Shown here: in pieces, positions 1-45,562 of the stretch
Layout: every line of letters begins with the position of its first letter
Position numbering within the stretch: position 1 is the stretch's first letter
Source of the DNA: a virus
Taxonomy: Duplodnaviria; Heunggongvirae; Uroviricota; Caudoviricetes
DNA length: 45,562 bases
Direction: 5' to 3' (one strand)
IMG/VR virus record: IMGVR_UViG_3300029705_000023
Coordinates: 1-45,562 of that record
Notes under the pieces: generated by a model
Databases searched by the model: none
The model's input: the letters and a program-made list of their open reading frames with translations, nothing else
What the model was told of the DNA's origin: nothing
Position numbers and translations under genes: made by a program

Positions 1-2
1 TG

Positions 3-578
3 GATCGGATCATAGAGCGTAGTAAACAGCTGCGGAAAGAGGCAAATTTAAGGCTTGTAAAAGAAGGAGGTGGAGGACAGGCAGTTAAAAACTTCGGACT
101 GGGACTTTGGCGCTTTTTTACCGGATGGGGCAAAAGTCCGAAAGTAGATGCCGCAACGAAGACTGTGAAGACACGTACAGGTAGCATAGTACAGGTTCAT
201 ACCTCAGCCGACGTGGACAAGTTCCTGAACCAAAAAGGCTGGGCTAGCTTTGGTCGCGGTGCCGCGTATACCGGTGCGGCCACCGTAAGTGTCCCCTGGC
301 TCCTCTCCGGCGGTGAGTATCAGCCTCCGACACAGGATGGGCTGTCTGGCGGATCTGGTTCCGGCGGCGAAGGCAGTAAAGGGATCAACTGGCTCCCGTG
401 GATGCTCGGTGTTCCGGCAGCCGGAGCGGCAGGCGTCGGCTTGTACAAGATTCTGAACAGTAAAAAGCCTGAACCTCTTCCGCGAATCGAGGATGCCGTA
501 TTGAGTGATGACGAAATCGCAGCGGAGTTGAGAAAAAGACAAGAAGAACAGTTTCAGAACGAGGAGCTCTACGCATGA
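3..578 (+). CDS. 5'-truncated membrane/Gly-zipper virion-associated protein
   Basis: Frame is open from the window edge (DRIIERSKQLRKEANLRLVKEGGGG...). Hydrophobic Gly-rich segments (GAAYTGAATVSVPWLL; LGVPAAGAAGVGLY). C-terminus resembles that of the next ORF. Confidence 0.6.
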   Translation, partial: DRIIERSKQLRKEANLRLVKEGGGGQAVKNFGLGLWRFFTGWGKSPKVDAATKTVKTRTGSIVQVHTSADVDKFLNQKGWASFGRGAAYTGAATVSVPWLLSGGEYQPPTQDGLSGGSGSGGEGSKGINWLPWMLGVPAAGAAGVGLYKILNSKKPEPLPRIEDAVLSDDEIAAELRKRQEEQFQNEELYA

Positions 579-1072
579 TCCAACGGCTACGGACGGACAA
601 CTTGATACGGCAGGTCAACAGAAAAGGAATGGAGAAAGAAGCCTTGATCTGGGTGTGGCCTGCCTTGAAAGGGTTAGGTACCGCTGCGGTCATGACAGGT
701 GTATGGGTAGCCGGCGAGGCAGCCTATGATCACTTCTCCGGGAAAGACGCGCGGGATCAGGATACACTCACGGCATTGCAACAGAACAACCAGCTTCGTG
801 AGGAGGACCTTCAGCTGAGAGTTCATGAAATGGAACAGCAGCGGAACAATAACGCATCAGGAACACAGACTGGTTCCCTGACTCCTTACGCGATCGGCGC
901 CGCCGGACTCGGTGCAGCTGGACTAGGTGCCTGGGGGCTGTCCAAAGCATTTGGAAAGAGACCTCAACCGCAGATACCTCGACAATACACTTCCGAATAT
1001 AGTACTGCCGCCCTGGAATCGGAGCTTGCTCGAAGGAAGAAAAAAAGAAAAACAACTGGTTTGGTACAATGA
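575..1072 (+). CDS. Gly-zipper membrane protein, putative internal head/ejected protein
   Basis: ATGA overlap with the upstream gene. MEKEA motif followed by a hydrophobic helix, and a second GAAGLGAAGLGAWGL helix. Confidence 0.65.
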   Translation: MIQRLRTDNLIRQVNRKGMEKEALIWVWPALKGLGTAAVMTGVWVAGEAAYDHFSGKDARDQDTLTALQQNNQLREEDLQLRVHEMEQQRNNNASGTQTGSLTPYAIGAAGLGAAGLGAWGLSKAFGKRPQPQIPRQYTSEYSTAALESELARRKKKRKTTGLVQ

Positions 1073-1084
1073 GCCAGGAAGTAA

Positions 1085-1519
1085 ATGGAGGATGGACGAA
1101 TGGCGCCTACGGTGGATGAACTGACCGTGATACAGAATCGGTTTCGAAAACAGGCCCGGGCCTTTTTGAAGGCAGCCCGACAGGAGAAACAGTCCGCATT
1201 AACCGTTTCCAATAATCAGCCGACAGACAGTGCTGTTATGAATACGCTGATTAGCGGTGCGGTGGGACTGGGTGCGCTGGGAATGCTCGTACCGTCTTAT
1301 CGATTTGTTCAGTCTGCGAGAAAAGGGTATAAAGACAAAGTAGAAGACATTTCTGACGTCACTCGTGCCTCTCAGGCATGGAATGCTTTAAGGCAGGGAC
1401 GGGAAGACGACTATATGCCGCTGCGAGCGGTACTGGAAACGGAGCCGGACCTGTTGGATGAGTATCGTCAGAAACTCAGGAAAAAAGATCTCCAGAAAGC
1501 AATGGAATCCAACTTCTAA
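1085..1519 (+). CDS. hypothetical membrane protein (single Gly-rich TM)
   Basis: Operon position; ISGAVGLGALGMLV helix. Confidence 0.6.
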   Translation: MEDGRMAPTVDELTVIQNRFRKQARAFLKAARQEKQSALTVSNNQPTDSAVMNTLISGAVGLGALGMLVPSYRFVQSARKGYKDKVEDISDVTRASQAWNALRQGREDDYMPLRAVLETEPDLLDEYRQKLRKKDLQKAMESNF

Positions 1520-1533
1520 CAAAGGATAGTTCA

Positions 1534-2973
1534 ATGAATCATAACTCAATATACGGCTCGCTGGAACGCTTGTACGCCCAGCGCAGCAACCTCTACAAAA
1601 AGGCTTCAGACGGACTTCATTCGGAAGCACCCGATGATCCGACTGGAGACGGAACAGTAGAACCGACCACGGGTGATCTGTTTGCGACGATGGATAAAGA
1701 GATCCAGGATTATCCGATCACCGACGTGACCGCTGCGGATGACGGAACCGCTTTCAACAGCGACGTGACCGCCAATCTGGATAACATCGGCACGGAAGTT
1801 ACGGAATTCGATGACAGTGTGGTAGATGAGTACAGCATGGATGTTGAGGATCCGGGAACAGAATCTCAGGTCAAATTCAGCCAGTACAAATTCGCCTCCA
1901 TGAGTTTCTCTCAGAACCATCAGGTCTTCAAGAAACTCGCTTCCGCTTTAGCACGGGATCTTAAAGACCGTGCGGCTGGCGCACTTGCCCGTACCAAGCA
2001 GGCAGGCTACGCTCCGGCGATGACTTCTGATCAGATTGCAATGGACCGCTTCCGCAAAGCAAAAATGATCATCGAAGAGGGTGAAAAAGATGGTATCCTG
2101 ATGGCCAAGAATGCCGCCTTCCTGCTTCGTAAAGCCGCGAATGGCGAAGCAGTCACACCGGAAGACATTCCGGTAGATGCTGTAGAGGACATTCCGGTCG
2201 AAACGGCTCCGGAAGAAGCTGTTCTGGATCCTGCTGCGGAAGAAGCGGCTGCTGTTCTCTCGGAACTTCCGCCGGAAACAGTAGAGGCTCTGGTCCAGCT
2301 CCCTGAAGAAGAACTGCAGGCCATCGAAGAGATGGCGGCTGCGGTAGATGCCGGAGCTGTGGAACCGGAAGAAGCGATCGCGATGCTCGCTGGCGAAGAG
2401 GGAGCCCCTTCGGAAGAAGCCGTTGTGTGTGACGAGACTGGCTGTACTGCTAAAGAAGCCGCTTACCGCCGCTGGATGTATAAACTTGCAGAAGAAGCTC
2501 CGTTGACAGAGGAGGATGTTATCGCGGCAGCCGACGTCCCGGCAGATGATCTTGCCGCAATCGAAGCACTCCCGCCGGAAGCTATTGAAGAATTGATCGC
2601 GCTCGAAGAAGCGGTAGATGCCGGAGATATTCCGGCCGAAACCGCGATCGCGCTTTTGGAGGGTGATCCAGGTCTGGAAGCTGCGCTTGAGGAAGCTCCA
2701 GTAGAAGAAGTTCCTGTGGACGCAGCCCCTGTCTCCGAAGACGAAGCTGTGGCTGAACTTTCTTCGGCTATGGCCGAGCAGGGCGTAACTCCTGACGACC
2801 TGGAAGCCGCCGCGGCGGTATCCGATGAGATAAAATCCGCCAGCCTGCGCAAGATCGCCCGCAGTGTCAGGGTTTATCGCACGAAATATGCGGCTCATAC
2901 CCGCAGCAAAACTGCACGCCGCGTCGCTCTTCGACGCCACTGCAAGAACGTTCTCAGTGAATTATTAGACTAA
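1534..2973 (+). CDS. acidic Ala/Glu-rich protein, putative capsid scaffold
   Basis: Highly acidic and repetitive (EEAP/VDAG/LPPE) with a basic C-terminus. Lies upstream of the capsid genes and has about 10 K-x-A motifs. SD-like AAGGA upstream. Confidence 0.55.
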   Translation: MNHNSIYGSLERLYAQRSNLYKKASDGLHSEAPDDPTGDGTVEPTTGDLFATMDKEIQDYPITDVTAADDGTAFNSDVTANLDNIGTEVTEFDDSVVDEYSMDVEDPGTESQVKFSQYKFASMSFSQNHQVFKKLASALARDLKDRAAGALARTKQAGYAPAMTSDQIAMDRFRKAKMIIEEGEKDGILMAKNAAFLLRKAANGEAVTPEDIPVDAVEDIPVETAPEEAVLDPAAEEAAAVLSELPPETVEALVQLPEEELQAIEEMAAAVDAGAVEPEEAIAMLAGEEGAPSEEAVVCDETGCTAKEAAYRRWMYKLAEEAPLTEEDVIAAADVPADDLAAIEALPPEAIEELIALEEAVDAGDIPAETAIALLEGDPGLEAALEEAPVEEVPVDAAPVSEDEAVAELSSAMAEQGVTPDDLEAAAAVSDEIKSASLRKIARSVRVYRTKYAAHTRSKTARRVALRRHCKNVLSELLD

Positions 2974-2985
2974 GGAGATTTCAAT

Positions 2986-3363
2986 ATGTATACTGACCAG
3001 GAACGAGACCACATGGTTTTCGACCTTATCAGCTGCGCCCATGAGGGGATGGCGAAAGCCGCCGCGATCCATGCTGCCAAACAGCAGCAGGACCGCGAGG
3101 TCGAAGCCATGATCCCGAATGTGCTGGATGCTCTTGTTACCAATCGACGTATCGCGCCGGGTGAAACGGTAAAGGTCGCCGGTTGGCTTCGCAATCAGGC
3201 TACGACTCTTCAGTTCCTTGCCGAGCTTGCGGCGCACGACAACTCGGTACCGTCCGGAAAACTCGGCTCGACAGTCAAGAAAGCCAATCTCCAGTCCGGC
3301 ACGACGCATAAGCAGCGTGAAGATGAGATTCTGGAAGAGTTCTTTCAAAGCTACGACCTCTAA
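2986..3363 (+). CDS. hypothetical head-module protein
   Basis: SD AAGGAG; lies between the scaffold-like and decoration-like genes. Confidence 0.6.
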   Translation: MYTDQERDHMVFDLISCAHEGMAKAAAIHAAKQQQDREVEAMIPNVLDALVTNRRIAPGETVKVAGWLRNQATTLQFLAELAAHDNSVPSGKLGSTVKKANLQSGTTHKQREDEILEEFFQSYDL

Positions 3364-3379
3364 TATAAAGGATTAAAAT

Positions 3380-4204
3380 ATGCAGGCTTACAATATTGCC
3401 GCAACGCATCGTCTGGAACCGATCTCCGGTTTTGATGAAATCACGCACCTTCAGTTCACAGCCCCGCTGGACAGTACGACAGCGAAATTCGATAACGGCA
3501 CGGGCGAAGAATTCGGTCTGCCGGCCGGTTCTGTCGTCTCGATCAACGAAAACGGCGACTTCATCGCCGGTGCCGCCGGAACGGCCATGCCGTGCTTCCT
3601 CCTCTGGAACACGAGCGGTGCCGACGGTATGGCGTGGACGTCCACAACAGCTAACGGTATGAACTATGCCGGTACGGCAGGTGTCTCCGCTGCCAAAGCC
3701 TACGACAGCCGCGACTGGCTGGAAAACTCTTTGGACGCGAACGGTACGTATGTTGCAGGAGGTGCCAGTCCTTTGCAGCGCAATCCGGGCGAGAGCTGGA
3801 GCGGTACGTCTGTCTCCTACTCCCTGAAACCGGGCGTTGGAAACTTCACGGCATGGCCCGCCACCTGCGGTCTGGAACTGACTTCCACCGAATTCGAACG
3901 CGTCAGCACGTCTGCGGACGATGAGATCGCGGTTCCGGCGGAATTCAAGCGCAATGACCTCCTGACCTCCCCGGTCGCCGGTCAGATCGCTGCCGCGGAT
4001 ACGGACAACCCGTTTGTCGCCCGTCAGAAGGCCCGCGGCGGTTTCCTCAAGGTCGATGACATCACGACCGCCGACCTGGCTACCAACGGCATCCATAATA
4101 TCTGCGGTACCGTTTCGCGCGGCATCATGCAGAACGAAAACGCGATCCACGTCCTGTTCTTCTGGGCGGAACGCACTCTGGTCCCGACGATTGCCGGTAA
4201 CTAA
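3380..4204 (+). CDS. putative capsid decoration/cement protein
   Basis: Gly/Ala/Thr-rich and beta-type (LPAGSVVSINENG, GLELTSTEF, CGTVSRG). Strong C-ending codon bias. Directly upstream of the MCP. Confidence 0.5.
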   Translation: MQAYNIAATHRLEPISGFDEITHLQFTAPLDSTTAKFDNGTGEEFGLPAGSVVSINENGDFIAGAAGTAMPCFLLWNTSGADGMAWTSTTANGMNYAGTAGVSAAKAYDSRDWLENSLDANGTYVAGGASPLQRNPGESWSGTSVSYSLKPGVGNFTAWPATCGLELTSTEFERVSTSADDEIAVPAEFKRNDLLTSPVAGQIAAADTDNPFVARQKARGGFLKVDDITTADLATNGIHNICGTVSRGIMQNENAIHVLFFWAERTLVPTIAGN

Positions 4205-4234
4205 GTTCTATAAAATCACATTTAAGGATAAATC

Positions 4235-5242
4235 ATGGATAACTATACGATCGCCGCGCGGAAAGAACGCGAAATGGCTCTTTCCCGCAACCTTATCGAC
4301 GGCTTCTTAAGCAAGGAAGCTGCTTCCGTAAAAAAAGCGACTGAGACCACGAACGCCTTTACGCGCAAAACGCTGATGGAAAATTCGTGGATGCATAAGA
4401 TCCTTCCGGCTGAACCGATCTCCCCGTCGGAATTCACCGAAGACATCAACGAACGCTTCCCGTACAAACTTGTTCCACTCGAACCGACTTCCCGCGGAGC
4501 GATGACGGTCCAGTTCGGTACCGTTCCGAATACGATGTACTTCGATGCGGAATACTACCGTGTACCGTTCAACCGCATTCTGTCCCCGCGTCTCACGCTG
4601 GACGTTGCGGAACTCCTGCGCTATCGCTACGATATTCGTCAGGTCATCCTGGACAAACACACGAAATACATCGAACTGGAAAAAGACCGCCGTTTTATCC
4701 AGGCTGTGACGGAAGCCCTTCGCATGACCGAAACGATGGGCGCTTTGGGCAACCGCCGTGCTACCCCGAGCCAGATCCGTGCCTTCGACTCCGGTCTGAC
4801 GCGCGACAATCTGGTCGATGCCGTTCAGATCATGCAGTCCACGCAGGCGCACATCCCGCCGTCCTGCGCTCTGTGCAATACCAAGACCTATTCGGAATTC
4901 GCCAAATGGCAGCATGACGAAATGGGCGGTGGTTCCATCGCAGAAGACATCATCCTCAACGGTATCGGCGAACGCAACTGGATGGGTCTTAACTGGGTCG
5001 TCTCGATCAAGCACGAGATCCTCCCGGACGGCTTCGTTTACTTCTTCGCCAATCCGGACTACCTCGGCAAACACTACATCGTGGAAGATCTCACGATGTG
5101 GGTCGAGCAGCAGGCGTACATGCTCACGACCTTCCAGTGGACGATGAGCGGCGCGGCTATCGGTAATCTCAGTGGTATCGCTATGGCGGACTTCAATCCG
5201 ACCGGTATCTCCGCGGGCGGTGTCACGGCCACCTTCAAATAA
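4235..5242 (+). CDS. major capsid protein (HK97-like fold)
   Basis: 335 aa with strong codon bias. Motifs FTRKTLME...ILP, RVPFNRILSP...DVAEL...YDIRQ, EKDRRFI, YFFANPDYLGK and GAAIGN resemble large-phage capsid proteins. Confidence 0.75.
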   Translation: MDNYTIAARKEREMALSRNLIDGFLSKEAASVKKATETTNAFTRKTLMENSWMHKILPAEPISPSEFTEDINERFPYKLVPLEPTSRGAMTVQFGTVPNTMYFDAEYYRVPFNRILSPRLTLDVAELLRYRYDIRQVILDKHTKYIELEKDRRFIQAVTEALRMTETMGALGNRRATPSQIRAFDSGLTRDNLVDAVQIMQSTQAHIPPSCALCNTKTYSEFAKWQHDEMGGGSIAEDIILNGIGERNWMGLNWVVSIKHEILPDGFVYFFANPDYLGKHYIVEDLTMWVEQQAYMLTTFQWTMSGAAIGNLSGIAMADFNPTGISAGGVTATFK

Positions 5243-5247
5243 GGAGA

Positions 5248-5595
5248 ATGACTATGAATGATTTGGAAGCCCGCCGTTTCCTGCATGACCGGCTCTACGC
5301 TCCGATGTTTCGGAATAAGGTCGCGAGCCTAACCGGAATTCAGTTCGAAAGCCCTGAAGAGGAAGCTATGGCTCAGGCTGTGACTTTCCGCATGAAGAGT
5401 GCGAACGCGCACATTCGTCAGGCAAGTCAGCAGCCGACACCGAGTCAGCAGCAGGTCAAAATGGCGCTTTACTCCCAGATGGACCAGCTCGCCGGAAACG
5501 TTTTCGGCGATAACGTGTCGGAACGCGACCGTGAGATCTTCGCGATCGCCAATGACCCGCAGATCGGTCCGGCACTGGATGCTCTTAACCTGTAA
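5248..5595 (+). CDS. hypothetical head-module protein
   Basis: SD AAGGAG; follows the MCP; KVAS and KMA motifs. Confidence 0.6.
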   Translation: MTMNDLEARRFLHDRLYAPMFRNKVASLTGIQFESPEEEAMAQAVTFRMKSANAHIRQASQQPTPSQQQVKMALYSQMDQLAGNVFGDNVSERDREIFAIANDPQIGPALDALNL

Positions 5596-5606
5596 AGGAG
5601 GGCGCT

Positions 5607-5897
5607 ATGATCCCGAGTAATGTGTTTCCCAAGACGAAGTACACGCATTCAAACTTCAGCCGTACCTGGTCCTGGATCAAACGCAATTACCGCATCTATG
5701 GACTTCAGCTCGAGAATATCGGGGCAGAAGATGTCTTTTGCCCCTACCTCGGAGCTTACGGGGTTACGATCCCTGCCGGAGAAACTGTCTTCGCGCAGTT
5801 CCGGGTCAAGATCCCGTACACGAAAGCGGTCCGGTACTACAATCTGATGCGGGACCATCTGTCAGGGGAATCCCCTAAACTGAAACTGGCTGAATAG
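5607..5897 (+). CDS. hypothetical protein
   Basis: SD AAGGAGG; in operon. Confidence 0.6.
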   Translation: MIPSNVFPKTKYTHSNFSRTWSWIKRNYRIYGLQLENIGAEDVFCPYLGAYGVTIPAGETVFAQFRVKIPYTKAVRYYNLMRDHLSGESPKLKLAE

Positions 5898-5908
5898 CCA
5901 AAAGAAAT

Positions 5909-5936
5909 TGGGGAGCCGCCGCGCTCCCCTCTTTAG
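5909..5936 (+). terminator. hairpin/possible weak terminator
   Basis: GGGGAGC-CGCCGC-GCTCCCC followed by TCTTT. Confidence 0.45.
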
Positions 5937-5949
5937 TAAAGGAATAAAA

Positions 5950-6240
5950 ATGAAACGAATCCTTCTTACTGTTTTACTCTGCCTCATGGCGTCTGTCTGT
6001 TTCGCACAGAATGCCTGTGAGCCTGTCACCGCCTGCGACCCGATCACTGCCTGCGACCCGGTTGTTACGGAAAGCCCGATGATCTACTCGATCCCGCCGG
6101 CGGTCCATACCGTACCGGTACGCGTCCTCGTCATTCCGGAACGCCCCGTCCGTACCCGCACACGCGAGATCATCCGTGAACGAGCCGTCCGCGTCCGTCA
6201 GCTTCCGCCGGTCTCCGCCTGCGGTCCCGTGCTCCAGTGA
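5950..6240 (+). CDS. small secreted protein with signal peptide and AC(D/E)P repeats
   Basis: MKRILLTVLLCLMASVCFA signal peptide, ACEPVTACDPITACDP repeats and an Arg-rich C-terminal half. SD AAGGA before ATG 5950. Confidence 0.65.
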   Translation: MKRILLTVLLCLMASVCFAQNACEPVTACDPITACDPVVTESPMIYSIPPAVHTVPVRVLVIPERPVRTRTREIIRERAVRVRQLPPVSACGPVLQ

Positions 6241-6250
6241 TATTAATAAT

Positions 6251-6283
6251 AAAAGCACAGTCGAAATACACGTCTGTGCTTTT
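6251..6283 (+). terminator. rho-independent terminator
   Basis: AAAAGCACAG...CTGTGCTTTT inverted repeat at the end of the capsid operon. Confidence 0.6.
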
Positions 6284-6306
6284 CTATCTTAAGACAGGAT
6301 CCTACG

Positions 6307-7440
6307 ATGAAAGACCCGTATCGCCAACTAGGAGATTATTTGACAGGCGGCACCTGCGCCGGGTTGCGCCGTGTCAAAACAAATACATTTGCCAAGAAAG
6401 CCTCTATTAAAGACTACCTCACCCACGGGCTGATCGGTGCCGGAACGGGTGCAGGGTTAGGTGCTTTGGCAGGTACCGTGAAGGAGACTCCGGAAGCCGA
6501 CCCAAAACTAATAGTAGGCGGCGCGGGCGTCGGAGGAGCACTGGGACTCCTCTCAGGTATGCTGCGATCCAGAGAGAGGGACCGGTTTGAGACGTCCTGG
6601 AATCACCGCCTGAATAGTATCCAGCGGGATGATCAGGGGCGTATGGTCGTCACGGAACGAGGACAACGCCGCTTTAAGCCAGGTTTCTATCTTACTTTTC
6701 GACCAGTACAACTGGGATTTGACCGTAAGAACGGCGGAAGTATGCACCGACTTCCGTATGGTGCCGGTGCCATGCAGCACGCGGTACTTATTGGCTATTC
6801 AGATAAACCTGTGAGTGCCGCTTATGAAGTAGACGGAAAACCTTATGAGATCCAATCGCAGCCATTAAGTAACGGGCAGTACGCGATCTCTTTTGAAATG
6901 CAGCAGCGCCCCGGTGAAGCTGGGTCGCCTTTCCATAGTCCTTCCGCCCTGCATAACATGCACGCAGTAAGCTGGATCAACGACAGAGAAGTCACAAAAG
7001 ACTCCAAGAAGACGCCGACCCTGCATAATCGGAATGAAAGTGCACAGGCCGGGGTAGACTTTCTAAATGAAGACTTAAACCTGGATCCGGCATTTCGTAT
7101 GTATTCTCTGGGAACCTTTGACCCAAAGGACCCTGATTCCGAAAGCCGATTCAAACTGGGTCTGGATCTATTGACACAGCGTGCTGTTCGAGATGACGGA
7201 CGTCTTGGGGTATGGAACATCACACCCACCTTGCTTTCCGGACTTCACCGCAACAACTGTATTTCGTGGGTCCATTATCTCACCCGCGGACTGATCGACG
7301 AAGGAGTTATTCCGGAGCCTGACTGGAAGACGTTCCCGAAATACATGACCGGTATCGCGAATGAAGATTTCTCCACGAACCCGGCACGTTACAAAAGTCT
7401 CTACGGCGCAATTAGAAACAAGGAGCAGAAAGATGTTTAA
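6307..7440 (+). CDS. K-x-A leader + Gly-zipper TM + permuted papain-like (PPPDE/LRAT-like) domain protein
   Basis: FAKKAS, then GLIGAGTGAGLGALAG / GGAGVGGALGLL, then QHAVLIG...WNI...RNNCISWVHYL (His before Cys). Paralog of 9348-10685. Confidence 0.55.
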   Translation: MKDPYRQLGDYLTGGTCAGLRRVKTNTFAKKASIKDYLTHGLIGAGTGAGLGALAGTVKETPEADPKLIVGGAGVGGALGLLSGMLRSRERDRFETSWNHRLNSIQRDDQGRMVVTERGQRRFKPGFYLTFRPVQLGFDRKNGGSMHRLPYGAGAMQHAVLIGYSDKPVSAAYEVDGKPYEIQSQPLSNGQYAISFEMQQRPGEAGSPFHSPSALHNMHAVSWINDREVTKDSKKTPTLHNRNESAQAGVDFLNEDLNLDPAFRMYSLGTFDPKDPDSESRFKLGLDLLTQRAVRDDGRLGVWNITPTLLSGLHRNNCISWVHYLTRGLIDEGVIPEPDWKTFPKYMTGIANEDFSTNPARYKSLYGAIRNKEQKDV

Positions 7441-8731
7441 GAAGAGTCAATATCTAAAGAAAAGCGCGGCGCATCGCCAGCTCACGAAACTCGCGAATGC
7501 CGCACAAGTTATCCGCGTCAACCGCAGACTCGCCAAAAAAGCAGGAGCCGGAATGGGAGATGTGGTGGCAAATACTCACAGTAAACCTGCTGCCGCAGGA
7601 CCTCAGAAACCTGCGCCGGCATACACACCGCTTGCTGGACGACATCCAAGGAAACCGAAACCTGTCGCAAAACAGCCTTCCGAGCCGATCGATCTGGTGA
7701 TCCCGCATACGAATCCACTACAATGGAAAGATCTTTCACTTCAGAATATTCTCGCGTCAGGGTATGCTCCGGGTACCCCCTGGAACGAAGATATTAAACG
7801 GCATGCACCCTACTATGGGTGGGATGCAAAACCGGGTTTTTATATGATGCAGGCACCATTTCTCAGGCGAGGAGATATAAACGGAACGGGATCTTACAAG
7901 TATACAGACATACTAAACAAGAATAAAGACCATAAATACTGGGGATTTGGCCAATGGTGTGCCAACCAACTTCCAGTACCTGGTGTCAATCACTCATTTC
8001 TTACCGCAGTTCTCGATGAGGCCCAATGGAAAACATTGCCGGAAGCAGAACGGCATCGTTACACTTACTTCCCACGGGAGGGAAAGTCTCCTCTTTATGC
8101 TCGTCAAGTTTCGTCTGCGAATGCAGAGAGAATATCAGAGGAGTCAACAAATAGACCGGAATCCAGCCGCCTTTTATACTGGTTGTTCCAGAATCATCCA
8201 GGTGGTACCCCCCTACATAAAATGCCCGGAGAGCAGTATGAGCTACATTTACCCGGCGCAGGGCATATCAACTATATCGCAAGAGCACCGCTAGTCGGGG
8301 AGGAATATGCAAATAATGCTTGGAACTTTACACGGCTGCCTAATGAATCAGACGCGGAGTGGAATGCACGCTATGCTCTGGCAATTAATAACGCAGCTAA
8401 TGCGGCAGCAGCACAGATACGAGAGTCACCAGACTATAACATGCTGGACGCAAACTGCCATTTAGGAACTATGAACGGGCTCTTGAATAACCCGTATATA
8501 ATCCCTGTCCGCGGCTCAACGGGTGGAATCGAAGGTGCCAGCGGTACAACAGGGTCCTTGGCAGATACTAAATGGTTCACTCCGTTTACATTGTATACGG
8601 CAGCAGATGATGAGGTTACAGAAGCGGCAAAAGGTATGCCTAAAGCACAACGAAATCGTGCCCGAAAAAAACAGCTTCGAAGAGATTGGGGCATACCCGG
8701 TGTCATATACTCCTTGTTTATGGACAACTGA
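7433..8731 (+). CDS. K-x-A leader + Pro/Lys linker + permuted papain-like domain protein
   Basis: SD AGGAG before ATG 7433. LKKSAA, LTKLAN and LAKKAG leader. NHSFL...DYNMLDANCH motif. Body is more AT-rich than the flanks. Confidence 0.55.
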   Translation: MFKKSQYLKKSAAHRQLTKLANAAQVIRVNRRLAKKAGAGMGDVVANTHSKPAAAGPQKPAPAYTPLAGRHPRKPKPVAKQPSEPIDLVIPHTNPLQWKDLSLQNILASGYAPGTPWNEDIKRHAPYYGWDAKPGFYMMQAPFLRRGDINGTGSYKYTDILNKNKDHKYWGFGQWCANQLPVPGVNHSFLTAVLDEAQWKTLPEAERHRYTYFPREGKSPLYARQVSSANAERISEESTNRPESSRLLYWLFQNHPGGTPLHKMPGEQYELHLPGAGHINYIARAPLVGEEYANNAWNFTRLPNESDAEWNARYALAINNAANAAAAQIRESPDYNMLDANCHLGTMNGLLNNPYIIPVRGSTGGIEGASGTTGSLADTKWFTPFTLYTAADDEVTEAAKGMPKAQRNRARKKQLRRDWGIPGVIYSLFMDN

Positions 8732-8744
8732 AATAGTTCTGAAT

Positions 8745-8779
8745 GCTAAAAGAAAGGCGCCTGTCGCCTTTCTTTTAGC
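8745..8779. terminator. bidirectional terminator
   Basis: Perfect 15-bp stem GCTAAAAGAAAGGCG / CGCCTTTCTTTTAGC between convergent genes. Confidence 0.75.
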
Positions 8780-9183
8780 TAACACTGTTTATATAACGCG
8801 AGACTTCCATAGATCCAGCCTAAGAACAAGACCCCGACCCCTGAAAGCATGGATGTTGTAAACCAAACATCACCATAGCCTGGGTACGGTGCCTGTCCCA
8901 GCGGTATCGGTTCCGGAAATAAGGAATACAAATATATGATAGCAGGAACGCACAGATTCAAAAGAATGAACCCGAATGGCAAGCCCTTCTTACGAGGCAT
9001 TTGGATACCATACCATATCCAAAGAGCCCAAAATAACGGACATGTAATAAAAGCTACAATCCCGCATAGAGTTACAACAGGAACAAAGAGTAAACCTACT
9101 AAAAAACCAACAGATAAAAAGCATAACAAAAATTTGAGCGTCTTCTTCACACCACCCCAGACCGTTTCTTTTGAAATTTTCAT
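8779..9183 (-). CDS. AT-rich multi-pass membrane protein
   Basis: About 4 hydrophobic segments; SD AAGGAG on the minus strand; low GC. Confidence 0.7.
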   Translation of the reverse strand: MKISKETVWGGVKKTLKFLLCFLSVGFLVGLLFVPVVTLCGIVAFITCPLFWALWIWYGIQMPRKKGLPFGFILLNLCVPAIIYLYSLFPEPIPLGQAPYPGYGDVWFTTSMLSGVGVLFLGWIYGSLALYKQC

Positions 9184-9347
9184 ATCGCTTCTCCTTTTCT
9201 AAAAACATTGAAAACTAACCACACGGTCTTATTATATGCCGCAATTTCGCCTTCTATTTAATAGAACGCACGCGCGTTACAGAATGCTCGATATTTTTTT
9301 ACTTTTTTTGAAAAAAATGTAAAATAACGGAATAAAGGAGAACCACT

Positions 9348-10685
9348 ATGCCTGAAAATAAAAATCAACAGCCTGTTCTTACCGAAGAAGAACGGAAAAT
9401 TCTGGATCAGAGTTACGCCCTTGCTGCCCTTCGAGGCGCCGCTGCCGGCGGTGTGCTGGGCGGTGCCGCGTTTGGAGGCGCACCGCTGCTCTACGGAATG
9501 GACAGCAACAATCCGAGAGCTGACTTCGAAAAAGACTTTCCAAACACCCTGCGTACCTCCGCGATCACCGGCGGTGTGGAAACGATCCTGGGTGCCGGTA
9601 CAGGTGCCCTGCTGAACTCCGCCGCCCTCGCCCGCCGGAAAAAGAAAATACGTCGGAAAGTAACGGACGACTATTTAGCTATGCTCCCTAAAACTGCTGC
9701 TGCCAGAGATTACATCACCCGCGGACTTGGAGGAGCGGCTATCGGTACGGGTGCAGGGATAGCGGCAAATGCCCTTCTTGGAAAGAAATGGTATGACTGG
9801 AAAATGCTGCTTGGCGGGCTTGGTATGGGAACCGCAGTCGGACTTGGAATAGGCCATCGCAGAGCACAGGAACGTGAAATGTTTGAAAAATCACTAAAAC
9901 ATATGGAAGGGAATATCCAGTGAGGTCCTGACGGGAAGCCTGTTTTAGTGAATGGCCAGAAAAGATTTAAGCCGGGCTGGTATATCTACGCAAGTCCTAT
10001 ACAAGTAACGCAGGGGGTGGATCCGTTTCTTGAAAATAATCTACAGCACTTCTCGCTGATAGGCTACGCAGATGCACCTATCGATAGAACATATGTCTAT
10101 GACGGTAAAACAATTAAAACCAAATCCACCCCACTGAGTAACGGGCAATATGCCATTTCATTTGACACAAGCAACTGGCAGAAGGGTAGATCTGTTAATC
10201 CATTCGGAGATACTCGCATGAAAGGTTATGTAGGGGATGGTATTTATGACCTGCTAGATGACACAATAAAAAATCACACACTCATTTCGGACCAAACTGC
10301 ACAGCGAGGTGTAGATACACTTAACGCAACGTCTGAAGCACATCCGGCTTCTCGAATATACGCGCTCGCAACTTTTAATCCTGCGGACGAAAAGGAGATG
10401 GCACGCTTCAACAAAGGCGTTGACTCTGTTGTTAAACGGTCACTTCGTCATCACGGGTACCTCGGCAACTGGAATATTCTGCCGAGTACAAATGATGCGC
10501 GATCCAGGAATACCTGCGTCTCATGGGTACATTATCTCACTCGTGGGCTGATCGACAGCGGGGCTATTCCTGAGCCCGATTGGAGAAAATTCCCGGCGCG
10601 TATGAGCGGATTTGCGAATGAGGATTTTACAAAGACCCACGACAGATACGAAGATCTATACGGACCATTTCAGCCGGGTTCTTAG
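9348..10685 (+). pseudogene. paralog of 6307-7440 interrupted by an in-frame TGA at 9921-9923 (ORFs 9348-9923 and 9948-10685)
   Basis: ...NIQ*GPDGKPVLVNGQKRFKPG aligns in frame with SIQRDDQGRMVVTERGQRRFKPG of the paralog. Shared PLSNGQYAISF, NxCxSWVHYLTRGLID and IPEPDW. Confidence 0.65.
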
Positions 10686-11872
10686 AAGAAACCCCCTAAA
10701 TAGTCCGTCTGTTCCTCTTTCTGTTCCCTGATATAGTCCGGGTTCTGAAGAGCTTCTTCTTCGGAGACCACAACAGGGACAGAGACAGGTTCCCGTCCGG
10801 TTTCAAGGAACTGGATCGAATAGTTTCCCGGATCCGCGGTGAAGGCTTTGCGCCAGATGCCGCCAGGTCCGGTTTTTGTTATCAATAACACTTCGCCGGA
10901 TTCGTCAAGAAGCCGAACTTCTGCACCAATGATCGGCTCTCCATGCTCGTCAATAAACAGAAGGTTTCCTGCTCCACCGTAGTCCTGATCGATCCGGACA
11001 GCACCACAGCCGACCACAAGCTGTCTGGCATTCGGGATCCTGTAGGCAATGTCAGAATACGGCAGCAGAAGCATATCGACCTGCCGGACCAGCGGAACAC
11101 GATGTATCTGCGCGATCACAGGTGAGGTCCGGACTACGAATCTCTGATCAGTAGAGTGGTCAATAAGAATGTCCCCTTCATTAAGTTCCGGAACACCTGC
11201 CGCGCGGGCCTGGTAACGGTCCTCCGCAGTATTAAAAGTCGCGGCATTGCCGGAATAATGGATCTCTTTCAGCTGAGAAGGACTGATGTCCATGACCTGC
11301 ATGGTAAACGGAGTGCAGTATCCTCCAAGATAGCCTGTTCCGAAACAATACTCGCAGTGTGAGTTGGAAGAGCCTTCCGAAGCATCCGGAGAGCATACCG
11401 GACAGCGCTCTCCGTAACTTTTCTTTTTTAATATCGTTACGGGTACTGCCGTGTAGCCGTAGCGCAGACGTTCTTTGCGGCGGATCTCCCGCGCGATCTG
11501 CCACTCCCGGTCCCGAAGCTGTCCGAAAGTCCCAAAGGCTTTGGAGACATACGTATCCTCTCCGGTCTTCAGGAGGATCCGGTAATACTTATCCAGCCGG
11601 TAGCCGTAAGAAGGCGTTTCTGAGTCGGTAAGAAACGCGGGATCTGTCTCTTCATCCCCGACGTTGGTCCAATCCTCATCGGATGGGTTTGGAGTACGGG
11701 CTGTCTGAAGCTGAAAACGGTAAGGTCCTGGATCTTGCAGCCGAGAGTCCAGCTCCCAATAAACATAAGTAGTCTCTTGAACACTGTTGTAAACGACGAG
11801 ACGGATAAACGGAAATTCCTGCAGCATAGGGCTTAAAAATCGCCAAAAATGAGGCATATAAGGTGATCTCAC
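10682..11872 (-). CDS. putative neck/head-closure protein with Zn-finger insert
   Basis: GERCPVC...HCEYCFGTGYLGGY motif typical of large-phage head-tail joining proteins, plus a C-terminal Ig/prealbumin-like beta region. Start uncertain (possibly 11827). Confidence 0.5.
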   Translation of the reverse strand: MRSPYMPHFWRFLSPMLQEFPFIRLVVYNSVQETTYVYWELDSRLQDPGPYRFQLQTARTPNPSDEDWTNVGDEETDPAFLTDSETPSYGYRLDKYYRILLKTGEDTYVSKAFGTFGQLRDREWQIAREIRRKERLRYGYTAVPVTILKKKSYGERCPVCSPDASEGSSNSHCEYCFGTGYLGGYCTPFTMQVMDISPSQLKEIHYSGNAATFNTAEDRYQARAAGVPELNEGDILIDHSTDQRFVVRTSPVIAQIHRVPLVRQVDMLLLPYSDIAYRIPNARQLVVGCGAVRIDQDYGGAGNLLFIDEHGEPIIGAEVRLLDESGEVLLITKTGPGGIWRKAFTADPGNYSIQFLETGREPVSVPVVVSEEEALQNPDYIREQKEEQTDYLGGFF

Positions 11873-11989
11873 CTATGTGAGCTGTTACCAGTCAAGCGAC
11901 CTCTCGTATGGAGTGGTGGTTTCTGGTCTGTTTTGAGCTATAGTTCATCTCTGACTGTCTTGAGTAAAGGCAGATCCAAAGATGGAAAC

Positions 11990-12018
11990 ATTATAGCACA
12001 AAGGCAGACTTTAGAAAA
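11990..12018 (-). promoter_or_regulatory. sigma70-type extended -10 promoter
   Basis: Minus strand reads TTTCTA-N17-TATAAT with TGn before the -10 (TGCTATAAT). Confidence 0.55.
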
Positions 12019-12144
12019 CCACTGTTTCGTACGGGAGATCGCTTAATCGGTAACGGCTTACGCAGGTTTGAGATCCAGGTTTTAAGAGGGGCAGACCCGG
12101 ATCCCCTTTTACATATTGGAACTTTTTTTTAGAAAGGAGAGTCT

Positions 12145-12741
12145 ATGGCTGTGGAGAAGTTTGGATGTTTTGAGAAGGTCATATGGTGCCCGCCCAGTAA
12201 TGTGGTGTTCCCAGGATTCCACGATCCGGTGTTGAGCGGAGAGAATGCCATCACGTGGTATTCCGAAGCGGAAGGAAAGCAGCTGGGCTTCAAACCCGGC
12301 GCATTTGCAGCTTACGCGGATCAGGTCGCGAAAGCCTACATACGGCAGCTGGACCGGGATGTGATCCAGGGACATCTGTATGAGATGATCCGGAAGCCGG
12401 AGCTAAGAGAGATCTGGTGGGACTACGACGCCCGAGACCAGATTATTGTAGAGCTTGAGCTCAATAAAACAAAGATGATGACGCTTCTGCAAGAACACCG
12501 TGAAGAGTTTGATCGCTTCCTTACCGCAATGAATCCTGAATGGCGCGGTTATCACAATGAGATCTGGGCGGATATAAGGGGCGGGTATCGCGCTGATGAA
12601 CTGTTCTATGATCTCGCGGTCGAATGGGTACTGGAACGCACCGGTTATTTCGATGCTGAAAATGAACGTTCCGAAGCGATGGAAACTTTGGAACAAAGCA
12701 TCATGGACATTATACCTGATTATTTGAAACCGTTCGTTTGA
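12145..12741 (+). CDS. hypothetical protein
   Basis: SD AAGGAG; acidic 198-aa ORF. Confidence 0.65.
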   Translation: MAVEKFGCFEKVIWCPPSNVVFPGFHDPVLSGENAITWYSEAEGKQLGFKPGAFAAYADQVAKAYIRQLDRDVIQGHLYEMIRKPELREIWWDYDARDQIIVELELNKTKMMTLLQEHREEFDRFLTAMNPEWRGYHNEIWADIRGGYRADELFYDLAVEWVLERTGYFDAENERSEAMETLEQSIMDIIPDYLKPFV

Positions 12742-12766
12742 CACGTTTTGAAGAGTCCGGTATACT
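12738..12766 (+). promoter_or_regulatory. consensus sigma70 promoter
   Basis: TTGACA-N17-TATACT. Confidence 0.75.
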
Positions 12767-12796
12767 ACGGTTTTCTTAACCCAAAAGGAGGAATTT

Positions 12797-13090
12797 ATGG
12801 AAAAAACCGTAGAAACACAGGACAAACCGAAAATCAGAGTCGCCATCATTAAAGAGCCGGAAATGTCTCCGCTCGGCATGGGTGTCACCCAGGTCCTGAC
12901 TTTGTATGGAGATCAGAAAACGCTTGAAAACGAACATGACGTTCTCCGCACCGTGCAGGAATGGCTGCTGGTCAACGGCAGACAGCGCTGGTCGGTACAG
13001 AAGATCGGCAGAGTGATACCGCTGGCAGAAGGCGTGGACGATAAGGAACAGTGCCAGACAGAAGTAACGATCCTTGATACCGGATTGTAA
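12797..13090 (+). CDS. hypothetical protein
   Basis: SD AAGGAGG; downstream of the promoter. Confidence 0.65.
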   Translation: MEKTVETQDKPKIRVAIIKEPEMSPLGMGVTQVLTLYGDQKTLENEHDVLRTVQEWLLVNGRQRWSVQKIGRVIPLAEGVDDKEQCQTEVTILDTGL

Positions 13091-13092
13091 AA

Positions 13093-13749
13093 ATGAATAA
13101 AAGTAAACAGCTCGCATTACAAAACAAAGACCTTTCCATGTCCGCACTCGCGGTTATATTAATAGACGAGTACGGGACAGAGGCTCTGAACTGGGATCCG
13201 GAAACTATAAAAATGGAATTGGAGACCGACACACGGATGGAAATACCGGAAGAGGTAATTACCCGTATCGGATGCCTTCAGCAGATCATGACTACCGATT
13301 CCTTTTATCGAAGCCTCCCGGATTTTATCACTTTGTGCAGTATCGCGAGCGGTTCACTGGACAGCACCTCCTTCTGGAAGCCGGCGGACGCTTATGACAT
13401 CACCGCGGTGATGGCGGAAGCGAGACTGCTGAATCCTCCGGAAGGAGATATGCGGGAAATTCTGGATCCTGAAATCATGGCGTATATCGAGATCGCCTTA
13501 AGAGATTTCGGGATCCTTATCCCGCCGGATTGCCTGAAGTTCATTCATACTGACTCACTTGCTGTGAATGATCTGGCAACGATCCAAGAGGATCCCATTT
13601 TATTTTCCGCAGGTTATCAGGAAGCGCAGTCCGCTTCGGATGATCTGTCTATTTTTGAGGACAAGATCCTGCAGAAGATCCGTGCCGAGATCATGGCGCT
13701 GGATCTGGAAACAGGAGACAGTACAGGAGTTTTAAGAAATGAAAAATGA
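13093..13749 (+). CDS. conserved-looking hypothetical phage protein
   Basis: DEYGTEALNWDPETI...DSFYRSLPDFITLC; in operon. Confidence 0.65.
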   Translation: MNKSKQLALQNKDLSMSALAVILIDEYGTEALNWDPETIKMELETDTRMEIPEEVITRIGCLQQIMTTDSFYRSLPDFITLCSIASGSLDSTSFWKPADAYDITAVMAEARLLNPPEGDMREILDPEIMAYIEIALRDFGILIPPDCLKFIHTDSLAVNDLATIQEDPILFSAGYQEAQSASDDLSIFEDKILQKIRAEIMALDLETGDSTGVLRNEK

Positions 13750-13969
13750 AGATCCAGGCACAATGCAGGAAGAAAAGGAATATGAAGTGCTGGTGGTTAT
13801 GGAAGTCTACCGGACTTATCTGGTTCCGGCTCTATCCCACTCAGGCGCCGAGGTGAAGGTCCTGGAAAGGCATCTGGAAGGTGCCGATATTCCAGAGATC
13901 CGACTCCGGGACGAATGGGAAGGGGAGTCAGGATTCAAACTTCTGGCAATAAGAGAAGCACACAGCTGA
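13739..13969 (+). CDS. small hypothetical protein
   Basis: SD AGGAG; overlaps the upstream stop; followed by a terminator. Confidence 0.5.
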   Translation: MKNEDPGTMQEEKEYEVLVVMEVYRTYLVPALSHSGAEVKVLERHLEGADIPEIRLRDEWEGESGFKLLAIREAHS

Positions 13970-13985
13970 CGGCTGTGTTTTTTTA
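13958..13985 (+). terminator. rho-independent terminator
   Basis: ACACAGC-TGACG-GCTGTGT followed by a T-run. Confidence 0.6.
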
Positions 13986-14007
13986 TGGAATGTTTTAGGA
14001 GAGAAAG

Positions 14008-15609
14008 ATGAAACTGGAAGATATTCAAGGAGCCTTCCGCGAGGGAAGACGCCTTCTTTACGGGTCGTATGACTCATTGTCGCACTTCCAGATCAAAGTG
14101 GAAGACAGTCTCCCGCAAGGCTGCTCCATTTTTTACTGGGAGCCGCATCGTTTTAAGGCTCTGCGGTATTGCCGCAGCGGCAGGGCGATCGAGTCCCTGA
14201 AAGCGGAATTCAACAAAGAGCAGGGAGAACACAAAGCCCTGACGGATGTGCTTCATCTGCTCCGAAATTCCGTGACCAGCTTCTACGCGCAGGAAGCGTC
14301 TTCGACAGGGAAAGAGATCCCGCCCAACAGCGTGATCATCCTGCTGGAACCATGCCAGGACGCGGACGATCCGGAATTCCGCGTATTGATGGAAGAGATC
14401 CTGTCCTGCACCGCGTACGCGAATTATGGCGTGCAGATCATCGTCTATTCCAATGACCCGGTAACGGATCCGTTCATTACGCGGCACGGCTACGAGATCC
14501 AGATCCCGCCGCCTAGCGAGAAAGAGATCCAGGCAATGCTGGATGACGCGAGAAAAAGCAAAAAGGTCGCCGGTCGGAAGACATTTCTGCATAACGCGGA
14601 TATGCGGAAAAAGATAGTAAATGCGTTTCGAGGCGCGACGCCGGAAGCGATCGAGGCGGACATCGCGTGGATGACCTATCATCATCTGGAAACGGATGAT
14701 GTCCAGCCGCTTCTGGACCGGATCGATGAGACGCACTCCCGAGCCGTCCAGCAATCCGAGATGCTGTCCTTTCTCGGAAAAACGACGCAAGTCGATCCGG
14801 AGCATATCGGCGGATTTGAGAACTTCCTGAAATATGTCCGGGAAGCGTCGATCAGCTTCACGCCGGAAGCACGGGCTGCCGGATTGCGTCCGGCAAAAGG
14901 CGTGATCATCGGGGGACCTCCCGGAACAGGGAAGTCCTTTACTGCCAAAGCGATGGGACGCATCATGGGAATGAAGGTCATCGTGCTGGACATCTCCGCC
15001 GCGTTCACATCGCTTGTGGGCGAGTCCGAAAAAGCGATCCGGCGGGCGCTGCGGCAGGTGGAGCGTTTCGGATCCTGTATCCTGATGGTTGACGAGGCGG
15101 ACAAAGCCTTCGCCGGACTTCAGGGAAACGTGGGTGACTCCGGCACGACCCGGCGTGTGCTGGGAACGTTCCTGAACTGGATGCAGGAAAAGAAAAGCGA
15201 GACCTATGTAGTCTTCACGCTCAACGATCTCAGCGTCCTTCCGCCGGAATTCATTCGGGCAGGAAGATTTGATAAGATCTTCTATACCAGTCTGCCGGTA
15301 AGGCAGGAACGGCTGGCGATCATCCGAAAGCAGTTTGCCATGGCGGGCGTTCCGGATTTTGAACTGTTTGAGCGGGAATGGGATGAGATCATTGAACTCA
15401 CGGATCTGTATTCCGGCTCCGAGCTGGCTACTCTGGTAGAGGAGAGCCAAAGAAAGGCGTTTCTGAAACGGCAGGTCATCCGTCCAACGTTCCAGGAGCT
15501 GGCGGAAACCGCCAAAACAAGAAAACCGCAGGCTCTGACCGACCCGCGCATTTTGAAGATGTGCGAAGCCTGGCAGGATTTTGCGGTTCCGGTCAGTAAG
15601 TACAAATAA
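14008..15609 (+). CDS. Ycf46/SpoVK-like AAA+ ATPase
   Basis: GPPGTGKS Walker A, ILMVDEADK Walker B, LPPEFIRAGRFD second region of homology, degenerate N-terminal domain. Confidence 0.85.
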   Translation: MKLEDIQGAFREGRRLLYGSYDSLSHFQIKVEDSLPQGCSIFYWEPHRFKALRYCRSGRAIESLKAEFNKEQGEHKALTDVLHLLRNSVTSFYAQEASSTGKEIPPNSVIILLEPCQDADDPEFRVLMEEILSCTAYANYGVQIIVYSNDPVTDPFITRHGYEIQIPPPSEKEIQAMLDDARKSKKVAGRKTFLHNADMRKKIVNAFRGATPEAIEADIAWMTYHHLETDDVQPLLDRIDETHSRAVQQSEMLSFLGKTTQVDPEHIGGFENFLKYVREASISFTPEARAAGLRPAKGVIIGGPPGTGKSFTAKAMGRIMGMKVIVLDISAAFTSLVGESEKAIRRALRQVERFGSCILMVDEADKAFAGLQGNVGDSGTTRRVLGTFLNWMQEKKSETYVVFTLNDLSVLPPEFIRAGRFDKIFYTSLPVRQERLAIIRKQFAMAGVPDFELFEREWDEIIELTDLYSGSELATLVEESQRKAFLKRQVIRPTFQELAETAKTRKPQALTDPRILKMCEAWQDFAVPVSKYK

Positions 15610-15623
15610 GAAAGGAAAATAGC

Positions 15624-15989
15624 ATGTCGCATATCGTATCGACAAAACTGGATTTTAACCGGGAGCATGTTCCGCATCTGCAGAAAGCCGTTCAGGAAGT
15701 TGGCGGAACATGGCAGGACTGGGGCGAAGTCCAGACCTACAGCACCCGTGAGACCGGCTACCGGATCCAGCTCCCCGGTTGGAAATACCCGGTCGTCTTC
15801 GAGGAAGACGGAACCGTTAAATATGATAATTACAACGGAAACTGGGGCGAGCAGGGGAAACTGGACACGCTCCTGCAGCTGTTCACGAATAATGTAATCC
15901 AGCATTCGGCAAAGAAGCTGGGGTACAAAGAAATCAGCCGTAAGGTGAATGAAAAAGGGCAGCTCGTCGTTGAGCTGATCGGACGCTGA
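15624..15989 (+). CDS. DUF1257 (Ycf35-like) protein
   Basis: MSHIVS...LPGWKYPVV...VKYDNYNGNWG; follows a Ycf46-like ATPase. Confidence 0.7.
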   Translation: MSHIVSTKLDFNREHVPHLQKAVQEVGGTWQDWGEVQTYSTRETGYRIQLPGWKYPVVFEEDGTVKYDNYNGNWGEQGKLDTLLQLFTNNVIQHSAKKLGYKEISRKVNEKGQLVVELIGR

Positions 15990-16011
15990 TATTAATAGCA
16001 GGAGAAAATCA

Positions 16012-16203
16012 ATGAAAAAACTGGTCATCACCATTGATAAAGATGGTTCTGCCGTGATGGAGACATCCGGCGAAGTCGGAAAAGTTTGTCTTAAAAAACT
16101 GGAGACGATCGCGAAAGACAGCGGTCAGTCGATCAAGTCAAGACGGGCTAAAAAAGAATTTTATCAGAAAGAAAGCCATGATAATAAAAGCGGTTTACGA
16201 TGA
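16012..16203 (+). CDS. DUF2997-like small protein
   Basis: ITIDKDGSAVMETSG..G..C...EFY pattern; SD AGGAG. Confidence 0.65.
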   Translation: MKKLVITIDKDGSAVMETSGEVGKVCLKKLETIAKDSGQSIKSRRAKKEFYQKESHDNKSGLR

Positions 16204-16444
16204 GGACCTGAATCAGCTCCTCAAGGAGATCGGATCGGTCTCTACCGAGCGGGCAAGCTATGTGGAGACGATCCGAAATCTGCCGAAAGACATCGCGGAT
16301 CAGATCGAAAACAGAGACCCATCCCTTTGGTGGGTCTCTTTTCGTCCGATCCACGACGAAACGCTTCTGGGTCCCTTTGAGACCCGTTCCGAAGCACTGA
16401 AAGCGGAATCTGACTATCTCCGGCAGTGGATGAAAGTCAGCTGA
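16178..16444 (+). CDS. small protein associated with the AAA/DUF1257 cluster
   Basis: WWV...LLGPFETRSEALKAE..YL motif. Confidence 0.55.
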   Translation: MIIKAVYDEDLNQLLKEIGSVSTERASYVETIRNLPKDIADQIENRDPSLWWVSFRPIHDETLLGPFETRSEALKAESDYLRQWMKVS

Positions 16445-17585
16445 AGAATTCCGGAGGAATGACCACCGCCGCAGCTTTTTCCTGATGATCCGGTCTGACA
16501 CCGATACGGTGAAGCTCCTGTGTAAGCTGATCCGCCATAGGTCTCGGCAGGGTCGGAAGGATGGCAGCCGCGGCTTCTTTGTTGAATTCGCGCCCAACGT
16601 AGCATTCGTTAGCCAGGTCGCTTCCGAAGCGCCCCTCGAAGGAATCCCGATCCAGTTTGGAAATGGAGTCCAGCGAGTAGATGCTGCCGTTCTGGAGCTT
16701 CAGATTGCTGGCAGCATACTTTTCCATACTTCGGAGCGTGTGCCGATAGATAACTTCTTCCGGGAGCGGAAGCTCACCGCGGGAACGCATGGCGGAAAGC
16801 CCGGTCCTGTGGTCGAACTCGTCGATAAAGCATGCGGTCTTGTACATGACCGCGCTTCCGATCTCCGGAGGATCCTGCTGAAAGATCTGAGCCATCTGGA
16901 CCAGCGTATTGCTGAGTTCCGGATCCACGGAACGTCCCAGTTCGGCCCGCTTGACCAGCGCCTGCGAAATGCGGTCATTATCGTTGAACCCGAAACCAAT
17001 GATCTGTTCCAGCTTTTCGCGTTCCGGAGCTTCCTCCATTCCAAGCGAAGCCGCCCGTTTGTAAATACGCTGTGCAATACCGCTGCACTGATGGAGCGGC
17101 ATGGCGTTACGGTTCTGCAAGAGCCATTGCGCCGCCTTTCTGACGCCATTCTGGTCGATCATGGCTCCAGCATACTGCTTCTGTCCGTCGGATTCCAGTT
17201 CCACGGCATACCAGTCACTCGGTATCGCTGCGGAAGCAGAAGCCTGCTTGACCGTCTGCGTGCGTTCCGCAACCAGATCCTGAATTTCGTTCTCGATCCC
17301 AAAAAATTTGGCGAACTTCTCGATTCGGTTCCCAACGTAGGTTCGGTAATGCTGCGGAAGTTTTTCGTAGTCTTCAGCAAGGAAGGCTGCAGAAAGCCAT
17401 GTCGCTGCCTTGGTATGGCAGGGATACGTTAAATTGACCGGATCGGCACAGACCCGGTAAAGTTCCTCTGGAGTGCCCTCCGGACGTAAGTCCCGCTGGT
17501 TGGCACTTTTCACAAAAGGAGGTACATTATATGTCTGCTTAATTTTATGAAATTCAGTCCCGAGAGGGTCTCGAAAGGTGGTCAT
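16437..17585 (-). CDS. hypothetical head-associated protein rich in K-x-A motifs
   Basis: ADPVNLTYPCHTKAATWLSA; VKSA, VKQA, RKAA, YKRA, YKTA, EKYA, NKEA, EKAA. Confidence 0.65.
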   Translation of the reverse strand: MTTFRDPLGTEFHKIKQTYNVPPFVKSANQRDLRPEGTPEELYRVCADPVNLTYPCHTKAATWLSAAFLAEDYEKLPQHYRTYVGNRIEKFAKFFGIENEIQDLVAERTQTVKQASASAAIPSDWYAVELESDGQKQYAGAMIDQNGVRKAAQWLLQNRNAMPLHQCSGIAQRIYKRAASLGMEEAPEREKLEQIIGFGFNDNDRISQALVKRAELGRSVDPELSNTLVQMAQIFQQDPPEIGSAVMYKTACFIDEFDHRTGLSAMRSRGELPLPEEVIYRHTLRSMEKYAASNLKLQNGSIYSLDSISKLDRDSFEGRFGSDLANECYVGREFNKEAAAAILPTLPRPMADQLTQELHRIGVRPDHQEKAAAVVIPPEFFS

Positions 17586-17588
17586 GAT

Positions 17589-18635
17589 ATGAACCTCAAA
17601 TTAATTTGTCCGAAATGCGGCTGTGATCTGAAAATTAACGATTTTTCGCTGACCGCGACCAGCTGGGGGATCTGCCCGCAATGTCAGTACGCTGATTTTA
17701 TTATAGCGGCGGAGCTGGAAACCTACAACCTCTCCGTGAATTCTGCGGTTCGTCAGATGGAACGCGGAAATGAAACGCTTCCGGTGGAAGTCAGTCTGCG
17801 GACCCTGTACTCGATTCAGGCGGCGATGACTGCACGGCGCCGTATCGGTAAGCTGGGCGGCTGGACGAATCAGCAGTTTGAAGAGATAAGCTGTCGGCTG
17901 TGCGGACCGGGGCTCGTATCCGTAAAGACTCCGCCCTTCCTGTGTATCGACACGCGATTCCGGGAAGCCATGAAGCCGTACATGTTCCCGGCATCCCGAA
18001 GGGACCCGGAACCGAAGATCATCGCGGGACTGAATATTCCGCTGTTTCAGGAACAAAATCAGTATGTCGGGCATTGTACCCTGATCAAGCCGTATCCGGA
18101 TGCCTGTTCGGGATTCTCATGGAAAACGTATATGCACGAATTCTATGAGGACCGCGAGCGGGCATTCCTGAGTTACCGGCCTGCACCGGTCACTGAAGAT
18201 GCGGAATTACTGATCGTGGACAATTTCACAGCCTACATTCAGATCGTGAAATGGTTCGACACAACGTTGAGAGAGCCGTCCGAGGCTTTCCCAGGTAACG
18301 TTGTCCCAGTCCTGCTGCTGGGTAAGAAGCAGGAAGCCCTAACTTTTTTGAAAGACCATGTCTGGCGTCCGTTCAGGATCACGGTGGTCAGTCCGTTTCG
18401 AGATATTTCCAGCCACATCTGGGAAGAGATGCAGGCAGATTCGTTCCTGGACTGCCCGAAGCTCCGGGTCGCTGCGGACATTCCCGCCGCAACCGCCTGT
18501 ATGCACCGGTGTAGAAGCCGGGAACGATTTGAAGATTTGATTTTAGAAAAGTTTTTTGAATTGAATGGAGAAAAGTATGATCACTCCAGGAGAAAAAGAA
18601 GCTCTGAGCCGTATTACGACCGTGCTGAATCATGA
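17589..18635 (+). CDS. hypothetical protein with N-terminal Zn ribbon
   Basis: CPKC...CPQC; possibly a degenerate primase-like architecture. Confidence 0.55.
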   Translation: MNLKLICPKCGCDLKINDFSLTATSWGICPQCQYADFIIAAELETYNLSVNSAVRQMERGNETLPVEVSLRTLYSIQAAMTARRRIGKLGGWTNQQFEEISCRLCGPGLVSVKTPPFLCIDTRFREAMKPYMFPASRRDPEPKIIAGLNIPLFQEQNQYVGHCTLIKPYPDACSGFSWKTYMHEFYEDRERAFLSYRPAPVTEDAELLIVDNFTAYIQIVKWFDTTLREPSEAFPGNVVPVLLLGKKQEALTFLKDHVWRPFRITVVSPFRDISSHIWEEMQADSFLDCPKLRVAADIPAATACMHRCRSRERFEDLILEKFFELNGEKYDHSRRKRSSEPYYDRAES

Positions 18636-19233
18636 AACAGGATCCCCGCTGGAAAGCTATCTGGTAGGGGAACAGGTAAACCTCTTTCTGGAAATGAACA
18701 GCTGGTCCGTGAGCCGGCTGTTTTCATTTTTGCAGAAAAACAGCGGCGTGTCACGCTACTTCTATGACTACATCCGAAAGCTGTCGCGCCGGTTCAATAT
18801 GACCCGCATTGAAGAACACATCCAGCTGGGCGAGTTTAATGATTCCCCGCTGACGGATGCAAAGCTGCGTGCGGTCATGCGCTGCCGACCCGAAGCTGCT
18901 AAAAAAGCCTTGTGCTACGTAGTTTCACATCATGTCAGCGCGGCTGCTGCGGAACGGTGGTTCGAGAAGCAGGGATTCATCGCCAAGCGGGATGAGTCTG
19001 TCTTTCAGACGCAGCTGCGGCTCCTTCAGGCGGCGCATCAGGAATACGAGGAGCAGGTGGATCGGTTCGCGAGGACGTACCGCCGTCTTCCCGGAACGGA
19101 AACCGCGGATGAAGCTGCCGCCCGCCGCAAGCTCAAGACGAAGCTCCGTCCGAAAGCGCATAAGAAGCTCTTGGTGGTTCTGACGGATTCCGGACCGATC
19201 ACCGGCAGCGGCTCGGCTTTCGGGTCAGACTGA
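18565..19233 (+). CDS. helical DNA-binding-like protein (ParB/DUF1016-N-like), probable paralog of 38063-38938
   Basis: YLVGEQV...GVSR.F....RKLSRRF...LTDAKLR...VS pattern parallels the 38063 ORF. Confidence 0.45.
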   Translation: MEKSMITPGEKEALSRITTVLNHETGSPLESYLVGEQVNLFLEMNSWSVSRLFSFLQKNSGVSRYFYDYIRKLSRRFNMTRIEEHIQLGEFNDSPLTDAKLRAVMRCRPEAAKKALCYVVSHHVSAAAAERWFEKQGFIAKRDESVFQTQLRLLQAAHQEYEEQVDRFARTYRRLPGTETADEAAARRKLKTKLRPKAHKKLLVVLTDSGPITGSGSAFGSD

Positions 19234-21075
19234 GACGTCCCAGTCCATGTCTTCATCGTAGCTGTACTGGATCGACGCGGCATCCGGACGGTAAGGGCTG
19301 AAGTTCGGCCACATATTCGTCGTATGCCAGAGCGCCAGACAGCCGATGTTGACGGCATGAGCAAAATCATCCGGAACGGACGGATTCCGGGTGATCAGGT
19401 AGGCAGGAGATCCAATGCGTCCTCCGGACTTCTCTTCGATCAGGGCGAGAAAATCATCCATCAGCGAGCCGGTGGACTGCACACCGCCGTCGTACTGGAA
19501 AAAACGAAGTTTTCCAGTTCGAAGACAGGTGATGGTGTAGAGCAGGCTGCGTGTCTTGTCGGCGCGGAAATAGCGGCGGGAATGATTCGCGGTAGGCGGC
19601 ACCTCGGTCATCAGATTGTACTTCGCGCTGCCGACATACTGGACGGGTATGGTCGATGCCTGAGGTACTCCGGACTGGATGAGGAACGTTTCACGGAGCG
19701 TTCCGGCACCGGTATAGTCGTGGGCGATCGTATCGACCTGAAACTTCTTCATGTAGTAGAGACACTGTTCTGCCTCCGCTACGTGGTCCAAAGAGGCGGT
19801 AAGACGCTTTCCCCACAGGCAGTCCACGGTACCGTCCGGGAGGATCCCGAGCAGAGCGAGAACGGTGTAGCTGATCGCAGATTCACCGCCGCCTGCCCAG
19901 TCTACCGCCAGCGTCATCCACGCGTAGCGGCTTCGTCTGGCAAGGATCTCCGGAGACGGATCTTCCGGATTGTTCTTCCAGGGGAGACAGCCGGCAGCCT
20001 GAAGGTCCGTCGTGGAGACCAGCTTCTGCCCCGCGTCTACGGATTCTCCAAGGATCTCATTGTAAAATCGGGCTGTGCTGGTATGCGCCGCGCCTTCCTG
20101 TTTCTCAATGAGCGTCCTCCATTTCGCGGCTTCTGCAAAGTGGCAGGGAAGAATGATCTGCGGAACATGATAGCCCGCGAAACGTTCTTTCTTCTCCGGG
20201 ATGCGGTGCTCCCAGTGGCCGGTTCGCGGATTGATCGGTTTCTTGCATTTATGGCAGACCGTTGCCGGACAGGCTTCGGAAATGTCCTCGTGCCAGGGAC
20301 CGATCATGTCCAGCAGATGATACTCCGCTGCCGGGATGTTCCACTCATTGCAATGCGTGCATTTGATGACCCACTCCGCCTGACTGGAGTCCATCCAAAG
20401 CCCCTGGATCGTGTTGTCCATAGACTTAGGCGTTCCGGTGTACTGGATGAGACTGAATCGGGAGGCGTCCGTAGTGGACTCAATAACCGGAAGCAGGTCC
20501 GGATCAAAGTCCTGGATCTCGTCGAAGCTGACCATGTCCGCGGCGATACCTCGGATGCGGTCCGCAGAAAGCGAAGCAAAGGAGAAGATCAGGTTCGACC
20601 GGTTTGGAAACTCGTGATGGTAGATCGTATCCTTGGTGTTAGAATCGTTCCAGAGAAACGGAAGCGGGGAGTCTGCCATCAGCGGCTTCACGTAGTTGAT
20701 CGAGAAACGCCGTACCTGCTCGCCCAAAGGCGTCGCTACCAAAGACGTGAAGTTTGGATTCTGTCCGGGAATGATCAGGTTCGCGGAGGCGGTCGAGATC
20801 GACTTCCCGACCTGACGTCCTGTCTTAAACAGAAGACGCTTCGGGCGGTCGCAGTAAAACAGCGGTGAGAACGGACGGTAGTCCTGCAGGGTAAGCGGGC
20901 GTCCTTTGAACGAGAAGAACAGAGGAAGCAGAAGCTCATAGGTCCGGATGGAGGTCAGCTCCTGGATCTTGCGCAGGATGGCGACCCGGTCCACCGGAAG
21001 GATGGATCGGCCGTAAAGTTTTTCTGCCGTAAGCTGGCGGATGAGGGTCTCTAACTCAGGATTAAAGGAGGACAT
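19225..21075 (-). CDS. terL: terminase large subunit (GpA-like)
   Basis: LLFKTGRQVGKS Walker A, VSFDEIQD Walker B, YTGTPK coupling motif, CxxC/CxxC insert, LAVDWAGG and PDDFAHA RNase H-like nuclease motifs. Confidence 0.9.
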   Translation of the reverse strand: MSSFNPELETLIRQLTAEKLYGRSILPVDRVAILRKIQELTSIRTYELLLPLFFSFKGRPLTLQDYRPFSPLFYCDRPKRLLFKTGRQVGKSISTASANLIIPGQNPNFTSLVATPLGEQVRRFSINYVKPLMADSPLPFLWNDSNTKDTIYHHEFPNRSNLIFSFASLSADRIRGIAADMVSFDEIQDFDPDLLPVIESTTDASRFSLIQYTGTPKSMDNTIQGLWMDSSQAEWVIKCTHCNEWNIPAAEYHLLDMIGPWHEDISEACPATVCHKCKKPINPRTGHWEHRIPEKKERFAGYHVPQIILPCHFAEAAKWRTLIEKQEGAAHTSTARFYNEILGESVDAGQKLVSTTDLQAAGCLPWKNNPEDPSPEILARRSRYAWMTLAVDWAGGGESAISYTVLALLGILPDGTVDCLWGKRLTASLDHVAEAEQCLYYMKKFQVDTIAHDYTGAGTLRETFLIQSGVPQASTIPVQYVGSAKYNLMTEVPPTANHSRRYFRADKTRSLLYTITCLRTGKLRFFQYDGGVQSTGSLMDDFLALIEEKSGGRIGSPAYLITRNPSVPDDFAHAVNIGCLALWHTTNMWPNFSPYRPDAASIQYSYDEDMDWDVSV

Positions 21076-21076
21076 A

Positions 21077-21301
21077 ATGCCTGGCTCTTCAAAAAATTAT
21101 ATTGAAAACAATCATATCAACGACCAGATGGTCCGGGAACAGCCGCTGTCAAAGCTGGACACGGTGTCTGCCCGCCGGTATGACTATTATGACGGATTGC
21201 CGTCGAAATGTGAAATTTTGAAAGAAGATCGGGAGGTTATTAATAACGATGAATCCAATGGAAGATGCCGTGAAAGCGGCTTTGAAGGCGACTCGGGATG
21301 A
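21077..21301 (+). CDS. small hypothetical protein
   Basis: SD AAGGAGG before ATG 21077; divergent from terL. Confidence 0.4.
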   Translation: MPGSSKNYIENNHINDQMVREQPLSKLDTVSARRYDYYDGLPSKCEILKEDREVINNDESNGRCRESGFEGDSG

Positions 21302-22124
21302 ACGGCTGCGGAAAAAGTTAGAAAGTGTGCTGTATTGCAGACCAAAGCATTTCTGCCGTAACGTGCAGCTGTGTCAGTTCTGCATACGGCTCCGCCAGAA
21401 AAATATCTCCGCAAAGATAGAGGCATACAGGCGCAGGAAGGGCATTCTTTACGGTTTCCTGCGCACGGAGGAGTTTCTTCTGGACAGTCTGGATGACATG
21501 AAGCCGCAGTATCAGGTCTTGAAAGACAGGATCCGAAAGATACGGCGCACGATGCCTAAGGGTTCTTCCCGTCTTAGAGGCTGGGTGAGCAGGTACGAGC
21601 TGGTCTGGAATAAAAAGGAGAACTGCTGGTCCTTGCGGGTAGTAACCCTTCTGCTGTTCAGACGGCGGAACATTACTACCCGCTCTCCTTACTGGACAGA
21701 GAAAACCGTTTGGGAGGAAGACGGATCTTTGAAATCAGGAACTCCAAGACACAGCTCCAGAATGAAGTACCTGGGACCCTTAAGACACCCGAAGCAGTCC
21801 GTGTCGGTGATACTTCATTCGTTTCAGCTACCGGAATTCTATAAACAGTCAGCGGAAGCATTGCTGAAGTTTTTGACTTTGACAGGAAGTTCACAGACCT
21901 GGGTGACAGGAGGTGAACTCTTTCAGAAGCCAGGAAAGAGAAAAACGGTTTCTCGACTTAAGCCTGTACGAAAATATAAAATAATCAAATGTAAGAAACC
22001 TGTACAGATTGCGAAGCAGGTAGAGGAACTTCTTCGCAGGAAAGGCAGAGAGGACGTTTTGCAGGAGTCGAGAGGATCTGCTGTAGAAGCAGGTCCTGAA
22101 GTCTGTTTTCAAGAAAGGATCTAA
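21249..22124 (+). CDS. Rep_1 (HUH rolling-circle initiator)-like protein lacking catalytic residues
   Basis: FCRNVQLCQFC..R, GWVSRYELVWNKKENCWSLRVVTLLLF and TGGELF match the Rep_1 layout, but the HxH and the YxxK tyrosine are absent. Very basic. Confidence 0.5.
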   Translation: MNPMEDAVKAALKATRDERLRKKLESVLYCRPKHFCRNVQLCQFCIRLRQKNISAKIEAYRRRKGILYGFLRTEEFLLDSLDDMKPQYQVLKDRIRKIRRTMPKGSSRLRGWVSRYELVWNKKENCWSLRVVTLLLFRRRNITTRSPYWTEKTVWEEDGSLKSGTPRHSSRMKYLGPLRHPKQSVSVILHSFQLPEFYKQSAEALLKFLTLTGSSQTWVTGGELFQKPGKRKTVSRLKPVRKYKIIKCKKPVQIAKQVEELLRRKGREDVLQESRGSAVEAGPEVCFQERI

Positions 22125-22790
22125 AATCGTCGCTAGGAGGCGTTTTGGGGTCTTGATGACTCTTGATACTATCTACCCTCAAAAAATTCAGTCAAAAATC
22201 AAATAAGAGCCAAGAACTTGAAATGCAGGGTACACAGAGAAGGCAGAAATGACTTTTCGCAGGAGAAGACCTTGCAGGACAGGTGACGCGGGAAGGCTTG
22301 CAGAGCTTCAGAGACAGGCTTCTGTGGAAGGCAGGAGTCAGAGACAGCAGAGGCAGAAAGGGTGAAGGAAGAGAGAAAATTCGCGTGCAGCGGAAGGAGC
22401 GCAGCGGATGGAGCGCACGCGAATTTTTTTTCTTTTACCGGCGAATAACTGACTAGTTAGGCTTTAGCGAGCTATGTTATAGCGAGCCAGCTTTTGAGCG
22501 ATAGCGAAAAAGTAAGCCTAACGCAGTTTCGAGTGCTAACGAGAAACTAGTTAGTTATTTGCTTAAGGTAGAAAAATAGTCCACCCAAAATAACCACGCC
22601 AAAAATCTATTGCAAACTGTACGGACTTGTGCTTTTGTTTGCTTTTAAGCAAAATTCAAGAAATCTAATTAACCAAAATTTTTACTTTTTCCTCTTGACA
22701 AGCTCAAAAAAATATTCAGATTTTTTGGAATTTGCTTTCCTGCTGGGTGTTATTGATAACACTTTTGAGACTTAAATTTTTTAGAAAGGA
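22125..22790. other. structured non-coding region, candidate replication origin
   Basis: Largest intergenic gap. Purine-skewed GAAGGCAG-like repeats, hairpin 22376-22427, branched fold 22441-22562, AT-rich tract. Directly precedes the replication operon. Confidence 0.55.
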
Positions 22791-22798
22791 GACGCAAA

Positions 22799-23917
22799 AT
22801 GATCATTTTTGCAGCGGACCTGCATATCAGAAATCACACGTTTTCGGCACAGGGATTGAAAATAAATGACTCCCTGACCGGTTTTCAGCGTGTGCTGGAG
22901 ACAGCAAAGGACGCCAGAAAGTATGGAGAGCCTGTTTCCATCGTTCTCGGCGGTGATATATGGGACACAAAAAGGATAACTCCGGACCTGCTGGAAGAGG
23001 CGATACGCCTTAGAAACAAGTATCTGGACATTCCCATCTACTATATCAACGGGAATCACGACGACATTTTGCCGTCATGGACCAGCTTTCTCGGAAACAC
23101 CATTCATCTGGGACCGGAACCGGTGACTCTGCCGGGGGGTGAAACCGTCTCCGGAATGGACTATACTACCCCCAGAAAAATCAAAGAAAATTTAGAGTCT
23201 GTACAGGTTTCAGACTTTCTGGTCGTCCACCAGTTCGTGGAGGATAGGGAGGACAGTTTCATCAGTGCATCCGTACCTCTGGAAACTTACGCGAGATTCC
23301 CTGTCGTACTGGCGGGGGATATTCATGAACAGCGGCATCTGTACGGGAAGCATACCGACCTGCTTTACTCAGGACCTGCTTATCGATGCAGCATTCCTGA
23401 ACCGGAAGGCGGCTGCCTGCTCCTGTCAAAGAAACGTTTTCTGCTCATGTGCCGAACGCTGAATAATGGCTATAAAGCCATGTATCAGTCGTTTGAGATC
23501 CGTCCCATGACCCATCTGACCTTTGACGGTCCGTTCACGATGGCACGGATCGAGGAGTTCAGACAGAAGTGGGAACCAGAGAGGTATCGAAGGACTCTTT
23601 CAGTCTCACCCCTGACTGTGCTGCATGCAGAGGCGTTTGAAGAAGAGGCAGTAAAGTATCTGCTGGATCATTACGGGTCGAAAGACGGTCTGGATCCGGA
23701 GAAAGGACTGTTTCTGTTTCGAAGGACGGTGCCGGTACAGGAGCGGATCGTACCGTCGGAGAATACAGATGCAGTATTGGCTTCCAACGCGCTGTCCTAC
23801 GCAATAGAGTCGCTTCAGACATATCAGACGGAAGACAGAGTGAAGGAGCTGGCCAGAGATGCGCTGACAAATGAGGATCGATTCTTTGAAGACCTCAAAG
23901 AGCATTTTTCACTATAA
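22799..23917 (+). CDS. sbcD: SbcD/Mre11-like metallophosphoesterase nuclease
   Basis: ADLH, GGDIWD, GNHD, VHQ and GDIH motifs. Confidence 0.85.
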   Translation: MIIFAADLHIRNHTFSAQGLKINDSLTGFQRVLETAKDARKYGEPVSIVLGGDIWDTKRITPDLLEEAIRLRNKYLDIPIYYINGNHDDILPSWTSFLGNTIHLGPEPVTLPGGETVSGMDYTTPRKIKENLESVQVSDFLVVHQFVEDREDSFISASVPLETYARFPVVLAGDIHEQRHLYGKHTDLLYSGPAYRCSIPEPEGGCLLLSKKRFLLMCRTLNNGYKAMYQSFEIRPMTHLTFDGPFTMARIEEFRQKWEPERYRRTLSVSPLTVLHAEAFEEEAVKYLLDHYGSKDGLDPEKGLFLFRRTVPVQERIVPSENTDAVLASNALSYAIESLQTYQTEDRVKELARDALTNEDRFFEDLKEHFSL

Positions 23918-23924
23918 AAGAAAA

Positions 23925-23959
23925 GCCCGGGTGTCGGAAGCTGTAAAGGACACCCGGGC
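23925..23959 (+). other. intergenic hairpin
   Basis: GCCCGGGTGTC...GACACCCGGGC between the sbcD- and sbcC-like genes. Confidence 0.5.
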
Positions 23960-24012
23960 ATCGTTTTGTACACTTTATGATAAAGTCTTGAATCAGGTTG
24001 TAAAGGAACATT

Positions 24013-26115
24013 ATGAAAATAAAAGGATTACAGTTGGTCAATTGGTGCCAGCACCGGGAACTCACCGTGCATTTTGACGCGGGACTGGTCGGGATCCTGG
24101 GTCCTAACGGATCCGGAAAGAGTAATATCATCCGGGCACTGGTGTATGCTCTGACAGGGTATACTCCCACAAACAAGCTGGAGTATATCAGCACCGGGGA
24201 AAAGACCGGATCTGTCGCGCTGGAGATCTGCACGGATAACGGCGCGGAAAATTATAAGATCACCCGCGCCATTCAGAACGGGACTGTTTCCGTGAGTCGT
24301 CTGAACGACGGTATCTGGGAGGTCATCACGAAAACTTCTGCGGATGCCCGGGCCTTGATCGCGGAGATGATCCACATCTCGGCGGACGTGGCGTGTCAGG
24401 TCTTCTGTACCCCGCAGGAAGATCTGGTGTCGCTCTTCCGCGAGACTTCCGCAAAACGGAATCAGATACTGCAGCGGGTCTTTTCGCTTCAGTTTTTTGA
24501 ACGGGAGCGAAAGAAGATCATGGAGATCCTGCAGACCGTAGATCAGAAGGCGGCGGAACTGGAAGCGCAGCTGGTTCTTTTGTCGGATCAGCGGGCGCAG
24601 AAAGAAGCATTCCTTCAAAGTTTCGCTTCCCTGCCGCCAAAACAGACGCTGGAGGATATGCTGAAGTCTCTGACGGAATCCGGACAGGAGACGGCCAGAA
24701 GACTTGGTTCTGTGCAGCTGCGGGCGTATCTGTCTGCACAGCAGGAAAAAGGGGAGGCAGAGCTGCAGATGATACAGGAACGGCTGCGGGAGCCGGCTCC
24801 TGTCTGCGAGGAGACCCGCTCCCGGGCGGATCTGGAGACTCAATTAACGCTTTCCCTTCAGCGGCAGGCGGAGCGCAGCGCAGTGTATAAACAGGCTTCT
24901 GCCTTTCTGAGACTCGCTCCTCCGGAAGAGATTGATCCGGACGAGCTGGATCGGCTTCAGGCACAGTATACCGATCTGGTTGCGGAGACGAAGGAGGCAC
25001 AAAAGCTCTTTGATCTGATCACCGGCTGCGGCACAGAGGGACGCTGTCCCACGTGCGGGGCGAAAACATCATGGACTGAGGATGACCTGCGAAAGGCGCA
25101 GGCACACTTTACGGAGGCGCGGCAGAAGCTCTCGGAGCTGAAATCGTATATGACACTCCGGAAACAGGAGATCGAGAAACAGGCCCGCCGGAACTCGCAG
25201 TATGCTTCGCATCTTGAGGCATTGGAGCAGCCGCTTGCCAGTCTCGGCTACATGGGAGTACCGGCAGAGGTATTCCCTGCGCTGGAGAAGGACTTGACAG
25301 ATCTGGATCTTGAAGTCCATAACCTTAGAGAGTCCCTGAAGAAAGTGTCCGGTCACGAAGCCGCGTCTCAGGCGTGGCGGCAGGAGCAGGAACGTCTTCA
25401 GACACGGCTCGAAGAGCTGAACCGTAATCTTCAGGCGATTCAGGAGAATCCAGTGTGGTCTGAGATGGAGGTTCAGGATACGGCTGCACTGGAACAGGAG
25501 CAGGCTGTTATTAATAAACAGATCCAGCAGGTGAAGGACCAGCTTCTGGAGCGTGTTCAGTATGACGGGATCGCACTGGAGCTGGAAGGGATCTCGCAGG
25601 ATGTTCTCAGGATCCGGAATCAGCTGAAGGAGACGGATCCGGAGCTTCGTCGGGACCTGCACGCATTGGCGGATATGTTCCACATCAAGGCGTTTCCGGC
25701 GAAAGTTGCCTGCGACATCTACAGGAAGCTGACAGAGAAGATCCGGATATACCTGACCGAATTTAACGCACCGTTTACGGTAGAGTTCGTGGAGGGCGGA
25801 GACTTTTTCTGTCACTTCGATAACGGAACGGTGCAGCTGGCAGCCAGACTCTCCGGAGGGGAGAAGATGCTGTTGTCGATCGCGTTCCGGCTTGCGCTTC
25901 ATTCCGTATTTGCGCAGGATGACACCGGCGGTTTCGTGATGCTGGACGAGCCTACGACTTTTCTGGATTCCAGAAACCGAGGCGCGTTGACGGATGTGCT
26001 GAAGCGTCTGAAGGAATCCCCGGTGTTTTCGGATCTGCAGATCTTCATCGTGACGCATGATGAGATGCTGCGCCCATTATTCAATTCGTTAGTTGACTTA
26101 GGAGAAAAGAAATGA
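24013..26115 (+). CDS. sbcC: SbcC/Rad50-like SMC ATPase
   Basis: GPNGSGKS, coiled coil with CPTC Zn hook, LSGGE, MLDEPT, VTH. Confidence 0.9.
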   Translation: MKIKGLQLVNWCQHRELTVHFDAGLVGILGPNGSGKSNIIRALVYALTGYTPTNKLEYISTGEKTGSVALEICTDNGAENYKITRAIQNGTVSVSRLNDGIWEVITKTSADARALIAEMIHISADVACQVFCTPQEDLVSLFRETSAKRNQILQRVFSLQFFERERKKIMEILQTVDQKAAELEAQLVLLSDQRAQKEAFLQSFASLPPKQTLEDMLKSLTESGQETARRLGSVQLRAYLSAQQEKGEAELQMIQERLREPAPVCEETRSRADLETQLTLSLQRQAERSAVYKQASAFLRLAPPEEIDPDELDRLQAQYTDLVAETKEAQKLFDLITGCGTEGRCPTCGAKTSWTEDDLRKAQAHFTEARQKLSELKSYMTLRKQEIEKQARRNSQYASHLEALEQPLASLGYMGVPAEVFPALEKDLTDLDLEVHNLRESLKKVSGHEAASQAWRQEQERLQTRLEELNRNLQAIQENPVWSEMEVQDTAALEQEQAVINKQIQQVKDQLLERVQYDGIALELEGISQDVLRIRNQLKETDPELRRDLHALADMFHIKAFPAKVACDIYRKLTEKIRIYLTEFNAPFTVEFVEGGDFFCHFDNGTVQLAARLSGGEKMLLSIAFRLALHSVFAQDDTGGFVMLDEPTTFLDSRNRGALTDVLKRLKESPVFSDLQIFIVTHDEMLRPLFNSLVDLGEKK

Positions 26116-26414
26116 CAAGAGAAGAACTGTATAAGCTGGTAAGCGACGGAGAGATCCACATCGTGGAGTTCGGCGCCGACAACTGTGCTGCCTGCCGTGC
26201 CGCTGGGATGGTACAGGCGCAGCTTAAGAAAAAGTATCCGGAAGTGAGCTTTACGCAGGTACGTCTGGAAGATTCGCCGGAGTTGTCTTCAGAGTTCACG
26301 ATCGACCGCCTGCCGTACACGCAGATATGGAAAGACAAGGAAATTCAAGCGGAATTTCAGGGGCTTTGTTCGGCAAAGAAGCTGGAAGAAATTATCGAGG
26401 ACCTGAAATCATGA
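26112..26414 (+). CDS. thioredoxin-like protein
   Basis: IVEFGADNCAAC and LP motif; 100 aa. Confidence 0.75.
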   Translation: MTREELYKLVSDGEIHIVEFGADNCAACRAAGMVQAQLKKKYPEVSFTQVRLEDSPELSSEFTIDRLPYTQIWKDKEIQAEFQGLCSAKKLEEIIEDLKS

Positions 26415-27883
26415 ATGTGCAGATCCTGAGGAATGGAAATTCCATTGAGATCCGAGGCGAGCGGGGCACGGCATTGGAGCCGGGGCTCCGTTCTTCTTTA
26501 CACAATACATTCCAGTACACAAAGACGGAGAGGATCCGGAGCGGGCGCAAGTGGCAGTATGTCGCGACACCGGTCTACATGATGGTGGATACGACAAAGG
26601 ACACTCTGATCACGACCTACGGCATGTGTCCGGCGGTCGTGCGTTTTCTTCAGAAGGAAGGGCACACCCTCCAGTGTCAGGACCTGACGCCGCCGGACCA
26701 GAATTATATTCATCTGGAACCGGATCGGTCCGTGCTGGATCGGTACGCTTTCCGAACGGGGCAGCTGGAAGCCCTCGAAGCGTTCATTCAGGGACGCCAT
26801 GGAGTATTGTGCGCTCCGGTCGGCTTTGGAAAGACGTTTCTGTTAAGTGTACTGATCCAGATGTACCCGACGGCGAAGTTTCATATCTGCACCCGGTCCC
26901 GGGATGTTCTGAATGAGATTTACCGGCGTCTGGTATCGGTCACGCCCGATGTCGGAATGTTCTGCGGTGAGCGTAAGGATCGGGATTGCCGGGTCACAGT
27001 AATTACCGCGGACAGTCTTGGACGGCTGGATACGCAGGATGTGGCGTTTCTGATTTTCGATGAGTGTCATCAGGCTGCGGCTCCAACGTACATGGATGTC
27101 CTGCTGACCAAGTACACCGTCTCAAGGATGTACGGGTTTACAGCGACGCCAAAGGGACGCTCGGACGGAGCGGACACCGCGCTGAACTGGATCTTCGGGG
27201 ATGTTATTTATAACATGAACTATGAGGCAGGAGTTCAGGGCGGGCTGGTGGTCCCGATCACAGTCGAGTGGCTTCATTGTTTCGACGCGGACGGGACCTC
27301 CGGAATGTGGAGCGAGACGGTTTCCCGAAACCGGCATCTTATCTGGCGAAACGGGTATCGGAATGCACTGATCTCCAGTTACGTGAATGAGAAGTGTGCG
27401 GAAGACGAGAAGGTCCTGATCCTGGTCTCTACGATTGAGCATGCGCTCTATCTGAAACAGTACCTGCCGGAATTTACGCTGGTACACGGCAATCTGAAAC
27501 CGGATGATCTGTACCGGTATCAAAGGCAGGGGCTGCTTCCGGAGGACTATGTTCCGCTGAAGGCAAAGGATCGGAACCGCATGAAGGAAGAGTTCAAAAA
27601 CGGGACTCTTCGGCGTGTGATCGCGACGGATGTCTGGTCTACGGGTGTAGATTTTCCGGATCTGTCCGTTGTCATTAACGCATCGGCGCGGGCTTCTTCC
27701 ATTTCAGCGATGCAGGGCGGCGGGCGTGCCTCCCGTGTCGCGGATGGAAAGTCTTCGGCAAGAGTTGTGGATATTGTGGACCGGTTTGACGGAACGAATT
27801 CTCCGTTTTATCGGAACGCATGCAGCAGAAAACAGACATACGAAGAAGCAGGATGGACCCAAAGTGGCTGGAAGCGCTTGTGA
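26411..27883 (+). CDS. superfamily 2 DNA helicase (UvsW-like)
   Basis: APVGFGKT, DECH, FTATP, STGVDFP, QGGGRASR. Confidence 0.88.
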   Translation: MNVQILRNGNSIEIRGERGTALEPGLRSSLHNTFQYTKTERIRSGRKWQYVATPVYMMVDTTKDTLITTYGMCPAVVRFLQKEGHTLQCQDLTPPDQNYIHLEPDRSVLDRYAFRTGQLEALEAFIQGRHGVLCAPVGFGKTFLLSVLIQMYPTAKFHICTRSRDVLNEIYRRLVSVTPDVGMFCGERKDRDCRVTVITADSLGRLDTQDVAFLIFDECHQAAAPTYMDVLLTKYTVSRMYGFTATPKGRSDGADTALNWIFGDVIYNMNYEAGVQGGLVVPITVEWLHCFDADGTSGMWSETVSRNRHLIWRNGYRNALISSYVNEKCAEDEKVLILVSTIEHALYLKQYLPEFTLVHGNLKPDDLYRYQRQGLLPEDYVPLKAKDRNRMKEEFKNGTLRRVIATDVWSTGVDFPDLSVVINASARASSISAMQGGGRASRVADGKSSARVVDIVDRFDGTNSPFYRNACSRKQTYEEAGWTQSGWKRL

Positions 27884-28448
27884 AGTTTTTAGAGAAGTTT
27901 ATTTCAGGCTCTACAATGAGCAGAACAATACCAGATACGGAAAGACCAGAATGCCGAGGTATGACGGCGGCACGGCAGTAGACGGGCGAAAGTACAAGCC
28001 GGTATGGCCGTCCGTCGCGCAGAAACTGCTGGACCATGGTTTGGACGTGGAGTCCTATTTGCAGGACACGCTGTCCCGGTACACGATCCGGTCTCCTCAG
28101 GAGGCCGTGAAGTCGGAGTATATCGAAAGGTACAAGCGGGAGCTGCAAAACGATGCGTCTGTAAAGGATGCGTGGGATGCTGAGGAAAAGACCCTTCTTT
28201 CTGAGGTGGAGATCCGCAGGCATCTGGGAGAGGACCCGGTCATGTCCCTGGTGAATGCTGTCTGTGATCCTGGGATCTCTGTTTCGCCGCTGGTTCGGTA
28301 TTGTTTTGCTGCCTTGAATGGCAAAGCGCACTTTGTGAAAGATTTACGGCAGGATGCGTATGAGCAGTATTGCCAGAAGCGTCATGCCTACGATCGTTTT
28401 TGCGGAGGTAGGATACCGCCTGAATGGAGGAGCCATGGAAATTATTGA
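27669..28448 (+). CDS. hypothetical protein between the helicases (true start likely near 27864)
   Basis: Fills the operon gap; overlaps the next start. Confidence 0.55.
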   Translation: MSLTHRRGLLPFQRCRAAGVPPVSRMESLRQELWILWTGLTERILRFIGTHAAENRHTKKQDGPKVAGSACEVFREVYFRLYNEQNNTRYGKTRMPRYDGGTAVDGRKYKPVWPSVAQKLLDHGLDVESYLQDTLSRYTIRSPQEAVKSEYIERYKRELQNDASVKDAWDAEEKTLLSEVEIRRHLGEDPVMSLVNAVCDPGISVSPLVRYCFAALNGKAHFVKDLRQDAYEQYCQKRHAYDRFCGGRIPPEWRSHGNY

Positions 28449-30054
28449 AGTTTTGATCGCGGTGAAGCATCTGATCCGCCTGCCGGTTCTGTATCAGACG
28501 TATGCTTCCCTTTTGAAGGATACCTGTTTTAAGGTGCCCCGCGATGGAATCTATCAGGGAGACAACTATGAGGAGCTGCCGCTTCTGTACCTGTGGCAGG
28601 CACTGAAAAGGTACTATCAGGAGCAGGAGACTTCGGAAGCTCCGACTCGAGGGCTGATGGAGTACTATCTGCGGGAGGTCCTGCGGGATGTATTCGTAGA
28701 CGAGGATCTCGAGTTCAAGCTGGTACAGGACAGGGATCCGGAAAGCGGTTTTCTGGCGTATGTCTTTGACGACGAGGACGAGCTGAACACGGTGATCGGA
28801 ACATCGCTCATGCGCCGGTTCCTTGAGGACCGTGTCGTGACGAGCGGTCTGTATGCGCTTCGATCTTTTCAGGAGGAAGAGGCGCTTACGGATAAGCTGG
28901 AGTCGTTGGCGGAGCAGGCGCGGATGATCCAGACTGCCGGTACGACGGACAGTGCGGAACTGCCGTTTACGGACGAGTTCTTTGACTCGCTTCCTGAGGA
29001 GACGCCGCGGCAGCCTACCGGGGTTCCGTATCTTGACCGGGCGCTTGGCGGAGGTGAAGCTCCGGGAGAGTGCTATTGTGTCATGGGGGCTACCGGCGCG
29101 GGAAAAACGACTTTCGCGGTCAGCACCGCCGTCAGCTGTGCCCGGCAGTCTTTCGCGGAGTCCTGCCGAACGGGTGCGGCGCCTCAGCTGGTCCTGTACT
29201 ACACCTATGAGGAGAATCGGGATGCACAGCTGCGGAGGTTTCTCTCCTCGGGAGCCAGTATCCGGCGGGACCGGATCTCGATCTCCCGGGACGCGGATCA
29301 TGGGATTATTCGTCCGGTCTCCACCGGGATGAACAACGCCTATGAGTATGAGCTGCGCCGCTGGCCGAACGGCATCACACAGTTTGAGCGGGAGCGGTAC
29401 AATCAGTTCAGTCAGATCGCCAACAAGACGATCCGGATCAGAAACTTTTCCGGTGTTCCGGACCTGACGGATACTCCGGAGAGTGCCGCGGTCAAGCGAA
29501 AGATGGGCTGCGGCGGTGTCATGGAGATCCTGATGGACGCCCGGCGTATTCAGGAACAGTGCGGAACAACGATCCGGTCGATCTTCATTGACTATATCGG
29601 TCTGCTGTGCATGCGGCAGGCGAATTACAACAATGACGAGTACTATGGACGGCTGAAGTCCATCGGCGACGAGCTTCGCATGAAGCTGGCCGGGGAACTG
29701 AACTGTGCGGTCTGGGTCATGCACCAGCTTTCCGGTGTGGCGAACAGCTACTCACCTCTTCGCAAGCCTTCGCTTGCAGATGGTGAAGGCTGCAAGAGCC
29801 TGCCGGTAAACATGCAGCTGTGTCTTGTTCTGGGGGTTCCGGACGGGGCGCAGCGCAGAGGCTGCGGAGGACCCCGGCTTTATTGTGTTGCGGCAAAGCA
29901 GCGCAACGCCGGGTGCACAGACATGCGGGACGGGATCATTCTTCAGCATGATGAGGATTTCGTTCGGCTGAATGAAGTTACGTCGCAGTTCCGTCCGAAT
30001 CCGCGTCTTCGCGGGTTTGAGCGGAGAGGCAATGATCGGGCTGAAATGCTTTAG
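28435..30054 (+). CDS. dnaB: DnaB-like replicative helicase
   Basis: PTGVPYLDRALGGG, GATGAGKT, YTYEE, IFIDYIG, VMHQL. SD GGAGG. Confidence 0.8.
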   Translation: MEIIEVLIAVKHLIRLPVLYQTYASLLKDTCFKVPRDGIYQGDNYEELPLLYLWQALKRYYQEQETSEAPTRGLMEYYLREVLRDVFVDEDLEFKLVQDRDPESGFLAYVFDDEDELNTVIGTSLMRRFLEDRVVTSGLYALRSFQEEEALTDKLESLAEQARMIQTAGTTDSAELPFTDEFFDSLPEETPRQPTGVPYLDRALGGGEAPGECYCVMGATGAGKTTFAVSTAVSCARQSFAESCRTGAAPQLVLYYTYEENRDAQLRRFLSSGASIRRDRISISRDADHGIIRPVSTGMNNAYEYELRRWPNGITQFERERYNQFSQIANKTIRIRNFSGVPDLTDTPESAAVKRKMGCGGVMEILMDARRIQEQCGTTIRSIFIDYIGLLCMRQANYNNDEYYGRLKSIGDELRMKLAGELNCAVWVMHQLSGVANSYSPLRKPSLADGEGCKSLPVNMQLCLVLGVPDGAQRRGCGGPRLYCVAAKQRNAGCTDMRDGIILQHDEDFVRLNEVTSQFRPNPRLRGFERRGNDRAEML

Positions 30055-30062
30055 GAGGACCT

Positions 30063-31118
30063 ATGCAAAATCCCAGACTGTATCTGAAGCTGCAGGAACT
30101 TTTTGGTGAGGTTCGTGTAGCCCGGGCGGGAGAGACGGGTGATCCTCCTGAGGTTTATAAAGATCCGGTAACAGGCAAATGGTTTACCCGCTATGTTACG
30201 GGAATGAATCATGGGGAGGAGTATCATGTCTGCTGCCCGTTCTGTCAGGATACCGGCTTTCACCTGTATATTAATCACCAGTACGGGCTGAGTGATCCGT
30301 ATGGCAACGCGATCCGGCTTGCGAACTGCTATCACAAATGTCTTGAGAAACCGGAAAACCGAAACCGGCTTTTTCAGGATGTCGCGGTAGCTTATCGGAC
30401 ACAGCCTGTCAACATGGCGCTTGCGAAGAAACTTCAGAAGACGCCGCCTCCGGCGGTGGTGCGTCCGGTGCCGGTGCTGGAAAATGTTCGGCTTCTGTCG
30501 GATCTTCCTCCCGAACATTCGGCAAATCAGTATTTATTGTCCAGGGGTTTTGATCTTTCTATTGCGAAAACGTTTCAGCTTGGTTATTACGAGAATGAGA
30601 GGGCGTCGTCTGTCATCGAGAAGATGGCGAACGGACGGCTGATCATTCCGATCTGTCAGGGTCACGTTCAGGTGGGCTGGCAGGCCAGAAAAATTTCAGA
30701 CAGTGCGAGAGGGCCGAAGTATTTCACTTCACCCGGATTGTCTGTCGGAAGCGTTTTGTACAATTTTGACGCGGCCCGGAAGGGAGCATACGTGGTGCTC
30801 ACAGAAGGGGTCGCGGATGTATGGCGGATAGGAGATCCTGCCGTATGTCTTTTTGGGAAGGCATTATCCCTTGGTCAGAAAAGTCTGATCCTGAAAGAGT
30901 TGAGCGGCAAAAAGATAGTGGTTATGTTAGACCGTGACGCGGAAGCGGACGGGAATCGTATCGTGCAGCAGCTGCGGAATGCAGGTGCGGCAGATGTTCA
31001 ATTTCTGGGGATACCTGAAGGATATAACGATCCTGGTGAAACTCCGCCATACATGCTGGAAACCTTTATTAAGGAGAAGCTGTATGGAAAATCGAGTGAC
31101 TCTGGAACAGGTCTATGA
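30063..31118 (+). CDS. dnaG: DNA primase (Zn finger + TOPRIM)
   Basis: CPFCQD..H, YLLSRG, GWQARK, PKY, LTEGVADV, LDRD, DPGE. Confidence 0.88.
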   Translation: MQNPRLYLKLQELFGEVRVARAGETGDPPEVYKDPVTGKWFTRYVTGMNHGEEYHVCCPFCQDTGFHLYINHQYGLSDPYGNAIRLANCYHKCLEKPENRNRLFQDVAVAYRTQPVNMALAKKLQKTPPPAVVRPVPVLENVRLLSDLPPEHSANQYLLSRGFDLSIAKTFQLGYYENERASSVIEKMANGRLIIPICQGHVQVGWQARKISDSARGPKYFTSPGLSVGSVLYNFDAARKGAYVVLTEGVADVWRIGDPAVCLFGKALSLGQKSLILKELSGKKIVVMLDRDAEADGNRIVQQLRNAGAADVQFLGIPEGYNDPGETPPYMLETFIKEKLYGKSSDSGTGL

Positions 31119-31620
31119 AGCGTATCACAAAATGAAGTGGTGCATTTTCAGGCAGGGGATCCCGTATCTTCCGCCGTGGATGGATGCGGAGGACCTCTGG
31201 CAGGACATTCTGCTTGACGGCCTGAAACGGGTGCCGGAGCTTTACCGCCCGGAACTCGCGGAATTGACCACCTACGTGACGTATCGGGGCATCTACTTCC
31301 TGAGGAACTTCCGAACAAAGCGGAGCCGGAGGAAGATCAGTTTCCTGCCGTTGAATATAGACTATGAACCGGAAGGTGAAGAACCGCTCAACGTGCCGGA
31401 TTATAAAAAGATGCTCTTTCAGATGTCTGCCGTGCTCAGACCGAACATGCGCATCATTCTTCGCTGTAAATGCAGCGGGATGACAGATGATGCGATCGGT
31501 GTGAGGCTGGGCGTCAGCCGTCAGAGGGTCGATCAGTTGTTCCACAGAGCGATCGCGGAGATCCAGAGTCAGTTTGACCAGAAGAAAGTTGACAAATTGG
31601 AAGAAGAAGCAACGTTCTGA
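31084..31620 (+). CDS. phage sigma70-family sigma factor
   Basis: Region 2-like AEDLWQD...LTTYV and region 4 HTH GMTDDAIGVRLGVSRQRVDQL. Confidence 0.8.
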   Translation: MENRVTLEQVYEAYHKMKWCIFRQGIPYLPPWMDAEDLWQDILLDGLKRVPELYRPELAELTTYVTYRGIYFLRNFRTKRSRRKISFLPLNIDYEPEGEEPLNVPDYKKMLFQMSAVLRPNMRIILRCKCSGMTDDAIGVRLGVSRQRVDQLFHRAIAEIQSQFDQKKVDKLEEEATF

Positions 31621-31630
31621 TTCCGTTGAC

Positions 31631-31660
31631 AGGCACCTGTTTCGGCGGGTGCCTTTATTT
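31631..31660 (+). terminator. rho-independent terminator
   Basis: AGGCACCTG-TTCGG...CGGGTGCCT followed by TTATTT. Confidence 0.65.
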
Positions 31661-31677
31661 ATGGAGCTATTAATAAC

Positions 31678-31941
31678 ATGATATATTGTCTTTCCTTATG
31701 GGAAAAAGAGAGAACGCCGGAAGATCTGGCGCGGGAATGGCAGCAGGCAGGAGATTCCGGGTACATTCCGGAAATGGCTGCCGCGGTGCTGGAGCACGGT
31801 TACTGCTACCGGCTTCGGGATCCGCCGGTCGTTCATCTATTTCCGACGAAACGTCTTCTGAAAAGGTGGCTGAAAGATAACGGATGCCCGGAAGACACGT
31901 TGTTTGAGAAAGTTTATTTTCAGGAAGAAAATGTACCATAG
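31678..31941 (+). CDS. hypothetical protein
   Basis: SD GGAG; overlaps the polA start. Confidence 0.55.
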   Translation: MIYCLSLWEKERTPEDLAREWQQAGDSGYIPEMAAAVLEHGYCYRLRDPPVVHLFPTKRLLKRWLKDNGCPEDTLFEKVYFQEENVP

Positions 31942-34900
31942 ATTCCACATTGATGAGGCTCTGGCGGCGGTTTCCGAGATCACGCCGGAGCTTGAAATGT
32001 CTTTGGAGCAGTCGGGTGAGACGCTGCCGGACTTTATTCGCAGGCAGCTGTACACGGAGGAGTCTCCAGACGTAATTGTCAGCAGAAAAGGGAAGTCTCA
32101 GCGCCGCGGCTGGAAGCAGGGGCACCATTTGGATCCTGCTTTCGGAAAGCGGATCGTGGAAGCACAGGTCATGGTCCTGCCGTATGCCCCGCTTGAGGCG
32201 GATTTCTTCTGTATGCCGCAGACGGAGATCTGGCAGGAGCAGCAGGCAGCCTATTCTCTCTGGGACCGGCTGTCTCCCATGCTGGAGCAGGAAGGATTTA
32301 CAGATTGGGAAAGCTGGTACCTTACGTTCCTGGTCAAGTACACCGAGTTCGAAGGGGTAGACCGGATGACGGCGAAAGATGAGCGGGCATGCCGGTTTAT
32401 TTTGGAACAGGAGCTGAAGAGAGTACGTCCGGAGTACATTCTGGCACTGGGGACGCGTTCCCTTTTGTATTTTCTTGGGAAGACTTCTGCCAAAGCGGAG
32501 TCGGTCGTGGCGAATCAGTATCGTGTCCAGTACGAATGTGCGGACGGCACACAGCTGTCGTTTACGATCATTTGTGCTCCTTCTCCGAAGCAGATCCTGG
32601 ATCCGCGTGACGGACGTCTTTACGGGCTGCTTCTTCAGAGACAGCTGAAAGTACTGCACGCCTGTCTGGATCCGTCGGTTGCCGGGGAGGTCCGTAAAAC
32701 AGACTACCATTTCGTGCGGACGGCGGAGGAGCTTCGACCGCTTGTGAAGGCGATCAAGGACGCGGCTAAGAAAGATCCGAAACGGCGTGTGATCGCGGTT
32801 GACCTTGAATGGGAGGGAGAGTATCCGGAGGAAGACGGAGCGTATCTTCTGACGGTCCAGTTCTCTTCCCGGCCGGGTGAAGCAGTCGTTGCGGTCTTTA
32901 ATGAAGGACCGCCTCTGGGAACTTCCGAAGATGACAAGCGGAAAACGGCGTTGAAGGGGGAGCTGAAGAAGCTGCTCCTTCCCTCGAAGAGCTGGAGACC
33001 GCGGGTAGGGGGGCACTTCCTTCGTGCGGACATGCCCTGGCTTCTTCATCTGGGGTTGGTCGAGCGGGATTCCGCGACGAAAAAGATCAAGCGTTCCATT
33101 CTGGATTCGTATGCTGCGCCGGATGAGGAGCTGACGCCGGAGGGGGAACCCTTGTGTAAGTATGAAGGCGGCTGGGATACGTCCCTGATGTATCATGCCT
33201 TTGATGAAAAGGACTCCTACGGTCTGAAGTATCTCGTCGGGAAAGAGCTTGGATTTCCGCAGTGGGATATTCCTTTGACTGATTACATTGCGGAACTGAA
33301 GGCGCGGGATCGAAGTTTCAAACTGAGGGGCTACGGCTGTATCCCTCCGGAGATCCTGCATCCTTATGCGGCGCAGGATGCGGACTACACGAGAACGCTG
33401 GCAGAGCTTTGCATGTTCGGACTGGACGGCAGGCCTGCGCTTCTGGATGAAGATGCTTTTGGGAATCCGTCATGGAGACCTTATTGGCTGGCACACAGGG
33501 CGAGTCTCGGTTTCTTTGAGATCGAGTACTACGGACTTCTTCTGGACCGCGGACGGTATCGGCAGCTCTCTGAGGACTTCCGGTACGTTGCTGATATTCT
33601 TCTGGAAGAGCTTCGCCGCAGGATCAACTGGCCGGAATTTAACCCGGCGAGTACGCTGCACAGGCAGGCGATCCTGTTCAGTGCGCAGGATGTTCCGGCG
33701 CTGGCTGGTGTGCTCCCGGAAGGTGCGGTTTGTCAGAATCTGGCTCCGGTCTACGATTCCAAATACAAACAGCTGTGGGAACAGCTTGAGGATCTGGGGG
33801 AAGCGAATCCGTCTACGGATAAGAACGTGCTGGATATGCTGGCGCGTATCAATCCGGTCGCGCAGCTTTTGAAAGACATCTGCAAGCTGACGCATACACT
33901 TGGGAGTGTCTTGAGTGAGTTCAAACTGGAAGAGGACCTGATCGGCGACCACACGCTCTATAAGAAAGGGCATTTTCAGTTTCTGAGGACAGACGGGCGC
34001 ATTCATTCGCATATGCGCCAGCTGCTGGCTACTGGGCGTTCTGCTTCCAGTCGTCCGAACCTGCAGAATCTGGGAAAGTCCGCGGAGGTAGAGTACGCCC
34101 GGATCCTGGGTACCCAGGAGAAGGACGGCACCTTGTCAGGGGCTTATCTGGATGTACTTGGGGACGCCTGCTACAGGTACCCTGTCCGTACGATCTACAA
34201 GGCGGCGGAGGACTATATCCTGATGGAAGCGGACTTGACAGGTGCCGAGCTGGCGACGATGGCGTGGATCTCGCAGGATCCCAACATGATGGAGCACGTG
34301 CGAAGAAATATCCTGCCGGAGTCGGATCCGGACTTCTACGATATTCACTCGCACATTGCCGTACAGGCGTTCCGGCTGGACTGTGAACCTACCAAGAAAG
34401 GTCTGGCGGCGGTAGGCAAGAAGCATCTGCGGATCGCGGCGAAGGCCGTGGCTTTTGGTATTCCTTATGGGCGCGGTGCGAAAGCGATCGCGTTCCAATG
34501 CCGGACACAGGGGATCGACTTGTCCAAAAGTGAGGCGGAGGGGATCATTCAGACCTATTTTGATATGTATCCCAGGACACGCACTTTTCTGGACACCTGC
34601 AAGGCTTCGGTACGGAAGCCCGGCTATGTCGAGACGCTGTACGGCAGAAAGCGAAGGTTTCATTATACGTCGGTGACGGATGATGAGACGGAGCACAAGA
34701 TGGGACGTGAGTTCTGCAATGCTCCCATTCAGGGGACGGTCGCGGACAGTATCAACGTCGCCATCTTCAATCTTCTGAAGGCGCGGAGGGAAGATCCGGC
34801 ATTGGATTTCCGCATCGTGATGCAGATCCACGACGCGCTTCTTCTGGAGGTGCATAAAGACTCTGTTCTGAAAGTCTACCGGGAGGTTTTTCCCAACGCG

Positions 34901-35038
34901 ATGGTTCGGGATAATCCGGTATTGGTCGGCGGAACGGAGTATCGATTCGGTATCGAGCAGGATCTTTACAAGCACTGGGGCGTTGCGCTTTCGGAAGAGG
35001 AAGCGAATGCACTTGGATTTTCACTGGAGGATCTTTGA
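31931..35038 (+). CDS. polA: family A DNA polymerase with N-terminal UDG-like domain and 3'-5' exonuclease
   Basis: AVDLE and YAAQDAD (exonuclease); TGRSASSRPNLQN, ADLTGAEL, RIAAKAVAFGIPYG, NAPIQG, QIHDALL (polymerase); ELKRVRPEYILALG (UDG-4 fold). Confidence 0.92.
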   Translation: MYHRFHIDEALAAVSEITPELEMSLEQSGETLPDFIRRQLYTEESPDVIVSRKGKSQRRGWKQGHHLDPAFGKRIVEAQVMVLPYAPLEADFFCMPQTEIWQEQQAAYSLWDRLSPMLEQEGFTDWESWYLTFLVKYTEFEGVDRMTAKDERACRFILEQELKRVRPEYILALGTRSLLYFLGKTSAKAESVVANQYRVQYECADGTQLSFTIICAPSPKQILDPRDGRLYGLLLQRQLKVLHACLDPSVAGEVRKTDYHFVRTAEELRPLVKAIKDAAKKDPKRRVIAVDLEWEGEYPEEDGAYLLTVQFSSRPGEAVVAVFNEGPPLGTSEDDKRKTALKGELKKLLLPSKSWRPRVGGHFLRADMPWLLHLGLVERDSATKKIKRSILDSYAAPDEELTPEGEPLCKYEGGWDTSLMYHAFDEKDSYGLKYLVGKELGFPQWDIPLTDYIAELKARDRSFKLRGYGCIPPEILHPYAAQDADYTRTLAELCMFGLDGRPALLDEDAFGNPSWRPYWLAHRASLGFFEIEYYGLLLDRGRYRQLSEDFRYVADILLEELRRRINWPEFNPASTLHRQAILFSAQDVPALAGVLPEGAVCQNLAPVYDSKYKQLWEQLEDLGEANPSTDKNVLDMLARINPVAQLLKDICKLTHTLGSVLSEFKLEEDLIGDHTLYKKGHFQFLRTDGRIHSHMRQLLATGRSASSRPNLQNLGKSAEVEYARILGTQEKDGTLSGAYLDVLGDACYRYPVRTIYKAAEDYILMEADLTGAELATMAWISQDPNMMEHVRRNILPESDPDFYDIHSHIAVQAFRLDCEPTKKGLAAVGKKHLRIAAKAVAFGIPYGRGAKAIAFQCRTQGIDLSKSEAEGIIQTYFDMYPRTRTFLDTCKASVRKPGYVETLYGRKRRFHYTSVTDDETEHKMGREFCNAPIQGTVADSINVAIFNLLKARREDPALDFRIVMQIHDALLLEVHKDSVLKVYREVFPNAMVRDNPVLVGGTEYRFGIEQDLYKHWGVALSEEEANALGFSLEDL

Positions 35039-35445
35039 TGAATCTGAGGAAACTTTTGGAGCTGATCGCGTTTCTGCCGGCGATACCGGAGGATCTCGTG
35101 CTCATCTCGGAAGAAGGAGACCAGATCTCCATAAAGGACTTTCTGGAGTCTGACTGGAAAGCGGGATTCCGCCGCAAAGATCAGTCTGTAGAGGTTCCCG
35201 GCAGCATAGCGGATCTTCAGGCACAGCTGGTCGAAGAGTCCCGGGAGGCGGAAGAGGAGGGGACGAGCGTATCGTCTTTCTCCGCGGATGACCTTCTGGG
35301 ACTGGACGGCAGGATCTCTGCAATGGGCGTTTTGGTAATAAACCGCACCTTGACAGAAATGGTCCTGGCGTTACAAAACTATAGTGTATCCGCCGAAGCG
35401 GAGAATTTTATTAATCAACTTAACAAGGAGAATGAAAATGAGTAG
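35035..35445 (+). CDS. hypothetical acidic protein
   Basis: Overlaps the polA stop; in operon. Confidence 0.55.
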   Translation: MMNLRKLLELIAFLPAIPEDLVLISEEGDQISIKDFLESDWKAGFRRKDQSVEVPGSIADLQAQLVEESREAEEEGTSVSSFSADDLLGLDGRISAMGVLVINRTLTEMVLALQNYSVSAEAENFINQLNKENENE

Positions 35446-36673
35446 ACAATTCGTTTACAGTACGAAAAGATCAACGGTCACTAGCATGGATTCAAACGAT
35501 CAGAGCAATTCCTTCCTGCTGAAAAGCGGAAGGCTCGTGCGTCCCGGCTGGAACAGTAATAATCCGTCCGTGTTCCGTCTTCTGGACGGTCTGAATGAAT
35601 CTGACGGCTGTCGTTCGTTCAGTACCTGCACGGTGCAGACGGAAGACGGTTACGATTTTGGAACATGGGTCCAGCAGGCACGGGCGGCGCTGTTCGCTTT
35701 TGAGGAAAAAGTATCATTCATTCTCAATACATCTCCGGAAGAGGAGACGCTGACTTATCGGAATGGTCCGTATGTTCGTCTGTATAACGCCATGAAGAAG
35801 TACGCCGAGGGCGACAGAGCCATTGGCTACTACATGAAAATGACAGACAAGAACAACAAAGATCGTCTGCTCCCCGATCCTGCGATGGTGACATTTTCAC
35901 CGGTGATTACATACTATCGCAATGACAAGGAAGTCAGTCTGGACAACCTCTATGGTTTGGACATTCTGATGATCAAACGCTCTCTGTTTGAGCTGATCAG
36001 TAACAAGATGAACCAGAGCTGGCGCGGTCCTGTCGAAGAGATCATGGACCTGACGGATCCGGCGGACGGGCATTTCCTCGTGATCTGGAATAAGAGCAAG
36101 CGGACGCCGGACGGGATCTCCCCGGAAGAGATCATGTCCCAGCAAGGCAGTTTCGGCTACAATCTGGCCTTGCCGAAACGTCATCCGATCCTTCATTGCT
36201 ATTACGACGGCATGTCCGCGGCAGTGTCACAGGAACTGCAGGACTGGTACGCGACGCAGATCCGTCCGTGGAAGGACACGATCCACTATATGTCCCACGA
36301 GGAACAGATGGGGATCCTGAACCGCTTTGCTCCGGGTCAGCCCATGCTGTATGCCTTCCGGGGCACGGAGTATGAGTCCATGCTGACGGATGATGTGAAG
36401 CGCCGCGCGGAATCGGAACCGAAACTGGTTCAGGAGCAGGTCTACCCGACGGCTTCCTATCAGCAGGCTCCGGTCCAGCGTACTCCGATGCCGATCCAGC
36501 AGCCTGTTATTAATAACGGGTTTGAGGACCTCGCGGATGATTTCGAGCCGATCCAGGAAGAGGCTCCGGCACCGCGTCTGCGCCGTTCTCCGGTCGGGCC
36601 GGCTCCGAGTACGGTGTCCTCGGTGATGGATTCCGCGATGGAAAGGGTTGACAATAATGCCATTCCGTTTTAA
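35438..36673 (+). CDS. putative single-stranded DNA-binding protein
   Basis: Lies between polA and recA; Pro/acidic flexible tail ending in IPF; SD AAGGAG. Confidence 0.45.
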   Translation: MSRQFVYSTKRSTVTSMDSNDQSNSFLLKSGRLVRPGWNSNNPSVFRLLDGLNESDGCRSFSTCTVQTEDGYDFGTWVQQARAALFAFEEKVSFILNTSPEEETLTYRNGPYVRLYNAMKKYAEGDRAIGYYMKMTDKNNKDRLLPDPAMVTFSPVITYYRNDKEVSLDNLYGLDILMIKRSLFELISNKMNQSWRGPVEEIMDLTDPADGHFLVIWNKSKRTPDGISPEEIMSQQGSFGYNLALPKRHPILHCYYDGMSAAVSQELQDWYATQIRPWKDTIHYMSHEEQMGILNRFAPGQPMLYAFRGTEYESMLTDDVKRRAESEPKLVQEQVYPTASYQQAPVQRTPMPIQQPVINNGFEDLADDFEPIQEEAPAPRLRRSPVGPAPSTVSSVMDSAMERVDNNAIPF

Positions 36674-36695
36674 TACCTAAGCAGCTTTGGGTTCG

Positions 36696-36729
36696 GCACT
36701 GGGCTTCATCAGGCTCAGTGCCTTTTTAT
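36696..36729 (+). terminator. rho-independent terminator
   Basis: GGCACTGGGC...GCTCAGTGCC followed by TTTTT. Confidence 0.7.
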
Positions 36730-36741
36730 TGGAGAGATTTT

Positions 36742-38070
36742 ATGGCAAAAAAGAAGACATTTTCACTGGAATCGGCCAGTGCGATGGATTGCGTAAGTGC
36801 ACTCCGATCCGCACTTTCGGTGAAGGATTCCGGCAGGTCCGTGATGGATCTGAGCAGTCACCGATCGTTTGTTGGGGTCCCGATCCCGTCGATCGCGGTG
36901 CAGTGGGTGCTGAATTCCAATGTGCTGCCGTTAGGGCGCATGGTGGAATTCGCCGGTGCTCCGGAGTGCTGCAAGAGCACCTTTCTGTATGAGGTCATGG
37001 GCTGGTTTCTCCGGCAGGGCGGACACGTTGTGCTGGTGGAAACGGAACAAAAAGACAATTCACAGATCCGGCATGCGGTACTTAAGTATGATGCAGACGG
37101 TATTTCCCGTGTTGTGGTCAAACAGAGTCTGTCCTATGAGGAATGGGTCGAGGCGTTGAAAGATGCGTCTCTGTTTTATGCGGAATGGCAGAAAACACAC
37201 GGTGAGCAGTTTCCGGTCCTGTTCTGCATCGACAGTCTGGCGGCTGCTCCGCAGGACAAGCGAATTGCGGAGATGAAGGAAAACGGGCATACCAACGTAG
37301 GCTACGGGGGCATCGCCCGTGCTTTGAGTCAGGACCTTCAGACGTTTTCGTCGATCCAGGCGGGTCATCCATTCACCTTCGCCTTCACGAACCACTTGAA
37401 ACAGTCCATGAATTCGATGGGGCTTCCGACGGAGTATCGCTCTGGTGGAAAAGCTCCGGAATTTTACGAGTCGGTGTCTTTTCGGTTCGCTCCGGCACCG
37501 CAGACGAGGTTCACTAAAATGGACTGCGCCGGGAGAAAGCTGCGCCTGAGCACTTCGAAGAACTCGATCGGACCGACGAAGCGCGAGGTAGAGATCCTCG
37601 TCTACTTCCGCAACCTTCCGAATCCGAACTATGATCCGACGGACGCGTATTCCGATCGGTATCTGCTGGATGTCTCGTTCGATTGGGGGGAAGTGGACAT
37701 TAAATTCCTGACGGCTATCTGTAATGGAGGCCGTGACGAATTCAGCGCTCCCAGAAGGAGGTTGTTTTCGGAGCTTCTGGATCTCCATGTGGTTTCCAAA
37801 AAGAACTCCCCGACCTGGGTCTGGTCTTCCGTATTGGGGGTTCCGGAGTCGGATCCCGTCTCGTTTAGTGAGGCTGGGAAACTTCTGATGGCGAATGAGG
37901 ATCTTCTTCGCCGTCTTCAGGAAGAGCTGTATATCCAGCGCCGGCCTGTGTTTGGTGCGGGTGACAATTATGATGAAATGATGGACGCGTTTACTCGTTC
38001 CAGTGAGGAACGCGCGATCGCCTTGAATAACAGAAACTATATTGAAAACAGGGAAAATGACAATGAGTAG
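36742..38070 (+). CDS. recA: RecA/UvsX-like recombinase
   Basis: LPLGRMVEFAGAPECCKST, VETE, IDSLAA, FTNHL, SGGKAPEFY, KN. Confidence 0.85.
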   Translation: MAKKKTFSLESASAMDCVSALRSALSVKDSGRSVMDLSSHRSFVGVPIPSIAVQWVLNSNVLPLGRMVEFAGAPECCKSTFLYEVMGWFLRQGGHVVLVETEQKDNSQIRHAVLKYDADGISRVVVKQSLSYEEWVEALKDASLFYAEWQKTHGEQFPVLFCIDSLAAAPQDKRIAEMKENGHTNVGYGGIARALSQDLQTFSSIQAGHPFTFAFTNHLKQSMNSMGLPTEYRSGGKAPEFYESVSFRFAPAPQTRFTKMDCAGRKLRLSTSKNSIGPTKREVEILVYFRNLPNPNYDPTDAYSDRYLLDVSFDWGEVDIKFLTAICNGGRDEFSAPRRRLFSELLDLHVVSKKNSPTWVWSSVLGVPESDPVSFSEAGKLLMANEDLLRRLQEELYIQRRPVFGAGDNYDEMMDAFTRSSEERAIALNNRNYIENRENDNE

Positions 38071-38938
38071 AATAGACGAAGAAGTACTGAAACTGACCTC
38101 TCAGAACAGGGATGAAAACGAAAGCCACCGGCAGGCGTTGGATGACATCCGCGATTATGGCTGGATGCCCGAGTATCAGTCGCTGTTGGCGGACCTTGCG
38201 AGTGATGACCTTGCCGCGGTGGCAAAGTTCTATCATGCCGGCGAGACCGTCCGCAGCATTAAGACGAACAATGCGGAACGGGACGCCCGACGCATTCTTA
38301 ACACATTCAGCGCCACAAAGAAGCTGAATGCCCGGCTTATGACGGCAGCGTACAAGTTTTCTCAGGAGATGGCGGATTACGTGGACCGGATCCAGGACCT
38401 CTATAATGAGGAACTGGATTACCGCGTCAATCAGACCCATCTACAGTATGTGATGGTGGATTATCTGGATCCGGATGAACGCTTGTCTTATCTGACCCGT
38501 GCGGTCAACGAGGGTTTGTCGCCGATCAAGCTCCAGAAGCTGATCAAGGCGGAGACCGGCAGAGCCGGAGGTTCAGGACGAGCCCATCAGCGCCCGGAGT
38601 CGAGGGAGCAGCTGCTTATCCAGATCCAGGAAGTGGCGCAGAAGTTCATCGACAAAGACAGTAAGGTCTGGAGTGCTCCGGAAAATCCTGCACTTCTTCT
38701 CCTTCAGAATACAGAGGGTGTTGACGAAGTGCTTCGTTCCGAAGTGACAAATACACTGCATGTACTTACGGAACTGAAGAGTATTTGTACACGAATGATA
38801 CCGGTGTTTCAGGCGTTGGACAGCAAGTATCTGGACGCCTATCTGAGTCAGGAGCAGACACAGGAGTCTTCTGCCGTCAGCGATCTGCGGAGGGTTTCGC
38901 GCCAGACAGTTCTTAATCAGGTAGTCACAGAGGACTGA
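38063..38938 (+). CDS. helical DNA-binding-like protein (ParB/DUF1016-N-like)
   Basis: QTHL...DPDERLSYLTRAVNEGLSPIKLQKLI resembles the DUF1016/ParB-type helical region. Confidence 0.5.
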   Translation: MSRIDEEVLKLTSQNRDENESHRQALDDIRDYGWMPEYQSLLADLASDDLAAVAKFYHAGETVRSIKTNNAERDARRILNTFSATKKLNARLMTAAYKFSQEMADYVDRIQDLYNEELDYRVNQTHLQYVMVDYLDPDERLSYLTRAVNEGLSPIKLQKLIKAETGRAGGSGRAHQRPESREQLLIQIQEVAQKFIDKDSKVWSAPENPALLLLQNTEGVDEVLRSEVTNTLHVLTELKSICTRMIPVFQALDSKYLDAYLSQEQTQESSAVSDLRRVSRQTVLNQVVTED

Positions 38939-39813
38939 TGAAAAGTATCACATTACAGAAACGCGCCGCGGACCTGACGGATAAGGTTCGCGGCTTTTTT
39001 AACGGCGTGCCGGAGGAACGTGTACTGACCGAGGCTGCTTATTCCCGTCTGGCGGAAACGCTGGCGCGGCATATCGGGGCGGAGGCGTACACGGTCTTTC
39101 GCACGGGAACCTGCTTTATTGGGAAACCGCAGTCGCGGGAGACAGTGTACAGCTTCGTGTACTATCTTCTGGCGAATCAGGATGCCATGCGGCGCGGAAA
39201 GGTTTTGTCGGCGGACGGGTCCATGACGGTTCGGGAGCGGATAGAGGTCCGCTGCGTGAACGTCAGGTACGATGATCCGGATCATGTGATCGTTGTCTGT
39301 CAGGCGATGACGGGTGTAGCCGCGAATCGGAGGATCCGCGTTCGTTTGACTCTGAGCGCAGCGTATTTCTGGCTGACGAAGCTGGGGTATTCCAGTAATC
39401 CGGAGGATCCGTTTTCCTATCCGTACCCGAGTACTGCATTTCCGGGACTGTATGGGGCGTTATCCATTGAGCAGGATGAGGAAAGCAGATCGCGAATTCC
39501 CGTCTGGCTCATTAAAACAGAGGAAGATCTTTCGATAAAGACATTTAATCGAAAGCATATTCTTTCTCTTCGGAATGGCACAGCTGCCTGTCCGTTTGGC
39601 AGGGATGATCAGGTGGCGGATAATAATTTCGGGTATTGCGTCCGGGAATGCCCGAACGGCTGGCGTACCTGTTCCGGGTCGGGGCATGAAAGCGCGTACA
39701 TGGAAGGTGAATGCGTTTTCTGCCGTCGAACGGGACTTTTAGAGGTTGAAGCTCCGGAGCATCGGTGCGTGCAGTGCCAGCTTCAGGAGGACGGGATACT
39801 GGAAAACGAATGA
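38938..39813 (+). CDS. hypothetical protein with Cys-rich C-terminus
   Basis: CPFG..C...C....C and CVFC...CVQC; translationally coupled. Confidence 0.6.
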   Translation: MKSITLQKRAADLTDKVRGFFNGVPEERVLTEAAYSRLAETLARHIGAEAYTVFRTGTCFIGKPQSRETVYSFVYYLLANQDAMRRGKVLSADGSMTVRERIEVRCVNVRYDDPDHVIVVCQAMTGVAANRRIRVRLTLSAAYFWLTKLGYSSNPEDPFSYPYPSTAFPGLYGALSIEQDEESRSRIPVWLIKTEEDLSIKTFNRKHILSLRNGTAACPFGRDDQVADNNFGYCVRECPNGWRTCSGSGHESAYMEGECVFCRRTGLLEVEAPEHRCVQCQLQEDGILENE

Positions 39814-40184
39814 TAGAAGTAATCTGGTTTTTGCTGGTATGCACTGTCGTTCAGATCGGAGTCCTCCGGCTATGGTTTGACTCCTATCTGTTTCATCCTG
39901 TTCAGGAAAGGCTTCCGAAGCTGGAAGCGATGGATTTTCCATGGAACTGGATAGGATACATGCTTCAGTGCTGGCAATGTTTTGGAGTATGGGTCGGCTG
40001 CGGTGTCGTCTTCCTGATGACGTATCTGCCTCGTTCGCCGGTAACGTCAAGGAACCCGCTGATCCTGCTCTGTCTTGGTATTGCGGTCGGACTTCTGTCC
40101 GAACTGTTCGAGTACTTTGTCCTGAGCAGGATGCCGCTTCGTGATTTTAACAGAAAGGAAAAGGAAGAAGATGATTCTTTATAG
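39810..40184 (+). CDS. DUF1360-like membrane protein
   Basis: Three TM segments and GYMLQCWQCFGVWVG. Confidence 0.65.
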   Translation: MIEVIWFLLVCTVVQIGVLRLWFDSYLFHPVQERLPKLEAMDFPWNWIGYMLQCWQCFGVWVGCGVVFLMTYLPRSPVTSRNPLILLCLGIAVGLLSELFEYFVLSRMPLRDFNRKEKEEDDSL

Positions 40185-40740
40185 CTATACCACACCCGGC
40201 GGAATGTGGCTGGGGGTTCCTGAAAAGAATGTAGCGGACAGGATCCGGGACTATCAGGAGCGTAACGGCGTGACAGGCGTTTTCGGGATGCTTGACGAGA
40301 ATGTTTACGTGCCTCTTCGGCGTGAGAGGGATCTGGACGCGCTGAGATTTGCCGTTATTAATAACGGAGAAGGGGAAACGTTCAGTCTGGTGGGACTGTC
40401 GATCCTGACGGAGAAGGAGCTGATCGCGAACTACATCCTTTCTGCGCCGGAAGAGGAAGCGCTGACGGTGCAGGACCTGGGTGCGCCGGCTTCTGTGACG
40501 GAGGCGGAGGATGATCATGTCTCGTCGGATGAGGAGGCGGAGGAAGATCTTGAGGAACAGGAGAAAGATTTCGATGAGGAGCTTCCGGAAGGGACGTACC
40601 GCTGTGCGTGGTGTCACGCCACGTTTACGGATTGGGATCTGGAGGACCCGAACTGTCCTGCTGTTGTTGATTACGATGGGAAGGATTTCTGCTGTTTTGA
40701 CCACGTGTCTGAGTTTATGTTTAACGGTTATGCTCCATAG
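40171..40740 (+). CDS. hypothetical acidic protein with C-terminal Zn finger
   Basis: CAWC...FCCFDH; acidic linker. Confidence 0.6.
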   Translation: MILYSYTTPGGMWLGVPEKNVADRIRDYQERNGVTGVFGMLDENVYVPLRRERDLDALRFAVINNGEGETFSLVGLSILTEKELIANYILSAPEEEALTVQDLGAPASVTEAEDDHVSSDEEAEEDLEEQEKDFDEELPEGTYRCAWCHATFTDWDLEDPNCPAVVDYDGKDFCCFDHVSEFMFNGYAP

Positions 40741-41047
40741 AACTTGCGATTGGCGAAAAGATACTCCGTCCCGGAAAAGACCGCTTCGTGACAGCGGAAA
40801 GATCAAGGCGTATCGAGGCGCGAGGTTTCAATTTATTCGTCTTGGAGAGGGATGGGTCGTTACTGACCTGTATCCTTACGACGAGGATTACATTTTCCGA
40901 AGAGGCGGGAAGTATATTTATGTGCGGAAGATACTTCTGGAGACGACAGATCGGTCTGTCGCGGAAGGTTATTTGAAACTCGCGCAGCGCTGGGATGCGG
41001 ACTGGGCTTCCGGGAAGAAGAAAGTTCCGAAAACAGTTGACATCTGA
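40730..41047 (+). CDS. small basic hypothetical protein
   Basis: Overlaps the upstream stop; fills the gap before the tRNAs. Confidence 0.45.
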   Translation: MLHRTCDWRKDTPSRKRPLRDSGKIKAYRGARFQFIRLGEGWVVTDLYPYDEDYIFRRGGKYIYVRKILLETTDRSVAEGYLKLAQRWDADWASGKKKVPKTVDI

Positions 41048-41064
41048 AAGGAAAGGAATATAAA
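41037..41064 (+). promoter_or_regulatory. sigma70-type promoter for the tRNA cluster
   Basis: TTGACA-N16-TATAAA about 10 nt before the first tRNA. Confidence 0.55.
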
Positions 41065-41074
41065 AATAATAAAG

Positions 41075-41158
41075 GTCCGGGTGGCGGAATTGGCAGACGC
41101 AAGGGACTTAAAATCCCTTATCCGACAGGATGTGCGGGTTCAAGTCCCGCTCCGGACA
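41075..41158 (+). tRNA. tRNA-Leu(TAA)
   Basis: GTCCGGG/TCCGGAC acceptor, AGGGA-CTTAAAA-TCCCT anticodon arm, long variable arm, GCGGG-TTCAAGT-CCCGC T arm. Confidence 0.92.
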
Positions 41159-41163
41159 GAACA

Positions 41164-41236
41164 GCTGGAGTAGCTCAACGGGCAGAGCACCGCTCTTGTA
41201 AAGCGGATGTTGCAGGTTCGATTCCTGTCTTCAGCT
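41164..41236 (+). tRNA. tRNA-Thr(TGT)
   Basis: GCTGGAG/CTTCAGC acceptor, CCGCT-CTTGTAA-AGCGG anticodon arm, GCAGG-TTCGATT-CCTGT T arm. Confidence 0.92.
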
Positions 41237-41252
41237 CTATACTTCGCTGGTC

Positions 41253-41326
41253 GTGCGCGTAGTTCAGGCTGGATCAGAACAGGTGCTTTACTGCACCAGA
41301 CGAGGGTTCAAATCCCTCCGTGCATG
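41253..41326 (+). tRNA. tRNA-like element with aberrant anticodon loop (TTTACT)
   Basis: Normal acceptor, D arm (GTTC/GAAC) and T arm (GAGGG-TTCAAAT-CCCTC). Anticodon arm GGTGC-TTTACT-GCACC has a 6-nt loop. Confidence 0.7.
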
Positions 41327-41447
41327 ATTTCTGTCAGGGCAGAAAATCCCGGGACAGAATGATATGTGTAATCTCTCCACCGATAGACAGACGTCGAACG
41401 GGTTGGATACCGCGTGGCATGAGCTGGATGTCTGTCAGCCAAAGTTT

Positions 41448-41520
41448 CCTTCTGTAGCTCAGCGGATAGAGTACCGCGTTTACACCGCGGGTGTCACTGG
41501 TTCAAATCCAGTCGGAAGGA
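41448..41520 (+). tRNA. tRNA-Val(TAC)
   Basis: CCTTCTG/CGGAAGG acceptor, CCGCG-TTTACAC-CGCGG anticodon arm, ACTGG-TTCAAAT-CCAGT T arm. Confidence 0.9.
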
Positions 41521-41532
41521 TTATTAATAACC

Positions 41533-41607
41533 GGTTCGCAGTCCCGCCGGTTGCGGGAGGGGATCTTATAAGTCCTTTTAAGGAAGGTTCGACTCCTTCG
41601 CGAACTA
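41533..41607 (+). tRNA. non-canonical tRNA-Ile(TAT)
   Basis: GGTTCGC/GCGAACT acceptor, 6-bp D stem TCCCGC/GCGGGA, GGGAT-CTTATAA-GTCCT anticodon arm, GAAGG-TTCGACT-CCTTC T arm. Confidence 0.8.
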
Positions 41608-41633
41608 CTGGTTTTTCAAGGAAAGGAACGATT

Positions 41634-41918
41634 ATGGATGTGATCCAGAGGTACGACCGGATCGCTGCGGAAATGCGCGAGACGTTCGTAAGAAAAAATC
41701 ATGACTATGGTAATTCGGTTTTTCAGAGTCCCGAGATGGCTCCGGATATTCAGCCGGAGGAAGCGGTCCGGGTACGGATCTCGGACAAACTCGGGCGGCT
41801 GAAAACGCTTCTGTCCGGGGAACAGGCACAGGTGAGTGAATCGATCCGGGATACCTATGCGGATCTGGTCAATTATCTGATCATTCTGCTTATGATACTG
41901 GACTCTCCGGAGAGTTGA
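41634..41918 (+). CDS. DUF1599 / nucleotide-modification-associated helical domain protein
   Basis: RKNHDYGNS...RISDKLGRL...ESIRDTYADLVNY. Confidence 0.8.
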   Translation: MDVIQRYDRIAAEMRETFVRKNHDYGNSVFQSPEMAPDIQPEEAVRVRISDKLGRLKTLLSGEQAQVSESIRDTYADLVNYLIILLMILDSPES

Positions 41919-41932
41919 TCCAACTACGCTTG

Positions 41933-41960
41933 CCCGCGGAACGGTTCCGCGGGTTTTTTA
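41933..41960 (+). terminator. rho-independent terminator
   Basis: CCCGCGGAAC-GGTTCCGCGGG followed by TTTTTT. Confidence 0.8.
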
Positions 41961-41987
41961 TTGGTTTTATTTGAAAGGACAGGAGAT

Positions 41988-42086
41988 ATGGAGTTCAAGG
42001 AATATCACAAGATCCCGTCTGCCTATAAGCTGGACGCGGCAGCGAAAAAGTACACACGGGAGTTCAGCTCGAAGGAGTATCTGTAA
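41988..42086 (+). pseudogene. 32-codon ORF resembling the N-terminus of a phage RNA ligase
   Basis: SD AGGAG; MEFKEYHKIPSAYKLDAAAKKYTREFSSKEYL*; TAATG coupling to the next gene. Confidence 0.4.
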
Positions 42087-42574
42087 TGGGCGCGGTATGG
42101 GATCCAGACGCGCCGAATGTCTCGAAGCAGGTGATCTTTGAGCAGTCTTCGGTGCGGCAGATGCACAAGAACTGGTTCAAGACGGTTCATTGGCATGCGG
42201 TAAAGAAGCTGTGTCCGGAACCCACGGTAACATGGGACTGGTATTCGCAGCAGATCACGTTCTCTGGGGAAGAGCCGTACCTGACTTTTATCCGGTCGGA
42301 GAAGATGTGGTCGTATGACCTGCACCGGCTGCTTTCAACGCACATCGAAAAGCTGCCTTTCCTGAAAGAGTGGGAGGAGCAGCCGTCCGACGCGTTGTTC
42401 TTTCCGCTCATTGGGCGGTTTGGTGTTGTGTATAAGCCGCCGATGATCCCGGAGGGGGATTGCTTGGTGAAGTACACAAAAGGAGGAGAGCCTATCGTTG
42501 TTTCGACGGTTGAAGTATGGGCTGCCCGGTTTTCGGTAACTGGTTTTGAGGAGCTGGACTATGGCAAACAATAA
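42086..42574 (+). CDS. hypothetical protein
   Basis: Coupled start; in operon. Confidence 0.55.
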   Translation: MGAVWDPDAPNVSKQVIFEQSSVRQMHKNWFKTVHWHAVKKLCPEPTVTWDWYSQQITFSGEEPYLTFIRSEKMWSYDLHRLLSTHIEKLPFLKEWEEQPSDALFFPLIGRFGVVYKPPMIPEGDCLVKYTKGGEPIVVSTVEVWAARFSVTGFEELDYGKQ

Positions 42575-43094
42575 GGAATTGCTGGATTTTCTTCAGAAGT
42601 ATCATGCGTCGATCGGTTTTGGAAAAATGCCGAATTACGCCCCGCAGCATGATCTGAAAAATCTCGGGGTCATTTGTATCGAAGAGATGTACGAGGATCT
42701 GTCCGCGGAAGAGTATGACGAGTTTGTTCGTCAGTGGGTCAAGACGTTTGGTCTTGAACGGGAGGATATGCTGGACGGGTACAGGAGGTTCATTCAGATG
42801 AACAAGTGCATCATCGGAGAGAGCAAAACGGATACGGTGGCACAGGCCGCGGAAGTATCCGGATACGCGGAAGTCCCTATGGAGATCAAGGCGCTTATCG
42901 ACGCGCTTTTTGGACGCGCTTGTCTTGCCGCATATTGGTATGCAGTCCGCGATGTGACAGTTGAAGGTAAAACGCCGGCATTCATCAACTACCATAAGCT
43001 GGAGAATCTTTTCAAAGAGACGCTGAACGCGATCGAGGGTATCGAGAGCAAAAAGGGGAACAAGCTGCGAAAGGAGATGGAGGATGATGAGTGA
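42561..43094 (+). CDS. hypothetical protein
   Basis: SD GAGGAG before ATG 42561. Confidence 0.6.
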   Translation: MANNKELLDFLQKYHASIGFGKMPNYAPQHDLKNLGVICIEEMYEDLSAEEYDEFVRQWVKTFGLEREDMLDGYRRFIQMNKCIIGESKTDTVAQAAEVSGYAEVPMEIKALIDALFGRACLAAYWYAVRDVTVEGKTPAFINYHKLENLFKETLNAIEGIESKKGNKLRKEMEDDE

Positions 43095-44004
43095 CGAGAA
43101 GATCTGTATCGACGGAGGAGGTTTTGTTCAGCTCCTTGACGTGATGGGGTCCGACCATACGATTGCTTCGTCGGCGAGAGTATGCACCGGGAAAGATGAG
43201 GTGGATGACGTGCGGGATGAAAAGCTGATCCGCTATCTGTTTCGTCATCGGCACACGTCGCCGTTTGAGATGGCGGAGATGAGGTTCCTCATTCGTTGCC
43301 CGATCTATGTCATGCGGCAGTGGGTACGGCATAGGACCGCTTCGATCAACGAGGTATCCCTGCGGTACACGGAGTCGGACTGCGAGTTTGAGTCGATTGC
43401 GGAGGATCTGTGGTACCGGCAGTCCCTTGAGAATCGGCAGGGCGGAGGCGCTTTTTTCCCTGCGGAAGACGGGTGCCGTTTTCAGCAGATGGAAGCAGCT
43501 GCCTATGAAGAGTCTATACAGGCGTACCGTGCGCTGCTTGACGAGGGAGTGAGCCGCGAGCTGGCGCGCAGAGTATTGCCTGTATCGGTATTTACGACCT
43601 TCGTATGGAAGATCGACCTGCATAACCTGCTTCATTTCCTTGACTTGCGTTTGGATCCCTCGGCGCAGCTCGCGATCCGGGAGTACGCGAAGGCAATAAA
43701 GGCGCACGTCATGTATTATTTTCCGCAAACCTATTGTGCTTTTGAGGATTACCAGCTGGAGGCGGTTACGCTGAGCAGCCTGGAACAGCAGTGTCTGTTC
43801 GAGCTTCTTAAGTATCACGGCAGGATCGACATGGCAGGTGTCATGAAGTACTGGCGGAACGACGTTGGTATACTGGTTGGCGACGCACGCTGTCGGGAAC
43901 GGGATGAGTTTGCGGCGAAACTTAGAAAAATGAAGTTGTTGGAGGAGCCGGATGGCGGAGAAGGATCCCAGGAAGGTGAAGATCGGACGAAAGTCGAGGA
44001 ATAA
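43084..44004 (+). CDS. thyX: FAD-dependent thymidylate synthase
   Basis: HTSPFE, RQWVRHRTASINEVSLRY (RHRx7SxR), RELAR, LRLDPSAQLAIR. Confidence 0.93.
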   Translation: MMSDEKICIDGGGFVQLLDVMGSDHTIASSARVCTGKDEVDDVRDEKLIRYLFRHRHTSPFEMAEMRFLIRCPIYVMRQWVRHRTASINEVSLRYTESDCEFESIAEDLWYRQSLENRQGGGAFFPAEDGCRFQQMEAAAYEESIQAYRALLDEGVSRELARRVLPVSVFTTFVWKIDLHNLLHFLDLRLDPSAQLAIREYAKAIKAHVMYYFPQTYCAFEDYQLEAVTLSSLEQQCLFELLKYHGRIDMAGVMKYWRNDVGILVGDARCRERDEFAAKLRKMKLLEEPDGGEGSQEGEDRTKVEE

Positions 44005-44329
44005 AGGAGCGCGGGGTGAACGCGAAGCGGCAGCGGAGCTGGAAAAGCTCTTTGAAGGCGAAGGGTTCCATCGCGGAAGACAATACCACGGCGGACCCGG
44101 TACGCCAGACATATGCACTCCTCTTGAGGGGGTTCATTTTGAAATAAAACGGACGGAATCCCTGAGCCTGTATCCGGCAATGGATCAGGCGAGATCGGAT
44201 TCCAAGGACACAGAGGTCCCGGTTGTCATGCACCGGCGCAGTCATAAACCGTGGCTCGTTGTTGTGGAGCTGGACCGGCTTCCGGAACTGATCCGGAATC
44301 TGTATCCGAAGCTGAAGAATGAGACGTAA
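43952..44329 (+). CDS. PD-(D/E)XK Holliday junction resolvase-like nuclease
   Basis: SRNKGARGERE...TPDI...FEIK...PVVMHRR. Confidence 0.75.
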   Translation: MAEKDPRKVKIGRKSRNKGARGEREAAAELEKLFEGEGFHRGRQYHGGPGTPDICTPLEGVHFEIKRTESLSLYPAMDQARSDSKDTEVPVVMHRRSHKPWLVVVELDRLPELIRNLYPKLKNET

Positions 44330-44338
44330 TGAACAGTT

Positions 44339-44370
44339 GCCGCCTGGAGTACTTCCGGCGGCTCTTTTTA
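44339..44370 (+). terminator. possible terminator
   Basis: GCCGCCTGGAG...TTCCGGCGGC followed by TCTTTTT. Confidence 0.5.
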
Positions 44371-44381
44371 TGGAGGACAAT

Positions 44382-44858
44382 ATGAAAATCAATGGTTTTC
44401 TGTCGGAATTGGAGAAGACGGTGCTGCGTCACATGATGCGGTACGAGGGCATTCCGGAAGACAGCGTGTGCCTGGACGGGGTGCAGACGGAAATTCCGGA
44501 GGATCTGGTGTATGATCTTGAGTGCGCTAAATGGCGTCCTGTACAGGATGGTTCTGTTCGTGCTTTTATGTACTACAAGGATACGCTGAGATTCTTTCAG
44601 GAGAATGAGCTGGTGCTGCTGCGCTGGCTCACACGAGAATGCAGGTATGACTCCTGGTATGACCGGCTGCGGTCGTTAGCTCCATGCCTGCATGGTCTCA
44701 GCGACGACGAACTGGATCTTGGCTGGGATGGAGAGGATCCTGAGCTGGAGATCGTGGTCCAGAATGCGATCGCGATGGCTGCCGCGCAGGACGCGGTAAA
44801 TACCTTGCAGGCTAAGTGTTTGGAAAACGATAACGAGGAGGAAAAAGACAATGACTAA
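44382..44858 (+). CDS. hypothetical acidic protein
   Basis: SD GGAGG; FMYYKDTLRFF motif. Confidence 0.6.
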   Translation: MKINGFLSELEKTVLRHMMRYEGIPEDSVCLDGVQTEIPEDLVYDLECAKWRPVQDGSVRAFMYYKDTLRFFQENELVLLRWLTRECRYDSWYDRLRSLAPCLHGLSDDELDLGWDGEDPELEIVVQNAIAMAAAQDAVNTLQAKCLENDNEEEKDND

Positions 44859-45504
44859 GACTCACGCTCACGCATTGATGAATCATATTCTGACCACGCA
44901 GACAGGATTTTACCCGGTCATTCTGACCGGTGTGTGGTCTCTGGTTCAGGGCTGGGAGCAGCGGGTGAAAGCACCGGAGGCTCCGGCTAACTATAAAGAT
45001 CCGGCAAAGATCGAGGAGTACTGCGCGAAAAAGCGCAAAACGCTTTATCAGGATGTTCTGGCGAACTGTCCCAGCCTGTGGCATATTCACGCGCTGCATT
45101 TGCACGTTCCGTTTGAGCTTTCTGTAGAGTTGCCTGAAGGACTGGATCTGACAGGCGTGCTGGATTGCCTCTTCGGTCCGGAAGCGCTCTTTGGATTTGA
45201 CAGGATCGTCGTTTTGGGCGACAATGCAGATAAGCTGCTTCGGGCGGCTTATCTTCGGGAGTCCGAGGACTACGATCATCAGCGTGTCGCAACGCTGGTA
45301 GCTGCCAGGAAGATCCCTACGATGACGCCGGAGTCGCTGCTGTTTACGGCAGACGAACGAAAAATGCTGTTGGATACGACACCCGTTCATACTTCGGAGG
45401 AAGCGGAATTCCAATACATTCACTCCCTTCTCTGCCGTTATTTTGGAAAACGGTTTGAGACTATGGAGTGTTACGAAAATGCGGGAAGAGAAAACATTTG
45501 CTGA
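44851..45504 (+). CDS. degenerate 3'-5' exonuclease-like protein
   Basis: APANYKDPAKI motif typical of stand-alone PolB-related exonucleases; acidic catalytic motifs not evident. Confidence 0.45.
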   Translation: MTKTHAHALMNHILTTQTGFYPVILTGVWSLVQGWEQRVKAPEAPANYKDPAKIEEYCAKKRKTLYQDVLANCPSLWHIHALHLHVPFELSVELPEGLDLTGVLDCLFGPEALFGFDRIVVLGDNADKLLRAAYLRESEDYDHQRVATLVAARKIPTMTPESLLFTADERKMLLDTTPVHTSEEAEFQYIHSLLCRYFGKRFETMECYENAGRENIC

Positions 45505-45562
45505 TCTTGGGAATACGAAATATACCTGGACAGGTCTGACGGCGAAGGAGTATCAGGCGTTT

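Follow-up and report, generated by a model that had tools for sequence, protein, structure and literature searches.

The window, as we call the whole stretch of 45,562 nucleotides analysed here (positions 1 to 45,562 of the tailed-phage record IMGVR_UViG_3300029705_000023 in IMG/VR), contains a Rep-like gene next to the gene for the large terminase subunit (TerL), which is transcribed away from it. The Rep-like gene stands at the head of a replication/recombination module in which no other initiator is recognisable (Table 1), and the Pfam matches within this module bear out the statement of an earlier note on this DNA that the phage possesses its own primase, DnaB and PolA. Between the Rep-like gene and the module lies a gap that holds the longest stretch of the 187.6-kb genome lacking an ORF of ≥70 aa on either strand (22125-22780), and the 200-nt segment with the highest AT content in the genome is also found here, at 22588-22787.

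Table 1. Features of the Rep-like locus, with positions numbered as in the window
Feature	Position	Strand	Remarks
Large terminase subunit (TerL)	19225..21075	-	Pfam GpA_ATPase 1.2e-10; tblastn to phage terminases
Divergent intergenic region, TerL start to Rep-like gene start	21076..21248	.	minus-strand promoter-like site 21214-21186
Rep-like gene	21249..22124	+	291 aa; ATG start; ORF intact
Four-Cys cluster C30, C36, C42, C45	21336..21383	+	presumed zinc module; corresponds to Rep_1 C37/C60/C65/C68
Strands β2-β3	21579..21659	+	G111, E117 correspond to Rep_1 G136, E142; HUH position reads R130-V-V132
Helix 181-191 and next loop	21789..21842	+	positional match of Rep_1 motif III (E210..K213-Y214); reads ..ILHSF..
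TWVTGGELF block	21897..21923	+	putative counterpart of Rep_1 I-x-YGG-L (strand β5); G222 invariant
Lys/Arg-rich C-terminal tail	21933..22121	+	predicted disordered, pLDDT <50; 35% invariant
Hairpin followed by T8, terminator-like	22369..22434	+	dG -19.1 kcal/mol, z -6.1
Branched cruciform-type element	22441..22562	+	dG -25.4 kcal/mol, z -5.1
AT-rich segment	22563..22798	.	31% GC; candidate for a DNA-unwinding element and for the promoter region of the replication module
Replication/recombination module	22799..35038	+	SbcD, SbcC, SF2 helicase, DnaB-like helicase (28354-30054), DnaG-like primase, PolA (Pfam)

The terminator-like hairpin carries two 14-nt GCAGCGGA(A/T)GGAGC repeats (I3, D3) in its loop; a simple terminator scan did not pick up the long-loop hairpin of the gap. 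The branched element beside it contains two hairpins (22490-22513 and 22525-22548) of a design that we refer to as tandem-G.A, stem-GA-GY-N4-RC-GA-stem. Only three such motifs are found on both strands of the 187.6 kb, and two of the three are in this gap; shuffles give ~0.4. In the gap they are restricted to the + strand, which is the coding strand for the Rep-like gene. This strand specificity is also compatible with an RNA target. An Rfam search of the gap found no family match, and GC skew, which is monotonic with gene orientation and uninformative, gave no origin signal. A similar arrangement accompanies a homolog only 24% identical in sequence (locus L008), whose gene is directly followed by an array of 11 x 53 bp with the tandem-G.A hairpin design; AGCGA is the top enriched word common to this gap and that of the window. 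Linkage of the Rep-like gene to a structured non-coding region, which the earlier note had proposed to follow in related phages, thus holds in a distant relative and is supported, in two distant loci only.

The Rep-like protein is composed of N-terminal helices, a four-Cys module, an HUH-type βαββ...βα core and a basic disordered tail. The AF2 model (pLDDT 76, pTM 0.71) contains a five-stranded antiparallel sheet with the βαββ...βα order of Rep initiators, and neither a domain search nor the model reveals a helicase domain in this stand-alone protein of 291 aa. Only the window's lineage and P0002 have the Lys/Arg-rich tail, and distant family members are without it. The family consists of eight clusters of similar protein length, found on contigs of 31-189 kb only, among them those of P0002/P0135 (protein MBQ9692960.1, 73 kb), P0007 (43 kb) and P0146 (31 kb); the gene is resident in large dsDNA phages of gut and rumen that form a sparse clade. 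Searches for further relatives found none in viral contigs (queries A1, P0003 and P0005) or in metagenome contigs (A1 and P0007), and phage records searched by tblastn with the ORF and with P0007 returned no match. The core is 89-94% invariant, as against 35-41% for the tails, and strands β2-β3 are 89% invariant in a comparison of lineages with an overall identity of 69%. This pattern supports the view that the gene is intact, with a sheet core that appears to be under strong purifying selection, and that it is not decaying, in line with the earlier note's reading of it as an exapted gene.

The ancestry of the protein is not evident from database searches with its sequence. Pfam, PHROGs, NCBIfam and PDB sequences yielded no useful match for the ORF, the eight family members or the family profile; Pfam Rep_1 (PF01446) did not match the ORF or any of the eight members at E≤10, and a six-frame search of the whole genome with PF01446 found nothing even at E≤10. 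Foldseek of the AlphaFold model against BFVD, on the other hand, gave 13 matches at E≤1e-3 (best 2.5e-7, ~250 columns), and all of those that are named are rolling-circle initiators: microvirus Rep, G4 A*, NC29 GpA, SMRV1 Rep and HRPV-1 protein 1. The top match, A0A894JTM0, is shared with a model of genuine pUB110 RepU (E 1.6e-16 for RepU), nine of the phage protein's top 10 matches are found within the top 13 of the RepU model, and the two models have the same order of secondary-structure elements. The ESM Atlas score is 0.97, and the ten best family-bearing matches there are all Rep_1. Foldseek against the PDB found no match at E≤1e-3. VIA-align against the PDB, which for this model is suggestive only, ranks SIRV1 ORF119 Rep best (Z 7.0, 114 of 116 residues), followed by a Helitron HUH transposase; Z values of 5-7 are also reached by GGDEF, Thg1 and ribosomal protein S6 folds.

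When the family was compared by hhalign with a diverse Rep_1 alignment, P was 9.4e-4 in local and 3.2e-4 in global mode, and the score of 33.4 lies above the nulls (22.0 and 15.7 for reversed alignments and ≤18.6 for 40 block-shuffles). The Cys cluster alone scores 24.0 (P 7e-4, null maximum 15.4) and the C-terminal part alone 15.4 (null maximum 13.2); the core alone is placed in the same register with a P of 0.22, which is not significant. TW-x-TGG-x-x-F is aligned over Rep_1 I-x-YGG-L only in greedy or C-terminal-only hhalign (P 0.064). A single, pre-specified BLASTP comparison with pC194 Rep gave E 8e-4 and aligns query residues 61-152 with pC194 residues 90-177, from motif I to HUH, in agreement with hhalign on the β2-β3 register. 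The last Cys and the Gly of the G..E strand are 66 residues apart in the ORF, against 68 for pC194 Rep, and the three independently found local alignments to Rep_1 are collinear with matching spacing. Because most of the sequence signal is that of the Cys cluster, the relationship of the core to Rep_1 rests on structure and collinearity.

These comparisons support descent of the protein, with high divergence, from HUH initiators of the Rep_1 type (pC194/pUB110, microvirus-like), and the likeness to Rep_1/HUH proteins that the earlier note had put forward for profile and structural comparison is found by both. The three Rep_1-like peptide blocks quoted in that note from the intact ORF 21249-22124 are all present and match the real Rep_1 consensus, which in the alignment built here reads FCKxRLCPMCxWRR, GxxRxTEVTxNxxxxxYNPHxHVLL and KRxIxYGGLLK. 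Its proposal of an exapted plasmid initiator stands as regards Rep_1-type HUH descent; a plasmid donor is not established, because Rep_1-type genes are also present in ssDNA phages and satellites.

The residues retained and lost by the family fall on different parts of this fold. C30, C36, C42 and C45 are invariant in the eight-member family, as their counterparts are in Rep_1, and G111 and E117, the latter equivalent to the metal-coordinating Glu142 of Rep_1, are likewise invariant in the family. The HUH histidines of Rep_1, H155 and H157, align to R130 and V132 of the ORF, and none of the eight members has HxH or HxQ on the β3 strand; the family columns at these positions are R/R/R/R/R/C/M/R and V/V/T/T/T/T/T/R (family R-h-T-S). 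Rep_1 motif I (FLTLT..N on β1) is replaced by LYxFxRxExF. The motif III helix (Glu210-x3-Tyr214) has no invariant Tyr or Glu column and reads L..VF(PS) in the family, with a residue mapping that is of low confidence since it was derived from greedy hhalign, secondary-structure order and column listing. H155, H157, E210, K213 and Y214 thus have no counterpart in any of the eight members, and the replacement of the HUH histidines and motif III tyrosine that the earlier note had seen in one ORF is a property of the family. Because both histidines and the Glu/Tyr nucleophile motif are lost, we infer from the aligned sequences that canonical metal-dependent, tyrosine-linked nicking is not possible for this protein. 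A remodelled active site is possible because the face that once held the active site carries the invariant R72, E74 and E117 and a nearly invariant R130, and a semi-conserved Tyr is present near 198 (within ~3 positions of query Y198 in eight of eight members, ~6 residues downstream of the motif III equivalent). In pC194 RepA, the catalytic residues are required for nicking and dispensable for origin binding (PMC5703833).

We give about an even chance to the reading that the protein is a diverged Rep_1-type descendant that does not nick and acts as a hairpin-reading, origin-binding initiator resident in large gut/rumen phages. It would be an initiator that binds DNA with specificity for both sequence and structure, its targets being the tandem-G.A hairpins (core GAGC-N4-GCGA) that are extruded just 3' of its gene. 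It would mark or destabilise the adjoining AT-rich element and let the phage load its own DnaB-like helicase and primase. The protein has kept the four-Cys zinc module, an HUH-type core of five strands, the surface of the sheet that faces DNA and the former metal-holding Glu. The gap beside the gene has hallmarks of an origin, and the protein probably binds that origin and does not nick it; from the features described above, we infer that it binds DNA and leaves it uncut, works at an origin and recruits the helicase.

The remodelled active site might belong to a working nickase, in which E74 and E117 form a carboxylate metal site and R72 and R130 position the phosphate, this site and the Tyr near 198 together replacing HUH and Y214. 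We consider this unlikely, and we hold the same view of its corollary, nicking of the gap hairpin leading to rolling-circle (sigma-mode) or recombination-dependent replication. Conservation of the metal-ligand Glu and of the R72/E74/E117/R130 face, which is the active-site face of HUH enzymes, speaks for such an enzyme, as do the Tyr found close to Y198 in every member and the fact that its putative targets are hairpins, like those of active HUH enzymes. However, the pair of His or equivalent residues is absent from β3 in all eight members, the Arg in place of the first His is more likely to occupy the metal site than to bind a metal, and the tyrosines do not form an invariant column; the Y214 position is a Phe or a gap by spacing and secondary-structure order, and Rep_1 E210 and K213 are missing as well. 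At the other extreme, the likeness to Rep_1 could be convergent or due to chance, the protein then having a zinc finger and a ferredoxin-like domain of a generic kind, with no relation to HUH initiators. The blank PDB Foldseek search, the VIA-align Z values shared with other folds, the blindness of Pfam to the family and a sequence signal that loses significance once the Cys cluster is set aside are all compatible with this. The BFVD matches, which are specific to rolling-circle initiators and have the same targets as RepU, together with the collinear alignments and the Rep_1 neighbours in the ESM Atlas, make it the most improbable of the readings considered here.

Two further explanations take the gap and the gene order as their starting point. 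The HUH fold is RRM-like, and the tandem-G.A hairpins are confined to the strand that would be transcribed with the gene and are placed within or beyond its 3' untranslated region, next to the T8 terminator-like hairpin, so the protein might regulate early and replication genes by binding RNA or DNA, for instance as an autoregulator or a factor in termination/antitermination, and act through hairpins of the + strand transcript. Indeed, RepU represses its own promoter (PMC5703833). We nevertheless regard a regulator as quite improbable: the gap is without an Rfam match, its size and extreme AT-richness suit an origin better, and the gene heads a replication module that lacks another recognisable initiator. 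Packaging-site recognition, by an analogue of the small terminase that binds repeated sites beside the TerL gene, seems more doubtful again. Small terminases often bind repeats close to their own gene, none is recognisable nearby, and the Rep-like gene is divergently adjacent to TerL; but its transcription leads away from TerL, in the direction of the replication genes, its fold is unlike those of known small terminases, and the L008 homolog has an AAA+ ATPase and an SbcC-like gene as neighbours and not packaging genes, TerL not having been found in the L008 MAG with the query used.

Among known systems, the protein is closest to Rep_1 (pC194 RepA, pUB110 RepU; PF01446). The two share a four-Cys cluster with a C-x4/5-C-x2-C core, the order and spacing of β1, α1, β2 (G..E), β3, β4, two helices and, more tentatively, β5 (xGG), the Glu142 equivalent, the nearest BFVD structures and a gene that adjoins hairpin-forming DNA. 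The phage family differs in its lost catalytic residues and replaced motif I, in a shorter loop between Cys 1 and Cys 2, in its invisibility to the Pfam model, and in its residence in 30-190 kb genomes that encode their own helicase, primase and polymerase, whereas Rep_1 is found in 2-7 kb plasmids. The best structural matches in BFVD, the phiX174-type gpA of Microviridae and related ssDNA-phage initiators, are active HUH/Y enzymes of ~5-kb ssDNA phages. Papovaviricetes recognise their origin with an HUH domain that has been inactivated (PMC13595969). These domains of large T antigen and E1 resemble the phage protein in having an HUH-derived fold without the endonuclease residues, in a dsDNA virus that replicates without an ssDNA intermediate. 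They differ in their origin from a CRESS-type Rep and in their fusion to an SF3 helicase; the phage protein is Rep_1-derived and stand-alone, with a zinc module and a basic tail, and would bind an origin by the reasoning given above. That large gut/rumen tailed phages independently turned a Rep_1 nickase into a non-cutting, hairpin-reading origin recogniser for a DnaB/primase/PolA replisome is a serious possibility, which we rate somewhat below an even chance.

Tailed phages too would then have passed from HUH nuclease to origin-binding protein, a path so far established in eukaryotic papovaviruses, and would have set out from a different Rep branch. Few large uncultured phages have a known origin or initiator, and the locus would provide a testable initiator-origin pair for one phage clade. 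The protein would represent a previously unrecognised class of phage initiator and a prokaryotic-virus parallel to the papovavirus domain, and a tandem-G.A hairpin that a protein recognises, kept across 24% protein identity, would be a new architecture of structured origin. A non-cutting, hairpin-specific HUH scaffold may also be of interest for HUH-tag engineering. The 'protein Rep' of Listeria phage LIS04 (LIS04_163, in a 181.6-kb Thornevirus) is likewise a Rep_1 homolog with degraded motifs in a large tailed phage, with HFH changed to TAH, Glu142 to Gln and the catalytic Tyr to Val. Unlike the family described here, it is readily recognised as Rep_1 (E 4e-28 to RepU), keeps one His and lies among nucleotide-metabolism and small unknown genes. 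Considered as a bridge between Rep_1 and the phage family, it aligns with the latter only in the Cys cluster (P 0.0046) and is no closer than other Rep_1. The LIS04 protein hints that such conversion of Rep_1 is recurrent.

The Rep-like gene lies where the earlier note had placed it, uninterrupted, and all three peptide blocks that the note had set against Rep_1 are present in its translation. The source record, an IMG/VR viral genome, has 187,654 bp and is 94% complete; the window covers its first 45.6 kb. The phage's own primase, DnaB and PolA, also claimed in the note, are encoded to the right of the gap, the non-coding DNA that follows the gene. The genes 3′ of the large terminase (TerL) gene (17547-19233 and 16437-17585) have no Pfam or PHROG match, and none of the genes near TerL could be recognised as a small terminase.

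Coordinates of the Rep-like gene, its surroundings and related loci (window positions unless stated)
Feature	Position	Strand	Details
TerL gene	19225-21075	-	left neighbour of Rep-like ORF
Rep-like ORF	21249..22124	+	291 aa, ATG start, 0 internal stops
Gap	22125-22798		674 bp, directly right of Rep-like ORF
Strong hairpin + T8	22369-22434		z -6.1; upstream of AT-rich part
Branched element	22441-22562		z -5.1; two hairpins, design stem-GA-GY-N4-RC-GA-stem
Replication-side genes	after gap		in order: SbcD, SbcC, SF2 helicase, DnaB-like helicase, DnaG-like primase, PolA
DnaB-like helicase	28354-30054		566 aa
PolA	31904-35038		1044 aa
tRNA gene cluster	41075-41608		five genes
53-bp unit array	L008 1062-1649		eleven tandem units
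SbcC-like ORF	L008 5496-6116		206 aa
LIS04 Rep gene	L016:3908-4660 = OQ999172.1 148545-149297		Listeria phage LIS04

Searches of Pfam, PHROGs, NCBIfam and PDB sequences with the ORF, each relative and the family profile gave no meaningful match. A word-indexed search of 5.8 billion proteins returned nothing beyond the ORF's own cluster and one relative at 70% identity; six further relatives, at 25-33% identity, came from an exhaustive HMMER search of 1.84 billion representatives. The family consists of large-contig genes (contigs of 189, 73, 70, 43 and 31 kb), not genes of small plasmids or ssDNA phages, and two members are binned in rumen MAGs. C30, C36, C42 and C45 are invariant in all eight aligned sequences, as are L67, R72, E74, G111, E117, S146, W149, G176 and G222. 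There is no decay of the gene: proteins are intact in each of the eight clusters (249-296 aa). Between the window lineage and that of cluster representative P0002 (69% identity overall), invariant positions make up 94% of beta1 and 89% of beta2-beta3 and of residues 141-168, against 41% of the N-terminal helices and 35% of the basic tail.

For comparison we used a diverse alignment of Rep_1 (PF01446) proteins from Firmicutes and Proteobacteria plasmids, with the pC194 and pUB110 sequences retrieved; its invariant residues, in pC194 numbering, are C37, C60, C65, C68, R71, T99, L100, N104, G136, E142, T144, H155, H157, W179, E210, K213, Y214 and K217. A single pre-specified BLASTP against pC194 Rep gave E 8e-4 (query 61-152, pC194 90-177). 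In hhalign, P for the two families was 9.4e-4 in the local alignment, over 100 columns, and 3.2e-4 in the global one, the score of 33.4 comparing with 22.0 and 15.7 for reversed alignments and at most 18.6 for 40 block-shuffles. When the alignment was split, only the Cys cluster was significant by itself, at 24.0 (P 7e-4); the core kept the register of the full run with a non-significant P of 0.22, and the C-terminal part was marginal (15.4, null maximum 13.2). As far as sequence goes, the zinc module is therefore proven, and a relation to Rep_1 beyond it is suggested by three local alignments that are collinear and agree in spacing. By the Pfam criterion for PF01446 the protein is not a member; the relationship is at the superfamily level.

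The gap that sequence leaves on Rep_1 descent is closed, on predicted models, by structural evidence. The AF2 model of the ORF (pLDDT 76, pTM 0.71) has the order helix, beta1, alpha1, beta2, beta3, beta4, helix, helix, beta5. Foldseek against the PDB found nothing significant; VIA-align against the PDB placed SIRV1 ORF119 Rep at the top, with Z 7.0 and 114 of 116 residues, ahead of a Helitron HUH transposase in second place, both amid generic ferredoxin-like folds. Against BFVD the model has 13 matches at E<=1e-3 (best 2.5e-7), and those bearing names are rolling-circle initiators without exception. As a control, the genuine pUB110 initiator RepU was modelled too: its secondary-structure order agrees with the ORF's element for element, its top BFVD match (E 1.6e-16, 26% identity) is also the ORF's, A0A894JTM0, and nine of the ten top ORF matches lie within RepU's top 13. 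Independently, in an ESM Atlas feature search (score 0.97) the ten best family-bearing neighbours are all PF01446 Rep_1. The likeness that the note had seen thus holds in profile and in structure; Rep_1 homology is supported, and the protein very probably descends from the Rep_1/microvirus-type initiator fold.

BLASTP and hhalign concur on the register of the HUH strand, where Rep_1 H155-U-H157-V-L-L aligns with R-h-T-S-L-L of the family (query R130-V-V132-T-L-L). R130 and V132 stand at H155 and H157, and HxH or HxQ is found in none of the eight members, so the HUH histidines are indeed replaced, as had been claimed. Rep_1 G136 and E142 are the invariant G111 and E117 of the family. By secondary-structure order and spacing (H157-Y214, 57 residues; T133-F192, 59), the Rep_1 E210..K213-Y214 helix corresponds to ORF helix 181-191 plus F192, where the family reads L..VF(PS) and, in a low-confidence alignment, lacks the invariant Glu, Lys and Tyr. 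The claimed replacement of the motif III tyrosine stands in that no invariant Tyr occupies the Y214 equivalent, but it is weakened by the confidence of this alignment and by a Tyr within ~3 positions of query Y198 in every member. Loss of the canonical catalytic residues in the family is supported; with them canonical chemistry is gone, though not necessarily DNA recognition.

The gap contains the genome's longest stretch without an ORF of at least 70 aa on either strand (22125-22780; 656 nt, against 356 nt for the next) and its most AT-rich 200-nt window (22588-22787; 29% GC, against 52.6% genome-wide). The hairpin motif of the branched element occurs three times in the genome with both strands scanned (~0.4 in shuffles), two of them in the gap, 35 nt apart on the + strand. 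The third, also on the + strand, lies near the record end, outside the window (G000:C1:186274-186295). GC skew gave no origin signal, and Rfam had no match to the gap. A GA-rich, purine-rich + strand stretch at 22200-22380, past the Rep-like stop codon and ahead of the terminator-like hairpin, carries the short repeats TCAGAGACAG and GAAGGCAG, each twice.

The note had linked the gene to this structured gap, and the synteny holds in one distant relative, the goat-reticulum MAG contig L008, whose Rep-like protein (P0006) is 24% identical to the ORF. Its 53-bp units start ~20 nt after the gene, and every unit forms a stem-GA-GC-N3/4-GC-GA-stem hairpin, of the same design as in the window; the array is part of ~900 nt of non-coding DNA, after which come genes for an AAA+ ATPase and an SbcC-like protein. 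An unbiased comparison of k-mers ranked AGCGA first among the words enriched in the two gaps, with 4 observed (0.49 expected) and 7 observed (0.29 expected). Because the opposed GA steps are conserved yet not Watson-Crick palindromic, the recognised object is argued to be a single strand, of DNA or RNA, in folded form. Each L008 unit also holds a second small hairpin, and at ~1745-1830 there is another, large inverted repeat that contains GAGCG/AGCGA words. The SbcC-like ORF comprises only the N-terminal AAA_23 part, and an AAA_21 ATPase and DUF4276 gene pair (8745-10501) resembles an accessory- or defence-type cassette.

The best supported reading is that a Rep_1-derived, non-nicking protein provides origin recognition for the phage helicase, primase and polymerase. 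The protein would no longer nick, would recognise the hairpin elements adjoining its own gene, and would thereby serve as the origin-recognition component of the phage's own machinery; we infer this origin-binding function by reasoning from these features. Foremost among the rivals, though unlikely, is a remodelled, still active nickase: on the HUH active-site face R72, E74 and E117 are conserved, as R130 mostly is, a pattern that fits either a remodelled catalytic site or a salt-bridged, metal-free DNA-binding surface. Less probable again is that the protein is a regulator that binds RNA or DNA and has the + strand hairpins as its target. We consider it improbable that the protein binds a packaging site, and slightly more so that it has no true Rep relationship.

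The closest functional precedent is found in papovaviruses, whose origin-binding domain is an HUH domain that has been inactivated (PMC13595969); it derives from another Rep branch and forms a fusion with an SF3 helicase. In the literature searched, coverage of which was not exhaustive, no account of tailed phages with an inactivated Rep_1 was found. The note had proposed an exapted plasmid initiator; Rep_1 descent is borne out, but a plasmid donor is not established, because canonical Rep_1 genes in phage records belong mostly to ssDNA phages and satellites. The cultured, tailed, 181.6-kb Listeria phage LIS04 encodes an annotated 'protein Rep' that is clearly homologous to Rep_1 (E 4e-28 to RepU) and has degraded motifs: HFH has become TAH, metal-ligand Glu142 Gln, the catalytic Tyr Val, and FLTLT VMLKLE. 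This degradation suggests that nicking residues were lost more than once in Rep_1 genes of large phages. Among other phage records its only homolog is CAK1 Rep, and LIS04 Rep does not bridge Rep_1 and the ORF family.

In the replication module, PolA has an N-terminal UDG-superfamily domain (Pfam UDG, residues 121-232) preceding its 3′-5′ exonuclease and polymerase domains. The DnaB-like helicase matches DnaB_C only at 389-476 and AAA_25/KaiC at 221-305, which suggests, from domain matches, that its ATPase domain carries an insertion or is unusually split. The tRNA cluster comprises Leu-TAA, Thr-TGT, Val-TAC, Ile-TAT and a gene with an odd anticodon loop (41252-41327) to which ARAGORN gives no assignment.
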